64,000 nt of DNA, taken from positions 41,666 to 105,665 of the forward strand of contig CAMDGV010000002.1 in NCBI GenBank assembly GCA_945898055.1, given 5' to 3'. Below are positions 1 through 64,000 of this stretch, piece after piece; position 1 is the first letter of the stretch, and every line of letters starts with the position of its first letter. The notes under the pieces were generated by a model. That model was not told the DNA's origin. It made no database searches and was given only the letters and a program-made list of their open reading frames with translations. This DNA comes from Akkermansia muciniphila (lineage in GTDB: Bacteria; Verrucomicrobiota; Verrucomicrobiia; Limisphaerales; UBA9464). Both the position numbers and the translations under genes were made by a program.

Positions 1-588
1 GTAGAATTTCTTGACCCGGGCGACCAATATCTCCGCTGAACAGATACCGATAATTTCGGTCACCCTCTCGAATATCCAAAATCACCTGAGCCGATCCAAG
101 AATATGGCCGGCATCGCGAAACTCCAAGGTAACCCCTGCAGCCACCGACATCCTCCGCTGGTAGTTAATCGCCACAAACTGACGGGTAGCTCTCTCCGCA
201 TCTTCCACTGAGTATAAGGGTTCCACCGGAGGCAATCCCTCCTTGGCTCTCTGTCGCGAGACAAACTGACTGTCCGCCAACTGCACTCGCGCCGAATCCT
301 CTAGCATCACCGCACACAAATCACGGGTCGCAAAAGTCGCATAAATATTGCCCGTGTATCCCTTCTTACAAAGGGAGGGCAGATTCCCCGAATGATCAAT
401 GTGCGCATGGCTCAAAATCACCGCATCCAGAGTTGCTGGATCAAAAGGAAATTCACGGTTCCGAGCCGACGATTCCTCACGTCTTCCCTGATTTAATCCG
501 CACTCAAGAAGAATCTTTGCGCCATTCACCTCAACCAGATACATCGAACCGGTCGTGTTACGGGCGGCCCCAAGGTAATGGATTTTCA
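1..588 (-). CDS. MBL-fold metallo-hydrolase, beta-CASP/RNA-processing type. Only the N-terminal ~196 aa is present; the 3' end runs off the window.
   Basis: My own minus-strand translation from the ATG (cat at 586-588) reads MKIHYLGAARNTTGSMYLVEVNGAKILLECGL... It contains the metallo-beta-lactamase motif ILSHAHIDHSGNLP. The ORF is missing from the track because it is open at the window edge. Confidence 0.75.
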
Positions 589-735
589 TAAAAGAAGGAT
601 GCGTGGGATTCTGAAACCCTTCCAGTTAAACCGAAAAAAAGGTTTTTTACGAATGTCAATCGCCTAGACCTGTTTTGCACAAAAAAAACTATTTCATCCC
701 TCGGCCAAGTTGCCTCACATTGAACTCACTTATTT

Positions 736-2010
736 ATGGACGTACGGTTTCCAAAGATCGGGGACGGAGCCGAAGGCGGCAAAGTCGTCAGTGTGCTCGT
801 CAAAGCGGGCGACACTATCACCACAGGTCAGACTATCCTTGAACTGGAGTCTGAAAAAGCCATCGCGCCCATCCCCTCGCCCGCTACCGGCACAGTGGCT
901 TCGGTGAGGGTGAGGGAGGGCGATACCATTGCCGTGGGCACACTTTTACTTACCCTCGAGGGTTCCGAAGCGCCCCCCAGCGCGCCGCCCAAGGCGAAAG
1001 CCATTGCTAAGAAAATCGCTCCCCAAGTGACCGACGACGAAGAGAGCGAAAGTGACGCTGTGACCGGAGACGAGAGCGATGAAGGTCCCACCCCCGCCGC
1101 GAGTCCTTACGTCCGCAAGGTTGCTAGAGATCTAGGCATCCGCCTGACTCGGGTCCGTGGCAGCGGTTCCGGTGGCCGTGTTCAATTGGAAGATCTGGCC
1201 CGCTACGTCGCAAAGCTCGAGACCAAAGTCGCCCGCGCGGGCCGCTACGCCGAGGGACCTCAAGGCCTCAGTTTTCCCCTAGTCAATCAAGATTTCGGAC
1301 TGTACGGACCGGTCACGAGCGAACCTCTCACCGCCCTTAGAAAAATTATTTCCAGCCGCATGCTCGAAAACAAGGTTACACTTCCTCATGTGACCCAATT
1401 CGATGAGGCTGATATGACCGTTATCGAGACCTTGCGCAACCGCCACAAAGCCGCCTATGAAGCCGCTGGGATTAAGCTAACCCCAACGCCTTTTATTATT
1501 AAGGCACTAGTTAGTGCGCTCCAAAAGCATCCCAAGTTTAACTCGAGTCTCAACGAGGTCGCCGAGGTTCTGGTGCTTAAACACTACTTCCATATCGGTA
1601 TTGCCGTTGATACCGACTCTGGACTTCTGGTGCCGGTGCTCAAGGATGCGGATAAAAAATCTCTCCTTGAAATTTCTCGCGAACTCGCACTCATCGCGGC
1701 CAAAGCGCGTGACCGAAAAATCGGAGCCGAGGAAATGAAGGGAGGGACTTTCACTCTTTCCAACCAAGGTGCGATTGGTGGTTCGCATTTCACTCCGATC
1801 ATTAACAAACCGGAGGTTGCCATTCTCGGACTCGGCAAATCCCACTTGAAACCGATAGTGACCGCCGAAGGGAAGATCGAAGCGCGTCTTATGATGCCAC
1901 TCACTATTAGTTACGACCATCGGGTCATTGACGGGGGGGCGGCCGCCCGATTCACGGTGGATCTAGTCAAGGCCATCGAAGGATTTGAAGAAGCCGCGGT
2001 AAAGCTCTAA
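736..2010 (+). CDS. 2-oxoacid (pyruvate) dehydrogenase complex E2, dihydrolipoamide acyltransferase
   Basis: 424 aa. N-terminal lipoyl domain (LELESEKAIAPIPSP), an Ala/Pro-rich linker, an E3-binding segment (ASPYVRKVARDLGI), and a catalytic domain with DHRVIDGG. Confidence 0.9.
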   Translation: MDVRFPKIGDGAEGGKVVSVLVKAGDTITTGQTILELESEKAIAPIPSPATGTVASVRVREGDTIAVGTLLLTLEGSEAPPSAPPKAKAIAKKIAPQVTDDEESESDAVTGDESDEGPTPAASPYVRKVARDLGIRLTRVRGSGSGGRVQLEDLARYVAKLETKVARAGRYAEGPQGLSFPLVNQDFGLYGPVTSEPLTALRKIISSRMLENKVTLPHVTQFDEADMTVIETLRNRHKAAYEAAGIKLTPTPFIIKALVSALQKHPKFNSSLNEVAEVLVLKHYFHIGIAVDTDSGLLVPVLKDADKKSLLEISRELALIAAKARDRKIGAEEMKGGTFTLSNQGAIGGSHFTPIINKPEVAILGLGKSHLKPIVTAEGKIEARLMMPLTISYDHRVIDGGAAARFTVDLVKAIEGFEEAAVKL

Positions 2011-2022
2011 GCCTTTTGCCAC

Positions 2023-3444
2023 ATGGAACCGATTCAGACTGATCTCGTTGTCATTGGGGCCGGCCCCGGCGGTTACGCTGCCGCCTTTCACGCCGCCGAT
2101 CTGGGTAAGAAGGTCCTGCTCATCGAGCGGGATCCTCGCCTCGGCGGGGTTTGTATGAACCGAGGGTGCATCCCCTCTAAGGCTCTACTAAATGCCTCTC
2201 ACATGATCACCGCCGCACGGGAATCGGCTCATCGCGGGATCACCTTCGGAGAGCCACGGATCGAACTCGACAAACTCCGTCTCTGGAAGGACTCCATTCT
2301 CGAGAAACTCGGTTCTGGCATCGCCAGCCTCGCCAAAATGCGCGGAGTAACGGTCCTCCATGGCCGTGCTCACTTTGAGACTTCGAGCACTCTCCGAGTC
2401 GAGACGCCACAGGGCCAACAGTACATCCAATTTACCAACGCCATTATCGCAGTCGGTTCTCGTCCGGCTCTTCCGAAAGCATTCGACCTCGGCAACCCTC
2501 GGGTCATGACCTCCACTGAGGCTCTCGAGATGGCAGATATTCCAGAGAAATTGCTGGTGGTCGGTGGCGGTTATATCGGGATGGAACTGGGAACGGTCTA
2601 CGCCTCTATGGGATCGCAGGTCACTGTGGTTGAAGCCCTCGAAGCCCTCCTCACTGGAGCAGATCCTGATCTCATACGACCCGTAGCAGCCTATGCCAAA
2701 AAGGCGTTCAAGGAGATTCGGCTCAAGGCAAAGGTCCTTGAAATGAAGACCTCAGCAAAACAGATCAAAGTCACCATCGACTATAACGGCCAAAAATTAG
2801 AAGAATACTACGATCGGGTCTTAGTTTCGGTTGGGCGCATTCCCAATGGTCACGATCTTGGTTTGGAAAATACGGCCGTCCAAAAAGACGATAAGGGGTT
2901 CATCCGAGTCGACGAGAAAATGACAACGACTGATCCTAACATCTATGCGATCGGTGATGTCGCCGGAGGGATTATGCTCGCCCATAAAGCCAGCAAGGAA
3001 GCTCGGATCGCCGTCGATAATATCGCCGGGGAGGGGCACTCGGTGAATCGCGATTACCTCATCCCCGCTGTGATCTTCACCGACCCAGAAGTGGCTTGGG
3101 TAGGACTCACTGAAACCGAAGCCAAAGCCAAAGGGATCTCAATCGAAGTCGCCAAATTCCCTTGGAGCGCTAGTGGTCGTGCTTTGACCTACGACCGAAC
3201 CGATGGTCTGACGAAACTCATCATCGAACCGGGCACCGAACGGATTCTTGGCGTCGGCATTGTCGGTCACGGTGCCGGCGAACTCATCGGTGAGGGCACG
3301 GTGGCTATAGAAATGGGGGCGACCGCTCATGACCTCGCCCAAATCGTGCACCCCCACCCCACTCTGAGCGAAACGCTGATGGAAGGAGCGGAGGTTTTCT
3401 TCGGCCATAGCACCCACGTTTTCACTCGGAAAAAAGCCCACTGA
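2023..3444 (+). CDS. lpdA: Dihydrolipoyl dehydrogenase (E3)
   Basis: 473 aa. FAD-binding GAGPGGY, redox-active disulfide GGVCMNRGCIPSK, a second dinucleotide fold VVGGGYIGMELG, and a C-terminal HPHPTLSE dimerisation motif. It sits 12 nt downstream of E2. Confidence 0.93.
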   Translation: MEPIQTDLVVIGAGPGGYAAAFHAADLGKKVLLIERDPRLGGVCMNRGCIPSKALLNASHMITAARESAHRGITFGEPRIELDKLRLWKDSILEKLGSGIASLAKMRGVTVLHGRAHFETSSTLRVETPQGQQYIQFTNAIIAVGSRPALPKAFDLGNPRVMTSTEALEMADIPEKLLVVGGGYIGMELGTVYASMGSQVTVVEALEALLTGADPDLIRPVAAYAKKAFKEIRLKAKVLEMKTSAKQIKVTIDYNGQKLEEYYDRVLVSVGRIPNGHDLGLENTAVQKDDKGFIRVDEKMTTTDPNIYAIGDVAGGIMLAHKASKEARIAVDNIAGEGHSVNRDYLIPAVIFTDPEVAWVGLTETEAKAKGISIEVAKFPWSASGRALTYDRTDGLTKLIIEPGTERILGVGIVGHGAGELIGEGTVAIEMGATAHDLAQIVHPHPTLSETLMEGAEVFFGHSTHVFTRKKAH

Positions 3445-3664
3445 ACAACTCCAACCAACCAGTGAATAGCCTTCTCCGCCGCCCGAAAGCTTTGGTAACT
3501 CCACTTTAGAGTATGATTGTACCCCACTGAACCTAGGAGATCTCGAGATACGTCTCCTCTCCCAGTTTCAGTCCAAAACAAAGTCTTGCTTCGCTGATTT
3601 TCCTTCCACAGATACCAATCTTTCCCCAAAGATCACTCCCTGCTTCGCCTCCTGCGCCGCGGCC

Positions 3665-4372
3665 TTGCTCATGAACAAACATCTTGCAACATTGATTATC
3701 TCCACGCTCTCCGCTTCAGCCGCCTTGGCCCAAGACAAGCTGGACCTTACCAACGAAAAGTCCCGTTCCAGTTATGCCATCGGCGCTGACATTGGAAAAA
3801 GCATGAAAAAGCAGGGGCTTGAACTCGACGGGAAAGCCCTCGCCGCTGGTATCGCCGATAGTTTCAGCAGCAAAATGCAACTAACCGATGCCGAATTAGA
3901 AAAAACCTTGAGCGACTTTAAAACGAGCCTTATGCAGAAACGTCAAGCCACTCAGGCCATTGCTGGTGATGAAAACACCACTAAGGGCGCCGCTTACCTC
4001 GCCGCGAATGCGAAAAAAGACGGGGTCAAATCCACCGCCAGTGGACTCCAATACAAAGTTCTCAAAACCGCTGCGGCCGGTGCTAAATCTCCTAAGGCTA
4101 CCGACACGGTTAAGGTTCACTATCACGGCACCCTCATTGATGGCACCGTTTTCGATAGCTCTGTTGATCGCAAAGAGCCGATCTCGTTTCCCTTGAATGG
4201 AGTCATCCCCGGTTGGACTGAAGGCGTACAACTCATGAAGGTGGGAGAGAAATTCCAATTTACTATCCCCTCCGAACTCGCCTATGGCGCCCAAGGAGCC
4301 GGTGGGTCGATCGGACCAAACTCGACCCTCATTTTCGAAGTCGAACTTCTCGCTATTGAGTCGGGTAAGTAA
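3665..4372 (+). CDS. FKBP-type peptidyl-prolyl cis-trans isomerase (FkpA/Mip-like), secreted
   Basis: Signal peptide MLMNKHLATLIISTLSASAALAQ and a helical N-domain. The C-terminal FKBP domain reads VKVHYHGTLIDGTVFDSS...IPGWTEG...LIFEVELL. Confidence 0.88.
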   Translation: MLMNKHLATLIISTLSASAALAQDKLDLTNEKSRSSYAIGADIGKSMKKQGLELDGKALAAGIADSFSSKMQLTDAELEKTLSDFKTSLMQKRQATQAIAGDENTTKGAAYLAANAKKDGVKSTASGLQYKVLKTAAAGAKSPKATDTVKVHYHGTLIDGTVFDSSVDRKEPISFPLNGVIPGWTEGVQLMKVGEKFQFTIPSELAYGAQGAGGSIGPNSTLIFEVELLAIESGK

Positions 4373-4406
4373 AAGCTAAAAGACTCTCGTGCGAGAGAGT
4401 TTGCAG

Positions 4407-4450
4407 AAAACCGCTGGGTTCGCCATAAGTTCTCAGCGGTTTTCTTTATT
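4407..4450 (+). terminator. Probable intrinsic terminator downstream of the FKBP gene
   Basis: Perfect 10-bp stem AAAACCGCTG (4407-4416) / CAGCGGTTTT (4434-4443) with a 17-nt loop, followed by the T-rich CTTTATT. Confidence 0.5.
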
Positions 4451-4499
4451 CTATGTCTCCTTCAGCGGCGGATTGAGCCTCGCTAGCCCCTGATCTACC

Positions 4500-5948
4500 A
4501 TGCGGTCGCTGATTCAATCAGTTCCAAGCCAGCAAACACCAGAATCCCTCGCCAGACGACTCGAACTCGAACCCGGGCTCGTCGTTCTGCGCACCGGCAT
4601 GTTCGAAGTTCCCTCGGCACGCTACTCGTTTGTCACCGCACGTCCTATCCTTCGCTTCCGATCCAGCGGGTCCCGCTGCGAAACACTCCAACTCGGTACA
4701 GAATCGGAAGTGCAATTCGGAAATCCTTGGGCCTTGCTGAATGCTCTCGTCGCTCGCTTCGAACTCCTCGACGAAGAGTCCCTTCCCTTTCCTTTGGGCG
4801 GCATTTTCGGTTTCTGGGGGTACGATCTTAAGCACTTTGTCGAACCCCGCCTCAGCCGCCACACCGTCCATGACTTGGAGCTGCCCGACTGTAACGTTGG
4901 ATTCTATGCCAGCCTCGTTGTCTTTGATCATTTGGAAAATTCTGTTTTCATTGTCTCCACCGGCCTCGAAGCCAACGGAGAACGCTCCCAATCAAGAGCC
5001 GATACGGACCTTGACTGGTGGAAACACCAACTCCTCTCCGAACCCAGTTCACTCCCTTTCACTCTCTCAACTCCTTTCATAAGTCATTGCGGATCTTCCC
5101 TCCAATCCTCGTTCCCTAAACACCAGTTCCTTCAGGCCGTCAAACAGGCCCAAGATTGGATCCGCTCTGGCGACATTTACCAAGTCAATCTCGCGCAACG
5201 TCTCGACGCAGAATGGGCCTTCGGTGGACTCGATCTTTTCGAACAACTCTGCCGGATTTCCCCCTCTCCTTTTGCTGCCTTTATCGCCGCAGATGAATTT
5301 TCGATCTGCTCCTCATCGCCAGAACTCTTCCTCCGCCTCAGCGGTCGTCATGCCGTAACCCGGCCCATCAAGGGAACCCGCCCCCGTCATAGTGATCCCA
5401 CTTTAGATGCGGCACTCACTCAGGAACTTATCACCAGTGAAAAAGAACGCGCAGAACTGGTGATGATTACTGATTTGCTTCGTAATGATCTCGGACGGGT
5501 CAGTGAGTTTGGTTCCGTCAATGTTCCCCACTTGGCACACCTCGAACGTTTTGCTCAAGTCCAACATCTCGTCTCTACGATCCAATCCACTATCCGGGCG
5601 CATCTAACCCATCTCGACGTCCTAGAAAGCTGTTTTCCAGGTGGCAGCATCACTGGGGCTCCAAAGATTCGTGCCATGGAGATTATCGACCTTCTCGAGC
5701 CGGTTGCTCGGGGGCCCTACACTGGCTGCATCGGCTACCTTGGCTTCAATCGAGAAAGCCAACTCAGCATCGCGATACGGACCGTGGTGATCAAAGACGG
5801 CCGCGCTTGGTTTCACGTTGGAGCCGGCATCGTTTCGGATTCGATCGCTTCCGCAGAGTACCAAGAAACATGGTCGAAGGCCGGTGGCATCGTATCTGCA
5901 CTCGGAATTACTGAATTGGACCGTCAGACGGCCATCAATCGATATTGA
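4500..5948 (+). CDS. pabB: Aminodeoxychorismate synthase component I (chorismate-binding enzyme, PabB-like)
   Basis: 482 aa with SPELFLR, PIKGTRPR, KERAELVMITDLLRNDLGRV and GGSITGAPKIRAMEIIDLLEPVARGPYTGCIGY. The C-terminal AEYQETWSKA resembles the PabB tail. TrpE cannot be fully excluded. Confidence 0.8.
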   Translation: MRSLIQSVPSQQTPESLARRLELEPGLVVLRTGMFEVPSARYSFVTARPILRFRSSGSRCETLQLGTESEVQFGNPWALLNALVARFELLDEESLPFPLGGIFGFWGYDLKHFVEPRLSRHTVHDLELPDCNVGFYASLVVFDHLENSVFIVSTGLEANGERSQSRADTDLDWWKHQLLSEPSSLPFTLSTPFISHCGSSLQSSFPKHQFLQAVKQAQDWIRSGDIYQVNLAQRLDAEWAFGGLDLFEQLCRISPSPFAAFIAADEFSICSSSPELFLRLSGRHAVTRPIKGTRPRHSDPTLDAALTQELITSEKERAELVMITDLLRNDLGRVSEFGSVNVPHLAHLERFAQVQHLVSTIQSTIRAHLTHLDVLESCFPGGSITGAPKIRAMEIIDLLEPVARGPYTGCIGYLGFNRESQLSIAIRTVVIKDGRAWFHVGAGIVSDSIASAEYQETWSKAGGIVSALGITELDRQTAINRY

Positions 5949-6958
5949 TGACCGGTTGGCTGCGTTTTGGGTGCGGGGTGCCGCATTACCGGTTGGCACG
6001 CATGCAGAAGTCTCTGGGTGTCCCGTTGCCGGAGTCCACGCAATGGGAGGCGATGCTGCCAGTGGCGCAGGCGGCGGAACCGGTTTTTCGAGAATTGATC
6101 CGTCAAGCCGCGCAAGTCTCGGTGCTGTACGTGGACGACACCACGATGCGGGTGCGAGAAATGCGCTCCAAAGGAGGAAGCGTAATCGATCCAAAACGCA
6201 CTGGCACCTTCACCACCGCGGTCGTGGGGGAATTGGGTCGGCAAACGATGATCCTCTACTTCACCGGCTGGAAACATGCTGGGGAGAACCTCACCGATGT
6301 CCTCCGGCAGCGGGAGGCCGGCCTAGAGCCACCGATCCTGATGTGCGATGCGTTGTCGCGAAACGTCCCTAAGGAATTCCGGACCGTGCTCGCCAATTGC
6401 TTGGTTCACGGCCGGCGAGAATTTGTGGATAATCGCGAATGCTTCCGGGGCGAATGCCAGCATGTGCTGGAGCAATTGGCTGAAGTCTACCGGGTCGACG
6501 CCGAGGCGAAGGAGCGAAGTCTGAATCCGCTGGAGCGGTTGGCGCACCACCAGACCCACAGCGGACCGGTGATGGCCGGGCTTCAAAGCTGGATGGCCGA
6601 AGAGTTGGCCCAAAAGAGGACCGAGCCGAACTCGGGCTTGGGCTTGGCGATCCGGTATATGCAGAACCACTGGGAGGCGTTGACGCTATTTTTGCGGGTG
6701 GCCGGGGCCCCCCTGGACAACAACGTCGCCGAGCGGACGTTGAAGGCGGCGATCATGCACCGGAAAAACTCCATGGGTTATAAAACGGTCAACGGCGCGA
6801 AGGTGGGGGACATCTTCATGAGCCTGATCCACACCTGTCGGAGCAGCGGGGCCAACCCCTTCGAGTACCTGCTGGCGCTGGCGCGCAACCCGGAGGCGGT
6901 GGCCGCCCATCCTAGCGACTGGCTGCCGTGGAATTATCCAAAGCCATCCCGGGCGTAG
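5945..6958 (+). mobile_element. IS66-family transposase (TnpC) fragment lacking the N-terminal ~180-200 aa
   Basis: The ORF opens inside the conserved ...HYRLARMQKSLGVPLPESTQWEAM... (LYRQ-like) segment. It continues through the DDE region (VLYVDDTTMRV, LMCDA) to the IS66 C-terminal HTCRSSGANPFEYL. There is no zinc-finger or leucine-zipper N-terminus, and the fragment abuts the pabB stop codon. Confidence 0.8.
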
Positions 6959-7335
6959 GATCTCGGATCGCTCCGCCCCCCCGGGTACGGCGCCCTCGAT
7001 GTCATGAAACGGCGGGAAATCCGCTTCCGCACCCTCACCGAAGCAACACGGTGATGACGCGTTGCCGGAATTCCTCCACGGACTTGCGGACGTATCATTT
7101 TGAGTACTTTGAGCGGCCCTGGAAAAAGAACCCCAAGCTACGGCAAATCGTGGTCCAGGCCACGGCGCCCAACGGACGCAAGATCCAAGTCTCCATCCTG
7201 ACCGACGATGGGAAGCGGAAGGCGGAACAAATCATTCAACTCATGTTCAGTCGTTGGTTGCAGGAGAATGACGTTAAGTATCTCGACCCACATTTTGGGA
7301 TCAATCAAATCACCAGCTATCGCGGACTTGGTTAA
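6928..7335 (+). mobile_element. DDE transposase fragment (IS4-like superfamily C-terminal piece)
   Basis: The homologous part, about 7090-7335, reads ...KIQVSILTDDGKRKAEQIIQLMFSRWLQENDVKYLDPHFGINQITSY. It carries an R-x3-E-x3-K type C-terminal transposase signature. No N-terminal catalytic region is present. Confidence 0.5.
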
Positions 7336-7471
7336 AAAAGACAGTGCGATGTCGATGCTCGTTATGCCTGCCGTAGCGCCTCTCGAATCGCCGCTCGCCA
7401 TCAGCAACTACGAATATGAGTTTGCTTTTTAAGCCTGAGGTTAAGTTTAAGAACTGGTTGGGTTGAAGGCC

Positions 7472-8566
7472 TTAGGTCGGCGGACGCATCATGACTTGCG
7501 CGGGGTTGATCGCTTTGTACTTACCTTTGTTCGCAGTGATCTCGAAGGCTTTAGGGACGGATTCGATCCCAGAAAGAATGTGCGTGAGGGTCGGCTTCAA
7601 TTGGATACGGCCAGTGGCGACCAACCGGACGGTATGTTCGAGGTGCGCCTGGGTGCTGATATCTGGAAAAACGTAACGAAGACTGCGCTCGCGCAAGAGA
7701 TCGACGTTCAATTGCAAGGGTCCGCCGAACCAGGAGACCCCCACGAGCTTTCCTCCGGAGCGCACCGCTTCGATCGCTTGAAGGAGTGTTTGGTGGCCGG
7801 CTAGCCCTTGTTTCGGGCTGCCGCCCGCGCACTCGAAGACCACATCTGCGCCGGTGCCGCCGGTCAACTGGTGGATCGTCGAGATGATATCACAATTGCG
7901 AGCATTTAGGGCGTGGTCTGCACCGAGTTCGCGGGAAACGTGACAGGCCTCGTCACGCACATCCACGGTGATGATCAGGCCGGCACCGCTGAGGCGCGCG
8001 ACCTGCAAGCATTCCAGTCCCATGCTGCCTTGGCCTAGGATGACGACCGCGTCGCCGATTTGCAGTTGGGCCGTCTCCACTGCGGCGACACTGTCACTCA
8101 AAGATTGGAGACACGCTGCTTCGCTGTCAGAAATCCGGTCGTCCACCTTGACGAGTGCAATCTCCGGCAGGGAAGCGATTTCGGAGAAACAACCGGGAAG
8201 ATCGAATCCGATGACCGGTCCCTTGCGGCAAAGTTCGCTGCGTTCGGAACAGCAAAGTGAACATTTGCCGCAAGGAAGCTTGGCGCGTGCCGCGACGCGG
8301 TCGCCGGGACGAAATCGGCTCACGCCATTGGTTTCTAGAACGCGGGCGCAAAACTCATGTCCGAAAAGTTGGATAGGCGCCTCTGTTTCGAGGCGGCGTT
8401 TGATCCGGTCGAAGGCCAGCGTCGGGATTCCGCACGCAAGTTGGGCTTCCGTGACGCTCGGTTGCACAAAGAGCGGCTCAACCAAAACGTGTCCCGGCAA
8501 ACAGACAGGTTCGGAAATGTCGTCGAGCCGCATGTCATTGAATCCGTAAAAACGCCAAGCTTTCAT
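7472..8566 (-). CDS. Zinc-dependent medium-chain alcohol/polyol dehydrogenase
   Basis: 364 aa. Catalytic-zinc GHEFCARV, structural-zinc cysteines CGKCSLCCSERSELC, and the Rossmann segment ILGQGSMGLE. Confidence 0.8.
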   Translation of the reverse strand: MKAWRFYGFNDMRLDDISEPVCLPGHVLVEPLFVQPSVTEAQLACGIPTLAFDRIKRRLETEAPIQLFGHEFCARVLETNGVSRFRPGDRVAARAKLPCGKCSLCCSERSELCRKGPVIGFDLPGCFSEIASLPEIALVKVDDRISDSEAACLQSLSDSVAAVETAQLQIGDAVVILGQGSMGLECLQVARLSGAGLIITVDVRDEACHVSRELGADHALNARNCDIISTIHQLTGGTGADVVFECAGGSPKQGLAGHQTLLQAIEAVRSGGKLVGVSWFGGPLQLNVDLLRERSLRYVFPDISTQAHLEHTVRLVATGRIQLKPTLTHILSGIESVPKAFEITANKGKYKAINPAQVMMRPPT

Positions 8567-8716
8567 CTTAAAGGAAGGGAATAAAATGGCGAATAACGGC
8601 GTTTGAATTCAAATTCAGAATAAGGAATCAGAATCCCAGAGCAGAAAATTCCTCGCCTCATTTCCTCTTTATTCAAAGGACCAGTATCTTTCAGTGTCAT
8701 TGGTGATTTCTTTCGT

Positions 8717-9763
8717 TCAACGACAGGTTTTTCGGGTGAATTTTTGCAATGTGTGGCAGGTTCGCGGGACTAGGCCGCGATTGCCACCCGCAGATAAAGT
8801 AACTTCGGCCACATAAATGTCACCGTGCGAATCGACACAGATGCCGTGCGGCGCGAAAAAGTCTCCCGGAGCACACGGATTTTGGCCGCCACCCCAACGC
8901 GCTTGAAGTTCGCCGTGCCGGTCGAAGATGCTCACCCGTCCACCTGGCGCATCGGCGGTGGGCGCGGTGGTACCGGGCCACATACCTGCGCGAAAACCCA
9001 ACTCGGCCACAAACACATTCCCCGCCTCGTCGATGAAGATCTGACACGGGCGCGCAACATCGGTCCATTCGGAAAGGAACCTGCCGTCGGGCGTGAAGAG
9101 CTGGATGCGACTGTTCTCACGATCAGCCACGTACACCGTCCCTTGCCGATCGACCGCGATGCCGTGGGGCACCTGAAACTGTCCGGGGCCGTTCCCCGGT
9201 TCGCCAAAAGAAAAGATAAGCCGGCCATCAGACGAAAACTTGTGCACCCTTGCGTTGCCGTAGCCATCGCAAACGTACATTTCTCTCTCGGGCGAAAGGG
9301 CCATGTTGGTCGGGAAATGGAACGGCGGCCCGAAACGCAGAATGGTGCGATAGTCCACACTGATGGCGCCGGTGTTCGACGGCTTTCCGCTTGTGCCCAA
9401 CGTCAGCAACAGCCTGCCATCAGGAGTAAACTTGCGGACGGTGTGATCAAGGTCGTCGGTGCAATAGACAGCATCGTCTGGCCCGATAAAAATGCCATGG
9501 GGCCGCGCAAACAGACCCTCCCCCCATGAGTGCAAAAATGTGCCGTCGGGGTTGAAGACCATGACCGCGTGCTCGCCGCGATTGAAAACATAGACATGAT
9601 CCTCCGCGTCGGTTGCCACTGCGACCACTTCGGTCCAACTCCATCCAATCGGCAGCTTCGCCCACAGGTCATTGGCCTCGTAGCCAAATTGAAGACAAGG
9701 CTTCGTTGCGGTCGAAGTGAGGTCGGTGTGATTTTGCTGAAGCATGGCCGGTTTAGATTTCAT
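8717..9763 (-). CDS. NHL-repeat six-bladed beta-propeller protein (peptidyl-alpha-hydroxyglycine lyase-like)
   Basis: Repeated blocks such as PHGIFIGPDDAVYCTD, PHGIAVDRQGTVYVADRENSRIQLF and PHGICVDSHGDIYVAEV. Confidence 0.75.
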   Translation of the reverse strand: MKSKPAMLQQNHTDLTSTATKPCLQFGYEANDLWAKLPIGWSWTEVVAVATDAEDHVYVFNRGEHAVMVFNPDGTFLHSWGEGLFARPHGIFIGPDDAVYCTDDLDHTVRKFTPDGRLLLTLGTSGKPSNTGAISVDYRTILRFGPPFHFPTNMALSPEREMYVCDGYGNARVHKFSSDGRLIFSFGEPGNGPGQFQVPHGIAVDRQGTVYVADRENSRIQLFTPDGRFLSEWTDVARPCQIFIDEAGNVFVAELGFRAGMWPGTTAPTADAPGGRVSIFDRHGELQARWGGGQNPCAPGDFFAPHGICVDSHGDIYVAEVTLSAGGNRGLVPRTCHTLQKFTRKTCR

Positions 9764-10839
9764 TTCTCGGCCCTCCCAGCCAACCTCGGACGAGGCCCGC
9801 GCGTCTTGATGAGGATGCGGTAGAGACTTTTGTCGATGGTGACATAGAGCCGGTTACTTTCTTCACCGCTGCCGAACTCGACGTTGGCTGGGATGCCTTT
9901 CCAGTCCTCGAAAAGTCCACTCTGGTTAAGGGGACCGGTCGGGAGGAACGCCAACTCCTTACCGGTGGGATCAATCACCAGAATTCCGGGGCGCGCGAGG
10001 CTGCGAACGGCGACGTAGATATTTCCCTTCGTATCGACTCTCATTCCGTCACCGCCGAATTCCTTGCCAAAATCCACCAAGGTCTTGCGCGCGCCATTCA
10101 CTTTTCCCTCCTTATCGAGGGGGAAAGCATAAATTTTCATCGCGCCACGTTTCGGTTCAGGATCGGCGGGGGAAAGCCGATTGCCGCCGTTGTTGTGATC
10201 GATGAGATAGAGAGTCCGTTGATTCGGGCTGAGAGCGAGGCCGTTGGGTTTTTCCACTTCACGAGTAATCTCGATGACAGTGCCATCCTTTTCGACACGG
10301 TAAACAGCTTCGATGGGCAATTCACGCGGTTCGGTGCCACCGTAGCGAGGGTCGGTAAAATAGATTCTTCCTTTGAGATCCACGCAAAGGTCATTCGGTG
10401 AATTGAATCTCTTGGCTTGGTAGCGATCGGCGACGACTTCGCTCTGGCCGGTCTTGAGATTCCAACGCCTGATGGACCGACTGCCGCCGTCGGCACCATC
10501 AGCGGAGAGGATATTTCCATTCGGGTCAAAAGTAAGCCCATTTGACTTGCCTGAGTTGTCAGTGAAGACAGTGGTCTTCCGAGTCTTCGGGTCGAAACGT
10601 AGGATCATGCCGTTGTCTTTGCCGAAGGGCATGTCGGTGAAATAAATGCTTCCGTCTGGGGCGACTGCTGGGCCTTCAGTCAGGCCGCTGTTGAGCGTAA
10701 CCTGGCGGGTGTGCACTAATTCCAGCTTGGCGCCTTTGGGAAAGATCGGATTTTCGGGGAGTTCAGCGGCTTGCGCTGTTTCAGAGTCTGCGATCAGCAC
10801 GGCGACCATGAGGTAAAGTAGGCGTGGGGTTTTGATCAC
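9760..10839 (-). CDS. SMP-30/gluconolactonase/LRE-family beta-propeller, secreted
   Basis: Signal peptide, then EGPAVAPDGSIYFTD, NGLTFDPNGN, PNDLCVDLKGRIYFTDP and PNGLALSPNQRTLYL. It overlaps the downstream NHL gene by 4 nt. Confidence 0.8.
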   Translation of the reverse strand: MIKTPRLLYLMVAVLIADSETAQAAELPENPIFPKGAKLELVHTRQVTLNSGLTEGPAVAPDGSIYFTDMPFGKDNGMILRFDPKTRKTTVFTDNSGKSNGLTFDPNGNILSADGADGGSRSIRRWNLKTGQSEVVADRYQAKRFNSPNDLCVDLKGRIYFTDPRYGGTEPRELPIEAVYRVEKDGTVIEITREVEKPNGLALSPNQRTLYLIDHNNGGNRLSPADPEPKRGAMKIYAFPLDKEGKVNGARKTLVDFGKEFGGDGMRVDTKGNIYVAVRSLARPGILVIDPTGKELAFLPTGPLNQSGLFEDWKGIPANVEFGSGEESNRLYVTIDKSLYRILIKTRGPRPRLAGRAEK

Positions 10840-11094
10840 TAGAGCCTAATTGATTTGAACGGAAGCGAACAGAGGAAACGGAGCTTTAAGACATTGCAAA
10901 AATTTGAGCAAAATTATGGACGTGTTCGCTTGTTACAAAATGTTTCAACGTCTGGAAGAATCAGGAGGCGGTTGCATCAACGGCAGTAATTTCCGGTGAA
11001 CTTTTAATAGCGGGGAGATTGGTAGAGATTTTCTGGCGCATTTTCCCAAAGGAGCGGATGACCTAAAGGCTCTTCTGAATCGCCTGCGGACCGT

Positions 11095-11345
11095 TCAGGA
11101 CGTTGCCCCCTGAAGTGTCGTGCTCGGTGGAGGCAGCAAGGCGTTTGCAAAATTTAATAGGCCTAAGGATGTTATTGTTTGTGATCGTCTGGAAATCTTA
11201 TCGCGGGTCTGAGAACAGGGGAATCCCGTTAGAAAACGGTTGAGGTTGTGGTTTACCGCCTGATTCAACGCAGGACTTTCAACACCCAAAAGGCGAGTCA
11301 AGTCCGCATCCATCCACACTCAATGGTTGCGAGAGTGAGAATGCG
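11095..11345 (-). pseudogene. ORF6N (KilA-N-related) domain remnant, frameshifted
   Basis: The ORF reads VWMDADLTRLLGVESPALNQAVNHNLNRF...RSQTITS, which resembles the ORF6N consensus VMLDsDLAeLYgVetk.LNqaVkRN.eRFP.dF.F.Lt...lrSQi.TS. A TGA lies immediately upstream. The preceding conserved-looking stretch (KLRILTLATIE) is in a different frame. Confidence 0.45.
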
Positions 11346-11467
11346 GAGTTTGGAAATCACAGACTCAATGTCGGACTTGGTTTCAAGGCGCTCTGAATTT
11401 ATAACGCGCCTGCTGGACGACGTCTGTCAGGACGCCACCAAAAGCTGAAGTGCTTGGAGCGCCTTCT

Positions 11468-12922
11468 TTATGCTAATATCTCCTTCACGATTCGAGCTTC
11501 GTTCACCCCGGTTAGTTTTTCTTTGAGCCCATGCTCGTCCACGTATAATTCGTCGTGTTGCAGTCCCATCAAGTGGAGCAGCGTGGCATGCCAGTCCGGA
11601 ACACTGACACGATTCTCGACGGCAGCCAATCCGAGCTCATCTGTGGCCCCATACGTTGTGCCACCCTTCACGCCGCCTCCGGCCAACCAGGAACAAAAGG
11701 CATTTTTGTTGTGATCGCGTCCGGCTTTTTTCTCATCCTTGTCTGCTGGGAGTTGAGCGATGGGCAACCGTCCAAACTCACCGCCCCAGATCACCAGCGT
11801 CTCATCTAAGAGCCCACGTTGCTTAAGATCCTTAAGTAATCCGGCAATCGGCAGGTCGGTACGATCACATGCGGCCTTCATATCTTTAGCTAGGCCCGTA
11901 TGATTGTCCCAAATTTGACCGTTAATATAGAGCTGTACAAAGCGGACCCCACGCTCCACCAGTCTTCGGGCAAACAAACACCGCCGGCCGTAGGAGTCCG
12001 TGGGATCGCGACCGATGCCATACATTTCCAGAGTCTGCGGGCTTTCCCGAGAAATGTCCAAGGCGTCGGTCGCCGACACCTGCATACGGGCGGCTAATTC
12101 GTAACTGGCGATGCGGGCGTCAAGCTTTGACTGGCTGGGCCGTTGCCGTTTGTGCAGGTGATCGAGCCGGTTCAGCAGAGCACGCTGCATCTGAACAATT
12201 TCTGGGGGATCTTGGAGTTCAGGTCTCAGGTTGAGCACGGGCGAGCCACTGGAGCGAAAACGCGTGCCTTGGTAGAGCGGCGGCAGGAAGCCCGCCTGCC
12301 AGTTCTCCACCCCATTTACGGGCAGCCCCAGTGGATCGTCGAGCACGACGTAGGCTGGCAAATTTTCACAGTCGCTTCCTAACCCGTATACCACCCACGA
12401 ACCGAACGTCGGATGCCCGGTAATCATCCTCCCGGTTTGAATCAAATACACTGCAGGTTCGTGCGTAATGTTCGTGGTGTAGAGGGAACGAACGAGCGCG
12501 ATGTCATCGACCTGCCGCGTCAGATGGGGCAATGCGTCCGAAACCCACATGCCGCACTGGCCGTGTTGAGCGAATTTGAAAGGACTGCGCATGAGCGCGC
12601 CGGCGTCCTTGATGTTCTCGATCTCTCCCGCAATCTTGTTGGAGTAAGGCTCGCCGTGATGCATATCGAGTGCGGGCTTCGGATCGAATAAATCCATCTG
12701 GCTCGGCCCACCATTCATGAACAGGTGGATCACGGATTTCGCCTTGGCCGGAGCGTGCGGCGGTTGGGGAAGCAAGCTGAGAACGGCGCGATTCTCGTCG
12801 GCTAAAAGATTCTGGCCGAACAAGTGAATGAGAGCAGCACCTTGAATGCCGGTGCCCATGTGTTTGAAAAAACTCCGTCGGGTGACCGGGTGGAAATTTG
12901 TCGGCATGGTTTCAATTCGCAT
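11468..12922 (-). CDS. DUF1501 domain protein (sulfatase-like, Tat signal)
   Basis: 484 aa. N-terminal RRSFFKHMGTG twin-arginine region, GGPSQMDLFDPKP, and a C-terminal WGGEFGR...GRDHN. It lies immediately downstream of a DUF1553 gene, which is the usual pairing. Confidence 0.85.
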   Translation of the reverse strand: MRIETMPTNFHPVTRRSFFKHMGTGIQGAALIHLFGQNLLADENRAVLSLLPQPPHAPAKAKSVIHLFMNGGPSQMDLFDPKPALDMHHGEPYSNKIAGEIENIKDAGALMRSPFKFAQHGQCGMWVSDALPHLTRQVDDIALVRSLYTTNITHEPAVYLIQTGRMITGHPTFGSWVVYGLGSDCENLPAYVVLDDPLGLPVNGVENWQAGFLPPLYQGTRFRSSGSPVLNLRPELQDPPEIVQMQRALLNRLDHLHKRQRPSQSKLDARIASYELAARMQVSATDALDISRESPQTLEMYGIGRDPTDSYGRRCLFARRLVERGVRFVQLYINGQIWDNHTGLAKDMKAACDRTDLPIAGLLKDLKQRGLLDETLVIWGGEFGRLPIAQLPADKDEKKAGRDHNKNAFCSWLAGGGVKGGTTYGATDELGLAAVENRVSVPDWHATLLHLMGLQHDELYVDEHGLKEKLTGVNEARIVKEILA

Positions 12923-12930
12923 TGGTTACC

Positions 12931-15489
12931 TTAATCAATGTACAAAAAGACAGCTGAGTTCATCACCGTGTGGCAGACCGTCGTCAACGCCTTTCGTGTC
13001 GCTTCTAAGTTCGATGGCTTGCCCGATACGATCAACTGCTTGGTCCATTGTTCCGTCAACCCCGTCAGTATTTGCAGACAGGCTTCCTGTTCCTCGGCGC
13101 TGGGAGGCCGACTCACCGCCGTCCAATAGATATAGTGCACTTGCCGCGTCGGTTGATCTCCTGCGGCCCGAAGCACTCGATCTGCGAATCGCGCGGCCAT
13201 CTCTCTCACCGCTGTGTCATTGAGAAGGTGCAGGGCCTGCGGTGCGACGAGCGATTCGCTCCGCTGCAAACAATTTGGATTCATGGCGGGCAAATCGAAA
13301 CTTTCCAGCAAAGAAGCTGGCTGCTTGCGTAACTGCTGGACATAGACACTGCGTCGCTTGCCGGCCAAGACTAATCCATCCGGGCGGGTTTTGACCGGTT
13401 CGGCGGGACCAAAGCGAGTTTCATCGAGCTGACCAGCAATCCATAGGAGCGAATCGCGCAGTTCCTCCGCTTCCATCCTTCGTAGAGGCATCCGTGATAA
13501 GAGGCGGTTGCCTGTATCAAGCTGTTCTCCGCGCGGTGCGACCGTTGACGCTTGACGATAAGTGTTTGATGTCATCATCAACCGATGCATCGATTTTATG
13601 CTCCATCCCTGACCGACAAATTCTCGAGCGAGCCAATCGAGGAGCTCTGGGTGGGTCGGTTTATCTCCCATTTTTCCAAAATTGCCAGAACTACGAACGA
13701 GGCCGTGACCGAAGTGGTGGTTCCAAATCCGATTTACCATGACGCGCGCCGTCAACGGTTGATTGGGCTGAGTGAGCCAGCGGGCGAAGGCCAGACGCCG
13801 GCCAGTTGATTTCGCATCGGGCCACGGCGGTTTGATCTCGAACGGTGTCTGACCCTCGGTCAGCACGCCAGGCACTCCAGGTTGAACTGGCAGGCCGGCG
13901 GTCAGGTAGTTGCCGCGTCGATAGAGATAAGTCTGGGAAGATTCACCCCGATCCCAGAGAGCCATGATCCGTGGTTCGGGTTGTCGTCGCGCTTCGATCT
14001 CCTTAATTTGCTTTTCGGTGTGAGTCGTTTGAGGGGCTGCCTTCAGTAGGTCTACTTCCTGCTGAATCCCGGCATTGTGTTTTTGCCAACGCTGTCGTTC
14101 GACGGTGGTGACGTAGGGCAAGTACCGTTCGCCGAGTCCGGCACTGAGGGCGCCACCAAAACCATTGAGTTCCGGCTTCAGCCAATCGTGTTCGTCATAA
14201 GCGCCTTTGAAAACAGCCAGAAGGCGAAAGTAATCGCGCTGCGGAATCGGGTCGAATTTGTGATTGTGGCAACGGGCGCACTTGAACGTCAGCCCCATCA
14301 CGCCCGAGCCAAGCACATCGATCGCATCAGCCATGACCTCGAGTCGGTCGGGAACGAAGCCAGTCAAGTTCGCCCACGTCGGGTCGGGCGACATACGAAG
14401 AAACGCGGTTGCGACCAAGTTATCCTCGATTTGCTGGGTGATTTCCGTTGCGTGCTCAGAGTCCGCCAATTCGTCGCCCGCCAGTTGCTCCAACAGAAAA
14501 CGGTCATACGGTTTGTCGTCGTTGAATGAACGAATTACATAATCGCGATAACGCCAAGCAAAGGGTCGGGGAAGATGTTGCTCGCGCCGTCCCTCGCAAT
14601 CGGCGTATCCGGCGACGTCGAGCCAGTGTCTTCCCCAACGCTCGCCGTACCGTGGTGATGAGAGCAGTCGATCAATCAGCCTGACGTAGGCGTCGGGGCT
14701 TTTGTCCGTGAGAAAGGTCTCGGCTTCGGACGCCTCTGGCGGCAATCCAGTCAAATCAAACGTCGCACGGCGCAGGAGCGTGAACCGGTCGGCTTCGGGC
14801 GACAGTGACAAATCTTTCTCCGCCAGCTTTTGTAGCACGAAGGCATCGATGGGATTGTGAACTCGGTCTGAAGGTGTTACCGGAGGAATCTTTGTTGGTT
14901 GTGGTGGGCGAAAAGACCAGAATTCCCGATCTTCTTTACGGATGAGTTTGTCGGCGAGTGAGCCTGCGACATCGGGTTCCTCCAGAACTTCCGGCGCCCC
15001 GAGGACAATCCAACGGGTGAGTTTGACGATTTCATCGGCTTCCATCGGCTTTACCGTTGCTTCAATCAGTCGTGGCTGAGGAGGGCACTCCCCGGCACGA
15101 ATGCGTTTTAACATCAGACTCTCCTCTGGCTTACCGGGAATGAAGGCTGGCCCCAAATTACCTCCGCGCACCATGGACGCACGACTCCGCAAATCCAGCT
15201 TTGCTTCTTGCTTCCGCGCACCGTGGCAAACCGTGCAGCGCAGAAGCAAAATGGGAACGATGTCATGTTGGGTCAGTTCGGGTTGAACCGAGAACGCTGC
15301 CCCAGAATTGTTCTCGTTCGTGCCCCCAGAAGTCTCAGCTAAGGTGGAGTTTTGCCCCGTCGCAACCAACACGAACACGAGGATCAAAAACGGAAGCTGG
15401 AGCGAAAAAAGTGAGAAAATCATGGCAGCGTCACGCGTATCAAAAGGGAGGGTCCGGCTCAGCTTAAAAAATTCACTCTCACGGTTCAC
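12931..15489 (-). CDS. PSCyt (planctomycete cytochrome c) / DUF1549 / DUF1553 protein
   Basis: 852 aa. Heme motif CTVCHG, DUF1549 segment NPIDAFVLQKLAEKDLSLSPEADRFTLLRRATFDLTGLPP...RYGERWGRHWLDVAGYAD, and DUF1553 segments CARCHNHKFDPI and VNRIWNHHFG. Confidence 0.88.
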   Translation of the reverse strand: MNRESEFFKLSRTLPFDTRDAAMIFSLFSLQLPFLILVFVLVATGQNSTLAETSGGTNENNSGAAFSVQPELTQHDIVPILLLRCTVCHGARKQEAKLDLRSRASMVRGGNLGPAFIPGKPEESLMLKRIRAGECPPQPRLIEATVKPMEADEIVKLTRWIVLGAPEVLEEPDVAGSLADKLIRKEDREFWSFRPPQPTKIPPVTPSDRVHNPIDAFVLQKLAEKDLSLSPEADRFTLLRRATFDLTGLPPEASEAETFLTDKSPDAYVRLIDRLLSSPRYGERWGRHWLDVAGYADCEGRREQHLPRPFAWRYRDYVIRSFNDDKPYDRFLLEQLAGDELADSEHATEITQQIEDNLVATAFLRMSPDPTWANLTGFVPDRLEVMADAIDVLGSGVMGLTFKCARCHNHKFDPIPQRDYFRLLAVFKGAYDEHDWLKPELNGFGGALSAGLGERYLPYVTTVERQRWQKHNAGIQQEVDLLKAAPQTTHTEKQIKEIEARRQPEPRIMALWDRGESSQTYLYRRGNYLTAGLPVQPGVPGVLTEGQTPFEIKPPWPDAKSTGRRLAFARWLTQPNQPLTARVMVNRIWNHHFGHGLVRSSGNFGKMGDKPTHPELLDWLAREFVGQGWSIKSMHRLMMTSNTYRQASTVAPRGEQLDTGNRLLSRMPLRRMEAEELRDSLLWIAGQLDETRFGPAEPVKTRPDGLVLAGKRRSVYVQQLRKQPASLLESFDLPAMNPNCLQRSESLVAPQALHLLNDTAVREMAARFADRVLRAAGDQPTRQVHYIYWTAVSRPPSAEEQEACLQILTGLTEQWTKQLIVSGKPSNLEATRKALTTVCHTVMNSAVFLYID

Positions 15490-16056
15490 TCAGACTGGCT
15501 AAAAATCGCTTTCTTGGCGCTAATCAAATTACGGCCGAATAAGTTGCATTCATGAGGATTTAATAGAGTTATTCTGAGTCTAACGTGCGTCAAGTACCCG
15601 TTTGATCGGAAATCTCCCGAGGCAACAAAGAGGAATTTGTTTACTTAGGCTGAAGCTAATGCTCACGTCGACTTACTTGGCATACCTCTAGTCTACCTGC
15701 AGTCCCTTTTCGAACGTTGTTCCTGCGCGAAGAATCAAAAACCCTCGCGACGCGATGGCCCAGTTTGCTGCGGGACTCGGTCATGAAAGGCGAGGTAGAG
15801 AACTCTTGAGGGAGGCTAAAGGATTAGCTCGTGAGAGCCCTTACTGTTTTCTAAAAACACTCCGGAGATCACGGGACAAGTGGCGGGAAGCTCTTCAGCT
15901 TACGGATGGAGCGAGTCTAAGCCTAAGTGGACCCAGTGTTTGGTAATGCATCTTTGAAATCCATAACGGTCTAATTGGGGCTTAAAACGATTCTTTTAAC
16001 CGTCGTGAACGTTCGTTCCACTTTCTTGCCCGCGGCCTTCCGAGTGCTTTGCCTTT

Positions 16057-18074
16057 ATGCCCCCCTTTTTTCTGTGGACAGGGAAGGCGGCAGGGCCGAG
16101 CACAGTCTTTGCGCCAAAGTCCAACCTAGAACATTGGGCATGGAAAGCTCCTCTTCGTCCCACACTTCCTGCGACTCACGATAACCGCAGGCCTAGCACA
16201 ACTATTGATCGTTTTATTATAGAAAAATTAGAATCAGAAGGAGTTAACCCTTCCCCAGAAGCCGGTCGGATTACCCTACTACGAAGGATCCACTTTGATC
16301 TCACCGGGCTCCCACCCACTCCCGAGGAAAGGGATCGTTTTGTTGCCGACCGTTCGTCATCGGCATGGTTACGCACGGTGGATGAACTTTTGGCTTCACA
16401 CCATTTTGGTGAGCGTTGGGGACGGCATTGGCTCGATGCGGCACGCTACGCGGACTCCGACGGCTTTGAAAAAGACAAGCCACGACTGCCACGATTTGTC
16501 TGGGCGTATCGCGATTGGGTTGTGAACGCCTTAAACAACGATCTTCCTTATGATCAATTTATCTTGGAACAAATCGCTGGTGATCAACTAACGGCAGCGA
16601 CTGATTCGCAACGGATCGCCACCGGTTTCCTCCGAAATGCGATGTTGAACGAAGAAGGCGGAGCGGATCCGGAACAGTTTAGGACAGAGGGACTCATTGA
16701 TCGAATGGACTGTATTGGGAAGGCAGTCTTGGGAGTTACAATCCAGTGTGCCCAATGTCATAACCATAAATTTGCCCCCATTTCCTAGGAGGAATAGTAC
16801 CGTCTTTTTGCCTTTCTCAATAACGATCACGAGTCTTCGATGACCGCCTACACACCGAGTGAATAACAACGGCGCGATAGTTTGTCGCGTTAAGTGCGCG
16901 AGATCGAAGAGGGGTTGCGTCGTGCGCTTCCTGATTGGGAGAAATCGATGGTCACTTGGGAAGACACCGGACGCGGGAATCAACCGGCGTGGACCGTGGT
17001 GCGGTTAACTTATCACGGCGAGAATGGGGAACGATTCTACTACTATGAGGATGGATCGATTCGTGCTGCCAGTTATGCACCGACGCAATGGACAGCGCAC
17101 TTTGAGGTCACGAATTTACTGCCTTCGATTGGGGCTTTCCGGCTTGAGCAATTAACCGATCCCAACTTGCCGGCAGGAGGTCCCGGGCGATCCGTGTTGG
17201 GGATGGCTGCTCTCACCGAATTTAAAGTAGAAGCCGAAGATTTAGCCGTGCCGACCAATCGAGTTACGGTGAACTTTTTACGGGCGACAACGGATTTTGA
17301 GAATGTGGAGAAGCCTTTAGAATCGGAGTTTGACGATAAATCAGATTAAAAGCGGACTTATGGGCCTGTGACCTCTGCAATCGACGGAAAAGTGACCACG
17401 GCATGGGGAATTGACGCTGGCCCTGGGCGACGCAATCAGTCTCGAAAAGCTATTTTTGTCGGGGATAAACCGGTCCTTTTCTCTGCTGGAATGCGTTTAA
17501 AGATTGAGTTGAGTCAAAATCATGGAGGGTGGAACTCTGATGATTTGCAGTCCCATAATCTGGGGCGCTTTCGGATTTCGGTAACGCCTACCACCGAAGT
17601 GGTGGCAGACCCATTACCCGCAGGGATACGTCACTGTATTGAGAACATTCCAAGAGACCAACGAACACCCGCGCAGGTTGGCGCAATTTTCAGCTATTGG
17701 CGCACCCTAGAGCCTGAGTTTAAGGAGGCCAATGCGCGTCTAGAAGCCCTCTGGAAACAGTGGCCGGACTGGACCCCTTTGCTTATTTTTCTCGCCGTAC
17801 CGGCAGCGGTCCGGATGAAAAACGGAAGCCTACTTGCCTCTTTAAGCGGGGTGACTGGCTCAAACCGGATCACGAAGTTATCTTTGGCACACCTGCCGTT
17901 CTGCATCCCTTGCCCGCGGATGGTGATGATTCTCGTCTGTCTTTAGCTCGTTGGCTCACCGATCCCCTTTCTCCCACCGCCGCGCGTGTCGCGGTCAATC
18001 GTCTCTGGCAACACTACTTCGGGATTGGATTGGTCGAAACCTCTGAAGACTTTGGTGTCCAATCCGCCAAACCT
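16057..18074 (+). pseudogene. Decayed DUF1549/DUF1553 paralog with in-frame stops and a frameshift, 3'-truncated
   Basis: Homology runs across four ORF pieces (16057-16788, 16894-17349, 17368-17946, 17760-18074). The first piece ends ...TIQCAQCHNHKFAPIS*EE*YRLFAFLNNDHE. The last ends ...VNRLWQHYFGIGLVETSEDFGVQSAKP at 18074, where the intact paralogs continue (T/S)HP(E/D)LLDWLA. Confidence 0.85.
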
Positions 18075-18317
18075 CAGGGCCTGGGAATAATAATCGTCGT
18101 CGTACACGCGGGCCATCTGGAGGCTGACGAAGGGGGCGGCGTGGGCCTCATTGCGGGCGTGGAGCAGACGTGTGGCGTCGTCGTTATTTTTGGTGCCGAG
18201 GGACTGGTGACGGCCGCTCTCGGTGTCCTCGCACCAGAAAGTTTTCCCGCGCCGGAAGAATCGGAATTTTGGCTTCATAACCGGTTTGGTTACAAAGCGT
18301 GGGGCCATTGACCTCAC
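18075..18317 (-). pseudogene. Tyrosine-recombinase (phage-type integrase) N-terminal stub of no more than ~80 aa
   Basis: (MRS)MAPRFVTKPVMKPKFRFFRRGKTFWCEDTESGRHQSLGTKNNDDATRLLHARNEAHAAPFVSLQMARVY... matches the pattern I recall for PVC integrase N-termini: KPKFRLFRR..g.fy.ed..tgkq.SLgT.d...A..ll.AkNEA. The rest of the 124-aa ORF is antisense to the DUF1553 pseudogene. No catalytic domain is present. Confidence 0.5.
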
Positions 18318-19006
18318 CCCCGTTAACGAGTATGCCGCAGGTACATCCGAGTATGCCTCAGGGGTTCGGGAGTAGGCCGTTTACTGACGTTTTTACTGAA
18401 AGTTAACGGTATTTTGGAGGTTGAGCCTCGCAAAACTCTCGAAAACAATAGGAAAACTGATTGGAGGCGAGGGTCGGAATCGGCCAAGGAAATCCAAAGA
18501 ACACCACGAAAATACCCAATGTTTATGGACCTTACAACCACCTTCTGAAACATTCCACTACCTTCCGTTAGATGCCAGATACTGACGATTTTACTGACGG
18601 TGGTTCGCGCTGGTTCGATAAGCCCGTTCACCCCTCTCTGCGGTGACTTCTGAGTCGCTTTTCAGCGCCAGCAGAACTGTCCGAGATGCTCGTCGAAATC
18701 TTGATACGGACCTACAGAATCCGCTTTTCCAAAAGAGCCAATCGACATCGCTATGGAAATTAGGTCGAAATGCAAGACTTGTTGCTCCGAAAACCACGCT
18801 GGATTCCGGTGAATTCCGCTGGAAAATAAACCTTTTTTACAGACTCACTCCTTGTCGGAGGTTTTCAGGATTCCTGCCAACATCTCTCGATGCAACTGCT
18901 GTCCGGCTTCAAGTGGGCTTTAGGCCGGTCGCGTCCAGTGGGCGGATCTGCTCTCTCGGTTGAGCCCTAGGAACTTTCATCCAAATGGCCTGTAACTGGG
19001 GGTGAC

Positions 19007-19261
19007 TCACCGTTGGGCGCACCTCAGTTCCACTCGAAACTTTGGGCTTATCGGGTCTGTCCCCATTTTTTCTTCGGTCACACCTACCTTGACATCCAAG
19101 CCTGGCTGCACTTTAGCTTTAGCATTTACAGCAGCATCTTCTCCCGCCTCCAGCGAAGTCTGCATCGCCGCGACCATTTTTTGCTTCAACAAATCCAGCG
19201 CCCCCTCGGTGGCAGACTTCTGCCGAGGATTCCGTCGCCCAGCGGGAGTTGTCCGGCGCAT
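19007..19261 (-). CDS. Hypothetical 84-aa protein, co-oriented with and 21 nt downstream of csb2
   Basis: The evidence is the ORF only: MRRTTPAGRRNPRQKSATEGALDLLKQKMVAAMQTSLEAGEDAAVNAKAK... I recognise no motif. Confidence 0.3.
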   Translation of the reverse strand: MRRTTPAGRRNPRQKSATEGALDLLKQKMVAAMQTSLEAGEDAAVNAKAKVQPGLDVKVGVTEEKMGTDPISPKFRVELRCAQR

Positions 19262-19282
19262 GGAAGCGTGCCACTCGCGAAC

Positions 19283-20866
19283 CTACGCGCTGGCAAGCCC
19301 GCTCTCAGAGGGAACAAAGAGGCCGAGGCCAAAGTGGGCACCGTAGCCTAGTGCGAATGGACCTGGGCGTTGATCAGGAAAGGTGATGGTGAACACTGCC
19401 CCGCTGTCGCGGCCGCGGCATCCTGCTCCGTTTTTGCGTCCGGTTTGAAATTGCAATGAGCGCAGGCTGCGTTCACCGAATTGATACGGGCGCTCCCTCT
19501 CGTGGATCTGCTGGATTTTGGCATCCGCACCGTGCCCATGCAGGGCGAGCAGTCGCAGCAGGTCGTGAGCGGCGGAGCCATTTTGCCAGCCATTATCCGC
19601 GTCTATTTTCGGCCTGCCATCGCGGAATGTTTTGGCGTATCGGGTGGACACGAAGGGCGTGGCGGAGCGCCAGATCTTCGCCGGGCGGACAAGCGCGCAG
19701 TCCGCGAAATCACCGAGCTGGCCGATGCCTTGGAGGACGAGGCGAATATCATGTCCGCCGTGGCCCCAGACTTTGTTGAGTCGGCGCAGCGCGAGGCAGG
19801 CTTCTTCATCGAAGCCCATCTCGGCCCAGATGGTGATGTGAGTGACTGAGTCGCGCGGCCCATTTGCTTCGCAGAAAATGTGTGCGTGCTGATGCTGGGC
19901 AGCGAGCGGTTTGCCATTCGCATCGAGGCCAGTGAAAACGGATGCGCGGCCCTTGCCTTGGTCAGACCATTTGCAGAGTGCATCATGCACGCGGTCGCCG
20001 ATGGAAATCGCCTGCGTGATGCTCGGCGCGACGGTGCTGGTGATGGCGTAGCGGGCTACGGTGAGCAGCGGGCCTGTGCGTGCAGGACGCGGGCGGGGCG
20101 CGGGAGCGAAGGCATTTTCCGGGCGGGTGTAGTTCACGAAGGCCGCGCCGGGCGGGAGATTCCAGCCCGCAGCTTGCAGGTCGCCCGTATCGGCGTGGAG
20201 TGCGGCGAAGAGGTCGTCCGGCAGCTTGGGCAACTTCCTCCTTCGCTCGGCGGGTGTGAGTTTTGGGTCGAGGGCGGCTTCCGCCTTCGCCATGAAGTCA
20301 TCGCGCCATTCGTCGTAGGCAGTCGGGAGCATCGGAGCCAGCAGGCTGACAAGTTCAGTTTTTTGCGGAAGTGATGTGCCTTCCGCGAGAGGCGTGGCAT
20401 TAGCCTCAATGGTTGTGATGCCATCGAGCACACGCGCTTCCACGAGGCTTTCCGCTCTCCCGAAGTAGCCGATGCGATTAGCGAGAATGCGCAGGGCGTC
20501 GAGTTCCGCTGGCGTCAACGCAACGTCCCACGCGACCAGAATCGATCCGTTTTCCGGGAGTTGGATGAAGGTATCGAATACCTTGGTGGTCTTCTCATTT
20601 TTCCCTTCGTTAAACGGCAGGTAGTGCCGCGTGTGGCTGGTGCTAGCGCGGGGCAGGCGGAAGCTCGGCGGCTGACTGAGCGCGTTCACCAGAGAGCGCA
20701 CAGTTTCTTCCGGGATTTCGCGTGCTTTCAGATACCACGTCGCGATGAGTGCGCGGACGATGCGCCACGGTGCAGGCGGCCATTCGACAGCTCCTTCATT
20801 GACGTGACGCCCCCACGGTGTCGCGTGGTACCGGCCAGCCGGGAAGCTGAGTTCGAGGACGGTCAT
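19283..20866 (-). CDS. csb2: Type I-G (I-U) Csb2, a Cas5-Cas6 fusion-type protein
   Basis: The track ORF is 19283-21079. The conserved N-terminus MTVLELSFPAGRYHATPWGRHVNEGAVEWPPAPWRIVRAL begins at the ATG at 20866, 5 nt after the csb1 stop. This matches the Csb2 pattern (..grY.At.......EWPP.P.Rl..AL). Confidence 0.85.
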   Translation of the reverse strand: MTVLELSFPAGRYHATPWGRHVNEGAVEWPPAPWRIVRALIATWYLKAREIPEETVRSLVNALSQPPSFRLPRASTSHTRHYLPFNEGKNEKTTKVFDTFIQLPENGSILVAWDVALTPAELDALRILANRIGYFGRAESLVEARVLDGITTIEANATPLAEGTSLPQKTELVSLLAPMLPTAYDEWRDDFMAKAEAALDPKLTPAERRRKLPKLPDDLFAALHADTGDLQAAGWNLPPGAAFVNYTRPENAFAPAPRPRPARTGPLLTVARYAITSTVAPSITQAISIGDRVHDALCKWSDQGKGRASVFTGLDANGKPLAAQHQHAHIFCEANGPRDSVTHITIWAEMGFDEEACLALRRLNKVWGHGGHDIRLVLQGIGQLGDFADCALVRPAKIWRSATPFVSTRYAKTFRDGRPKIDADNGWQNGSAAHDLLRLLALHGHGADAKIQQIHERERPYQFGERSLRSLQFQTGRKNGAGCRGRDSGAVFTITFPDQRPGPFALGYGAHFGLGLFVPSESGLASA

Positions 20867-20871
20867 AGAGG

Positions 20872-24350
<3,479 letters not shown>

Positions 24351-24359
24351 GGCAGAATG

Positions 24360-26867
24360 TCAGTTGGTGGTGGCTGCATTTACGGCGGACGCGCGGGCGT
24401 CGGCGGCACGCAGGATTGTTTCGAGATAAGAGAGGCGGAATGGGCCAAGGCGGTCGCGGAGGGCAACGGCGCGGGCAAGCCAAGAAGGGCCGTGCTCACC
24501 CGCGCCCATTTTCATAAAGCTGAGGTCGAGTGTGACAGCGGGTGTAGTAATGTCGCCGATAGCGACGGCTGGGAGTGTGTCGCCGTGCCAGATGCCGCGA
24601 GCGAAGAGTCGCTCCTCGCCGCCTGGCACCGGTTCGTTTGGCAGCGAGCGAATGGAGAGACGGACTTTCCCGTGGTGTGCCGCAATGAGATAAGCAACGA
24701 GGTCACGCTCGGGAGCATCGGGCGGCCCGGCAAGCAACCAGGCCAGAGCGGAAGCGAGTTCGTGGCGGAAGCCGGGGCGTTTGCATTTGCCGTTTTTGTT
24801 TTTCGATTTTGCCCAAAGATTGCCTTCACGGGGCGGCGCCTCGCCGTCGCAAAGCATTCTCTGAAACTCGCCGTGCGCCTTTCCGACATCGTGCCACAGC
24901 GCGGCGATGCGGAGTGTCGCGGTGTCTGCCGCTGAAAGCAGGATGAAGGCGGAAATGGAGTCGGTTTCCTCGATGACCTTTCCTGTGTGCTCGGCGAGCG
25001 ACTGCCAATCTCTCGTGAAACTGCTCCCGTTTCCATCATGAGAATCGGCACTCTCGTCCGGCGGACGGTGAATGGTGAGCGATTGAGGTTTCGGCTCACC
25101 GGTCCAGCCGAGGCTGTCCTCGTAGCCACCGCAGTCCGCAGCGACGAGATAGACAGCGCCGGGACGAGCCCTCTCTGCCTTCTTCCATTCTTTTTCGAGT
25201 GGGTTCCACTGCCATGCACGGGGCTTCTTTTTCGGATCGAGGAACTTCGCTGCATCGCCGATGGAAACGCGGCAGAGTTCTCCCCGCATGGGCTGCGGTT
25301 CGCTCGTTCTAGGAGATTCGTTCTCCGCGATGTCGCGCCAGAAGAACTGCACATCGTTGTCGTCGCTGTCGCGGATGTAGCGGGAGATGTCGAGATCCTG
25401 CCCGCAGATGTCCGGCGTCGTATCGAACAAATCCACGAGGTCGCGGCGGCGGATGACGGGACGGACAACGGGGATTTCCTGGACGATGATTTCGCGCAAA
25501 GTGCGCGGGCAGGCATCAGTGAGCTTCTGAAGTTCCTCGCTGGCTTTGGTAAGTTCGTCCTTTGTGTAAGGCAGGAGCAGTTCGCCTTTCGCGTCTGGCT
25601 CAATGTTCACCCAGAGAATTTCCGCGTCTGAAAACTCCGCGCGGCGGTTGCAGCGGCCCATGCGCTGCACGAGCGAAGACCACGGCGCGAGTTCGGTGAT
25701 GAGCAGCCGCGCCGAGACATCCACGCCAGCCTCGACGGCCTGAGTGGCGATGACGATGCGGTCGCCGGTTCCGAAAAGAAGCGCCTCGTGCTTCGCTCGG
25801 TCTTTCTGGCGGAAGCGCGAGTGGATCAGGGCGACGCGCTCCGGGGCGCAGAGTGGCGGCAGTGTTTGCTTGCCTTTCTTTTCTCCCGTTGTGAGTGCTT
25901 CAAAAATCGCCCTCGCCCGCGACACGCGGTTCACGATGACAAGCGTGAGCGTGCCGGATGAATGCGGATTTTCGAGAAGCGCGAGGTGGCGTTTGGCGAC
26001 AAGCTCCGCGAGTTGCTTCGCGTAGTCGTCTTTCGTTGTGGTGCTGAGCACGAGCGGTGCCGGTGCGTCTTTGAGCGGTGCTGGCGACAGCCTCTTTTTC
26101 GCGGTGATTAGTTCATGCGGCCTGCCGCTGGATTCCTCGGCGGGATTGAGTTTGAGGGGGAGCCAGCCGCCATCCGGAACCGGATGATCCACGGTGGCGA
26201 ACCGCTTCTGCTCCAGCGTGGCGCTCATCCACCAAGTCGGGCAGATCCCGTGCGTTCGCCATTCCTCGCGAGCACGGAAGCCGTCGAGCTGTGCGCTTGT
26301 CTCCACGCCCACGCCCATCAACTGCGTCTCATCCATCACCCAAAGCGCGTCATTATTCAGCAAGCCGAAGTGCATCGGCCAGCGGTAGCGGCTCATGCCG
26401 TAGCCGCGATTGAGGGCGCGGGAGAGGAGCATGTCCTGCGTACCGATGAGGATGGCTTCGCGCTCAGGGTGGAGATCCCATTCGCCCGCGTCTTCGCCGC
26501 CCATGAGGATGTGAAGGCCGACTTTTCCGTCATGCGACTCCTTCTCGTCCCAAAGTAGGCCGTGGGCTTTGAGCCATTTCTCCACTTCATCGCGCGTCTG
26601 CTCTACGAGCGTCCGCATCGGCAGGCAGTAGACGAGACGGCGAGGCCAGGCAGGGTCTTTAAGGACGACGCGATTCCACATCCACGCGAGGACGACGGCT
26701 GCGGTCTTGCCGAGGCCGGTGGGGATGTTGATCAATCGCGAGTGGCATGCCGCGCCGGTATTCGGTAGATCAGTCTCACCAAGCGCGAGGCGGCATTGAT
26801 AGTCGTATGGCGAGTGGCTTCCGCCGGTAGCTGTTTTGAAAAACGCTGTGTAATTGGTGGCGCTCAT
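24360..26867 (-). CDS. cas3: Type I-G Cas3 helicase-nuclease with a C-terminal HD domain
   Basis: 835 aa. Helicase motif I PTGLGKT, motif II VMDETQL and SAT. The C-terminal HD domain reads LWHDVGKAHGEFQ ... FRHELASA ... AAHHGK. A C-terminal HD is the known I-U/I-G arrangement. Confidence 0.9.
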   Translation of the reverse strand: MSATNYTAFFKTATGGSHSPYDYQCRLALGETDLPNTGAACHSRLINIPTGLGKTAAVVLAWMWNRVVLKDPAWPRRLVYCLPMRTLVEQTRDEVEKWLKAHGLLWDEKESHDGKVGLHILMGGEDAGEWDLHPEREAILIGTQDMLLSRALNRGYGMSRYRWPMHFGLLNNDALWVMDETQLMGVGVETSAQLDGFRAREEWRTHGICPTWWMSATLEQKRFATVDHPVPDGGWLPLKLNPAEESSGRPHELITAKKRLSPAPLKDAPAPLVLSTTTKDDYAKQLAELVAKRHLALLENPHSSGTLTLVIVNRVSRARAIFEALTTGEKKGKQTLPPLCAPERVALIHSRFRQKDRAKHEALLFGTGDRIVIATQAVEAGVDVSARLLITELAPWSSLVQRMGRCNRRAEFSDAEILWVNIEPDAKGELLLPYTKDELTKASEELQKLTDACPRTLREIIVQEIPVVRPVIRRRDLVDLFDTTPDICGQDLDISRYIRDSDDNDVQFFWRDIAENESPRTSEPQPMRGELCRVSIGDAAKFLDPKKKPRAWQWNPLEKEWKKAERARPGAVYLVAADCGGYEDSLGWTGEPKPQSLTIHRPPDESADSHDGNGSSFTRDWQSLAEHTGKVIEETDSISAFILLSAADTATLRIAALWHDVGKAHGEFQRMLCDGEAPPREGNLWAKSKNKNGKCKRPGFRHELASALAWLLAGPPDAPERDLVAYLIAAHHGKVRLSIRSLPNEPVPGGEERLFARGIWHGDTLPAVAIGDITTPAVTLDLSFMKMGAGEHGPSWLARAVALRDRLGPFRLSYLETILRAADARASAVNAATTN

Positions 26868-26891
26868 AGTTTCGGGGAGTCGAAGAATTGC

Positions 26892-27437
26892 TCAGGCTTC
26901 CGGCGTTTCGGCGTGAGCGAGGCGGTCGCGCCAGATGTCCACGAGCGGTTGGAGGTCGCGACGGTCGGCAGCTTCCAGCGCGGTGAAGTATTCGGCGCGA
27001 CCGGATTCGGTTTGCGGGGCGAGTTCCACGCGGGGCAGATCGAGGGCGTAATTGCGCATGAGCACGGGGACTTGGAACTGCTGCGGAGAATCCAACCGTC
27101 CCACCGTCACGACGATGTCGCGCCCGCGGCCCGCCCATTCCGGCACGAGTTCGCCCGCGATTCGGCGGTGCAAGTCGAGCGACAGATGTTCGTCGAGCGG
27201 CGCGGCGGCAAAGGTCTCCTGCCCGGAGAGGGCGAGTTCGACGAGGGCGACCCGCTCGGTCAGCAGTGAGGCTAGTTCTGCGTAGCGGGTGGCGTTGCTT
27301 GGGCGAGTATCTCGCGAACCTTCTCCACCGGCACCGGTTCCCTCTCGAAGGCCATGCTCTGGGCCACATCGAGCGGGAGCGCCTGCCAGCGCTGGAGGTT
27401 GTCCTGCCAAGTGATGGTTGGGAGTGCCGTCGGACAT
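26892..27437 (-). pseudogene. Fic/DOC-like (mobile-mystery-protein-B-like) gene remnant, frameshifted and lacking the catalytic motif
   Basis: The C-terminal part reads LSLDLHRRIAGELVPEWAGRGRDIVV...GRAEYFTALEAADRRDLQPLVDIW. It resembles Fic flanks (LH..lf..v..WAG.yR ... Y..AL.aAd.gd..PL..f), but no HPFx(D/E)GNGR motif exists in any frame. After MSDGTP the annotated frame is low-complexity. The +1 frame gives the protein-like TITWQDNLQRWQALPLDVAQSMAFEREPVPVEKVREILAQ, which implies two frameshifts. Confidence 0.35.
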
Positions 27438-27775
27438 GGCTATTTTGCGAGTGGCGAGGTACGAGCGGCGGAGGTTTTGGAGGTGGGCGAGGCGGAATCG
27501 GCCGAGGAGGCCAATGGGAAACCACGAAGAGCCAAAAGATTCCTCAAAAATCATACCGAGAATGATGCCCTTTCTTAATCGTAATTCAGCCTTAATAATT
27601 TCTCCGATAAGGTAAATCATTAATTTTACCGCACTGAGTCCGCAAGAACCGCTAGACGCGGACCCTCCGGTGCCGAAAATGGGGAAGTCGGAGAATGCAT
27701 TCATTTGCGCGAGACTGGCGGAGGGGGACGGACAATGGCGGTCCTACCCACCCGATGGGTAAAAAAATACTGCGC

Positions 27776-28275
27776 TTACCCAGCCGCCAGAATGGCCTCC
27801 GCAGAGCGCCGAATCCTCCGCTTGAGTTCCGCGGGCTCCAGCACCCGCGGGTGAGCGCCCAGCTCAATATTCAGCGTTCAATTTCCTCCAGCCTGCCGAG
27901 TTCGAGCCGCAGCTCAATCGTCCCGCCAGGGAGTTGCTTGATTTTCTGCGAGGGATGCCGGTTCCGTTCGCCGACCAAGCGCGCGGCGAAATCATCGAAT
28001 GCAATCCAGACCTTGAAACGACCATTCGTGGAGAACACGCCGAGGCTCTCGCTCAGATGCTTGGTGATGGAGAAATCCGGCGGCCTGCGAAACCGCATCC
28101 GCGAGAGCTCAAAGGTGTGCAGTTGCGAACGGACGAGGTAGTGGGCAAAAAGAGACCACTGCTGGCCGATGCACGCGAGATAGTAGGGCTGCACACGCCT
28201 GGCCTCGTAACCCGAACTGCCCAATTATCGATATTCGAAGGCGAGTTTTTCCCCCGTCAAAAAGCAATTTCCTAT
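27776..28275 (-). pseudogene. WYL-domain transcriptional regulator pseudogene (WYL plus C-terminal extension domain)
   Basis: The read-through translation is ...GEKLAFEYR*LGSSGYEARRVQPYYLACIGQQWSLFAHYLVRSQLHTFELSRMRFRRPPDFS...FKVWIAFDDFAARLVGERNRHPSQKIKQLPGGTIELRLELGRLEEIER*ILSW/(frameshift)/GAHPRVLEPAELKRRIRRSAEAILAAG*. It carries a TAA at 28225-28227, a TGA at 27871-27873 where W is expected, and one frameshift near 27860. No convincing HTH was found upstream. Confidence 0.7.
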
Positions 28276-28663
28276 CAGTTTCGTTTCAAGACACGCTAAG
28301 ACTTTTCGCGATGGGCGACCCAAGATAAGTTCCAATGGTTGGCAGCAAGGGTCTAGCCCGGAAGACCTACTCCGTTTGCTGGCCCTCAACCTAAAGTGGC
28401 AGGGAGCGAGGATTCGCCGGCAAATTCCGGAACGGGACCTTCCATTCCAGTTCGGCAACCGCACTGCGATCTCTACAGTTTCAGAGCATTCGTCACAAAG
28501 GAATGGGGAGTCGTGGACACGATAGAGGTGCTTCATTTGTCATCGAGTTTCCCGAACCCGTGAACGGGCCTACTGCTGTAGGATATGCAGCTCTTTTTGG
28601 CCTCGATCTATTCGTCCCTGTTTTGAATCTATCCTCCGCAACCAACATCGGGGAAACCCTAGA

Positions 28664-31000
28664 TTGATTGTTTTATCGGCTGTTTGGGTGTATCTCGAGA
28701 ACGTGCCCACAAAATTCAAGAAACGCCCTCGTGAAAACGACGGCGGACTCGGCCCTCTCTTTGACAGGTTGGGGACAAATGAATCCCAAACAGAAAAAAT
28801 TCTCACCGAACGGGATTTATCACTGGCCGCTAGCCCAAAACCGGCGCCAACCACGACTCCTCCACCGCTATCGATTGACCCCACTCCAAAGCCAGTCGAC
28901 TCAAGATTCGTGACTCTGCCCAGTCATCTAGGTCTGCCGAATTCCAATAATATTCAATCGTCAACCAACGATGTCAGGGGTGAAAACTGCCAACCAATTA
29001 ATACTGCTGGTCAAGGTAAACCCATCTTCGAACGGGCCGTTGAAACCCTAAGGAACGAGGGAGTGGGCCGCCCTAAACCAGATACCACCGCCGTCCCAAC
29101 GGGAGACTCTCGATTACCGGCGCGGATGCTCAACGAGTTTGTCTATTGTCCTCGCCTTTTTTACTACGAACACGTCGAGGGGATCTTCGTTGAAAGCGTG
29201 GACACAATTCGAGGCTCTGCAATACACAAGAGGGTTGATTCCGGTTCAGGGGCCCTTCCGGCGCCAGCAACTCTCAGTCAGTCAGCGACTGAAACAAATG
29301 GGGGGCCCAACAATGCGGAGGCAGGAGAGGCCTCAACCATTCATTCGAGAAGTGTTACTCTAGGCTCAGAACGTCTCGGAGTAATCGCAAAACTTGACTT
29401 GGTCGAAATCGACGGATTCAAGGAAGACCGAGGAGCTAGCACCCAGGAAATAGCCCGAGCAGTCGTCCCGGTTGATTACAAACTAGGACGACCACGAGAA
29501 GGAGCGGAGGCCAACGAACTCTGGCCAACCGACCAAATGCAACTTGGGGTGCAGATTCTGGTGCTCCGCGAAAATGGTTATACGTGCTCTGAGGGCGTAA
29601 TCTATTATCGAGAAACGCGGCAGCGAGTTCGCTTTGTTTTGGACCAGGAACGGGAGGCATGGGTCCTCGCTCAGATCGAGGCAGCGCGCGCCACCCTGCG
29701 CGGCCCGATCCCTCCGCCATTGGTGGCCTCTCCCAAGTGTCGTCGATGCTCGCTTGCACCTGTCTGTCTGCCGGACGAAACACGCTTGCTCGGCCGTCAA
29801 CCAACCACCATCAATCGCCAAGAAACGCTGCGGGCGCCAGTTCCAGCAGTAAATAGTCCCGGGGAGGCGCTGGACCCTCAGGATGAGGAGAATGAGCAGG
29901 CTACATCGGCAAAGGCGGAGCCGCCTCGTCGATTGATGGCAGCAAGGGACGATAAGCGGGCGTTGTACCTCAATACACCAGGACTTCGGGTGGGGCGCAA
30001 AGACGAAACCATAACCGTCAAAGACGGAGACCAACCAGTAGAAGAAGTCCGCCTGATGGACGTTTCGCATGTAGCCCTGTTCGGTAATATTCAGATCAGC
30101 ACCCAAGCTGTCCAAGCGCTCTGCGATGCCGAGATTCCAGTCACCTACTTCTCCGGAGGTGGGTGGTTCTATGGCATTACCCAAGGCCACGGATTGAAAA
30201 ACGTGTTCCTGCGAATCGAGCAGTTTCGACTCGCCGGCAACAAAGAAATGTGTCTGGGCCTGGCTCGCGCCTTCGTCCATGGAAAGATCCGGAACCACCG
30301 CACGTTACTTATGCGCAACCACGCAGAAGCCCCGACAACCGCTCTCGCCCGACTCAAGTCTGCAGCCACAAATGCATTGAAGGCCGCTAGCCTCGAGGAA
30401 TTACTTGGTGTTGAAGGGGCCGCCGCCGCCGCCTACTTCGAGCAATTTCAAGGGATGCTCCGTCCAGCCGACCCACACGATGATGACATTCCGGGGGCGG
30501 AGGAGATTGGCCCACGGCCAAAACCCCTTTCGTTTGAATTTCATGCTCGGCACCGTCGCCCACCCACTGACCCGGTTAATGCACTCCTTTCCCTAGCCTA
30601 TTCCGTTTTATCCAAAGATTGCACGATCGCCGCTGCCGCCGTCGGATTCGACCCCTATGTTGGATTCTACCACCAACCTCGGTTCGGTCGCCCGGCCTTG
30701 GCCCTCGACCTTATGGAAGAATTTCGCCCACTGATCGCTGAGAGCGTCGTTTTAACTGTAATCAATAACCGGATGGTGACACCGGACAGCTTTGTCTCAG
30801 CAGGTCAGGCCGTAAACCTCACCCCAGCAGGCCGCAAGAAATTTTTCCTCGCCTACGAACAACGTATGAGCAGCCTGCTCACCCACCCATTATTTGATTA
30901 CAAGGTTAGCTACCGTCGCGCTCTGGAACTACAAGCACGCATCTTGGCCAAAGCGTTGACCGGCGAGATCCCTGAGTACATTCCCCTTCTGACCCGCTAA
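28664..31000 (+). CDS. cas4/cas1: Cas4-Cas1 fusion (Cas4g/Cas1g), the type I-G adaptation protein
   Basis: The Cas4 RecB-like part has MLNEFVYCPRLFYYEH, DYKLGRP and CRRCSLAPVCLPDE (the four-cysteine set). The Cas1 part runs ALYLNTPGLRVGRKDETITV... to ...ALELQARILAKAL. Conserved domains begin near 29110, and an alternative ATG lies at 29126. The first ~150 aa are Pro-rich and unrecognisable. Confidence 0.88.
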   Translation: MIVLSAVWVYLENVPTKFKKRPRENDGGLGPLFDRLGTNESQTEKILTERDLSLAASPKPAPTTTPPPLSIDPTPKPVDSRFVTLPSHLGLPNSNNIQSSTNDVRGENCQPINTAGQGKPIFERAVETLRNEGVGRPKPDTTAVPTGDSRLPARMLNEFVYCPRLFYYEHVEGIFVESVDTIRGSAIHKRVDSGSGALPAPATLSQSATETNGGPNNAEAGEASTIHSRSVTLGSERLGVIAKLDLVEIDGFKEDRGASTQEIARAVVPVDYKLGRPREGAEANELWPTDQMQLGVQILVLRENGYTCSEGVIYYRETRQRVRFVLDQEREAWVLAQIEAARATLRGPIPPPLVASPKCRRCSLAPVCLPDETRLLGRQPTTINRQETLRAPVPAVNSPGEALDPQDEENEQATSAKAEPPRRLMAARDDKRALYLNTPGLRVGRKDETITVKDGDQPVEEVRLMDVSHVALFGNIQISTQAVQALCDAEIPVTYFSGGGWFYGITQGHGLKNVFLRIEQFRLAGNKEMCLGLARAFVHGKIRNHRTLLMRNHAEAPTTALARLKSAATNALKAASLEELLGVEGAAAAAYFEQFQGMLRPADPHDDDIPGAEEIGPRPKPLSFEFHARHRRPPTDPVNALLSLAYSVLSKDCTIAAAAVGFDPYVGFYHQPRFGRPALALDLMEEFRPLIAESVVLTVINNRMVTPDSFVSAGQAVNLTPAGRKKFFLAYEQRMSSLLTHPLFDYKVSYRRALELQARILAKALTGEIPEYIPLLTR

Positions 31001-31013
31001 ATGATGGACCATC

Positions 31014-31304
31014 ATGAGGACCACCTACCTAGTCTGTTACGATATAGCTGACCCTAAACGCCTCCGCCGAGTCTTCAGGACGTGCAAGAATTTCGGAGAC
31101 CACCTCCAATTCTCTATATTCGAGTGCGACCTTAATCCGTCTGAAAAAGCCCAACTTGAAACGTCGTTGCGCGAGACTATCAACGGCTCTGAAGACCAAA
31201 TCATTTTCGTCACTCTGGGCCCCACTGAGGGAAGAGGGTCTCGGGTCATCTCCTCGATCGGGATGCCTTATGTCACCATGAATGCCCCGTGTTTTGTATT
31301 CTAA
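31014..31304 (+). CDS. cas2: CRISPR-associated endoribonuclease Cas2
   Basis: 96 aa, MRTTYLVCYDIADPKRLRRVFRTCKNFGDHLQFSIFECDL... This is the typical Cas2 ferredoxin-fold N-terminus. It lies 13 nt after cas4/cas1. Confidence 0.9.
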   Translation: MRTTYLVCYDIADPKRLRRVFRTCKNFGDHLQFSIFECDLNPSEKAQLETSLRETINGSEDQIIFVTLGPTEGRGSRVISSIGMPYVTMNAPCFVF

Positions 31305-31536
31305 TGCGACTTGCCAGATAGACCCAATCGGTAGTATTTCCACCGAGGCTCTTTGAAATCTGAATCACGCGAGCGCCTAGGTGATCGATAATCCTCGGGA
31401 GGCGCTCGCATGCCGTAAATCATTGTCGAAATACGAACTTTTTTGTTTCGATTAGCCCATTGGTAGTTCCCTAAAACAGAACCGCTCGCATAATCGATGA
31501 AATCTCTCCGCTTTAGTGGCCTCTAAAGTAGGTGCT
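31305..31536 (+). promoter_or_regulatory. Putative CRISPR leader between cas2 and the first repeat
   Basis: 232-bp non-coding spacer directly upstream of repeat 1. It is AT-enriched near the array (ACGAACTTTTTTGTTTCGATTAG...). It contains a perfect 10-bp inverted repeat GCGAGCGCCT (31369-31378) / AGGCGCTCGC (31400-31409). The repeat orientation (3' end GTTGAAGY) supports plus-strand transcription. Confidence 0.6.
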
Positions 31537-34500
31537 ATCTCCGCGCCCTCAAAAGCGCGGCCCCGTTGAAGTACGCTTATTGCCGAGGTCATGGCACAGA
31601 CCGACCGTATCTCCGCGCCCTCAAAAGCGCGGCCCCGTTGAAGTTCGAAATCCAGCGGAGAGCCAGAAGGAGGCGCATACATCTCCGCGCCCTCAAAAGC
31701 GCGGCCCCGTTGAAGTCACAGTCAAGCCCTCAATTCCTTTGATTTTCTTTTGATCTCCGCGCCCTCAAAAGCGCGGCCCCGTTGAAGTATCGGGATCGCC
31801 ACATCAGCAACCGCAACAGGAGTCAGATCTCCGCGCCCTCAAAAGCGCGGCCCCGTTGAAGTAAGTCTGAACGTGATCGTAGTCTCTGGCGTCAGTTGGA
31901 TCTCCGCGCCCTCAAAAGCGCGGCCCCGTTGAAGTCACGCTATTCGACTGGCACTGCGCCGCCGAGGAATGATCTCCGCGCCCTCAAAAGCGCGGCCCCG
32001 TTGAAGTCTCGATCATGCAGGGCCCGTATAGCCCGCACGGCAATATCTCCGCGCCCTCAAAAGCGCGGCCCCGTTGAAGTAACGGCTGAGTTGAGGCGTT
32101 CTGCGACTGATTACGGCGATCTCCGCGCCCTCAAAAGCGCGGCCCCGTTGAAGTTTGTTCATCGGGGTCGCAGCGTCCGTCTTTAAAGATTATCTCCGCG
32201 CCCTCAAAAGCGCGGCCCCGTTGAAGTCGGGCGGGCCTGTATCTATGGAGTCGCTAGCCGAGGCATCTCCGCGCCCTCAAAAGCGCGGCCCCGTTGAAGT
32301 CCGTTGTCTCAGTTGAACGGTGGTGGTCAATGGTGTGAATCTCCGCGCCCTCAAAAGCGCGGCCCCGTTGAAGTATCACGGATTCCATCCAGTTCATAAT
32401 TATCGATGCGATCTCCGCGCCCTCAAAAGCGCGGCCCCGTTGAAGTTCGTGCAAAGAGGCCACCATTGGCTTTGTGAGCACCATCTCCGCGCCCTCAAAA
32501 GCGCGGCCCCGTTGAAGTGGTGTGGGCTCGGTGCGAGAGTACTCTGGAATTTACGATCTCCGCGCCCTCAAAAGCGCGGCCCCGTTGAAGTGAGACTTGT
32601 TTCATTCTGTTTTTTGGCTCGGGTTTTATCTCCGCGCCCTCAAAAGCGCGGCCCCGTTGAAGTACGAAGTGATAGCAATGGACCCACCTTGGGCCTACGA
32701 TCTCCGCGCCCTCAAAAGCGCGGCCCCGTTGAAGTGGGGTCCGCTGAGACTGCTGGTTTTCCTCCAAGTCCAGTCATCGCCGCGCCCTCAAAAGCGCGGC
32801 CCCGTTGAAGTAGCGACGATGAAGCCGCTGTGTTGTCTGCCCTATGGGATCTCCGCGCCCTCAAAAGCGCGGCCCCGTTGAAGTGACGAGGGTGCGATTT
32901 CCACGGCTGAGTCGGCAATGATCTCCGCGCCCTCAAAAGCGCGGCCCCGTTGAAGTACCGACACCAGGACGATGAGCCAATAGGGTGAGGGTCATCTCCG
33001 CGCCCTCAAAAGCGCGGCCCCGTTGAAGTGCGACGCAGAATTTACTCGCATACTTGAACGCCATATCTCCGCGCCCTCAAAAGCGCGGCCCCGTTGAAGT
33101 GTCCTGGCTCATTTTTGCTGGAGCAACAAATGCCCGATCTCCGCGCCCTCAAAAGCGCGGCCCCGTTGAAGTAATTTGCAATCGTTTCCAATCAGGTCCA
33201 TTCTTTGGGTATCTCCGCGCCCTCAAAAGCGCGGCCCCGTTGAAGTCAGTTGGTCCGCAATTGTCCCCCATGATTTACCGCTCATCTCCGCGCCCTCAAA
33301 AGCGCGGCCCCGTTGAAGTGCAGTGCTGTTTCGCGGGATGTATTTGTCCCCATAGATCTCCGCGCCCTCAAAAGCGCGGCCCCGTTGAAGTTTGCAGCCT
33401 ACAAATCAAGCGTCGAAGCCTACAACGCATCTCCGCGCCCTCAAAAGCGCGGCCCCGTTGAAGTTCATCCCCCAGTATGAGGTTTGCTGCTCGCACAACA
33501 CATCTCCGCGCCCTCAAAAGCGCGGCCCCGTTGAAGTGTGCCACAACTCCAGCAATCAAATGATCTCTGTAGTGTATCTCCGCGCCCTCAAAAGCGCGGC
33601 CCCGTTGAAGTACTGGGAGCGAGAATCCTTCGCGAAGAAGTTTGATACATCTCCGCGCCCTCAAAAGCGCGGCCCCGTTGAAGTGTTTGGGTTGGCATAA
33701 TGGTCGTAGCTCATATATTCATCTCCGCGCCCTCAAAAGCGCGGCCCCGTTGAAGTCACTTGTCCAATAGGAGATCGGCCATTCGGCGGTTAATCTCCGC
33801 GCCCTCAAAAGCGCGGCCCCGTTGAAGCCTGGCATGCGTCCGGTGCATGAGTTGCAGTCTATGCGATCTCCGCGCCCTCAAAAGCGCGGCCCCGTTGAAG
33901 CATTGGATGCTCAAAATTACCGTCTCACCTTCAACCCATCTCCGCGCCCTCAAAAGCGCGGCCCCGTTGAAGCCGGTAAATGCAGTCGAGAACTCCTCAT
34001 CGTTTTTAGATCTCCGCGCCCTCAAAAGCGCGGCCCCGTTGAAGCAATTTATCGCGTGAAAACTATAGACGATCTCAATCTATCTCCGCGCCCTCAAAAG
34101 CGCGGCCCCGTTGAAGCTGGTTGCGGCCTCCCCTCCCCTGCCGACGGGGGGCGAGATCTCCGCGCCCTCAAAAGCGCGGCCCCGTTGAAGCTCTAGGTGC
34201 CATATAATTGAATGCGTTGAAACCGACACATCTCCGCGCCCTCAAAAGCGCGGCCCCGTTGAAGCCCATTAGCTCATGCCCCTAATCGTGTTAGGCTCTC
34301 GATCTCCGCGCCCTCAAAAGCGCGGCCCCGTTGAAGCTAACTCTCGTGTCTGTTATCATTGAGGCTTCTTTCATCTCCGCGCCCTCAAAAGCGCGGCCCC
34401 GTTGAAGCACCTATCCCGTCGTGGGTTCACCCGCTCGGAGATAAATCTCCGCGCCCTCAAAAGCGCGGCCCCGTTGAAGCTAGGCTAAGACTCCGCATCG

Positions 34501-36082
34501 TTGTTCGTGGAGTTCGTCATCTCCGCGCCCTCAAAAGCGCGGCCCCGTTGAAGCGCTAGGCGGGCCGCTTGGATTGCGGCTAATTCTGCGGATCTCCGCG
34601 CCCTCAAAAGCGCGGCCCCGTTGAAGCACGGCGTGCAAGAAATTATTGAAAACATCTACTGCCCATCTCCGCGCCCTCAAAAGCGCGGCCCCGTTGAAGC
34701 ATACCTTGCGGGGAAACTCCGCGGAAAAGCCAAGCAGATCTCCGCGCCCTCAAAAGCGCGGCCCCGTTGAAGCTTTCAAGCATCAGTTGACACAATTCAG
34801 GAATTGAGCAATCTCCGCGCCCTCAAAAGCGCGGCCCCGTTGAAGCACCGCTTCTTTAGAACCTTGGGCCGGAGCTTCTCGTATCTCCGCGCCCTCAAAA
34901 GCGCGGCCCCGTTGAAGCGAAGCCAGCCCCATTGCTGGTTAGCTGGTACGTTGGCATCTCCGCGCCCTCAAAAGCGCGGCCCCGTTGAAGCATGGAGAAG
35001 GACGTCTGGGAGAAGAACGGATGGACCTATCTCCGCGCCCTCAAAAGCGCGGCCCCGTTGAAGCAATTAGGACAAGTTGTTTAGCAATGCCGTTTGCAAG
35101 TTATCTCCGCGCCCTCAAAAGCGCGGCCCCGTTGAAGCAAAAAAGTAGGGTAGAGATAGCGGGGAGGGGTATCGAATCTCCGCGCCCTCAAAAGCGCGGC
35201 CCCGTTGAAGCCGCTCACGCCATCAGGTGATGGCCTCAGCGGCCCGCAGATCTCCGCGCCCTCAAAAGCGCGGCCCCGTTGAAGCGGGGCCGCAGCGGCT
35301 GATACTACTCAAGCGGAAGTATATCTCCGCGCCCTCAAAAGCGCGGCCCCGTTGAAGCTCAACGAGGCTCGTATAGAGTTCTCGGGCCGCTGAATATCTC
35401 CGCGCCCTCAAAAGCGCGGCCCCGTTGAAGCCAAACTCATTAGCCCAGCGAGATGCTGGTTTACCGGATCTCCGCGCCCTCAAAAGCGCGGCCCCGTTGA
35501 AGCAACCGAAAAGCCTCCATCCCGTGTTAGGAGATGGAGATCTCCGCGCCCTCAAAAGCGCGGCCCCGTTGAAGCAGGGTGAGCAACTCATTGCGGGCCG
35601 CTACTAAATTTATCTCCGCGCCCTCAAAAGCGCGGCCCCGTTGAAGCTATGTTCATTGTTTTTTATTTTCCCCTTCAACCGAAATCTCCGCGCCCTCAAA
35701 AGCGCGGCCCCGTTGAAGCACGATGCCGGGAGACGGAGACCGAGACGCCGTTTGCGAATCTCCGCGCCCTCAAAAGCGCGGCCCCGTTGAAGCCCAGTCT
35801 CGCGGCTATCACGTTGTCTTCGTCCAAACTATCTCCGCGCCCTCAAAAGCGCGGCCCCGTTGAAGCCCATCGTAGCTAACCAGTCGCGGTTAGCGGACGT
35901 TATCTCCGCGCCCTCAAAAGCGCGGCCCCGTTGAAGCGCGGTGTACGGAGAGTCATTCAGTGCAGCGGTTGCACATCTCCGCGCCCTCAAAAGCGCGGCC
36001 CCGTTGAAGCGATGCTCCAGCGTCCCTCATAATTTGGTCAACCTCAATCTCCGCGCCCTCAAAAGCGCGGCCCCGTTGAAGC
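31537..36082 (+). CRISPR. CRISPR array of 63 repeats (36 nt) and 62 spacers (35-40 nt)
   Basis: I located every repeat by hand. The consensus is ATCTCCGCGCCCTCAAAAGCGCGGCCCCGTTGAAGY, with an internal 6-bp stem CCGCGC/GCGCGG and loop CCTCAAAA. The first repeat is 31537-31572 and the last is 36047-36082. Repeats 1-31 end in T and repeats 32-63 end in C. Repeat 18 (32776-32811) has T4G. All spacers look unique by eye. Confidence 0.97.
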
Positions 36083-36334
36083 ACCGGGGAAATAGGGGTC
36101 AGTGTGCATTTCCTTTCATTTTTGTGTTAAGGGATTTTGTTTGGAGTGATTAAGCAAACGGGTTATGTGATGAAATTTGTGTAAATGTTTTTTCTGTTTG
36201 GTTTTTGTTTTCTGTTTTGGTGATTTCTGGGGCGCTCGATAGCGAGCTAAAACTAGCAGGGGGGCGGCCTGTGAGCCGACAGCTCGCGCCCCTCTGCGGT
36301 CGAACTATTGAGGCTTTCCGCGGACATGGGAGGC

Positions 36335-36615
36335 TCAATTGGGTCGAGGCATCCGGTCCCCAAATTCAATGGCGAAGCGGTTCAGTGCTGCGCTCCAGTT
36401 GGGAATCGGCATCGTCCACTTTTTACTGATCCGATCCAAGGCCATGTAATAGAGCTTGAAGATCGATTCCTCATGGGGAAACACCCCACGATTCTTGCTG
36501 ATTTTGCGCAAGGACCGGTTGACCGATTCAATCGCGTTGGTGGTGTAGATGGCGTGGCGGATCTCGGCCGGATATTTCAGGCGTGACTCGAAGATCAACG
36601 CCGGAGGTCTTAGTC
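36335..36615 (-). mobile_element. IS256-family (Mutator-type) transposase C-terminal stub
   Basis: ...KYPAEIRHAIYTTNAIESVNRSLRKISKNRGVFPHEESIFKLYYMALDRISKKWTMPIPNWSAALNRFAIEFGDRMP matches the IS256 C-terminal consensus (IYTTNaIEslN..lRK.tk.rg.FP...a..Kl.yla...i.kkWt.pi.nW..al..f). The frame closes with a TGA just upstream, so about 300 aa of N-terminus is missing. Confidence 0.8.
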
Positions 36616-36766
36616 ATCTTCGCACCCGAGCCGGTCAAGGCTCGTCCTTTACCCTCTTCTTTCCCCGCAGAACCGATCTCTTGAACTCAGCCAACCCATA
36701 ACTGCAAAAAAAACTCTCTTTCTAGCCTTAGTTCGCAACCGCTGGCTTGCTCAGTTCGGCATTCCG

Positions 36767-38797
36767 TTGAACTATCTCCCCATGATCCGCCCGCTGGTTT
36801 GTGCCTCACTCTTATTGTTTCTCGTCGGCTTTACTGAGCCCGTAAGGGCCGATGCTCAATCCGACACTTTACGTATTGCCTCTCTGGAACGGTTGATTCG
36901 CGACCCAAATCCACGAGTTCGACTAGAAGCTCTTCGTTCCTTAGCTCGCCTCAAGACAGCCGAGTCAGCTCAGCTTGCTCTGCAAGTTCTCGAGTTTCCG
37001 ATGGATCCCACCTTGGATTACGCTCTCTGGCTCACGATCAATGATCTTTCTGAACCGTGGATCGCCGCGCTTCAGTCAGGGCGTTGGGATCCGACCGGCC
37101 GCGATAAAGAACTCGCTTTTGCCCTTAAATCGATTCGCCCCGAACAGGCCAGCCGAGTGCTCGGGAAAGCTCTCGCCGATAATCGGCTCACCCGCGAAGG
37201 CTCAGGACCGTGGATCGAACTGATCGGTGCCGCCGGTGCAGGGGCCGAACTAAGCCTTCTCTATACTCGGTTATTGGAGGATAGCTTCTCACCTGCGGCC
37301 GCCACTCGTGCCCTTCAATCCTTAGGCGAAGCTTCCCGTAACCGTCGCATCCGTCCCACTGGCGATCTCAAAGCAATCCTCAAGCTGATTGGTTCCAAAA
37401 ATCCTGAAGTCCGCGCCGCTGCCCTTCAACTCGCTGGACTCTGGAAATCGTTAAGCCCAACTGAACTTAACCTCGTCGGTCTCGCTGAATCCGATCCCTC
37501 TGACACGGTCAAGGCCACCGCTTTCGATGTCCTTCGCACCTCAGGCGATCCCTCAACTCCTGCTAGCCTCGCTCGACTCGCTACCTCGAAGGATCCATCA
37601 ACCCAAATCCGTGCCGCTCTCGCTTGGGCTGCTCTTGATCTCAATGCCGCTGCTAAGCCCATTGTAGAGGTGCTTAAAACCCTCGATGACGAGTCACGTG
37701 CTATCGACTTTTGGCGGGCCGTTCTTTCCATCAAAGGCGCTGGAAAAATTATTACTAACCTTCTGCCTGAGTCCGGTCTCCCTCCAGCCTCCGCTCGGGC
37801 CGGGGTCCGCGCCGCACGCGAAGGCGGTCGCAGCGACGTCGAATTAGCGAGTGCCATCGCCCGGGCCGGAGGGTTGGCCACAGACGCTCAAGCCTTCACC
37901 ACTCAGTGGATTCGTGATCTCGCTGCCAAAACCGTCGCCTCAGGAGATCCTCTCCGCGGCGAATCCATCTATCGCCGCCCAGAACTGGCTTGCCTGACCT
38001 GCCATGCCATCGGTGGTGCGGGCGGCCGCGTCGGTCCCGATATGACCTCGATTGGTGCGAGTGCCCCACTTGATTACCTTATTGAATCGGTCCTCAAACC
38101 CGACGCCAAAATCAAAGAAGGTTACCACGGCGTAATCGTCGATACCAAGGACGGCCAAACTCTCTCTGGAACCGTGGTACGCGAAAGTGGAACTGAACTC
38201 GTCCTTCGCAGTCCCGCTAATCAAGAGATGGTTCTGCTCAAATCAACCATCGAACATCAAGCCAATGCGACGACCTCGCTCATGCCCGGAGGCCTCATTG
38301 ATGTCCTCAGTGAATCCGAACAGGCTGATCTTTTTGCCTTCCTATCGCGCCTCGGTAAACCCGGCGACTTTGACGCCTCGCGGGGTGGAGTCGCTCGACG
38401 CTGGCGCCTCGCTAATCTCGTCCACACCGACGTACAAAACGGTCAGGGTGACTGGATGTGGTCGGCAAAGGTCACCGATCGACGCTGGACTGAAATTTAT
38501 TCTCGGGTCAATGGAGACTTAACCCGATCTCTCATGGAAGGGGGAACCAAGGCGAATTTTTGGATCTCGAAATTGGCGGTCCTTGCAATGACTGAAATTA
38601 CCCTTCCCCAAGCCGGTCGAGCCAGCTTCTCTCTCATCGCCAATCCCACAACTGAACTTTGGATTGATGGTAAAAAGGTCTCAGGCCCTCTTCAACTCAC
38701 CGCCGGTCTCCATCGGGTCATTGTCAAACTCGATCCGTCTCGGGTTCCCGAGCGTATCCGACTGGAGACCGCCGACGCCTCCTTTAAACTCGACTGA
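36767..38797 (+). CDS. HEAT-repeat / c-type heme-binding domain protein (PVC-type putative heme-binding domain)
   Basis: 676 aa. Signal peptide, HEAT-like repeats (DPNPRVRLEALRSLARL; NPEVRAAALQLAG), and the heme motif CLTCHAIGGAGGRVGPDMTSIG followed by LIESVLKPDAKIKEGY. Confidence 0.7.
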   Translation: MNYLPMIRPLVCASLLLFLVGFTEPVRADAQSDTLRIASLERLIRDPNPRVRLEALRSLARLKTAESAQLALQVLEFPMDPTLDYALWLTINDLSEPWIAALQSGRWDPTGRDKELAFALKSIRPEQASRVLGKALADNRLTREGSGPWIELIGAAGAGAELSLLYTRLLEDSFSPAAATRALQSLGEASRNRRIRPTGDLKAILKLIGSKNPEVRAAALQLAGLWKSLSPTELNLVGLAESDPSDTVKATAFDVLRTSGDPSTPASLARLATSKDPSTQIRAALAWAALDLNAAAKPIVEVLKTLDDESRAIDFWRAVLSIKGAGKIITNLLPESGLPPASARAGVRAAREGGRSDVELASAIARAGGLATDAQAFTTQWIRDLAAKTVASGDPLRGESIYRRPELACLTCHAIGGAGGRVGPDMTSIGASAPLDYLIESVLKPDAKIKEGYHGVIVDTKDGQTLSGTVVRESGTELVLRSPANQEMVLLKSTIEHQANATTSLMPGGLIDVLSESEQADLFAFLSRLGKPGDFDASRGGVARRWRLANLVHTDVQNGQGDWMWSAKVTDRRWTEIYSRVNGDLTRSLMEGGTKANFWISKLAVLAMTEITLPQAGRASFSLIANPTTELWIDGKKVSGPLQLTAGLHRVIVKLDPSRVPERIRLETADASFKLD

Positions 38798-39096
38798 TCG
38801 AAGTAAGCATCGGTCAAGAATCCTAGTTCACTCGCTAGCGAAGGTAGACTCGCCTGAGTCCGGTGGTGGACAGACCTGAGGGGTCGGGTGTTCCCTAGGC
38901 CGAGACAAATCGAAAGAGGATGAACACTGGGTCGCACTCCAGGTTCAGCCATCTGCACTTGGATTTCTGTGAGTCCACACCGTTGCACGGACGGTTCCGC
39001 TGAGCTGAACCGCACAGTTTCTACCCCGGCAGATGGAGAGGGACCTAGGGCTCCGTGTCGGCATAGTTTCCGATACTTATTTTTATCGTAACTTTA

Positions 39097-41010
39097 TTGT
39101 CACATTTAAGTCAAAACGGCGTGCTTCTTCGCCCTATTCTCCTCGGCCTTACCCTTATAGCGAGTCTCTCTAGCTACGCAGCCGCTCCCAAAAGTGGAAC
39201 TGATCTCTTTAATCTGTCGCGGATTTGGAATGTCACCTTCAATTTTTCTTCCAATCAATGGTCCTCCATCAAACCTGGAGAAGTTCAGGGAGGCCGATTC
39301 GGTGGCAGACCCGGCAACGGTGCCCCGGCAATGGGACCTGGCAATTTTATAGCTCCTGGGCTCCTTAATGCCCTCGATTCGGATCATAATGGGGTCCTCA
39401 CCCAAGGCGAGGTAACCAAGACCTTTGAACGTTGGGCCGTCGAATGGGACACTCGAAAATCGGGACTGCTTAACGCCGACGATCTTCGTGCCGGTCTCAA
39501 TAAAGCTCTCAGCCAACCTGGAGGGCCGGGCGGGGGTGGCGGCGGACCGGGACTCCAAGCGCGAGCTGGAGGTCGCAATGGAATCAGCGGGGCATCGGGG
39601 ATTGACTTTAAATTCGTCGAAGGCCAGCTGACTTTTGAAGAGACAGACTTACCTCGAGTGGCGGTCCGGTATAAAGGCAACGGTACCTATATGGATGCTC
39701 GAAACACCGAGAAGAAATCCCTCAAAGTTGATCTCAATGCGTTCACAAAAAAACAAAAGATCGCCGGGCTCTCGAAACTCAATTTTCATAACAATATTAC
39801 TGATCCGGGCTGGATGAATGAGCCTCTAGGTCACCAACTTTACCGTGACGCCGGCGTTCCAGCGCCACGAACCACCTATGCCCGGGTGAATATAACGGTT
39901 CCAGGTACTTGGACTAACGCCTATTTCGGCCTCTATTCAATCGTGGAAAATCCAGATTCAGCTTGGGCTGAAGATCGTTTTGGGACGAAAAATGGAGCTA
40001 TCTTTAAACCGGTTACCCGCGCGCTTTTTAATTATCAAGGCGAGGACTGGGCCAAGTATCAACAAATCTATGATCCCAAGACAACGCTCACCGAGGAGCA
40101 AAAACGGCGGGTTCTAGACTTCTCCAAACTGATCACTCAGGCCGACGATGAGGAACTCGCTCGACGCCTCCCTGAATTTCTCGAGATTGACCCTTTCGCT
40201 CGCTACTTGGCCGTCACTGTTTGGCTCAGTAGCACCGACTCCATCCTGACCATCGGTCAGAACTACCTCGTTTATCTCCATCCCAAAACCCAGCGTTTCC
40301 ACTTTGCTCCTTGGGATCTCGATCGTGCTTTCGGCAATTTCTTCTTTCCCTCACCGGAAGAACTTTCCATCCGTGAAGCTTGGAATTCCGACAATCGATT
40401 CCTTGAACGGGTCATGAAAGTCGAAGGGGTCCGGAAGGCCTATCTTGGGGCGATGGAAGAATTCCAGAAAAACATCTTTCAGCCCACTCGCCTCGCCGCC
40501 CAAGTGAATGCTCTGGCAAAACTTCTTCGACCGGCCATCCAAATGGAGAGTTCAGAAGCAGCCTCTCGATTCGATAGCGTGGTTGCGGATAAACCAACCC
40601 CCCCAACCCAAGAAACAGCGCAGGACCGTCCGCAGGGTGGGTTCGGACGTCGCTCACCTCCGCCGATCAAATCATTCACACTGGCACGTCACCGTTCAGT
40701 GGCCGATCAACTCGCCGGTAAATCCCAAGGGAAACCTTTGTCTGGCGGCCCGGGCGGCCCGGGCGGGCGTGGTGGACGAGGGGGACCGGGTGGTAATTTT
40801 GGACCTGGAAATTTTATTGGGCCGGTGCTTTTGACGGCGGCGGATCTCGACGCCGATGGATTCATCAATCGCAAAGAAATGCTCACTTTAGGTGCCAAGT
40901 GGTTTAGTGAATGGGATCGCAAAGGGACGGGCAATGTAACCCAAGAAGACCTTGCTACTGGACTAAACCTCCTGCTGCCGAGACCTAATTTTGGAACTGA
41001 AGGTCGTTAA
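39097..41010 (+). CDS. CotH-family kinase-like protein flanked by two EF-hand modules, secreted
   Basis: Signal peptide. The CotH core reads KKSLKVDLNAF...LSKLNFHNNITDPGWMNEPLGHQLYRDAGVPAPRTTYARVNI...YFGLYSIVENPD. EF-hand loops are DSDHNGVLTQGE (N-terminal) and DLDADGFINRKE (C-terminal). There are Gly-rich linkers. Confidence 0.8.
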   Translation: MSHLSQNGVLLRPILLGLTLIASLSSYAAAPKSGTDLFNLSRIWNVTFNFSSNQWSSIKPGEVQGGRFGGRPGNGAPAMGPGNFIAPGLLNALDSDHNGVLTQGEVTKTFERWAVEWDTRKSGLLNADDLRAGLNKALSQPGGPGGGGGGPGLQARAGGRNGISGASGIDFKFVEGQLTFEETDLPRVAVRYKGNGTYMDARNTEKKSLKVDLNAFTKKQKIAGLSKLNFHNNITDPGWMNEPLGHQLYRDAGVPAPRTTYARVNITVPGTWTNAYFGLYSIVENPDSAWAEDRFGTKNGAIFKPVTRALFNYQGEDWAKYQQIYDPKTTLTEEQKRRVLDFSKLITQADDEELARRLPEFLEIDPFARYLAVTVWLSSTDSILTIGQNYLVYLHPKTQRFHFAPWDLDRAFGNFFFPSPEELSIREAWNSDNRFLERVMKVEGVRKAYLGAMEEFQKNIFQPTRLAAQVNALAKLLRPAIQMESSEAASRFDSVVADKPTPPTQETAQDRPQGGFGRRSPPPIKSFTLARHRSVADQLAGKSQGKPLSGGPGGPGGRGGRGGPGGNFGPGNFIGPVLLTAADLDADGFINRKEMLTLGAKWFSEWDRKGTGNVTQEDLATGLNLLLPRPNFGTEGR

Positions 41011-41117
41011 TCTGAAGGTCATGCTTTTGCGACATCAAAAGGCTCTGCACCTCTTCGAATTTATGAGCGACAAATTCTAGCGGTAGCCAAGGAAGCCACC
41101 GCTGTTGCTTACCGAAA

Positions 41118-42275
41118 TTAGAACAGTCGAGAAACCGAAACGGTTACCAGATAATCAGCAAAGGCCGCATCTCCATGCCGGCCCTTAATGCCATCCCAAT
41201 AGCTATACTGACGGTTGGCATAAATACGCAAAGGCGCATTCAAACCAACATTCCATTTTCCGGGCATCCAATTTATCCCAGGTTCGATCGCTACAGAAAA
41301 ACCTGGACGGCGGAAGCCCTCCTGATTTCCCGCATTACCGTTCAGATCTTCAACCGGCACTCCCTCGATACGACCACCCAAACTAACGCTGAGTGAGTGT
41401 TTCTGGCTCAAGGTGTAGATCATACCACCGCGGGCCATATATTGATCAGTGATCGACATCCCATTATCGATATCGATACCCCCAATATTTGGTCCCGCAT
41501 CTCTGCGAACCGTCGGACTCCTCGTACCATTTACATTCTGTGGATTAAACAAGTAGTAGCCCTGCAAATAGGCAGTCCAATCGGGATGAAGTTGGCGATA
41601 GGCATTAGCCTCTAAACTGAGTCCCCATCCTCCATCGCCGGGTTGAATAGATTGATCCACAGGTCGACGGACCGGTTGTATATTGACGCCAGCGGTTGGG
41701 TCTTGGTCTTGATAGAAAGTATCGGTGGCTCCAAAGTCTCCGGTCGGCGCCTTCACCCCGAGGCTCAATTGTAAATTGCCCTTCGGCCGGTCAACCGGAT
41801 TCCAAATCCACGCACCCAAGGTGGTACGGAGATCGCCGAGTCCCGATGAACGGGTCTCACGCCTGACCCCACTATGCTCGTACGGAGCAGATCGCAGGTT
41901 GTAAACCATGGGCACCGCCACCGTGGCACTGTATCTCGGCGTTATCTGATAGCTAATGCTCAGGTCGATAAAGTTGGAATAATTGATAACCTCCGTCCCC
42001 TGTTCAAAACGGTTTTGGCCCAAGGCATTTCGTGGCTCACGATCACCACTAAAATGGCGGTCCGACTTAAAGAATCGATACCCGAGACTGGCCATCCACT
42101 GATTACCTTCCATCCCCATTTCTTCTCCAAGATGCGCATGATTTAAGGTGCACATACCTCCCCCACGGACGGCCACACAGCCTTGAGCCTGCAGCGTCTC
42201 GGTTGAAAAGTCTCCCAGAGCCAGAGATCCTAGAGCGAATATAGATAAGGTTTTTTTGCTTAAGTAGTCGGTCAT
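41118..42275 (-). CDS. Outer-membrane beta-barrel protein (transporter/porin-like)
   Basis: 385 aa. N-terminal signal, alternating amphipathic strands rich in Y/G/N, and a C-terminal ...TVSVSRLF with an aromatic terminal residue typical of OMPs. Confidence 0.55.
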   Translation of the reverse strand: MTDYLSKKTLSIFALGSLALGDFSTETLQAQGCVAVRGGGMCTLNHAHLGEEMGMEGNQWMASLGYRFFKSDRHFSGDREPRNALGQNRFEQGTEVINYSNFIDLSISYQITPRYSATVAVPMVYNLRSAPYEHSGVRRETRSSGLGDLRTTLGAWIWNPVDRPKGNLQLSLGVKAPTGDFGATDTFYQDQDPTAGVNIQPVRRPVDQSIQPGDGGWGLSLEANAYRQLHPDWTAYLQGYYLFNPQNVNGTRSPTVRRDAGPNIGGIDIDNGMSITDQYMARGGMIYTLSQKHSLSVSLGGRIEGVPVEDLNGNAGNQEGFRRPGFSVAIEPGINWMPGKWNVGLNAPLRIYANRQYSYWDGIKGRHGDAAFADYLVTVSVSRLF

Positions 42276-42370
42276 TTCTTTTTTTAGAACAGGGAAGAGG
42301 GCCGCTCTAGACTTTTGGGGTCAGTCCCCAAATTTCAGGGGTGAATTGCTGATTCATTAAAGGAAGAAGC

Positions 42371-42889
42371 CTATTTAGAAAGGCTTTCCTTAATTTTTCC
42401 TACAGACTTCTCGGCTTCAACCCGCACTTTGCCCCAGGCATTGGTGGTCGCTTTGATCGCCATTTCTCCTGCGATTTTAGCCGATCCTAAGGCATTGGTT
42501 CCGGACTGCTTTACCTGCTGAACCACCTTCGTTCCTCGCTCACGAATTTCGCTGGCAACTGCGCTTTTAGCCATCTCCAGTGCCTGCGCCTTGGTGCTGT
42601 CGGCGACAGTGATCACCCTTTCCTGAGCTTTCCGCCCGAGTTCGATCGCCTTGACCGCCGCTTCATCGGTCAACACCGCAACCTTATCCCCTGCAACCGT
42701 CACTACTTTTTCCGAAGCATCCGCAACCGATTGGCCCAGTTGACCCGCCGTGCGACGAACCTCAGCAACCGCATTGGTCAGAAGGGTGCGTCCCTTTGTA
42801 ACAGAGTTAGAAGTCTCGTCACCCGGTCGGCATCCGAGTAAACCCCAGAGGAGTCCTGCCCAGCAAAGAGTCGCGGCAAAAAATTTCAT
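42371..42889 (-). CDS. Hypothetical lipoprotein with Ala/Lys/Val-rich helical repeats
   Basis: The preferred start is the ATG at 42889, giving MKFFAATLCWAGLLWGLLGC with an LLGC lipobox. The track ORF extends to 42946. No enzymatic motif. Confidence 0.5.
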   Translation of the reverse strand: MKFFAATLCWAGLLWGLLGCRPGDETSNSVTKGRTLLTNAVAEVRRTAGQLGQSVADASEKVVTVAGDKVAVLTDEAAVKAIELGRKAQERVITVADSTKAQALEMAKSAVASEIRERGTKVVQQVKQSGTNALGSAKIAGEMAIKATTNAWGKVRVEAEKSVGKIKESLSK

Positions 42890-42959
42890 ACTATTTGAAA
42901 AGCGGCTAAAAACTGACCGATCCAAGTTCAAACAAAGGGTCGTCAAAGGAGACCGTCCA

Positions 42960-45182
42960 TCAACAAAGATTTACTGGATCAATGTCGACCGCGAGAATCA
43001 GATCATCCGCTAATTCCAATGATTGTATGTAAACAGCCAATTCCGCAGAGAGTCGACTCATCGCCGCGGTCCGAAGCATAATCTGATGCCGATAAAAAGT
43101 TTCAGCCCGCACCAGCGGAGCTGGCGCAGGTCCTGCAATAATTAAATCTTTCCAGCCGGCCAATCTCTCCCCTATTTGCTTACGAATATGTTCGATGAAG
43201 AGGCGGACTTTATCCTCGTTGCGGCCTCGAAGAGTCAAAAGTGCCACCCGTGCAAAGGGAGGATAGCGTAACTGTTCGCGAAACTCGGTTTCTTGATCAT
43301 AAAATCCAGCATAATCATGGCGGCGCGCATACTGAATCGCCGGATGAAAGGGGGTAAAAGTCTGCACGAAAACCTCGCCCTCAACCTCCCCTCGACCCGC
43401 CCGGCCACTCACCTGAGTCAGCAGTTGAAAGGTTCGTTCACCGGCTCGAAAATCGGCCTGGTGCAAACTTAAGTCCGCGTGGATAATCCCCACCAAAGTG
43501 ACATTGGGGAAATGTAAACCTTTAGCGATCATTTGTGTTCCGACCAAAATATCAACTTTACCGGTCCGAAAATCGTTGAGGACACGGCGATAATCTTCCT
43601 TTCGCTTGAGTGTATCTGAGTCCATCCGTTCAATTCGAGCTTTGGGAAAAAACTGTCGTAAAGAGTCCTCCACCCGCTCGGTTCCTAATCCAGCAAAGCG
43701 AATGCTGGGATCTGCACATTCGGGGACTGGACAACGCTCGGGAACCCCTTCCGAGTGACCACAGATATGGCACAGTAATTGGCTGGCAGCACGATGGTAG
43801 GTCAGCGATACCGAACAATTAGGGCATCCACAAGGAACACCGCATTTGAGACATTGCAGCGAGGTGGAGAAGCCTCGCCGATTTAGAAATAACATCGTCT
43901 GTTCGCCTCGTTCTAAGCGGAGTCGTATCGCCTCTTTTAAAGGGCGCGAAAAGACCGGAGACGCACCGCCGCGTGAGGTTCTAGCTTCCTGTCGCATATC
44001 GGTGACCCTAACAATCGGCAACTTCTTGTCATCGACCCGTCGCGTCATTTCTAAGAGAGTATATTTACCTTTTTTAGAATTATAAAAGCTCTCGATCGAC
44101 GGAGTTGCCGAACCGAGGACAACCACTGCCTTTTCCTTTTGGGCTCGGACAACAGCGACGTCGCGAGCATGATACCGTGGAGCTTCCTCCTGTTTATAGG
44201 AATGTTCGTGTTCCTCATCCACAATCAACAAACCAAGAGGTTCAACCGGTGCAAACACTGCGGACCGCGCCCCAATGACAATTCTCGCTCGACCATCACG
44301 GATTTTATGCCATTCGTCGTGACGCTCGCCCCCCGAGAGATGCGAATGCAAAACAGCGACGAGGGTCTGGGTTGGGCCCGATGAAAAGCGGGCCTTAAAG
44401 CGCTCCACCGTTTGTGGGGTCAAAGAAATTTCTGGCACCAAGACAATAGCACCCTTGCCCTGACTCAGAGCGTGGGCAATTGCCTGTAAATAGACTTCAG
44501 TTTTGCCAGAGCCAGTGACCCCATGAAGCAAGAAGGGGCGGGCTCCCTGCCCACTCATCGCTCCTCGAATGGCATCCATCGCCACCACCTGTTCACTATT
44601 TAACTCCAAGGGTGTGGTCGGAATAATTTGCTCATGCGCATAGGGATCCCGTTCGTCAATCTGGGGCGCGAGAGAAATCAATCCCTTATCTTCTAATTTC
44701 CTCAGCGTTTCGGCGGTTGTTTCCGCAATTCGCAGCAACTCCTGCAGAGGCATCGATTGCCATTCTTTCAAGATGCGCAAGACGATTTCCTGGCGCTTGG
44801 TCAGCTTAGGCATCACCGAAGGCGACGGCAGAGCGTGCACATGGAGCCGTTCTCGCCATCCCGCATTTTCCTTGCGCACAGCTTCCGGTAAAACACTTTT
44901 CAACGCCGTTTCAACCGGACAACAATAATATCCGGCGATCCAACGGGCGATTTCCAAAACCTTGAGTGTAACTAAACTCCGAGTCCCTAGAACAGCGCTC
45001 AAAGGACGCAGAGCCGAATGGTCCGAGGCTTCGACTAATCCGGTGACAATTCCCAAAACCATTCGATGGCCGAAGCGGACTTTCACCCGAGACCCAATCT
45101 CAACTCGTGCCACCAACTCCTCCGGAATGGCGTAGTCAAACTCCTTCCCAAGCGCGATTTCTAAAGTGACACGAGCAACCAC
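42960..45182 (-). CDS. priA: Primosomal protein N' (replication restart helicase PriA)
   Basis: 740 aa. Walker A GVTGSGKTEVY, DEEH box (LLIVDEEHEHSYK), and the Cys-rich zinc insertion CLKCGVPCGCPNCSVSLTYH...LCHICG. Confidence 0.92.
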   Translation of the reverse strand: MVARVTLEIALGKEFDYAIPEELVARVEIGSRVKVRFGHRMVLGIVTGLVEASDHSALRPLSAVLGTRSLVTLKVLEIARWIAGYYCCPVETALKSVLPEAVRKENAGWRERLHVHALPSPSVMPKLTKRQEIVLRILKEWQSMPLQELLRIAETTAETLRKLEDKGLISLAPQIDERDPYAHEQIIPTTPLELNSEQVVAMDAIRGAMSGQGARPFLLHGVTGSGKTEVYLQAIAHALSQGKGAIVLVPEISLTPQTVERFKARFSSGPTQTLVAVLHSHLSGGERHDEWHKIRDGRARIVIGARSAVFAPVEPLGLLIVDEEHEHSYKQEEAPRYHARDVAVVRAQKEKAVVVLGSATPSIESFYNSKKGKYTLLEMTRRVDDKKLPIVRVTDMRQEARTSRGGASPVFSRPLKEAIRLRLERGEQTMLFLNRRGFSTSLQCLKCGVPCGCPNCSVSLTYHRAASQLLCHICGHSEGVPERCPVPECADPSIRFAGLGTERVEDSLRQFFPKARIERMDSDTLKRKEDYRRVLNDFRTGKVDILVGTQMIAKGLHFPNVTLVGIIHADLSLHQADFRAGERTFQLLTQVSGRAGRGEVEGEVFVQTFTPFHPAIQYARRHDYAGFYDQETEFREQLRYPPFARVALLTLRGRNEDKVRLFIEHIRKQIGERLAGWKDLIIAGPAPAPLVRAETFYRHQIMLRTAAMSRLSAELAVYIQSLELADDLILAVDIDPVNLC

Positions 45183-45188
45183 GGCAAT

Positions 45189-47030
45189 TCAGGGCTTAAC
45201 GTCCCGCCAGTAAGGTCGGTCGGCCATAAAAAGATAGCCTGCTGCTGGAAAGCCGTCACCGAAGGCATATTTTAAGGGAAAGCCGGTTGGGATACTTTCC
45301 CGTCGCAAAAGAAAGTCCATGTAGAAACGACCCCACACTGCGTCGGAAGATACTAAAATCTCCGAGCGCCAAGGGACATCACAGGTTAACGGGGTCAGGA
45401 AGAGGGCGTTGAAGGGGCGCACATAGTCGTGAATTCGATAAAAACTCTCCTTAGGATCATCCCCCGCACGTAAGGTAATTTGAAGCGAATCTCGGCGTCC
45501 GTACCAAGCAGTGGCCCACGGCATATCGGTCATCATCAAGGAATCTTCAGGGAGATAACTGCAGAGTTGTCGAATGGCCGGCAAATAATAGGGGGGACTG
45601 GACATAACTGGCATTCGCGGCGGCAACGCTGAAACCAACAAAGGGAGTGAGCAGAGAAACAGAGCGACCATCTGGGTCCAAGCCTTCGTCAAATCCGAGG
45701 GAAACTGAAAGACCTCGATCGCCCTACGGAAGGTAATCGCGGCATAAAGCAAGGCCAACGGAGCGAACCAAGCAAGAAGGTTCTCGGAATTAATTCCAGG
45801 GGATATTTTGCTCCACTGAGTTTTGAAAAGTCCCTGCCCTAAAATGAGGGTAAAGAACACCGCCAAGAGCAACCAACGGAAGCGGTTCAACCGAATATCC
45901 TGCATGGGCAACATCAGTCCCACTAAAAAGAAGGTGATAAACCAAGTCCCCCCAAGCCGAGGTACTTCGGTCCGAAGAATTTCTTCGATGTTAATGATCA
46001 TTTTGACCAAGGGTTCCTTGAAAAGGCGCCCGCTAAGTTCTGGAGACTGACTCAATTCCAAATGATTTCCGGGAAAACTCAGTGTATCGGATAACGGAGC
46101 TAAAGTGGCGGTCCCTAGGGGCAGACCGCTCTGATACCAAGTCCGTGCTACCCAAGGTGCTGAGATCAGGAGGAACGCGGTCAGCATCGGCAGTAAAAGC
46201 CTACGAAGCCGCTGACCACCCGACCAGACCACCAAACAGAGAGCGAAAGGAATCAGGAGGAGTCCGGCCGCATAACTTGTCAAAAAGGCTACCCCAATTA
46301 AGGTTCCCAACCCCGCGGAGGGCAGCATCAATCCCAAGCGCTTGGAATCAAAACCTTCGCGTAAACGCTCCTCAATTGAAAGAGCCAAGGAGGCGGCTAG
46401 TATTAAGATTAAGGAGAGCCAAAGCATCGGCAGACCTGAAAAAACGAACTGCCAATTGAGAAGGGAACTCGCAAAAATCAAGGCCGCTAAAAGACCGACG
46501 CTTTCTCCAAACCATTTAGACCCTACGTGGCATAAAACAAAAGCGACGCCAAGGAAGCCAATAAAATTGAACACGCCAATCGCAATTTCAGCGGGAGGCC
46601 TCGATTGAGGACTCGACTCGACCCCCCGAACAATAAACTTGGGGAGTACCTTAAACAGACCCGCAATTGCTACGGGATACAAAGGCGGGTGAGTAATATC
46701 GGCACGCGGTTGTTCGAGGACTAAACGTTCCGGTTTTTTCAGCGACCAAGGAAAAGCGGGAGATTTGTACCGTTCTATCAACAACCGGAGACTACTAGGA
46801 TTTAGGGATTGGGTGGTATATCCGCGCCCTTCGGAAATATTTCTCGCCAAATGAGCCTGCTCCATGGCCTCGGCAGCCACAAAGTTCTTGGGACCATCCA
46901 AGTGCATAACGGCGGAGACAATGAATCCGATCAGGAGAAGAACGAATCGACGCACCCAAATCCGGCCTTCTCCTTCTTCAAGAATGTAAATCCAACTCTG
47001 AATACCTTGCGGCGGACCTTTAGTTTCCAT
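45189..47030 (-). CDS. Polytopic membrane protein, possibly a GT39/ArnT-like glycosyltransferase
   Basis: 613 aa with more than 10 hydrophobic segments. The N-terminal AMEQAHLARNISEGRGYTT resembles the GT39/GT83 first-loop motif. This is a weak call. Confidence 0.4.
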   Translation of the reverse strand: METKGPPQGIQSWIYILEEGEGRIWVRRFVLLLIGFIVSAVMHLDGPKNFVAAEAMEQAHLARNISEGRGYTTQSLNPSSLRLLIERYKSPAFPWSLKKPERLVLEQPRADITHPPLYPVAIAGLFKVLPKFIVRGVESSPQSRPPAEIAIGVFNFIGFLGVAFVLCHVGSKWFGESVGLLAALIFASSLLNWQFVFSGLPMLWLSLILILAASLALSIEERLREGFDSKRLGLMLPSAGLGTLIGVAFLTSYAAGLLLIPFALCLVVWSGGQRLRRLLLPMLTAFLLISAPWVARTWYQSGLPLGTATLAPLSDTLSFPGNHLELSQSPELSGRLFKEPLVKMIINIEEILRTEVPRLGGTWFITFFLVGLMLPMQDIRLNRFRWLLLAVFFTLILGQGLFKTQWSKISPGINSENLLAWFAPLALLYAAITFRRAIEVFQFPSDLTKAWTQMVALFLCSLPLLVSALPPRMPVMSSPPYYLPAIRQLCSYLPEDSLMMTDMPWATAWYGRRDSLQITLRAGDDPKESFYRIHDYVRPFNALFLTPLTCDVPWRSEILVSSDAVWGRFYMDFLLRRESIPTGFPLKYAFGDGFPAAGYLFMADRPYWRDVKP

Positions 47031-47090
47031 CGATAGAATCCAAGTAGACCCGAATAAGACTGATCAGGGAAGCGCTTACCTTTGAACTTC

Positions 47091-48185
47091 TCAATTGCCC
47101 TCTAAATTGGCATGACCGCGTTCAAACAAGTGTCGAATCACTTCCTCGACCGGCACCTCTTCCACCGCAAAGTCTCGCACCGGAAGTTCATCGAGAAGGG
47201 CTTTGCAGGTCGCGATCACTTGGCTACGAGCCACTTTCAGACGCACTACCCCACCTTCCGTTGACACAACCTCCCCGTGCCGACTCACATCCCATCCGAC
47301 CGGAACAACGCCCCCTTCCAAGGTCACTGTTACGATTTTAAAATTAGCAAATCGATCCATTACTTCCGACAAAAGGCCGTCAAAGAACTTTTTTCCGTGA
47401 TCAATAATAATCACCCGCTCGCACAATTCTTGAATGTCAGCCATATAATGACTGGTCAAGAGAATGGTCGTGCGACGGCGTCGATTGTGATCCTTAAGAA
47501 AGTCTCGAACCACCTTTTGTGAAACGACATCCAAGCCGATGGTTGGCTCGTCCAGAAACAAAACCTTGGGCTCATGCAGCAGGGAGGCAATTAACTCGCA
47601 CTTCATTCTTTCTCCCAAAGACAGTTCGCGGACCGCGGTCGATAATTTATTGCCCACCCCGAGGAGCAACGACATTTCATCAATCACTTTCTCGAAGCGA
47701 TCCTTGGGAATCCCATAAATCCGAGCGTTCAGTTCGAGTGATTCGCGTGCCGGTAAATCCCACCAAAGTTGGTTTTTTTGACCCATTAATAGGGCAAACT
47801 GTCGCCGATATCCATCATCCCGTTTCCAAGGTAAATACCCAAGCACCCGGGCCGTACCCGCAGTCGGATGGAGCAACCCTGCCAGCATCTTCAGCGTTGT
47901 CGTTTTACCCGCCCCATTCGGCCCCAAAAATCCGACAAATTCCCCTTCCTCAACCCGAAACCCAATACTATCGACGGCCATTACTGTTTCATAACGCCGC
48001 GAAAACAAACCGCGGAATGCCCCAGCCAAACCAGGCTCCTTCTTGTAGCTCCGAAACGCCCGCGTTAATCCTTCAACCTCAATGACAGACACCCCATCAA
48101 CTTGCCTGCTTTTAAAACCAATTCCAACTCTCTCCCGCCTAAATTCTCGTTCGACACACTTTCTCGGCCCCAAAATCGACTCCAT
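47091..48185 (-). CDS. ABC transporter ATP-binding protein (COG4586-like, with a C-terminal extension)
   Basis: Walker A GPNGAGKTT, signature LSLGERMK, Walker B LFLDEPTIGLD and H-loop TSHYM. The true start is probably downstream of 48185. Confidence 0.85.
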   Translation of the reverse strand: MESILGPRKCVEREFRRERVGIGFKSRQVDGVSVIEVEGLTRAFRSYKKEPGLAGAFRGLFSRRYETVMAVDSIGFRVEEGEFVGFLGPNGAGKTTTLKMLAGLLHPTAGTARVLGYLPWKRDDGYRRQFALLMGQKNQLWWDLPARESLELNARIYGIPKDRFEKVIDEMSLLLGVGNKLSTAVRELSLGERMKCELIASLLHEPKVLFLDEPTIGLDVVSQKVVRDFLKDHNRRRRTTILLTSHYMADIQELCERVIIIDHGKKFFDGLLSEVMDRFANFKIVTVTLEGGVVPVGWDVSRHGEVVSTEGGVVRLKVARSQVIATCKALLDELPVRDFAVEEVPVEEVIRHLFERGHANLEGN

Positions 48186-48222
48186 CCTCCCCTTTTAGTC
48201 CGGCTTTTGATATCCAACCGCA

Positions 48223-49599
48223 GTGACCCCGATCTTGCTGATCGTCGACGATGAAAAATCCACCCGGGACGGGCTTCGAACCGCCTTGGAGGATAAGTTT
48301 GATGTCTACGTGGCTGCCGATGGTGCTGGAGCCCGACAGATTTTAGAAACCGAATCGGTCGATGTCCTACTAACCGATCTCCGCATGGCTGGTGAAGACG
48401 GTCTTGCTCTTATAAAAAGGGCCAAAGCTCTTCCAAAGCCGCCGATTTGCATTTTGATGACGGCCTATGGATCAGAGGATGTCGCCGTCGCAGCGATGAA
48501 GGAAGGTGCCGACGATTACATCAGCAAGGGTCGTCTTCAAATCGAGGAACTCGAACTACGAATCCATCGTGCATTAAAGCAAGGCCAATTAGAGACCGAA
48601 AACAAGCAATTACATCAGCGTCTCGACCGTCGCTTTGGAATGGAGAACTTCATCGGAGATTCCCCTGAAATGAGAGATCTCTTCGAAAAAGTGCAGCAAA
48701 TTGGCCCTTCGACCGCGACTGTGCTGATCACCGGTGAGAGCGGCACAGGCAAAGAACTTGTCGCTAAATCAATCCATCAGTTAAGTCGGCGTTCGCGGGG
48801 GCCGATGGTGACGGTTAACTGTGCTGCTTTACCGGCTGCGTTGCTGGAATCCGAACTTTTCGGCTACGAAAAAGGGGCATTTACCGGTGCAAATGAACGC
48901 CGGATCGGCCGGGTTGAAATGGCCCAAGGTGGCACCTTATTTCTGGACGAAATTGGAGAAATCGATGCCACGACCCAAGTGAAGCTTCTTCGTCTCTTGG
49001 GCGAACGGACCTATGAACGACTCGGTTCTAATAAAACTCTCTCTGCCGATGTTCGATTTCTTTCTGCAACCAACAAAGACCTGAAGGCGTTGGTCAAAAA
49101 TGGAAGTTTTAGGGAAGACCTTTTCTTTCGGATCGCAGTGATGCCCATCCAACTACCACCCCTGCGCAATCGAGTGTCGGACATCCCGCTCTTAGCGCGC
49201 ACTTTCCTTCGCGAATTTGCCGAGAGTAACGAAAAAAAAGTAACCTCCTTTTCCACCGATGCCTTGGAACTTCTACTCCACTATCCGTGGCCCGGAAATG
49301 TCCGCGAATTAAGAGCGGCCATCGAACATTCTGTTGTCCTCTGTCGAGGCACGTCCATTGAGCCTAAAGATTTGCCGAGTTCGCTTCGAGAACCTCAATC
49401 CGTATCGGCGGAAAATGAGCCACTCTTGCAAAACACTTTGAGTGGTGGACAATTGTCCATCCGCGTTGCTGAAAAACAATTGCTCATCCATGCCCTGCAT
49501 GAAAGTGCTGGAAACAGGACCGAAGCCGCCAAAAAATTGGGAATAAGCCGGCGGACACTGCACAGGAAACTTCACCAATTCGATCTAGCACTGCTCTGA
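48223..49599 (+). CDS. Sigma-54-dependent response regulator (NtrC/AtoC family)
   Basis: Receiver domain (ILLIVDDE...DVLLTDLRM), AAA+ domain with GESGTGKE and GAFTGA, and the Fis-type [19 protein letters not shown]. Confidence 0.9.
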
Positions 49600-49665
49600 C
49601 CCCGATTCTCACAGCGCCCCTTCCTCTTTCCCTTCTCTTCTTTTCTCTGTCGAGCACACGACCCA

Positions 49666-50319
49666 CTACGGCGCGCCCAAGGCACCGTCCAATCGCTCTC
49701 CGTCCATCTGGTAAATCCCAACCAGATACCCATTCTCTCTCATGGCTCCGATCTTGAGGGTACCCGATAGCGTCACCGCCTGATCCATCACCGGTTTCAC
49801 CCCAGTCCCAGTCATTTTTACAGCCACCCATTCATTGATCTTTGGAACGGTCCCAAAACAACACATGGATTGGTCGCGCATCAAGAGAAGTTCGGTCACC
49901 AAGCCTCCTTCGACTTTCAAGGGAAGCATAAACCCTTTCAAGGCGACACGACGTCCATTGAAGGCTTTGACCTTGGCGGGAATTTGCCCATCTGGATCCA
50001 CTGCGGGGACTGCGGTCGGTTTAGGGACAGTGCCTGCACTTCCTTCCTCCGGCACTTCATATTTAAAAGCTGAAAGAAGTTCGAATCCGACCACCGTCAA
50101 AGCGGAATTAGTGGTCGAGATGTCCGCGGGACGTGCCACTGCGTTGGTGGCTATTGTGTTCCTCGTAGCCTCTTTAGACGTCGAATTAACCGGCTTAATT
50201 GGCTTGCCCCTGATCACCGGCTTTTCAGCGGCCTGAAGCCACGTGCCCAACAAAACACACACAACGATGTAACCGAATCGCCCGCCAGTGAGGTGTAAAA
50301 GGAAAAGTGCGGGGTTCAT
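49666..50319 (-). CDS. DUF3299-like secreted protein
   Basis: The preferred start is the ATG at 50319, giving the signal-like MNPALFLLHLTGGRFGYIVVCVLLG. The track ORF extends to 50415. The C-terminal VALKGFMLPLKVEGGLVTELLLMRDQSMCCFGTVPKINEWVAV resembles the DUF3299 layout. Confidence 0.45.
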   Translation of the reverse strand: MNPALFLLHLTGGRFGYIVVCVLLGTWLQAAEKPVIRGKPIKPVNSTSKEATRNTIATNAVARPADISTTNSALTVVGFELLSAFKYEVPEEGSAGTVPKPTAVPAVDPDGQIPAKVKAFNGRRVALKGFMLPLKVEGGLVTELLLMRDQSMCCFGTVPKINEWVAVKMTGTGVKPVMDQAVTLSGTLKIGAMRENGYLVGIYQMDGERLDGALGAP

Positions 50320-50558
50320 GGAATCAGGTTTCGTAGACGACAGTGTATCGCACCTATCCCGCTTCAAGCAAATGGATCCGGTAAAGTCACCTCCATCCGC
50401 ACGAAATTCTTTCATAAATCAGAAATTAAATTTAATCCAAGCAGGCTCTCTTGCTTTAATTTAGTTCAAGAAAGAGCTCATTTTATCCTTCAGACCACTC
50501 GGATGTTGCAGTGATCAAAACTTAGTCTCAAACTTATCTTATCGCCCATGCCGACTCT

Positions 50559-51353
50559 ATGAGAACTCCCCTTCTTTCGTCCTCTCCTCACTCCAACTCC
50601 AACCGACACGCCTTCACTTTAATCGAACTTCTGGTTGTGATCGCCATTATTGCAATCCTGGCGGGGATGCTGCTGCCCGGTTTAGCTAAGGCCAAATCCA
50701 AGGCCCAAGGTATTCAGTGCCTAAACCATACCAAACAACTTCAACTCGCTTGGCTTATGTATGGTGAAGATTACCAACAACGACTGGTCCTCAATGGGAC
50801 GGGCGACCAAAAAGGGTGGGTCGGCGGTTGGATCATGGGTAACACACCCGATGCCACCAATGTCAATTTACTCAAGCCCCCTTTTGGACTGCTTTGGCCG
50901 TACAATGAGTCCCTCGGGATTTATCACTGCCCAGCCGATCGAAGCACCGTGACGCTGGGTGGTAAAAAGTACCTGCGGACCCGCAGTCTTTCGGTCAACG
51001 GATTCATGAACGGCCAAAGTTGGCACACCGATCTTATGGCTTCGACTTGGCGAACTTTTCGGAAGTTATCTGACATCGATGCCCCGAGTCAGCGGTTTGT
51101 CTTTATTGATGAGCGGGAAGAAAGCGTCGACGACGGCTACATTCTCGTGTCGATGGAACCTAACAATAATTGGGGTAATTTACCGGCCGTTTATCATAAT
51201 GGGGCGGGCGGATTGAGCTTTGCTGATGGCCATTCCGAGATTCATCGCTGGATGGATCCTGGAACCCTCAGACTGGGAACTGCAGGGGATAGAAAAGCTC
51301 CGAGAGATGTCCCCTGGATTCAAGAGCGGGCCTCGACTCCAGTGATCCGATAG
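50559..51353 (+). CDS. Prepilin-type N-terminal cleavage/methylation protein with an H-X9-DG motif (DUF1559 type)
   Basis: [22 protein letters not shown] is the type IV pilin-like leader. The C-terminal [13 protein letters not shown] contains H-X9-DG. Confidence 0.85.
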
Positions 51354-51639
51354 CCCATCGGGTTCGCTCCTCTACCCCCTCAATCGATCGTTCAAAATAA
51401 AGTTTTTGTGGGCTCATTGGCTGGGAGAATTTACCTCAGCATTTTTCATCGGCACTTCATTGAATGTCGCGGGTGACAGTGCCCGCCGACCTTCAACCCT
51501 CTGATTCAGGACCCCATTGGCAATGGCAACTGCTTAGGTAAAACGTTTGGCTTCCCACTCGGAGCAATGTCTACTCAGTTTCACGGTGCCCTCTACCCAG
51601 CCCCGAGGCAGTTCACCTCCCTAAAGATCCACTGAAGAA

Positions 51640-52857
51640 TTGCTCATGAAACAATTCAGCGTCCTCTTTTTCTGGTTCGCACTTTCGACCGCACTCACTG
51701 AGATCGCAGCCGAGTCCAATCTGCCGATCGTTTATATTAAGACACCGCAAGAAATCGGTTCTGCGCCCAAAGTTCCCTGTACCGTAAAATTGATCCCATC
51801 CAACGGTTCTGAACTCGGCAACACCAACCTGATCATCGGTCAAATCCGTTTTCACGGGGCGTCATCGCAAGGCTATGACAAGAAATCCTTGGCCTTAACC
51901 CTCGATACCTCCACCCCATGGCTCGACTTGCAACCTAGGCGGCAATGGGTGCTGAACGCCGCCTTCGTTGACTGCTCGATGATGCGCCACAAACTCTCCT
52001 ACGATCTGTTTCAATCCCTGTCCTCCGCTGGAGCCAAGCGTTTCGCCTCTTCGAGCCGATTTGTTGAGGTCGACCTGAACGGCCATTATCACGGTGCCTA
52101 TTTGCTCATGGAGCGAGTCGACCGCTCCATGCTCGGGCTCCGTCGTTTCGACAAAACCGCCACAAACCAAGCAGTCATTTACAAGGCGATCGATCATGGA
52201 GCCAACTTCCTAGAACTCGGTCATTCTGCCTATGAACAACGCGAACCTGCAGATGAGGAACTGCAATTTTGGGGACCGCTCGACGACTTAAACCACTTTG
52301 TGAGTCAATCTTCAGACGCGCTCTTTTTCGATGCAAATTTAGGCATCAATTCCCGGGTTGACCTCGACAACGCGATCGACTTCCACCTGCTGATCTTATT
52401 TACCAGCAACATGGACGGCATCGACAAAAATTTTCTTCTGGCCAGGGATGCCCTCACGGCGACGGCCCAAAAACCTAAATTCTTCTTTGTCCCTTGGGAT
52501 TACGACGCAACCTTCGGACGAAACTGGGAGGGCTCTCGGGTCGCCCCAACGGCATGGCTATCCAACCATTTGTTCGACCGACTTCTCGGTAATCTGACTT
52601 ATCAACAACGCTACGCATCCCGCTGGAAGGTTCTCCGCAAAAACCAATTCTCGGCGGAGAACCTCGCCCGCAGAATCGATGACAACGCCCAAACCCTCGG
52701 TGCAGCGGCCCAACGGAATGAACTTCGATGGAAAGGAATTACCGAACCGGGTTCAGGGCAACTGACCTTCACTGAGGATCTAAAACAGATGAAGCGATGG
52801 GTAACCGCGCGGCTTCAGTGGTTAGACACCGAAATCGCTCAGCGAACCCAGCGTTAA
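51640..52857 (+). CDS. CotH-family protein (second paralog in the window)
   Basis: YDKKSLALTLD...RRQWVLNAAFVDCSMMRHKLSYDLFQSL...RFVEVDLNGHYHGAYLLMERVD...FFVPWDYDATFG. Signal peptide present. Confidence 0.8.
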   Translation: MLMKQFSVLFFWFALSTALTEIAAESNLPIVYIKTPQEIGSAPKVPCTVKLIPSNGSELGNTNLIIGQIRFHGASSQGYDKKSLALTLDTSTPWLDLQPRRQWVLNAAFVDCSMMRHKLSYDLFQSLSSAGAKRFASSSRFVEVDLNGHYHGAYLLMERVDRSMLGLRRFDKTATNQAVIYKAIDHGANFLELGHSAYEQREPADEELQFWGPLDDLNHFVSQSSDALFFDANLGINSRVDLDNAIDFHLLILFTSNMDGIDKNFLLARDALTATAQKPKFFFVPWDYDATFGRNWEGSRVAPTAWLSNHLFDRLLGNLTYQQRYASRWKVLRKNQFSAENLARRIDDNAQTLGAAAQRNELRWKGITEPGSGQLTFTEDLKQMKRWVTARLQWLDTEIAQRTQR

Positions 52858-53052
52858 ACCAAAAAGGATCCTGTCTACCGCGCGGATCCCTTCCCTTTCG
52901 CTAATCTCAGAATCAGATTAAACCCTTCAATTTTGAGCGGTCGAATTACGATATTCCCTCCCAGTCTTCAAACCTTTCCAGATCTAAAACCAGCTGTTGT
53001 CTTGGTATCGAAGAAAGTTCAAAGCTCGATTGGAATCGGATCGTTCCTTCGT

Positions 53053-54309
53053 TTAACTTTTTCTTACACAATAAAGGGCCTCGTCGGTCCGAAGATAGAC
53101 AGACTTGCGAGCGATCGCTGGGGAGCTAAGAGTCGATTCTTTCAGTTCGTTTCTGGCCAAAATTTTGAATTCCGAAGTCGCATTAACAACCACGCACTGA
53201 GCTTGCCCGCTTAAAAAGTAGACCCGGCCTTCGGCGATTACCGGTGAGACCTTCACGTTGTCAGTGAAAAGTCGCTCCTGCCATTTTGCCTCGCCTGTTT
53301 TTAGGTCTAAACAGGAAGCCATTCCGTCGTCGCGAATTGTGAAAAGCAGCCCTTTATAAATGACTGGGGTCGGGCAATCGGCAGAGAATTTTGGATTGCT
53401 CCAAAGTGAGTGAGTTGCGGTGAGGTTACCTTGACCACCGGCCCGGATACATTGAGTGAATCCACGATTTTGAAAGCCCGAAGCAACCGTCACAATTGCA
53501 CCTTCACCTGCAGTGGGACCGGCAATCGTCCGACCGTAGGGATGCGGCACCTTGATTCCGTCCACTTTCCAAACCTCCGCACCGGTCACGGGATCATAGG
53601 CATTGAGAACTTCCGCTCCAGCGACCACTAACTGGACGGTCCCTTCGTGCCGCAAGAGACAGGGGGTCGAATAAGAATCCTGCGCCTCAGCGATGGCCGC
53701 GGAGGAACGTTCCCTGCGCCAAACTTCATGGCCCGTTGCGGCGTCAATCGCCATTATCCAAGAAGGCCCCTGATGCATCAGAGAGAGATAGAGGCGCCCC
53801 TCGAGAAGGACAGGAGAAATACCGTAACCATGATTCGTTTTAATCGGACTAGAACCTTTAACAAAATTATGGGACCAAATTATTTTTCCGTTGAAGTCGA
53901 TGCGTGCGTAGTCACCGGTCCCAAAAAGAGCCCACACCGATTTGCCATCAGACACCGCGGTGGGCGTGGCCATATTATGAAGGTTATGAGCTGGAAGTTT
54001 GCCTCGACCCACTTCGGTATCCCAGACCACGGCACCCGTTTCGGTATCTAGAGCAAGAACATGAAGTCCATTATCGCTGGTCTGCGAGGTAAGATAAATC
54101 CGGTTGCCTACCACGATCGGTGACGACGCTCCTTTGCCCACGAGCACCGTTCTCCAAGCGATATTCTGATCTTTGGACCATTGAAGAGGGACTCCTTTTT
54201 CGGCGCTTAATCCTCGACCATCGATCCCTCTCCACGCCGGCCAATCGGCGGCATTGAGGGTAATAGAAGTCAAAGTTAAGAAGGTCGTCAGATAGTTACT
54301 TAAAGTCAT
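53053..54309 (-). CDS. PQQ-like (BamB-like) beta-propeller repeat protein, secreted
   Basis: 418 aa. It starts with a signal peptide, then DWPAWRG. Repeated motifs follow of the type ..G..vW......sSP.v.g..vy (e.g. ETGAVVWDTEVG; ATGHEVWRRE; TGAEVWKVDG; KTGEAKWQERL). Confidence 0.75.
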   Translation of the reverse strand: MTLSNYLTTFLTLTSITLNAADWPAWRGIDGRGLSAEKGVPLQWSKDQNIAWRTVLVGKGASSPIVVGNRIYLTSQTSDNGLHVLALDTETGAVVWDTEVGRGKLPAHNLHNMATPTAVSDGKSVWALFGTGDYARIDFNGKIIWSHNFVKGSSPIKTNHGYGISPVLLEGRLYLSLMHQGPSWIMAIDAATGHEVWRRERSSAAIAEAQDSYSTPCLLRHEGTVQLVVAGAEVLNAYDPVTGAEVWKVDGIKVPHPYGRTIAGPTAGEGAIVTVASGFQNRGFTQCIRAGGQGNLTATHSLWSNPKFSADCPTPVIYKGLLFTIRDDGMASCLDLKTGEAKWQERLFTDNVKVSPVIAEGRVYFLSGQAQCVVVNATSEFKILARNELKESTLSSPAIARKSVYLRTDEALYCVRKS

Positions 54310-54531
54310 AGAGCACCTCGGTTGGATATTTTGAATACTGAGAGAGCGAAGGGGGGAGTCAATAGAAGTTCCGAGTTCGTAAAATTGAGTCTGGAAATCG
54401 AAGAGTTCTGATCAACTTCTCTTTGAGCATCGGAACAGGCTACCCAAGAGCGGCAAGGGTCCTGCTGGTGAATTTAAAAAGAGGGTAAATGAGAAGGCTT
54501 GCTGGAAAAGAAGAACAAAAAAGCCAAAGCT

Positions 54532-56514
54532 ATGCGGGTGACCTCATCCGATTTGTTTTCTTCGGTTTCTTCCGATGTCTACCGTTTACGGACCCGTGCG
54601 GCGGGCCCGAGCGGTTCCCTTCCCTTGACTGAAGCTATGCTTCGAGATTGGTCCAGCGGAGATCTCTTTGGACTGACTCAGAACGCAGGTATGGGTTGGA
54701 ATCCATCCGAATTAGGCCGAAAACAGTTTCTCATTCTCAGTACCCAAGGAGGGATACGCGCTGCAGATGGGCGTCCGATTGCTTTGGGGTATCACACTGG
54801 GCATTGGGAGATAGGACTGTTAAGTCAAGCCGCCGCAGAAACCATTAAGGAAGGCAAAGGGCTTCCGTTTGCCGCCTTTGTTTCCGACCCGTGTGATGGT
54901 CGAACCCAAGGAACCACCGGGATGTTCGATAGTTTGCCTTTTCGAAATGATGCGGCCTTGGTTTTTCGACGGCTGATCCGATCTTTACCCCAACGATCGG
55001 GAGTGCTGGGGATAGCGACCTGTGACAAGGGAGTTCCAGCGATGATGATGGCTTTGGCGGCCCAAGGCGATCTACCGACGCTATTAGTACCGGGTGGGGT
55101 CACATTACCACCGGAAAACGGGGAGGATGCCGGGACCGTCCAGACCTTAGGAGCGCGATTTGCCCATGGTTTAGTGACCTTAGACGAAGCGGCAGCCTTG
55201 GGGTGCCGCGCTTGCGGGACGCCGGGAGGTGGGTGTCAGTTTTTGGGTACAGCAGCCACGGCGCAGGTTGTCGCAGAAGCACTGGGCCTAGCCTTGCCAC
55301 ACTCGGCGTTGGCACCGAGTGGAGAGGCTGTTTGGCTCGAACTAGGACATGCATCCGCCCGCGCCTTAATGGATCGAGAGAAAAAGGGCATTGGGACACG
55401 CGCTGTTATGACCGATGCGGCCATTCGCAATGCGATGGTGGTGCATGCGGCCTTTGGAGGTTCAACCAATCTGTTGTTGCATATTCCCGCCGTGGCTCAT
55501 GCCGCCGGGTTACGTCGTCCCACGGTCGAAGACTGGATTGAGGTCAATCGACGAACCCCCCGTCTTGTTTCCGTCTTACCCAACGGTCCAGTGCATCATC
55601 CGACTGTCCGGGTGTTTCTAGCGGGCGGTGTTCCGGAGGTGATGCTGCATCTTCGAGATCTGGGATTACTGGATTTAAACGCACTCACCGCGACCGGGGA
55701 GCCTTTAGGGGAAATGTTAGAAACATGGACTGGGTCAGAACGGCGTGCACGGTTTCGTGATCTGCTCTTGGAGAAAGAGGGCGTGGATGCCGACTCTGTC
55801 GTCCTGAGTCCTGAACACGCACGCGAACGAGGTTTAACCAGTACAGTGACCTTTCCTCGAGGGAACTTGGCGCCTGAAGGTGCGGTTATAAAGAGTACCT
55901 CTATTGATCCATCGGTCGTGGATCTCGACGGAGTTTACCGAATAGAAGGACCCGCCCGTATTTTCACCCGAGAACGTGAGGCAATGGCGGCGATTAAGGC
56001 AGGACGAATCCGAGCTGGAGACGTGATGGTCCTGATCGGAGTTGGTCCAATGGGGACAGGAATGGAAGAGACCTATCAACTAACCTCCGCCTTGAAACAT
56101 CTCCCCTTTGGCAGGCACGTCGCCTTAATAACCGATGCACGCTTTAGCGGTGTATCGACTGGCGCGTGCATTGGCCATATCGGACCTGAGGCATTGGCGG
56201 GCGGTCCGATTGGGAAATTACGCGATGACGACCGGATCCGTATTCAGATAGATCGAATCGGATTAACGGGGTCACTCGATCTGGTCGGGGACGCCGAGAG
56301 ACTGTTGAGTCCCGACGAAGCATCAGCCCTTTTGAACTCCCGAACCCCCTTTCCTGGCCTTGCGGCGCATCCGCAACTACCTGAGGACACTCGACTCTGG
56401 GCCGCACTGGTGGCGGCAAGCGGGGGGACTTGGGGCGGTTGTGTCTATGACGTTGAAAGCATCGTGGCCAAATTAACTTCGGGAGCACCCAACTTAAAAG
56501 GATCGATCGACTAA
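54532..56514 (+). CDS. yjhG: YjhG/YagF-family sugar-acid (D-xylonate) dehydratase, IlvD/Edd superfamily
   Basis: Collinear with my recollection of E. coli YjhG: [139 protein letters not shown] chose the ATG at 54532; the track ORF starts at a TTG at 54499. Confidence 0.85.
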
Positions 56515-56688
56515 CCCGAAGTTGAAGGGTTTTTGAGACAAATGAAGGCTAAAGACAGGCCATTCAGGTCAAGGGCGACACTTTTATTGGGTTGAAGATT
56601 CGTCCAGAGAAAGACGATTCATGGAGGATGCAGCACGGGTAGCTTTGCATTCCAATTCGCAATTTAGTACGGTTGAACGCTTCAGAAC

Positions 56689-59250
56689 ATGATTTTGCCC
56701 CAGCCCCGTCTTGCAGTTGAGCGTCCGAAGACCCCGCCCCAGATACCGCCCGGTGTGGTTGTTCATCGTCTCGACAATGGGTTGGAGTTAATTATCCGAG
56801 AGGATCGATCATCGCCGGTGGTCAGTGTGCAAGCTTGGTGCCGTGCCGGCAGTGTCGACGAAGGAAGATGGATCGGCGGGGGACTCTCCCATGTTTTGGA
56901 GCATATGTTGTTTAAGGGAACAACCACCCGTGGCGCCGGTCGAATTGATCAGGAAGTGCAAGCGGCGGGGGGGTATATGAACGCCTACACTTCCTTTGAC
57001 CGCACCGTGTATTGGATCAATGTCCCGGATACTGGGGCGAAGGTCGCCGTCGATATTCTTTGTGATATTTTTCAAAATGCCACCTTGCCTGCGGATGACT
57101 TGGTTAAAGAGCTCGATGTGATCCGTCGGGAGATGGATATGGGAGAAGACGATCCGGGACGGCGTTCAAGCAAAGGACTCTTTTCAACAGCCTACGTCCG
57201 CAGCCCCTACCGATATCCAGTGATTGGATTGCCGGGTATTTTCAATCGGATTACGCGCGAAGATGTGGTGGCCTACTACAAAGAGAAGTATGCCCCTAAC
57301 AACTGTTTTCTCGTCGTGGTTGGTAATATTCGACCTGCGGATGTCATCACCCAAGTCACCGCCGGTTTTGGAAGTGCACAGGCGGGTGCCGTTTCTGCTT
57401 CGGTTTTGCCGATGGAACCGCCGCAGACCGCACCACGCGAAACCCTCGCTGAGGCTCCCTTAGAGTTGTGTCACTTTCACATGGGTTGGCATATCCCAGA
57501 AATGCGCCATCATCACATTCCCGCTTTGGACGTGCTCTCCACCTTGTTGGGAAGCGGCCGCAGTTCCCGCCTTTATCGGTCCGTTCGCGAACGGTCGGCA
57601 CTGGTCCACTCGGTCAATGCTTGGATTTATACCCCGACGCTCGGTGGACTCTTTGGCGTCAGCGGCGTGTGCGACGGATCGAAATATTCAGCAGCTCGAG
57701 ACGAGATTTTAGCAGAGATCAACCGAATGGCCTTTGAGCCTTTGAACCCGGGTGAGCTTGCCAAAGCGGTTAAACAATTCACGGCAGGAATGCTCTCTTC
57801 CAGAAAGACAATGGAAGGTCAGGCCCAAGATCTCGGAGGGAACTGGATGGCCGCCTATGACCTGAATTTTTCCGAACGGTATTTGGAAGCGGTCAAGCGA
57901 GTGAGTGCTGAGGATTTACAGCGGGTGGTGCGTACCTATTTAACCGATTCGAACCGGACCCTTTTTTCGCTTCTACCCAAAGGTTTCCTGCCGACGATGG
58001 AGACGGCGGCGGAGTCTGCAGTGGATCATCCGATCCAACAGTTTGTCTTGTCTAATGGCTTGCGCCTTCTGGTGAAGGAGGACCACCGCCTTCCCTTCGT
58101 TCAATTTCGTTTAGCCCTGTCCGGAGGCTTACTGGCGGAGACCCCGACCGATAGCGGTATGACCTCGATGTTGTCACGGTTGTTGATCAAGGGAACCACC
58201 ACCCGCTCCGCCGAGGAAATAGCCGACACCATTGAAGGCCTCGGCGGTAGTCTCGAAGCGTACGGAGGTAATCACAGTTTTGGATTAAGTGCCGAGGTTC
58301 TTACGGAAGATTTCGCGATAGGATTGGAGTTGTTTACCGACGTCCTGCTCAATCCAACCTTTCCAAAACTGGCTTTTGAGCGGGAACGTGAGGCGCAACT
58401 AGCCTCCATTCGTGGTGAACGAGATCAGTTGCTTCATTGCGCTTTTAAATCAATGCGGAGGGGGCTCTTTGGCGAATCAGGCTATGGGTTGGACGGTTCC
58501 GGCACAGAGGAGAGTATTCGGCGTTTGTCGTCTGAAGATCTGAAATCGTTCCATCAACGGATGGCGGTCCCCAATAACGGCGTGTTAGCCATTTACGGAG
58601 ATATTAATACGGCAACGGTCCGCGACGTCGTCGAGGCGGCTTTGGCGGGATGGCAACCCACTCCCATTCCAGCGTTACCGAAGTGTTCCCCGCGAGGAAC
58701 TATTGCCCGATCTGAAGAACGACGTGACAAAGAGCAAGCGGTGATTGCGCTCGGTTTTCCGGGGACCACTTTTGATGCGCCCGACCGCTTTGCACTCGAG
58801 CTTTTGCAGGAGGCTTGCAGTGATATGGGTTCGCGCCTGTTTATGCGGATTCGTGATGAGTTAGGGCTCGCCTACTATGTCGGTGCCTCAAATTTCCCCG
58901 GTAGAGTCGCCGGTTACTTTGCCTTTTATTGCGGAACAGCGCCCGCTCATGTGGACCTAGTCGAAGTTGAACTTCGCAGTCAGGCGGAAAAACTACGAAC
59001 CGAAGGACTCACCGCCGTCGAACTCGAGCGGGCCAAGGCGAAGGTGATTGGGCAGCGCAAAATCGCCCGTCAAGACCTAGGCCAATTCGCTTTAGCCACG
59101 GCTCTCGATGAACTTTACGGATTGGGTTTCCTCAACTTCGAAACGGAAAATGCCCGGATCGAAGCGGTCACTCTCGAGGAAGTCCTCGCCGCGGCTGCTC
59201 GTCATTTGATCGCTGAAAATGCAGTCGTCTCCATCATTCGCGGAAACTAA
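56689..59250 (+). CDS. M16-family zinc peptidase (tandem pitrilysin-like halves)
   Basis: 853 aa. The inverted zinc motif HVLEHMLFKG is in the first half. A second, inactive M16 repeat follows (SRLLIKGTTTRS). Confidence 0.88.
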   Translation: MILPQPRLAVERPKTPPQIPPGVVVHRLDNGLELIIREDRSSPVVSVQAWCRAGSVDEGRWIGGGLSHVLEHMLFKGTTTRGAGRIDQEVQAAGGYMNAYTSFDRTVYWINVPDTGAKVAVDILCDIFQNATLPADDLVKELDVIRREMDMGEDDPGRRSSKGLFSTAYVRSPYRYPVIGLPGIFNRITREDVVAYYKEKYAPNNCFLVVVGNIRPADVITQVTAGFGSAQAGAVSASVLPMEPPQTAPRETLAEAPLELCHFHMGWHIPEMRHHHIPALDVLSTLLGSGRSSRLYRSVRERSALVHSVNAWIYTPTLGGLFGVSGVCDGSKYSAARDEILAEINRMAFEPLNPGELAKAVKQFTAGMLSSRKTMEGQAQDLGGNWMAAYDLNFSERYLEAVKRVSAEDLQRVVRTYLTDSNRTLFSLLPKGFLPTMETAAESAVDHPIQQFVLSNGLRLLVKEDHRLPFVQFRLALSGGLLAETPTDSGMTSMLSRLLIKGTTTRSAEEIADTIEGLGGSLEAYGGNHSFGLSAEVLTEDFAIGLELFTDVLLNPTFPKLAFEREREAQLASIRGERDQLLHCAFKSMRRGLFGESGYGLDGSGTEESIRRLSSEDLKSFHQRMAVPNNGVLAIYGDINTATVRDVVEAALAGWQPTPIPALPKCSPRGTIARSEERRDKEQAVIALGFPGTTFDAPDRFALELLQEACSDMGSRLFMRIRDELGLAYYVGASNFPGRVAGYFAFYCGTAPAHVDLVEVELRSQAEKLRTEGLTAVELERAKAKVIGQRKIARQDLGQFALATALDELYGLGFLNFETENARIEAVTLEEVLAAAARHLIAENAVVSIIRGN

Positions 59251-59300
59251 ACGGTGCGCACGAGAGATCGGTCACAGAAAAGGTCTGTACCCTACCCAAT

Positions 59301-59972
59301 TTAATGGGCCGGTGTCGTTCCGAGCACAATATCAAATCGAGCTTCTAGTTCCCCCGCCTTAGCCTGTTTTAAGGGATTAAAGGAGACCATCAAAGATTCG
59401 CGCGCAGCGATGTCCTTCAGTCCTTTGATGACTTGATCTTTGGCATTTTCGGCATGCCCACGGATATAGCATTGGGTAGTGAACCGTTCACGACCGGCGG
59501 TTTTCACGGCAAAATGGATATGCGGGGTGCGACCGGGATAAGAGACCGGGCGAATTGTGCGAAAGAGGTATTCACCGGTCGAAGCGGTGAGGAAGCGGCC
59601 AAAGCCTTGGAAACCGGGATCGCGACGTCCGGCATTGTCACTGCCCTTGTGCAAATAAACTCCATTGGCATCGGCCTGCCAGATTTCAACGGTCGCATTC
59701 CGGATAGGATTTCCGCGGACATCGAGAATACGACCACTCAAATAGGTGACCACCCCGAGAGCGGGCGTGCTCGCTTCGTTCAGGACGAGTAAGTCATTGT
59801 CGGTATCGAGCGGAAGCCGATCGGGATAGAAAGGACCTTCCGTTTGTAGAGGAGTTCGGGTCAGAGCCTTGGCAAAGGCTCCCGGCAAGGTAAACAAAGC
59901 CGGAGCGAGCCCGAGTGTTCGTATAAAATAACGGCGTGAAGGATACACTAGAGGAGTCACCGCACGACTCAA
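59301..59972 (-). CDS. Intradiol ring-cleavage dioxygenase family protein (protocatechuate 3,4-dioxygenase-like), Tat-exported
   Basis: SRRYFIRTLGLAPA Tat-like N-terminus, GRILDVRGNPIRNATVEIWQADANGVY and YPGRTPHIHF. Confidence 0.8.
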   Translation of the reverse strand: MSRAVTPLVYPSRRYFIRTLGLAPALFTLPGAFAKALTRTPLQTEGPFYPDRLPLDTDNDLLVLNEASTPALGVVTYLSGRILDVRGNPIRNATVEIWQADANGVYLHKGSDNAGRRDPGFQGFGRFLTASTGEYLFRTIRPVSYPGRTPHIHFAVKTAGRERFTTQCYIRGHAENAKDQVIKGLKDIAARESLMVSFNPLKQAKAGELEARFDIVLGTTPAH

Positions 59973-60042
59973 TCTGGGGTGTCAATAAAGTGCGAGGGTT
60001 TTCTTCCGATAACGACTAATTCTGGGGTGTCGCCCCCGAGAA

Positions 60043-61509
60043 TTAACCCAGAATTCCTTCCACAACCTTCCCGTGAACATCGGTCAATCGGAAGTCGCGT
60101 CCCTGAAAACGATAGGTCAATTGTTGATGATCAATGCCCATTAGATGAAGGAGTGTGGCCTGTAAATCGTGGACGTGCACCGGATCCTTCACCGCGTTCA
60201 TACCCAAATCATCGGTCTCGCCGTAACTCAAACCCGCTTTGACTCCGCCTCCAGCCATCCAACTGGTAAAGGCATACGGATGATGATCTCGCCCCCATCG
60301 TTTCCGATCGTCCAAACTTCCCTGAATAAAGGGGGTCCGCCCAAACTCGCCGCCCCAGATCACCAAGGTGTCCTCCAGTAGTCCTCGCTGTTTCAAATCC
60401 GCTACCAAACCCGCCGAGGGTTGATCGGTGTCCCGACATTGGGTGTAAAGTTCGGTGGTCAAACTGTTGTGCTGATCCCATCCCGCATGCATCACCTGCA
60501 CACATCGAACCCCTCGCTCGATTAAACGCCGGGCCATAAGGCAATTGTAGGCAAAGGTCCCCTGCTCCTTGACCGAAGGTCCATAAAGATCCAGCACGGA
60601 TTTGGGTTCGCTTGAAATATCAGCTAACTCAGGGACACTCGTCTGCATCCGAAACGCCATCTCATATTGGGCAATCCGTGCCGCTGTCTCCGGATCTCCT
60701 TGCTCTCGAAACTTCAAAGCATTTAATTCAGCGAGGTCATCGAGTTGAGCGCGGCGGGTGGCTGGATCAATCCCTGCTGGATTACTCAAATACAAAACAG
60801 GCTCGCCACTACCACGGAATTTTACTCCCTGATATCGAGAGGGTAGAAAACCCGAACCCCAATAGAAGTCATAGAAAATCTGACCGCAACTCGTTCCTTT
60901 GCTGACCGATGTCATTACCACAAAGGCTGGTAAATTCTCAGTGTCACCGCCCAATCCATAGGTCAGCCAAGCTCCCAAAGTCGGGCGCCCAGGAATTTCT
61001 GCTCCGCTGAGCATTAATGAAATCCCTGGAGCATGATTCACCGAATCGGTGTGAAGACTTTTCACAAAACACAGGTCATCCGCTTGCCGCGCAATGTAGG
61101 GCAAAAATTGACTAACCCACGCCCCACTTTGTCCTCGTTGATGGAAGGGCTCAACTGGAGCCAACAGCAGCTTTCCATCGGTCTTGCCAGTCATGGTACT
61201 AAAACGACGTCCTCCAACATACTCAGCGGGGAGAGGCTTCCCATGCAAAGCCTGAAGCTTGGGCTTATAATCAAATAGATCCACATGGGTCGGAGCTCCA
61301 TTCTGAAAAAGGTAAATCACCCGTTTCGCTTTAGGAATCTGGTGCGGACGTCCCCGAAGACTCCCCTGCCCTGTTTCGGCTGCGGGGGCCCCTATCAATG
61401 GAGGATGGCCCACTAATCCAGCCAATGCAGCCATGCCGAGTCCCGTCCCTGTACGACCTAGAAAAGTGCGGCGGGTTAATCGAAGTCGATGTTCAATTCG
61501 GGGATCCAT
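60043..61509 (-). CDS. DUF1501 domain protein (sulfatase-like, Tat signal)
   Basis: 488 aa. RRTFLGRTGTG, GAPTHVDLFDYKP and WGGEFGRTP...GRDHH. A paralog of 11468-12922, immediately downstream of a DUF1553 gene. Confidence 0.85.
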   Translation of the reverse strand: MDPRIEHRLRLTRRTFLGRTGTGLGMAALAGLVGHPPLIGAPAAETGQGSLRGRPHQIPKAKRVIYLFQNGAPTHVDLFDYKPKLQALHGKPLPAEYVGGRRFSTMTGKTDGKLLLAPVEPFHQRGQSGAWVSQFLPYIARQADDLCFVKSLHTDSVNHAPGISLMLSGAEIPGRPTLGAWLTYGLGGDTENLPAFVVMTSVSKGTSCGQIFYDFYWGSGFLPSRYQGVKFRGSGEPVLYLSNPAGIDPATRRAQLDDLAELNALKFREQGDPETAARIAQYEMAFRMQTSVPELADISSEPKSVLDLYGPSVKEQGTFAYNCLMARRLIERGVRCVQVMHAGWDQHNSLTTELYTQCRDTDQPSAGLVADLKQRGLLEDTLVIWGGEFGRTPFIQGSLDDRKRWGRDHHPYAFTSWMAGGGVKAGLSYGETDDLGMNAVKDPVHVHDLQATLLHLMGIDHQQLTYRFQGRDFRLTDVHGKVVEGILG

Positions 61510-61515
61510 ACTCGA

Positions 61516-64000
61516 TTATTCTTTGCTTAAAGCTTCATCCAAGTTCAACACCGTGCTGCACACCACTGTCCAAGCGGCCAACTCTACTGGGTTCACCTCT
61601 GCCATTACCGCCCGTTCCCCAACTCCCAACAAAGCATCCGCCGCTTTCAAATTAGCTGCAAACCGCACTCGATGGCCTGCCAATCCACGCAGTAAAACAG
61701 AACGCTCTTCCGAGGAGGCATTCCGTCCTAGAACCGCCTTAAAGACTCGATCGACTCGGGTCGCTTCAGCGAGGTCAACACCTTCAAGAGCGTGTTCAGC
61801 TAACACTCTCGATGCTTCAACAAAACCCGTATCATTTAAGGTCAATAATGCGTGCAAGGGCACATTGGTTCGCGGCGTTCGTACAGTGCAACTCTGCCGA
61901 CTTGCCACATCAAAAAAGAGGGTCGGCCCCAAGATACGACGCCAAAAAATATAGAGACTACGCCGATACAAGGAATCGCCATGATCCTGTTCATATCGCT
62001 TGTTGCCGAAGGTAGCCTCCTCCCAGACGCCGCTCGGTTGATAGGTTCGGACAGCCACCCCACCGACACGCTCGGTCAACAGACCTGCCGCCGCCAAGGT
62101 CACATCACGAATCATCCACGAGGGCATCCGATACCGTGGACCGCGGGCCAATAAGCGATTCTCGGGATCTCTTTCTAATAATGTAGCGGCGATACGAGAG
62201 GATTGCCGATAAGTCGCACTCGTCACCATCAGTCGCATTAACCGCTTCACATCCCAACCCGAAGCCACAAAATCGACGGCCAACCAATCCAATAAATCAG
62301 GATGCGACGGTTTCTCGCCCTGCACCCCAAAGTCTTCCGAAGTCTTCACCAAGCCAACGCCAAAAAGCCCCTGCCATAGCCGATTAACACTCACCCGCGC
62401 GGTCAACGGATTCTCCGGCGACACTAACCATCGGGCTAGATCAAGCCGGTTTGATTGGGTCAAAGGCACCCCCGATGCGATCGCAGAGGGCAATCCCACG
62501 CTCACCGCTGGGCCCAGTTTAAGATAACTGCCTCGCTCCAACATTCGAGTCGTCCGAGGCGTCTTCATATCATCCATCACCATCACCTTGGGAATTGATT
62601 GCTCCAAAGAATCGCGCCCCCGGCGTCGATCGCGCAGGCTATCAAGTACCTTAAAATAACCGGGGTCGCTTTCTTTCCAATGAGCCATTAATTTTTCAAT
62701 CCCCGCGACAGAGCGATCACGCGGGAAGGCTTTGAGCGGTTCCCGTATTTCCTTTGGAAGATCTTGGGTCGAGGGGGACTCATCCGCAGATTTGCCTTTC
62801 GCACGCACAAACTTGGCTCCCTCAAAGTGGGCAGTGACCTCTGAGGCTAACTCCAGGTCTGAGGTTAATCGCTTCAATTTCTCCGCCTGATCCAAGGAGG
62901 GCACTAATAAATTCGGTGGGGATTGAGGATTACCGCCACCGCCATCGACGATTGTTTGATCAAAGAAAGCCAACAACCGAAAATAGTCACGCTGGGTATG
63001 GGGATCAAACTTGTGATCATGACACCGTGTGCAGTTAAAAGTCGCCCCCAACCACACCGTCGCCACGGTTTCTGTTTGGTCAAAAAGATAGTCAATCCGA
63101 TTTTCTTCAGCGATCCGACCGCCCTCACCGTTAATCATATGATTTCGGAGAAATCCCGTAGCGATCCGTTGATTCTGAGTCGCCGCTGGTAACCGATCGC
63201 CGGCGATCTGCCAGACTGTAAATTGGTCAAAAGGCATATTCTCATTGAACGCCTCCACCACCCAGTCACGCCAAGGCCACATGGTCCTGTCACTATCGCC
63301 TTGATACCCATTCGAATCAGCATAGCGGGCCGCTTCCAACCAGTCCCAAGCCATCCGCTCTCCGTAACGTCGCGATGCCAACAAACGATCTACCAACCGC
63401 TCAAAGGCATGGGCCGCTGGATCCTCCAAAAAGGAAGCCACTTCCGAGGGGGTGGGCGGTAAACCGGTTAGATCCAAGGTCACTCGACGCACCAAGGTGG
63501 CACGGGTGGCTTCCGGTGAAGGTGAGAGCCCCTCCTGAGTCAATCGTGCTTGGATAAACGCATCGATTGGATTTCGGCCTTCGGAAGATCCTTGGCTCGC
63601 TACGGGCGGCACTCGGGGGCGCTGCGGCAGGACATAAGCCCAGTGCTTTCCCCAGATCGCACCTTCCTCAATCCATTGCCGAATCAAGGCCACCTGTTGA
63701 GCCGAAAGAGGGTGGTTCGACTTTGGCGGCGGCATGACCTCGTCGGGATCGGTTGATATTAAACGCCGAAAGAGTTCGCTCCGCGCCGCTTGTTTAGGAA
63801 TGACCGCTACCTCCCCACTTTTGCCCTTACCCAAAGCACCCTCAGGCTGATCGAGTCGCAACCCCGCTTTACGCGCTTTTTCATCCGGCCCATGACAGGC
63901 AAAACAACGGTCAGAGAGAAGGGGCAAAATCTCGCGTGAAAAGTCGATCGCTGCCCGCGCGTTAGTAAGCCATAAAGAGAGGAATCCCAGCAAAAAGAGA
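61516..64000 (-). CDS. PSCyt / DUF1549 / DUF1553 protein (the 5' end probably just beyond the window)
   Basis: Heme motif CFACHG, then NPIDAFIQARLTQEGLSPSPEATRATLVRRVTLDLTGLPP, RYGERMAWDWLEAARYAD, CTRCHDHKFDPH and VNRLWQGLFG. The reading frame stays open to nt 64000. The track start at 63993 is a TTG inside the signal peptide. Confidence 0.85.
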   Translation of the reverse strand, partial: LFLLGFLSLWLTNARAAIDFSREILPLLSDRCFACHGPDEKARKAGLRLDQPEGALGKGKSGEVAVIPKQAARSELFRRLISTDPDEVMPPPKSNHPLSAQQVALIRQWIEEGAIWGKHWAYVLPQRPRVPPVASQGSSEGRNPIDAFIQARLTQEGLSPSPEATRATLVRRVTLDLTGLPPTPSEVASFLEDPAAHAFERLVDRLLASRRYGERMAWDWLEAARYADSNGYQGDSDRTMWPWRDWVVEAFNENMPFDQFTVWQIAGDRLPAATQNQRIATGFLRNHMINGEGGRIAEENRIDYLFDQTETVATVWLGATFNCTRCHDHKFDPHTQRDYFRLLAFFDQTIVDGGGGNPQSPPNLLVPSLDQAEKLKRLTSDLELASEVTAHFEGAKFVRAKGKSADESPSTQDLPKEIREPLKAFPRDRSVAGIEKLMAHWKESDPGYFKVLDSLRDRRRGRDSLEQSIPKVMVMDDMKTPRTTRMLERGSYLKLGPAVSVGLPSAIASGVPLTQSNRLDLARWLVSPENPLTARVSVNRLWQGLFGVGLVKTSEDFGVQGEKPSHPDLLDWLAVDFVASGWDVKRLMRLMVTSATYRQSSRIAATLLERDPENRLLARGPRYRMPSWMIRDVTLAAAGLLTERVGGVAVRTYQPSGVWEEATFGNKRYEQDHGDSLYRRSLYIFWRRILGPTLFFDVASRQSCTVRTPRTNVPLHALLTLNDTGFVEASRVLAEHALEGVDLAEATRVDRVFKAVLGRNASSEERSVLLRGLAGHRVRFAANLKAADALLGVGERAVMAEVNPVELAAWTVVCSTVLNLDEALSKE

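Follow-up and report, generated by a model that had tools for sequence, protein, structure and literature searches.

The type I-G CRISPR-Cas locus contained in the window (the whole stretch of DNA that was analysed, 64,000 nucleotides) is a chimera, composed of the adaptation half of one I-G lineage (block A, plus strand) and the effector half of another (block B, minus strand), and it is probably a working I-G system assembled from these two lineages. That the two halves come from different collinear I-G loci follows from an additional csb2, truncated and located on the plus strand, from a truncated cas4/cas1 behind the minus-strand csb2, and from the discordant identities of the two blocks to related loci. 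Both features of an effector exchange are present: modules with discordant relatives and a physical trace of the displaced module (the csb2 and cas4/cas1 stubs).

Six intact genes form the locus: the minus strand carries csb2, csb1, csx17 (cas8g) and cas3g, and the plus strand carries cas4/cas1 and cas2 (Table 1), with no separate cas6 or cas11 among its cas genes. Subtype calls were based on the curated NCBIfam I-G cut-offs, which all six genes exceed, and on the PADLOC models as an independent second set, which assigned the "g" subtype to each of them. Csb2, a Cas5-Cas6 fusion that takes the place of separate cas5 and cas6, matches TIGR02165 with 210.6 bits (cut-off 45) over model positions 1-491 of 492, and PADLOC Cas56g with 460 bits; its 598-aa ORF is too long for the gene, the family model beginning at residue 72. 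The backbone subunit Csb1 scores 163 bits with TIGR02570 (cut-off 38) and 130 bits with PF09617, and the large subunit Csx17 scores 677.6 bits with TIGR04113 (cut-off 150; model positions 2-715 of 718); PADLOC identifies them as Cas7g and Cas8g. Cas3g (TIGR02621, 784 bits against a cut-off of 400; PADLOC Cas3g, 865 bits with full-length coverage) has a C-terminal HD nuclease domain, since TIGR01596 matches residues 624-736 of 835. The Cas4g/Cas1g fusion reaches 700.7 bits with NF049935 (cas4g_cas1g; cut-off 560), the model starting at residue 151, and Cas2 is recognised by TIGR01573 (42 bits, cut-off 24.5), PF09827 and PADLOC Cas2g. According to the ORF list, csb1 and csx17 overlap by 4 nt, and the gaps are of 9 nt between csx17 and cas3, of 5 nt between csb2 and csb1 (given a csb2 start at M72, 20866) and of 13 nt between cas4/cas1 and cas2. 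The initial annotation had described this region as six intact I-G signature genes with a C-terminal HD domain in Cas3, tight packing of the minus-strand genes, and a plus-strand cas4/cas1 and cas2 followed by a long, clean array of 62 spacers, and it bears out in all these respects, with the start (19283, the csb2 stop) and the end (36082) exact; the profile searches that it had proposed as a check placed all six proteins in I-G and none in another subtype. The locus is flanked by DUF1549/DUF1553 genes on the left and by a HEAT/cytochrome c gene on the right.

Table 1. Features of the chimeric I-G locus, in window coordinates
Feature	Coordinates	Strand	Basis or remark
Block B	19076 to ~28253	-	9.2-kb piece of a collinear I-G locus
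cas4/cas1 stub, first 34 codons, effector lineage's own	19076-19177	-	tblastn with L092 residues 1-34, 65% identity
Native csb2-cas4/cas1 intergenic region of effector lineage	19178-19282		between cas4/cas1 stub and csb2
csb2 (Cas5-Cas6 fusion, crRNA-processing subunit), 527 aa, intact	19283-20866	-	TIGR02165, PADLOC Cas56g
csb1/cas7g (backbone subunit), 312 aa, intact	20872-21810	-	TIGR02570, PF09617, PADLOC Cas7g
csx17/cas8g (large subunit), 847 aa, intact	21807-24350	-	TIGR04113, PADLOC Cas8g
cas3g (helicase and C-terminal HD nuclease), 835 aa, intact	24360-26867	-	TIGR02621, TIGR01596, PADLOC Cas3g
Inactivated Fic gene	26892-27180	-	alignment with Fic proteins of L005 and L092
Two small ORFs, homologous to those between WYL and Fic in L092	27290-27572	-	tblastn
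WYL regulator stub, CRISPR-associated	27779-28299	-	Pfam WYL and WCX on a 117-aa ORF
Junction of blocks B and A	28254-28290	.	pairwise alignments with L092 (B-like) and L001 (A-like)
Block A	28291-36082	+	csb2 stub, cas4/cas1, cas2, leader and array; remainder of a canonical collinear locus
Second csb2, stub (last ~113 codons), adaptation lineage's cognate	28291-28627	+	tblastn, DNA identity to L001
cas4g/cas1g fusion	28664-31000	+	NF049935; conserved core 29126-31000, 624 aa
cas2, 96 aa	31014-31304	+	TIGR01573, PF09827, PADLOC Cas2g
Leader	31305-31536	+	alignment of six leaders; 79% identity to L001
CRISPR array, 63 repeats and 62 spacers	31537-36082	+	36-nt repeats; all spacers unique

The repeat of the array is 36 nt long (ATCTCCGCGCCCTCAAAAGCGCGGCCCCGTTGAAG followed by T or C) and the spacers, all unique, measure 35-40 nt. 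A single internal SNP is found, in repeat 18, and 62 of the 63 repeats are identical save for the last position, which is polarised along the array: the leader-proximal repeats 1-31 end in T and the oldest ones, 32-63, in C. Searches of phage and plasmid collections turned up no protospacer for any of the spacers and so yielded no PAM; three spacers queried against IMG/VR gave no match. A TTN PAM has been reported for the Geobacter I-G system. The value of the locus as an experimental candidate, which the initial annotation had proposed, is limited: the source is an uncultured genome of Verrucomicrobiota type, and no spacer target was found. The predicted fold of the repeat is a 6-bp hairpin (stem positions 5-24) followed by CCCC and then by GTTGAAG(T/C), and A-type and B-type repeats have this 6-bp stem in common and are identical in their 3' 12 nt (CCCCGTTGAAGC).

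The two modules point in opposite directions and hence need separate promoters, as was first annotated. Between the cas3 start (26867) and the long cas4/cas1 ORF (28664) there are 1.8 kb, already described as decayed genes, which hold the csb2 stub, a truncated WYL gene and a Fic gene devoid of its catalytic motif. A promoter scan of this gap returned 3 sites against 2.1 expected, which is background level. The usual collinear order of I-G loci (cas3-cas8g-cas7g-csb2-cas4/1-cas2-array), typical and not strictly defining, is absent here; the prototype type I-G (formerly I-U) locus of Geobacter sulfurreducens is collinear as well, in the order cas3-cas8u2-cas7-cas5/6-cas4/1-cas2-array. When synteny was compared across 82 related loci, the effector genes lay upstream on the same strand in 51 and downstream on the same strand in 3, and none had a clean divergent layout, the sole mixed-strand case being scrambled, its cas3 split and an IS1595 transposase present. 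The arrangement is thus as unusual as had been supposed.

The relatives of block A are the loci that carry the adaptation lineage. Positions 28287-31565 are 89.4% identical in DNA to L001 over 3290 nt, with 89% amino acid identity in Cas4/Cas1 and 99% in Cas2, whereas the effector proteins of L001 are 58-71% identical to those of the window (66-68% in effector DNA), the intact minus-strand Csb2 being 58% identical to that of L001. Directly upstream of cas4/cas1 lies the csb2 stub, which is 88.5% identical in DNA to the 3' end of the L001 csb2 and, in two frames (tblastn), 54-60% identical in amino acids to the intact csb2 of the window, making it very unlikely that it is a recent copy of the latter. 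The stub has a 2-nt deletion near 28463 that is common to L098 and is not found in L097 or L001. The 778-aa cas4/cas1 ORF includes an upstream extension of about 150 aa that is open in all relatives and only weakly constrained, leaving the start uncertain (28664, 28688 or 29126). In an alignment of six leaders, the blocks GCGAGCG / CGCTCGC and TTGA(A/C)AT are conserved in both lineages.

Block B shows the reverse pattern. Positions 19306-23607 are 88.4% identical in DNA to L003 and positions 19077-22673 are 91.4% identical to L092, whereas the Cas4/Cas1 proteins of these two loci are only 59-61% identical to that of the window. At the left end, the blastn alignments with L092, L093, L005 and L006 all break off at 19077. 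The gene order of L092 (WYL, small ORFs, Fic, Bro-N, cas3 to csb2, cas4/1) is kept on the minus strand of the window, including the WYL and cas4/cas1 stubs, with Bro-N missing. The effector genes have no stops and their changes fall mostly at third codon positions: substitutions at the three codon positions number 31/13/74 in csb2 (92% amino acid identity to L092, no internal stops), 13/13/57 in csb1 (92% to L092) and 130/113/304 in cas3g (compared with L005). Csx17 is 89% identical to that of L003 when a lysine-rich, lineage-specific insertion of about 115 aa (roughly residues 131-245) is excluded. Positions 27309-28247 are 81.6% identical to L092 (blastn), the small ORFs match L092 o67 and o48 at 60% and 68% identity (tblastn), and 27290-27572 represents the upstream region native to the effector operon. 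In the Fic copy, a 53-aa in-frame deletion removes the HPFRDFNGR core; its 270-aa ORF (26892-27704) is longer than the real gene and has no Pfam match, while intact homologues carry PF02661. A Fic gene also lies directly upstream of cas3 in several relatives. The WYL stub is frameshifted and lacks the N-terminal 155 residues, including the HTH domain: the L092 protein, which matches the PADLOC Cas-associated WYL models, aligns to the window by tblastn through residues 156-308 and 306-335, in two frames.

Where the blocks meet there are about 37 nt unlike either parent-like sequence, located in unique sequence with a truncated gene on each side and not in a shared repeat. The junction-spanning pattern is found in L087, L088, L089, L096, L097 and L098 (L087 and L096 being one contig): the same layout occurs in three other assemblies at 100%, 100% and 99.75% identity, and the junction recurs in two more diverged contigs of different provenance, L097 (96.0%) and L098 (97.7%).

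The two pieces would have been joined head to head through illegitimate recombination, with the 37 nt as filler, either because incoming DNA replaced the original effector genes in a single step or because complementary deletions took place in two neighbouring loci. The second route is a serious but tentative possibility. In the ancestor, two complete I-G loci with compatible repeats would have stood next to each other, head to head, and their redundancy would have allowed two separate deletions, one removing the effector genes of locus A and the other the adaptation genes and array of locus B. Consistent with this, both blocks end within genes, block B retains its native upstream region, and these bacteria have mosaic I-G loci that often recombine; furthermore, a second locus could have landed beside the first, given that mobile-element genes adjoin the relatives of block B (a serine recombinase in L003; DUF932 and Bro-N in L092). 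This route requires, however, a prior adjacency and two independent deletions, no pair of head-to-head I-G loci occurs among the 82 surveyed, and nothing resembling an array or cas2 is present left of 19076.

A different question is whether the chimera is still in use. It is unlikely, in our judgement, that the locus is decaying, with crRNAs that the effector could not use or adaptation genes that are silent, so that the array would be a fossil, with genes that degradation had merely yet to reach. The neighbourhood is indeed eroding, as the decay of the adjoining WYL and Fic genes indicates: three pseudogenes (WYL, Fic and the csb2 stub) lie at the join, cas4/cas1 has lost its operon promoter with no promoter-like site above background to replace it, and the spacer searches were negative. 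Against this, all six genes are full length, and the junction has been kept through 2-4% sequence divergence. In the cas4/cas1 core, synonymous and nonsynonymous codon changes number 44:19 against L097 and 22:8 against L098 (66 versus 27 when summed over these two overlapping comparisons), with substitutions by codon position of 13/7/44 and 8/2/20, respectively, while the extension gives 9:8 and 7:7. Cas4/cas1 has thus been under purifying selection since the join, a result that concerns the adaptation genes, as the diverged junction contigs cover no effector genes.

The near-uniform repeats also speak against decay. The first repeat of the junction-bearing L098 ends in C, as in every relative and in the 32 oldest repeats of the window; hence the C-to-T change, and the leader-proximal half of the array that bears it, probably arose after the join. 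About 31 spacers were probably added since then, an estimate which assumes that duplication at the leader end spread the T-type repeats and which takes the C state from one contig end (L098); alternatively, the T block may have been lost in the L098 lineage.

If the system works as characterised I-G systems do, the array would be transcribed from the leader, and the Csb2 of block B would cut the repeats 4 nt 3' to their hairpins, yielding crRNAs with an 8-nt 5' handle, GUUGAAG(U/C), and a 3' hairpin. Cas7g and Cas8g would assemble on the crRNA, Cas3g would degrade spacer-matching DNA with the right PAM, and the Cas4/Cas1-Cas2 of block A would insert new spacers at the leader end. Block B keeps its native upstream region, and block A needs a promoter inside the csb2 stub or farther downstream. 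The stem and 3' end common to A-type and B-type repeats, and the leader motifs common to both lineages, favour compatibility of the two halves. That the modules are expressed, work with each other and carry out interference is inferred.

It is rather doubtful that the hybrid was in addition re-tuned after the swap. According to this idea, an effector 58-71% identical to the displaced one would long have used guides and PAMs picked by a foreign Cas4/Cas1, losing the WYL regulator and the operon coupling would have rewired the expression of both halves, and the U that replaced C at the end of the handle in the 31 newest repeats would have spread as a co-adaptation of the crRNA to its new effector. 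If true, the locus would be a natural experiment on the interchangeable parts of I-G systems.

The reading of the initial annotation, a single collinear locus with its interference operon (cas3 to csb2) flipped in place and unrelated debris in the gap, is highly improbable and was rejected. The divergent modules do amount to exactly one complete gene set; nevertheless, a fragment of another csb2 still sits where a canonical locus would have it and in the same orientation, the start of a second cas4/cas1 remains behind the minus-strand csb2, adaptation and effector DNA have opposite affinities to L001 on the one hand and to L003 and L092 on the other, and an inversion has no way of producing a duplicate divergent csb2 end. 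An assembly artefact, in which the assembler would have fused the I-G loci of two strains (the DNA comes from a metagenome, and in such samples related I-G loci are found together), can be discarded for practical purposes, given that the junction is repeated across independent assemblies and sources and does not sit in a shared repeat.

With its origin as a chimera, the locus offers an exchange event that is visible in the sequence itself. As a rule, it takes conflicting gene trees to infer that an effector module was exchanged while the adaptation module and array next to it stayed in place; in this locus the stubs of the displaced csb2 and of the donor cas4/cas1 and WYL genes mark both breakpoints, close relatives of both parent loci are at hand, and the period after the swap can be examined directly, since several diverged strains carry the same junction. 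It also suggests that I-G effector and adaptation modules about 40% apart in protein sequence can cooperate if the repeat stem and handle are conserved, and this interchangeability is a testable point for the engineering of I-G systems. Chimeric origin aside, the system is an ordinary I-G locus.

In this respect, it shares the six-gene set of the prototype I-G systems (G. sulfurreducens GSU0051-0054 and GSU0057-0058; the Thioalkalivibrio sulfidiphilus effector, Shangguan et al. 2022, PMC9638904), that is, Cas3g with a C-terminal HD domain, Cas8g/Csx17, Cas7g/Csb1, the Cas5-Cas6 protein Csb2, the Cas4-Cas1 fusion and Cas2. In T. sulfidiphilus, Csb2 binds the repeat hairpin and cleaves 4 nt 3' of it, leaving an 8-nt handle, and the 36-nt repeat of the window, with its succession of hairpin, 4 nt and 8 nt, fits both the cleavage site and the handle (PMC9638904). 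Unlike the prototypes, the window has its effector operon on the strand opposite to cas4/cas1-cas2 and the array, two halves of different ancestry, and the additional insertion in Cas8g. Among the collinear I-G loci of Verrucomicrobiota, L001 and L002 are its relatives in the adaptation lineage, L001 (cas3-csx17-csb1-csb2-cas4/1-cas2) resembling it at 89% DNA identity from the csb2 3' end through cas4/1, cas2 and leader to the visible 28 nt of the first repeat. L003, L092/L093 and L005/L006 are relatives in the effector lineage, L092 and L003 resembling it in csb2, csb1 and part of csx17 (88-91% DNA identity) and L092 also in the upstream WYL, small ORFs and Fic. All of these are single collinear loci with a cognate partner module, whereas the window mixes the lineages in opposite orientation and has stubs at both ends of block B. 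The exchange of effector modules in situ, beside a fixed adaptation module and array, has already been described (Koonin and Makarova 2019, PMC6452270), which makes the present case a well-documented example and not a new system. It agrees with that description in having kept its adaptation module and array next to an effector of foreign ancestry, within one subtype, and differs from it in that relics remain (the filler DNA and the stubs of csb2, cas4/cas1 and WYL), in that the new module is inverted, and in that its persistence after the exchange can be dated through the strains that share the junction.

Judged at the sequence level, the window system belongs to subtype I-G by every criterion tested, its sole departure being from the usual collinear gene order. 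All six Cas proteins score far over the curated NCBIfam cut-offs with approximately full-length model coverage, Pfam is concordant wherever models exist, and PADLOC independently assigned the 'g' subtype to each of the six; the NCBIfam and PADLOC searches, which could have contradicted the I-G assignment of the initial annotation, returned no other subtype. The four effector genes are closely packed on the minus strand (ORF list), and Cas3 carries its HD domain at the C-terminus (residues 624-736 of 835, NCBIfam). The complete I-G gene set and the 62-spacer array that the initial annotation had placed here are thus confirmed, as are the gene overlaps and gaps that it had quoted (ORF list).

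Coordinates of the I-G genes, gene remnants and array in the window
Feature	Position	Strand	Evidence or content
csb2	19283-20866/21079	-	ORF list, NCBIfam Csb2
csb1/cas7g	20872-21810	-	ORF list, NCBIfam Csb1/Cas7g
csx17/cas8g	21807-24350	-	ORF list, NCBIfam Csx17/Cas8g
cas3g	24360-26867	-	ORF list, NCBIfam Cas3g
cas4/cas1	28664-31000	+	ORF list, NCBIfam Cas4g/Cas1g
cas2	31014-31304	+	ORF list, generic NCBIfam Cas2 family
cas4/cas1 stub	19177-19076	-	first 34 codons
Fic remnant	26892-27704	-	270-aa ORF adjoining cas3
WYL + WCX fragment	27871-28224	-	Pfam
second csb2 fragment	28280-28619	+	tblastn, six proteins against the whole window
leader	31305-31536	+	
CRISPR array	31537-36082	+	63 repeats of 36 nt, 62 unique spacers of 35-40 nt

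In Cas8g/Csx17, about 115 Lys-rich residues (~131-245, window ~23616-23960) form an insertion that is missing from the related I-G loci L003 (otherwise 89% identical), L092, L005 and L001 (L-numbers denote I-G loci in other genomes or contigs). When these four relatives are compared, Csx17 has diverged much more strongly across its N-terminal half than over its last ~260 residues, a contrast suggestive of recombination or diversifying pressure inside the gene. The Cas4 domain is preceded by approximately 150 potential Pro-rich codons (28664-29125), open in the window, L001, L097 and L098 with only whole-codon indels among them, and evolving close to neutrality (synonymous against nonsynonymous changes 9:8, 7:7 and 21:37); many Cas4/Cas1 relatives have annotated lengths of 690-770 aa.

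The 1.8-kb gap between the modules had been described as decayed genes, and the decay is real, although the content is not anonymous debris, as it holds remnants of csb2, WYL and Fic genes. The second csb2 fragment covers the last ~115 residues in two frames, matches the intact Csb2 at 54-60% identity and lies directly 5' of cas4/cas1, that is, in the canonical position and orientation of csb2. The ORF adjoining cas3 is a Fic gene that has lost 53 residues in frame, including the catalytic HPFRDFNGR core; the deletion apparently occurred between two 'LDL' microhomologies. A Fic-domain gene is found directly 5' of cas3 in several Verrucomicrobiota I-G loci (L005 517-1269, L092, L009, L043) and between cas3 and csx17 in L077; in L092 (1226-4282) a Cas-associated WYL regulator precedes it and a Bro-N gene follows. 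A scan of 26.7-31.6 kb for promoters and terminators gave counts at the shuffle background, and no promoter is claimed; Rfam gathering and tRNA scans of the whole window gave no match.

The two sides of the locus have different closest relatives. Block A, the adaptation side, has its nearest Cas4/Cas1 relative in L001 (93% amino acid identity over the conserved core), whose gene order is the textbook collinear cas3-csx17-csb1-csb2-cas4/1-cas2. L001 aligns to window 28287-31565 with 89.4% identity over 3290 nt, the alignment beginning within its csb2; the csb2 stub alone, which has a 2-nt deletion, is 88.5% identical in DNA to the 3' end of that gene, and the effector proteins of L001 and the window share just 58-71% identity. 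Block B, the effector side, has its nearest Csb2 relatives in the collinear loci L003, L005/L006 and L092/L093, with 88.4% identity to L003 over window 19306-23607 and 91.4% to L092 over 19077-22673; the Cas4/Cas1 proteins of L003 and L092 are just 59-61% identical to that of the window. The native order in L092 is WYL regulator, two small ORFs, Fic, Bro-N, cas3, csx17, csb1, csb2, cas4/1, cas2 and array, and the minus strand of the window repeats it, without Bro-N, from WYL residue 156 (frameshifted) to the first 34 codons of the cas4/cas1 of that lineage. Block B therefore extends from 19076 to ~28253 and block A begins at ~28291, with approximately 37 nt between them that match neither parent-like sequence.

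A simple inversion of a single locus could not have created both the extra, divergent csb2 end and the extra cas4/cas1 start, and the window locus is almost certainly a chimera formed from two I-G lineages. The initial annotation was thus right in taking the locus as complete, I-G, divergent and unusual; its reading of one I-G locus with an inverted interference operon is not borne out, given the csb2 and cas4/cas1 stubs and the discordant identities.

Misassembly was rejected, since the junction of the two blocks is present in three other assemblies and in two diverged contigs from other sources. Contigs of the three ENA assemblies have the same layout (100%, 100% and 99.75% identity), and the short contigs L097 (JGI, 96.0%) and L098 (Logan, 97.7%) align straight over the junction between the WYL and csb2 stubs; the join is therefore older than 2-4% sequence divergence. 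A junction-spanning pattern matches the window and all six junction-bearing loci, and gave no match in JGI metagenome contigs. The csb2 stub is in frame in L097, and its 2-nt deletion is common to the window and L098, so the frameshift is later than the truncation.

How common the divergent layout is was evaluated in species-representative genomes, taking the best 80 of at least 581 Cas4/Cas1 relatives, nearly all from Verrucomicrobiota; with loci found by other routes added, 82 non-redundant loci were classified by tblastn and iterated HMMs, a survey that reaches relatives with at least ~59% Cas4/Cas1 identity. Two or more effector genes lie upstream on the same strand in 51 loci and effector genes downstream on the same strand in three; csb2 alone was detected on the same strand in ten (mostly short contigs), L083 has no effector gene within at least 6 kb upstream, and upstream sequence was too short for classification in 16. 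The only locus with mixed strands (L062, 1-12672, DATDAL010000075.1, a Terrimicrobiaceae MAG) is scrambled, with the helicase part of a split cas3 and csb2 on one strand and the HD part, a Cas3-extension gene, an IS1595 transposase and cas4/cas1 on the other. In this clade, then, the divergent layout is rare, and the survey, which could have shown it to be common, leaves standing the view of the initial annotation that the architecture is unusual. In L056, L072 and L076 the effector genes are 3' of cas4/cas1 on the same strand (csb1-csb2-cas3 in L072 and L076), so I-G gene order in the clade is not fixed. Some other loci contain genes absent from the window: in L005 (3759-4712) and L019 (3485-4375) a HEAT-repeat gene separates cas3 from csx17, and beside its Cas3 HD fragment L062 has a gene matching the NCBIfam 'type I-G Cas3-extension family' (NF049934, 6187-6801).

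The identity of block B is a mosaic (74-94% to L003, L005 and L092), the N-terminal half of Csx17 has been swapped among relatives, and Cas4/Cas1 similarity does not track effector similarity across the surveyed loci; in L012, Cas4/Cas1 is 71% identical, yet Csx17 and Csb2 only 33-35%. Recombination among the surveyed I-G loci is, on these comparisons, frequent.

The hybrid is probably functional. Between junction-bearing strains, changes in cas4/cas1 are mostly at third positions (44 synonymous and 19 nonsynonymous codon changes in the core against L097, 22 and 8 against L098), and cas2 is similar; post-join selection was measured on these two genes only, as no diverged junction-bearing contig covers the effector genes. 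The latter have no internal stops and diverge from their relatives mainly at third positions, in a comparison that spans more than the time since the join. Other members of the Csb2 cluster are ~92-95% identical, and the two examined, L092 and L099, are in native collinear loci.

Use of the block-A array by the block-B effector is plausible. Of the 36 repeat positions, 7 distinguish the A-type from the B-type, every one of them in the 5' end or the loop, and both types have the same 6-bp stem and the same 3' 12 nt (CCCCGTTGAAGC). In the I-G system of T. sulfidiphilus, the Cas6 domain of Csb2 binds the hairpin and Csb2 cleaves 4 nt 3' of the stem; of the subunits, only Cas7.1 contacts the resulting 8-nt handle (PMC9638904). 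The window repeat, as read from its sequence, has the same geometry (stem, CCCC, GTTGAAG(T/C)). The leaders of both lineages also have conserved blocks in common. A TTGA(A/C)AT block and three GCGAGCG/CGCTCGC half-sites, one of them ~50 nt 5' of the first repeat, are found in the leaders of the window, L001, L098, L003, L092 and L006, and are candidate promoter, integration or regulator sites.

The last repeat base, which would become the last nucleotide of the 8-nt crRNA 5' handle, is polar along the array, being T in the leader-proximal repeats 1-31 and C in repeats 32-63; the repeats otherwise vary only at position 4 of repeat 18 (32777-32810), where T has changed to G. C is the state in repeats recovered from relatives, and also ends the first repeat of the junction-bearing L098. 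This is most simply read as a C-to-T mutation of the first repeat, in the window lineage and after the join, followed by the gain of ~31 repeat-spacer units by leader-end duplication, as judged from one contig end (L098); the T block may instead have been lost in the L098 lineage. The whole array gave no blastn match to 50,697 phage and 72,556 plasmid records, spacers 1-3 gave none in IMG/VR with every sixth position wild, and within the window there were no self-targets, the matches there being due to chance and at most 16 nt long; with no spacer target found, no PAM could be derived.

The hybrid may have arisen by replacement or by two deletions. Window 18050-19080 and the 800 nt 5' of the L001 cas3 showed no informative similarity. 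Approximately 1 kb without recognisable content separates the left end of block B from a DUF1549/DUF1553 (PSCyt2/PSD1) gene (16057-18311) that is apparently in fragments, its PSD1 match ending at model position 49 of 244, near 18080; this gene adjoins intact PSCyt1-PSCyt2-PSD1 and DUF1501 genes (11468-15489). Effector-lineage relatives lie beside mobile-element genes, namely a large serine recombinase in L003 (1992-3638) and, in L092 (395-1033), a DUF932 gene and a Bro-N gene, which suggests a possible arrival route for block B.

That effector modules are exchanged while the adjoining adaptation module and array stay in place has been described before, also for variants of the same subtype (PMC6452270), and the window locus is a well-documented case of this known evolutionary process. 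Beyond what was described, it adds a physical record of the event (stubs at both breakpoints and filler DNA) and identifiable relatives of both parents, and the strains that share the junction permit a before-and-after comparison of the swap.

What the first reader, a model, noticed from the sequence alone, without database searches (positions are those of the whole stretch)
31537..36082. Array is divided into two near-equal blocks that differ only at the last repeat nucleotide (T in repeats 1-31, C in repeats 32-63)
I checked all 63 repeats by hand. Repeats 31537-33756 all end ...GTTGAAGT, and repeats 33793-36082 all end ...GTTGAAGC, with no intermixing. New repeats are copied from the leader-proximal repeat during acquisition. 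One substitution in repeat 1 would therefore be inherited by every later insertion. The pattern thus looks like a fossil record of at least 31 polarized acquisitions after a C-to-T change. The C form resembles the common ...TTGAA(A/G)C repeat ending, which fits with C being ancestral and with the leader lying on the cas2 side. The variable base would be position -1 of the crRNA 5' handle, next to the spacer. The two halves should then make crRNAs with different handles, which raises the question of whether both load and interfere equally. Two other explanations remain open: fusion or recombination of two arrays, or a PAM-derived last repeat base as in E. coli I-E together with a change in PAM choice.
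Basis: partly seen in the sequence, partly recalled or inferred. Interest (0 to 1): 0.6.

Follow-up and report, generated by a model that had tools for sequence, protein, structure and literature searches.

The report
CRISPR array records one repeat mutation
A 63-repeat type I-G CRISPR array carries a single C-to-T change in its last repeat base that arose at the end where new spacers are added and was copied into about 30 later additions; this is a clean natural example of a behaviour already known for CRISPR arrays.

Summary
There are 63 repeats of 36 nt: repeats 1-31 end in T and repeats 32-63 end in C, with no mixing.

The locus is a complete type I-G CRISPR-Cas system: cas3g, cas8g, cas7g, csb2, a cas4/cas1 fusion and cas2.

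Four independent lines place the leader on the cas2 side, which makes the T block the young one:
- The leader is conserved in relatives.
- Degenerate repeats always lie at the far end of relatives' arrays.
- Protospacers carry a 5'-TTN PAM in the + orientation.
- A sister contig has the same leader and T repeats but different leader-end spacers.

C is the ancestral base. More than 400 repeats in relatives end in C. These include a sister strain (Cas2 differs by 1 aa, leader by 2 nt) whose first repeat is ATCT...GAAGC.

The PAM-derived alternative is rejected. The PAM -1 base is A, C, G or T irrespective of the repeat end. Two T-block spacers have TTC PAMs, and one C-block spacer has CTT/TTT.

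The best explanation is a C36T change in the leader-proximal repeat, inherited through repeat duplication for 30 (or 31) later acquisitions.

Stretches of repeat variants were already used to infer this mechanism in 2010. The finding is correct but ordinary. What remains open is a possible recombination or assembly join at the T/C junction, and whether a -1 U handle has any functional effect.

The parts
19283..21079 (-). csb2 (Cas5-Cas6 fusion, the crRNA-processing subunit of type I-G). The ORF is as listed. The true start is probably near 20868, because the family match begins at residue 72 and the ORF overlaps cas7g.
   Evidence: NCBIfam TIGR02165 cas5_6_GSU0054, E 5e-62
20872..21810 (-). 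cas7g (csb1)
   Evidence: Pfam Cas_GSU0053 E 9.5e-38; NCBIfam TIGR02570 E 5e-48
21807..24350 (-). cas8g (csx17), large subunit
   Evidence: NCBIfam TIGR04113 cas_csx17, E 2.8e-203
24360..26867 (-). cas3g helicase-nuclease
   Evidence: NCBIfam TIGR02621 cas3_GSU0051, E 2.3e-235; Pfam DEAD, Cas3-like_C_2 and Cas3_HD
29126..31000 (+). cas4/cas1 fusion (cas4g/cas1g). The ORF is open from 28664, but the family match starts at residue 151. An ATG at 29126 gives the N-terminus MLNEFVYCP, and two other assemblies call the gene from this ATG.
   Evidence: NCBIfam NF049935 cas4g_cas1g, E 1e-210, above cut-off; Pfam Cas_Cas4 + Cas_Cas1; gene calls in L014 and L016; sequence
31014..31304 (+). cas2
   Evidence: Pfam CRISPR_Cas2 E 5.8e-20; NCBIfam TIGR01573
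31305..31536 (+). Leader. Conserved blocks are GGCTCTTTGA(A/C)AT, CGCGAGCG, a complementary CGCTCGC about 30 nt later, and a second CCGCTCGC about 45 nt before repeat 1.
   Evidence: Alignment of five leaders. The leader is identical in L014, L015 and L016 and differs by 2 nt in L272.
31537..33756 (+). Young block: repeats 1-31, all ending ...GTTGAAGT, with spacers 1-30 between them
   Evidence: Reproduced in L014, L015 and L016. Spacers 1 and 13 have protospacers with TTC/TTT PAMs in freshwater phage contigs.
32776..32811 (+). Repeat 18, with a private T4G substitution (ATCG...). It was not propagated because it is internal.
   Evidence: It is absent from the same repeat in L014.
33757..33792 (+). 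Spacer 31, the junction spacer. It is preceded by a T repeat and followed by a C repeat.
33793..36082 (+). Old block: repeats 32-63, all ending ...GTTGAAGC (the ancestral form), with spacers 32-62
   Evidence: The same ATCT...GAAGC repeat is the first repeat of sister strain L272 and the last repeat of L003. Spacers 49 and 51 have protospacers. An ORF across spacers 57-60 exists as P0008 in an NCBI contig of 149 kb.
36083..36160 (.). Trailer flank. It is AT-rich and not conserved in relatives. It ends where homology with CRISPR-less strains of the same species begins.
   Evidence: Downstream alignment. Homology with L017-L019 starts at window 36158-36161.

Best explanation
This is the array of a complete type I-G CRISPR-Cas locus in a freshwater Verrucomicrobia-like genome. 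It is read on the + strand from a leader next to cas2.

In this sub-lineage, a C-to-T substitution arose at repeat position 36 in the leader-proximal repeat. It could have arisen by replication error or during gap-filling of an integration. Every spacer integration duplicates the leader-proximal repeat semi-conservatively, so the T was inherited by all later repeats. The repeats already in the array kept C. The 31 T repeats therefore mark 30 later acquisitions (31 if the founding integration is counted), minus any units lost since.

The substituted base sits at the repeat-spacer junction. [quoted passage not shown] It is also predicted to be position -1 of the 8-nt crRNA 5' handle, GUUGAAG(C/U). 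Acquisition continued with unchanged repeat and spacer lengths, which shows that this base is not needed for correct integration.

Shown here: the pattern, the cas type, the polarity, the ancestral state, and the independence of this base from the PAM. Inferred: the mutational origin in repeat 1, the crRNA processing site, and that both handle forms work.
For: Pattern.

Type I-G gene set.

Polarity:
- Leader motifs are conserved in window, L001, L002, L008 and L264. Downstream flanks are not conserved.
- Degenerate or variant repeats lie only at the cas2-distal end in L001, L002, L003 and L004.
- Fifteen spacers have protospacers with at most 8 mismatches in 240 viral loci. Ten of these have TT at -3/-2 on the 5' side in the + orientation (P about 2e-9), and there is no motif on the other side. 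This matches the published type I-G TTN PAM (PMC9638904).
- L016 has the identical leader and T repeats but five different leader-proximal spacers.

Ancestral state: all repeats of relatives end in C. This includes L272, whose Cas2 differs by 1 aa and whose leader differs by 2 nt, and whose first repeat is ATCT...GAAGC.

The same kind of fossil record occurs in relatives. In L002 the loop variant TTTT is confined to the two trailer repeats. L003's last repeat is ATCT against 87 GTTT repeats. L001's last repeat is ATTT.

Not PAM-derived: the PAM -1 base is C, A, G or T in arrays whose repeats all end in C. T-block spacers 1 and 13 have TTC as their best PAM, and C-block spacer 49 has CTT/TTT. 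Cas4 removes the PAM precisely before spacer-side integration (PMC10274657).

Spacer length and GC content do not differ between the blocks.

Repeat fold: a hairpin at positions 5-24, then 4 nt, then 8 nt, identical for both variants. This matches Csb2 cleavage 4 nt 3' of the hairpin (PMC9638904).

Precedent: PMC2886076.
Against: - The T/C junction is present only in the window. Independent assemblies cover repeats 1-21 at most, so the continuity of the two blocks in one genome rests on the window's own assembly.
- No related array was found that shares C-block spacers, so a common trailer history could not be shown directly.
- The protospacers are diverged (1-8 mismatches) and come from relatives of the phages actually met. 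PAM -1 calls for individual spacers could therefore differ from the original protospacer.
- No transcript or crRNA data exist.
- The simple sigma-70 scan found no strong promoter in the leader.
Confidence: 0.82

Rival explanations
1. Recombination between two arrays of co-occurring strains. The leader-proximal T block would come from a strain whose array had become T-type, and the C block from a C-type strain, joined by homologous recombination within a repeat.
For: Strains with a C-type first repeat (L272) and strains with a T-type first repeat (L014-L016, window) occur in the same sample series. The whole CRISPR-Cas island is strain-variable, so exchange in this region is plausible.
Against: It needs an extra event. 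It still requires the same mutation and polarized propagation to create a T-type donor array. Spacer length and composition are the same in both blocks. Both blocks hold spacers against the same phage group: s1 and s13 in one, s49 and s51 in the other. No array with T repeats throughout was found.
Confidence: 0.1
2. Assembly join. The window's contig merges the leader-proximal part of one strain's array with the trailer part of another strain's array.
For: Short-read assemblies of this population break inside the array (L014, L015 and L016 all end there). The junction is not reproduced elsewhere.
Against: All 62 spacers are unique and no spacer is shared between the blocks, so there is no repeat-plus-spacer overlap that would cause a false join. 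An ORF of the C block is recorded from an NCBI contig of 149 kb, so the C block lies in a long contig. The T block is confirmed next to the same cas2 and leader.
Confidence: 0.04
3. The last 'repeat' base is really brought in with each spacer from the PAM, as in E. coli type I-E. The two blocks would then reflect a switch of PAM preference from ..C to ..T.
For: The base lies at the PAM-proximal end of the spacer. TTC is the commonest PAM among the best hits: 6 of 10 TTN best hits.
Against: In arrays whose repeats all end in C, protospacer -1 is A (L004 s3, L006 s2), G (L006 s1, L006 s8 relatives, the L007/L096 join) or T (L006 s7, window s49). T-block spacer 13 has TTC in 13 of 13 hits, and spacer 1 has TTC in its best hit. 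Cas4-containing systems remove the PAM precisely (PMC10274657). More than 400 repeats in relatives carry C at this position; the only exceptions are three degenerate trailer-end repeats (T in L002, G in L004, A in L268), which a templated base explains better than a selected one.
Confidence: 0.02
4. The array is read from the other end, using the AT-rich 36083-36240 region as leader. The C block would then be young and T ancestral.
For: The downstream flank is AT-rich, as many leaders are.
Against: That flank is not conserved in any relative, and it straddles the island boundary at about 36160. The PAM would fall on the wrong side for a type I system. In the minus-strand reading the repeat would lack the type I-G hairpin-plus-12-nt layout that the + strand shows (PMC9638904). 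Strains differ at the cas2 end. Relatives and a sister strain carry C.
Confidence: 0.02

Closest known systems
Stretches of conserved repeat variants in Escherichia/Salmonella type I-E arrays (Touchon and Rocha 2010, PMC2886076)
   Same: Runs of adjacent repeats share a variant base. The authors read this as proof that the new repeat is a copy of the adjacent, leader-end repeat. The logic is the same as here.
   Different: The subtype differs (type I-E, no Cas4). In type I-E the last repeat base is PAM-derived, whereas here it is templated. The run here is unusually long and clean (31 against 32), and it sits exactly at the repeat-spacer junction.
Type I-G (formerly I-U) CRISPR-Cas of Thioalkalivibrio sulfidiphilus, Geobacter sulfurreducens and Methanosarcina barkeri (PMC9638904, PMC10274657)
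   Same: The gene set is the same: cas3g, cas8g/csx17, cas7g/csb1, csb2, a cas4/1 fusion and cas2. The repeat is 36 nt with a hairpin followed by 12 nt (4 nt plus an 8-nt handle). The PAM is 5'-TTN. The array lies downstream of cas2.
   Different: The effector genes are inverted relative to cas4/1-cas2 in this window. They are co-linear in relatives L264, L268 and L269. The host is a freshwater Verrucomicrobia-like bacterium. No biochemical data exist for this locus.
PAM-derived last repeat nucleotide of E. coli type I-E arrays
   Same: The base concerned is the last one of the repeat, next to the PAM-proximal end of the spacer.
   Different: Tested here and not met. The base does not follow the protospacer's -1 base.
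Degenerate terminal (trailer) repeats of CRISPR arrays (for example PMC12839519, PMC4466440)
   Same: Older repeats keep older or decayed sequence, while the leader end is renewed. Relatives L001-L004 show this.
   Different: Here the old block is not decayed. It is the intact ancestral form, and the derived base is in the young half.

Membership tests
Type I-G CRISPR-Cas system | Signature genes cas3g, cas8g/csx17, cas7g/csb1 and csb2 (Cas5-Cas6 fusion) | tested here: met
   NCBIfam TIGR02621 (E 2e-235), TIGR04113 (E 3e-203), TIGR02570 (E 5e-48) and TIGR02165 (E 5e-62). All are above their cut-offs.
Type I-G CRISPR-Cas system | Cas4-Cas1 fusion plus Cas2 as the adaptation module | tested here: met
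   NF049935 cas4g_cas1g scores 700 bits against a cut-off of 560. Cas2 matches TIGR01573 and PF09827.
Type I-G CRISPR-Cas system | 36-nt repeat with a hairpin followed by 4 nt and an 8-nt 5' handle (Csb2 cleavage site) | tested here: inconclusive
   The layout fits: hairpin at 5-24, CCCC, then GUUGAAG(C/U), compared with PMC9638904. Cleavage itself was not observed.
Type I-G CRISPR-Cas system | 5'-TTN PAM on the protospacer strand | tested here: met
   Ten of 15 best protospacers have TT at -3/-2 (12 of 15 if any hit is counted), P about 2e-9. The -1 base is C, A, G or T.
Polarized repeat-variant propagation (duplication of the leader-proximal repeat) | The variant occupies one contiguous block that starts at the leader-proximal repeat | tested here: met
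   Repeats 1-31 are T and 32-63 are C. The leader side is established.
Polarized repeat-variant propagation (duplication of the leader-proximal repeat) | The trailer-block form is the ancestral one in relatives | tested here: met
   All relatives carry C. Sister strain L272 has ATCT...C as its first repeat.
Polarized repeat-variant propagation (duplication of the leader-proximal repeat) | Strains that share the variant differ by spacers at the leader end | tested here: met
   L016 has the same leader and T repeats but five different first spacers.
Polarized repeat-variant propagation (duplication of the leader-proximal repeat) | Both blocks lie on one molecule with a continuous history | not testable with these tools
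   No reads are available, and no second assembly spans 33721-33828.
PAM-derived terminal repeat base (type I-E style) | The base equals the -1 base of each spacer's protospacer | tested here: not met
   Ten of the 15 best hits disagree. These include window s1 and s13 (repeat T, PAM -1 C) and s49 (repeat C, PAM -1 T).

The most novel reading that the evidence does not exclude
The C-to-U change at handle position -1 may not be neutral. The two halves of the array could yield crRNAs that differ in Cascade loading, stability or interference. Alternatively, the T form could have been favoured at the spacer-side integration site. The published type I-G structure shows the 5' handle contacting only Cas7.1, so either tolerance or a subtle effect is possible. 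This array offers a natural matched set of 31 and 31 guides to test it. Nothing here argues for such an effect. It is simply not excluded.
Probability: 0.1. Interest if true: 0.4.

Novelty: new member of a known kind. Interest (0 to 1): 0.22.

Why it matters
The main value is as a worked example. One base records the order of about 30 spacer acquisitions. Together with PAM side, leader conservation and trailer decay, it gives the array's polarity without any RNA data.

It also gives a small mechanistic hint for type I-G. The base at the spacer-side integration site, which is also handle position -1, can change from C to T without disturbing repeat length, spacer length or continued acquisition. 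[quoted passage not shown]

It does not reveal a new system or a new mechanism.

Tried and rejected
- BLAST of the whole array against the phage and plasmid collections gave only chance-level hits.
- An exact repeat scan of the viral contigs found nothing.
- Look-ups of the downstream HEAT gene and of three array-internal ORFs (33822-34196, 35262-35591, 33756-34025) found no record. P0008, an ORF across spacers 57-60, is listed from an NCBI contig, but its DNA could not be fetched. No second copy of the T/C junction or of the C block was therefore obtained.
- I considered a phage-borne solitary repeat (an RNA anti-CRISPR) for L007, which is a phage-like contig starting with a repeat. I rejected this. 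In the related phage L096, the sequence that follows the repeat in L007 is preceded by a TTG PAM. L007 is therefore an assembly join of an array read to its protospacer.
- The AT-rich downstream flank was rejected as a leader.
- A change in the acquisition machinery between the blocks was rejected. Spacer length, GC content and end-base composition are alike in both.
- The sigma-70 scan found no convincing promoter in the leader. This is uninformative for this phylum.
Full report
**Observation**

A script over the window finds 63 copies of a 36-nt repeat, ATCTCCGCGCCCTCAAAAGCGCGGCCCCGTTGAAG plus one last base, on the + strand from 31537 to 36082. They are separated by 62 unique spacers of 35-40 nt. 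The last base is T in repeats 1-31 (31537-33756) and C in repeats 32-63 (33793-36082), without exception. The chance of such a split is about 2e-18. The only other variant is T4G in repeat 18 (32776).

**What the locus is**

The flanking genes are a complete type I-G (formerly I-U) system.
- On the minus strand: csb2 (19283-21079), cas7g (20872-21810), cas8g/csx17 (21807-24350) and cas3g (24360-26867).
- On the plus strand: a cas4/cas1 fusion and cas2 (31014-31304). The cas4/cas1 ORF is open from 28664, with a likely start at the ATG at 29126.
- A 232-nt leader and the array follow directly after cas2.

The repeat folds into a 6-bp hairpin (positions 5-24), followed by CCCC and then GUUGAAG(C/U). 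The fold is the same for both variants. In the studied type I-G effector, Csb2 cuts 4 nt 3' of the hairpin and leaves an 8-nt 5' handle, and that handle touches only Cas7.1 (PMC9638904). By analogy, the variable base is handle position -1. It is also the base at the repeat-spacer junction, where Cas4/1-Cas2 joins the PAM end of a prespacer (PMC10274657).

**Polarity**

Four independent lines place the leader on the cas2 side.

1. Leader conservation. The cas2-array interval carries conserved blocks in the window, two Verrucomicrobia genomes (L001 UBA1319, L002 Chthoniobacteraceae) and metagenome loci L008 and L264. The blocks are GGCTCTTTGA(A/C)AT, CGCGAGCG, CGCTCGC and a second CCGCTCGC. The sequence after the array is not conserved. 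In CRISPR-less strains of the same species, homology begins only at window position about 36160.

2. Decayed repeats. In relatives, decayed or odd repeats occur only at the cas2-distal end.
- L001's last repeat is ATTT...GCTGAAGC.
- L002's last two repeats have a loop variant plus GAAGT or GAGGC.
- L004's last repeat is heavily degenerate.
- L003's last repeat is ATCT... against 87 GTTT... repeats.

3. PAM side. A spacer of the related array L006 matched L007, which is phage-like (PolB-type exonuclease). Three protein-based scans of the viral collection then gave 239 loci of freshwater phages. An ungapped scan of 346 unique spacers against them plus L007 (240 loci) found protospacers with at most 8 mismatches for 15 spacers. 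Ten of the 15 best hits have TT at -3/-2 on the 5' side when spacers are read on the + strand (12 of 15 if any hit is counted), P about 2e-9. There is no motif on the other side. This is the published type I-G TTN PAM, and it fixes the transcribed strand.

4. Leader-end turnover. Exact-Cas2 look-ups gave three more assemblies of the same population. L014 and L015 repeat the window's spacers 1-21 and 1-12 with T repeats. L016 has the identical leader and T repeats but five different leader-proximal spacers. Strains therefore differ at the cas2 end.

**Ancestral state**

Every repeat in the relatives ends in C, apart from three degenerate repeats at trailer ends: L002's penultimate repeat (T), L004's last (G) and the truncated 16th unit of L268 (A). 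This holds across about 330 repeats in L001-L013 and further arrays in L264-L268 and L273.

The closest case is L272. It comes from the same sample series as L014-L016. Its Cas2 differs by one residue and its leader by 2 nt. Its first repeat is ATCTCC...GTTGAAGC, with a different first spacer. So C is ancestral even within this species-level group, and T is confined to the window's sub-lineage.

**The PAM-derived alternative**

If the last base came in with each spacer, as in E. coli type I-E, it should equal the base before each protospacer. It does not.
- In arrays whose repeats all end in C, that base is A (L004 s3, L006 s2), G (L006 s1, relatives of the L006 s8 target, and the L007/L096 join) or T (L006 s7).
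- Window spacers 1 and 13 (T repeats) have TTC as best PAM. For spacer 13 this holds in 13 of 13 hits.
- Window spacer 49 (C repeat) has CTT/TTT.

Cas4 systems also remove the PAM precisely. This alternative is rejected. One caveat applies: the protospacers are diverged relatives of the phages actually met.

**Mechanism**

A C36T change arose in the leader-proximal repeat, and each later integration copied it, because both new repeat copies are templated by the old first repeat. Thirty-one T repeats mean 30 later acquisitions, or 31 if the change arose in the integration that inserted spacer 31, less any deletions.

Spacer length (36.8 against 36.7 nt), GC content and end-base composition are the same in both blocks. 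Repeat length is constant. Acquisition is still going on with T repeats (L016). The base at the spacer-side integration site is therefore not needed for correct integration.

Relatives show the same kind of record at other repeat positions.

**What remains open**

The junction (spacer 31) is seen only in the window. Attempts to fetch other contigs through array-internal ORFs or the downstream gene failed. An ORF over spacers 57-60 (P0008) is listed from a 149-kb NCBI contig.

Recombination between co-occurring T-first and C-first strains cannot be excluded, and neither can an assembly join. Both still require the same propagation to make a T block. No RNA data exist, so crRNA ends and any effect of a -1 U are inferred.

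**Comparison with what is known**

Runs of conserved repeat variants were reported in Escherichia and Salmonella arrays in 2010 and were read as evidence that the new repeat is a copy of its neighbour (PMC2886076). Trailer-end repeat decay is well documented (PMC12839519; PMC4466440).

The present array is a very clean and long instance in a little-studied subtype, with the variant at a mechanistically interesting position. It is a new example of a known behaviour, not a new kind of feature.

**Verdict**

Novelty is low and interest about 0.2. The most novel reading still open is a functional difference between -1 C and -1 U handles. That is unlikely (about 0.1) and would be of moderate interest.

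Noticed in passing
window 36158-36161 (boundary); region to its left, including 19283-36160: The whole CRISPR-Cas region is strain-variable. Contigs of the same species (99.9% identical from 36161 to 52275) carry other genes at this site instead of the array and cas genes: AbiEi/AbiEii and a HEPN_Swt1/DUF499 protein in L017 and L018, and a reverse-transcriptase fragment in L019. It looks like a defence island with alternative cargo. The left boundary was not located.
   Followed up: partly
L007 1-82; L096 about 18-74: L007 is a phage-like contig that begins with one CRISPR repeat. In the related phage L096, the sequence that follows the repeat is preceded by TTG. L007 is therefore an assembly join between an array read and its protospacer, not a phage-borne repeat.
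   Followed up: yes
L006 (1060-nt metagenome contig, 14 repeats): Ten of its 13 spacers hit one group of freshwater phages (L025-L184), several of them in neighbouring genes. This concentration is what primed acquisition or repeated exposure would give.
   Followed up: partly
L013 43-150: This is the remnant of an array. One repeat has a decayed 5' half, then a spacer, then an ATCT-type repeat cut off after ...CTCAAAAG by sequence holding tandem GAAAATTTAAGGTGACAG units. It may be an insertion into an array.
   Followed up: no
window 32736-32811 against L014 11723-11798: The window has two private differences from L014 within one unit: a C/A SNP in spacer 17 and T4G in repeat 18. This shows that internal repeat changes stay single, unlike the leader-end change.
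   Followed up: yes
window 19283-26867 (-) against 29126-31304 (+): The effector genes (cas3g, cas8g, cas7g, csb2) are inverted relative to cas4/1-cas2 in the window and in L014-L016. In close relatives L264, L268 and L269, all cas genes are co-linear and point towards the array.
   Followed up: partly
window 31305-31536: The leader holds an inverted pair, CGCGAGCG and CGCTCGC about 30 nt later, plus a second CCGCTCGC about 45 nt before repeat 1. These are conserved across distant relatives. They may be a binding site for a host factor or for the integrase. No sigma-70 consensus promoter was found.
   Followed up: partly
L001, L002, L003, L004 array ends; repeat positions 1-3 in all relatives: The first three repeat bases differ by lineage (ATC, GTT, CTC, CCT). 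Trailer repeats keep apparent intermediates: ATC in L003's last repeat and ATT in L001's last repeat. The 5' end of this repeat family evolves fast, and the arrays keep fossils of it.
   Followed up: partly
window 26892-27704 (-) and 27695-28141 (+): A 270-aa ORF with no family match lies between cas3g and cas4/1, and it is also called in L014-L016. Its only hit is a very weak one to 'mobile mystery protein B'. Its role is unknown.
   Followed up: no
OFDN01000184.1 (L003, L009, L010): One 60-kb metagenome contig holds at least 139 repeats of the GTTT-type array (88 + 17 + 34 in three stretches). This is a very large type I-G array.
   Followed up: no
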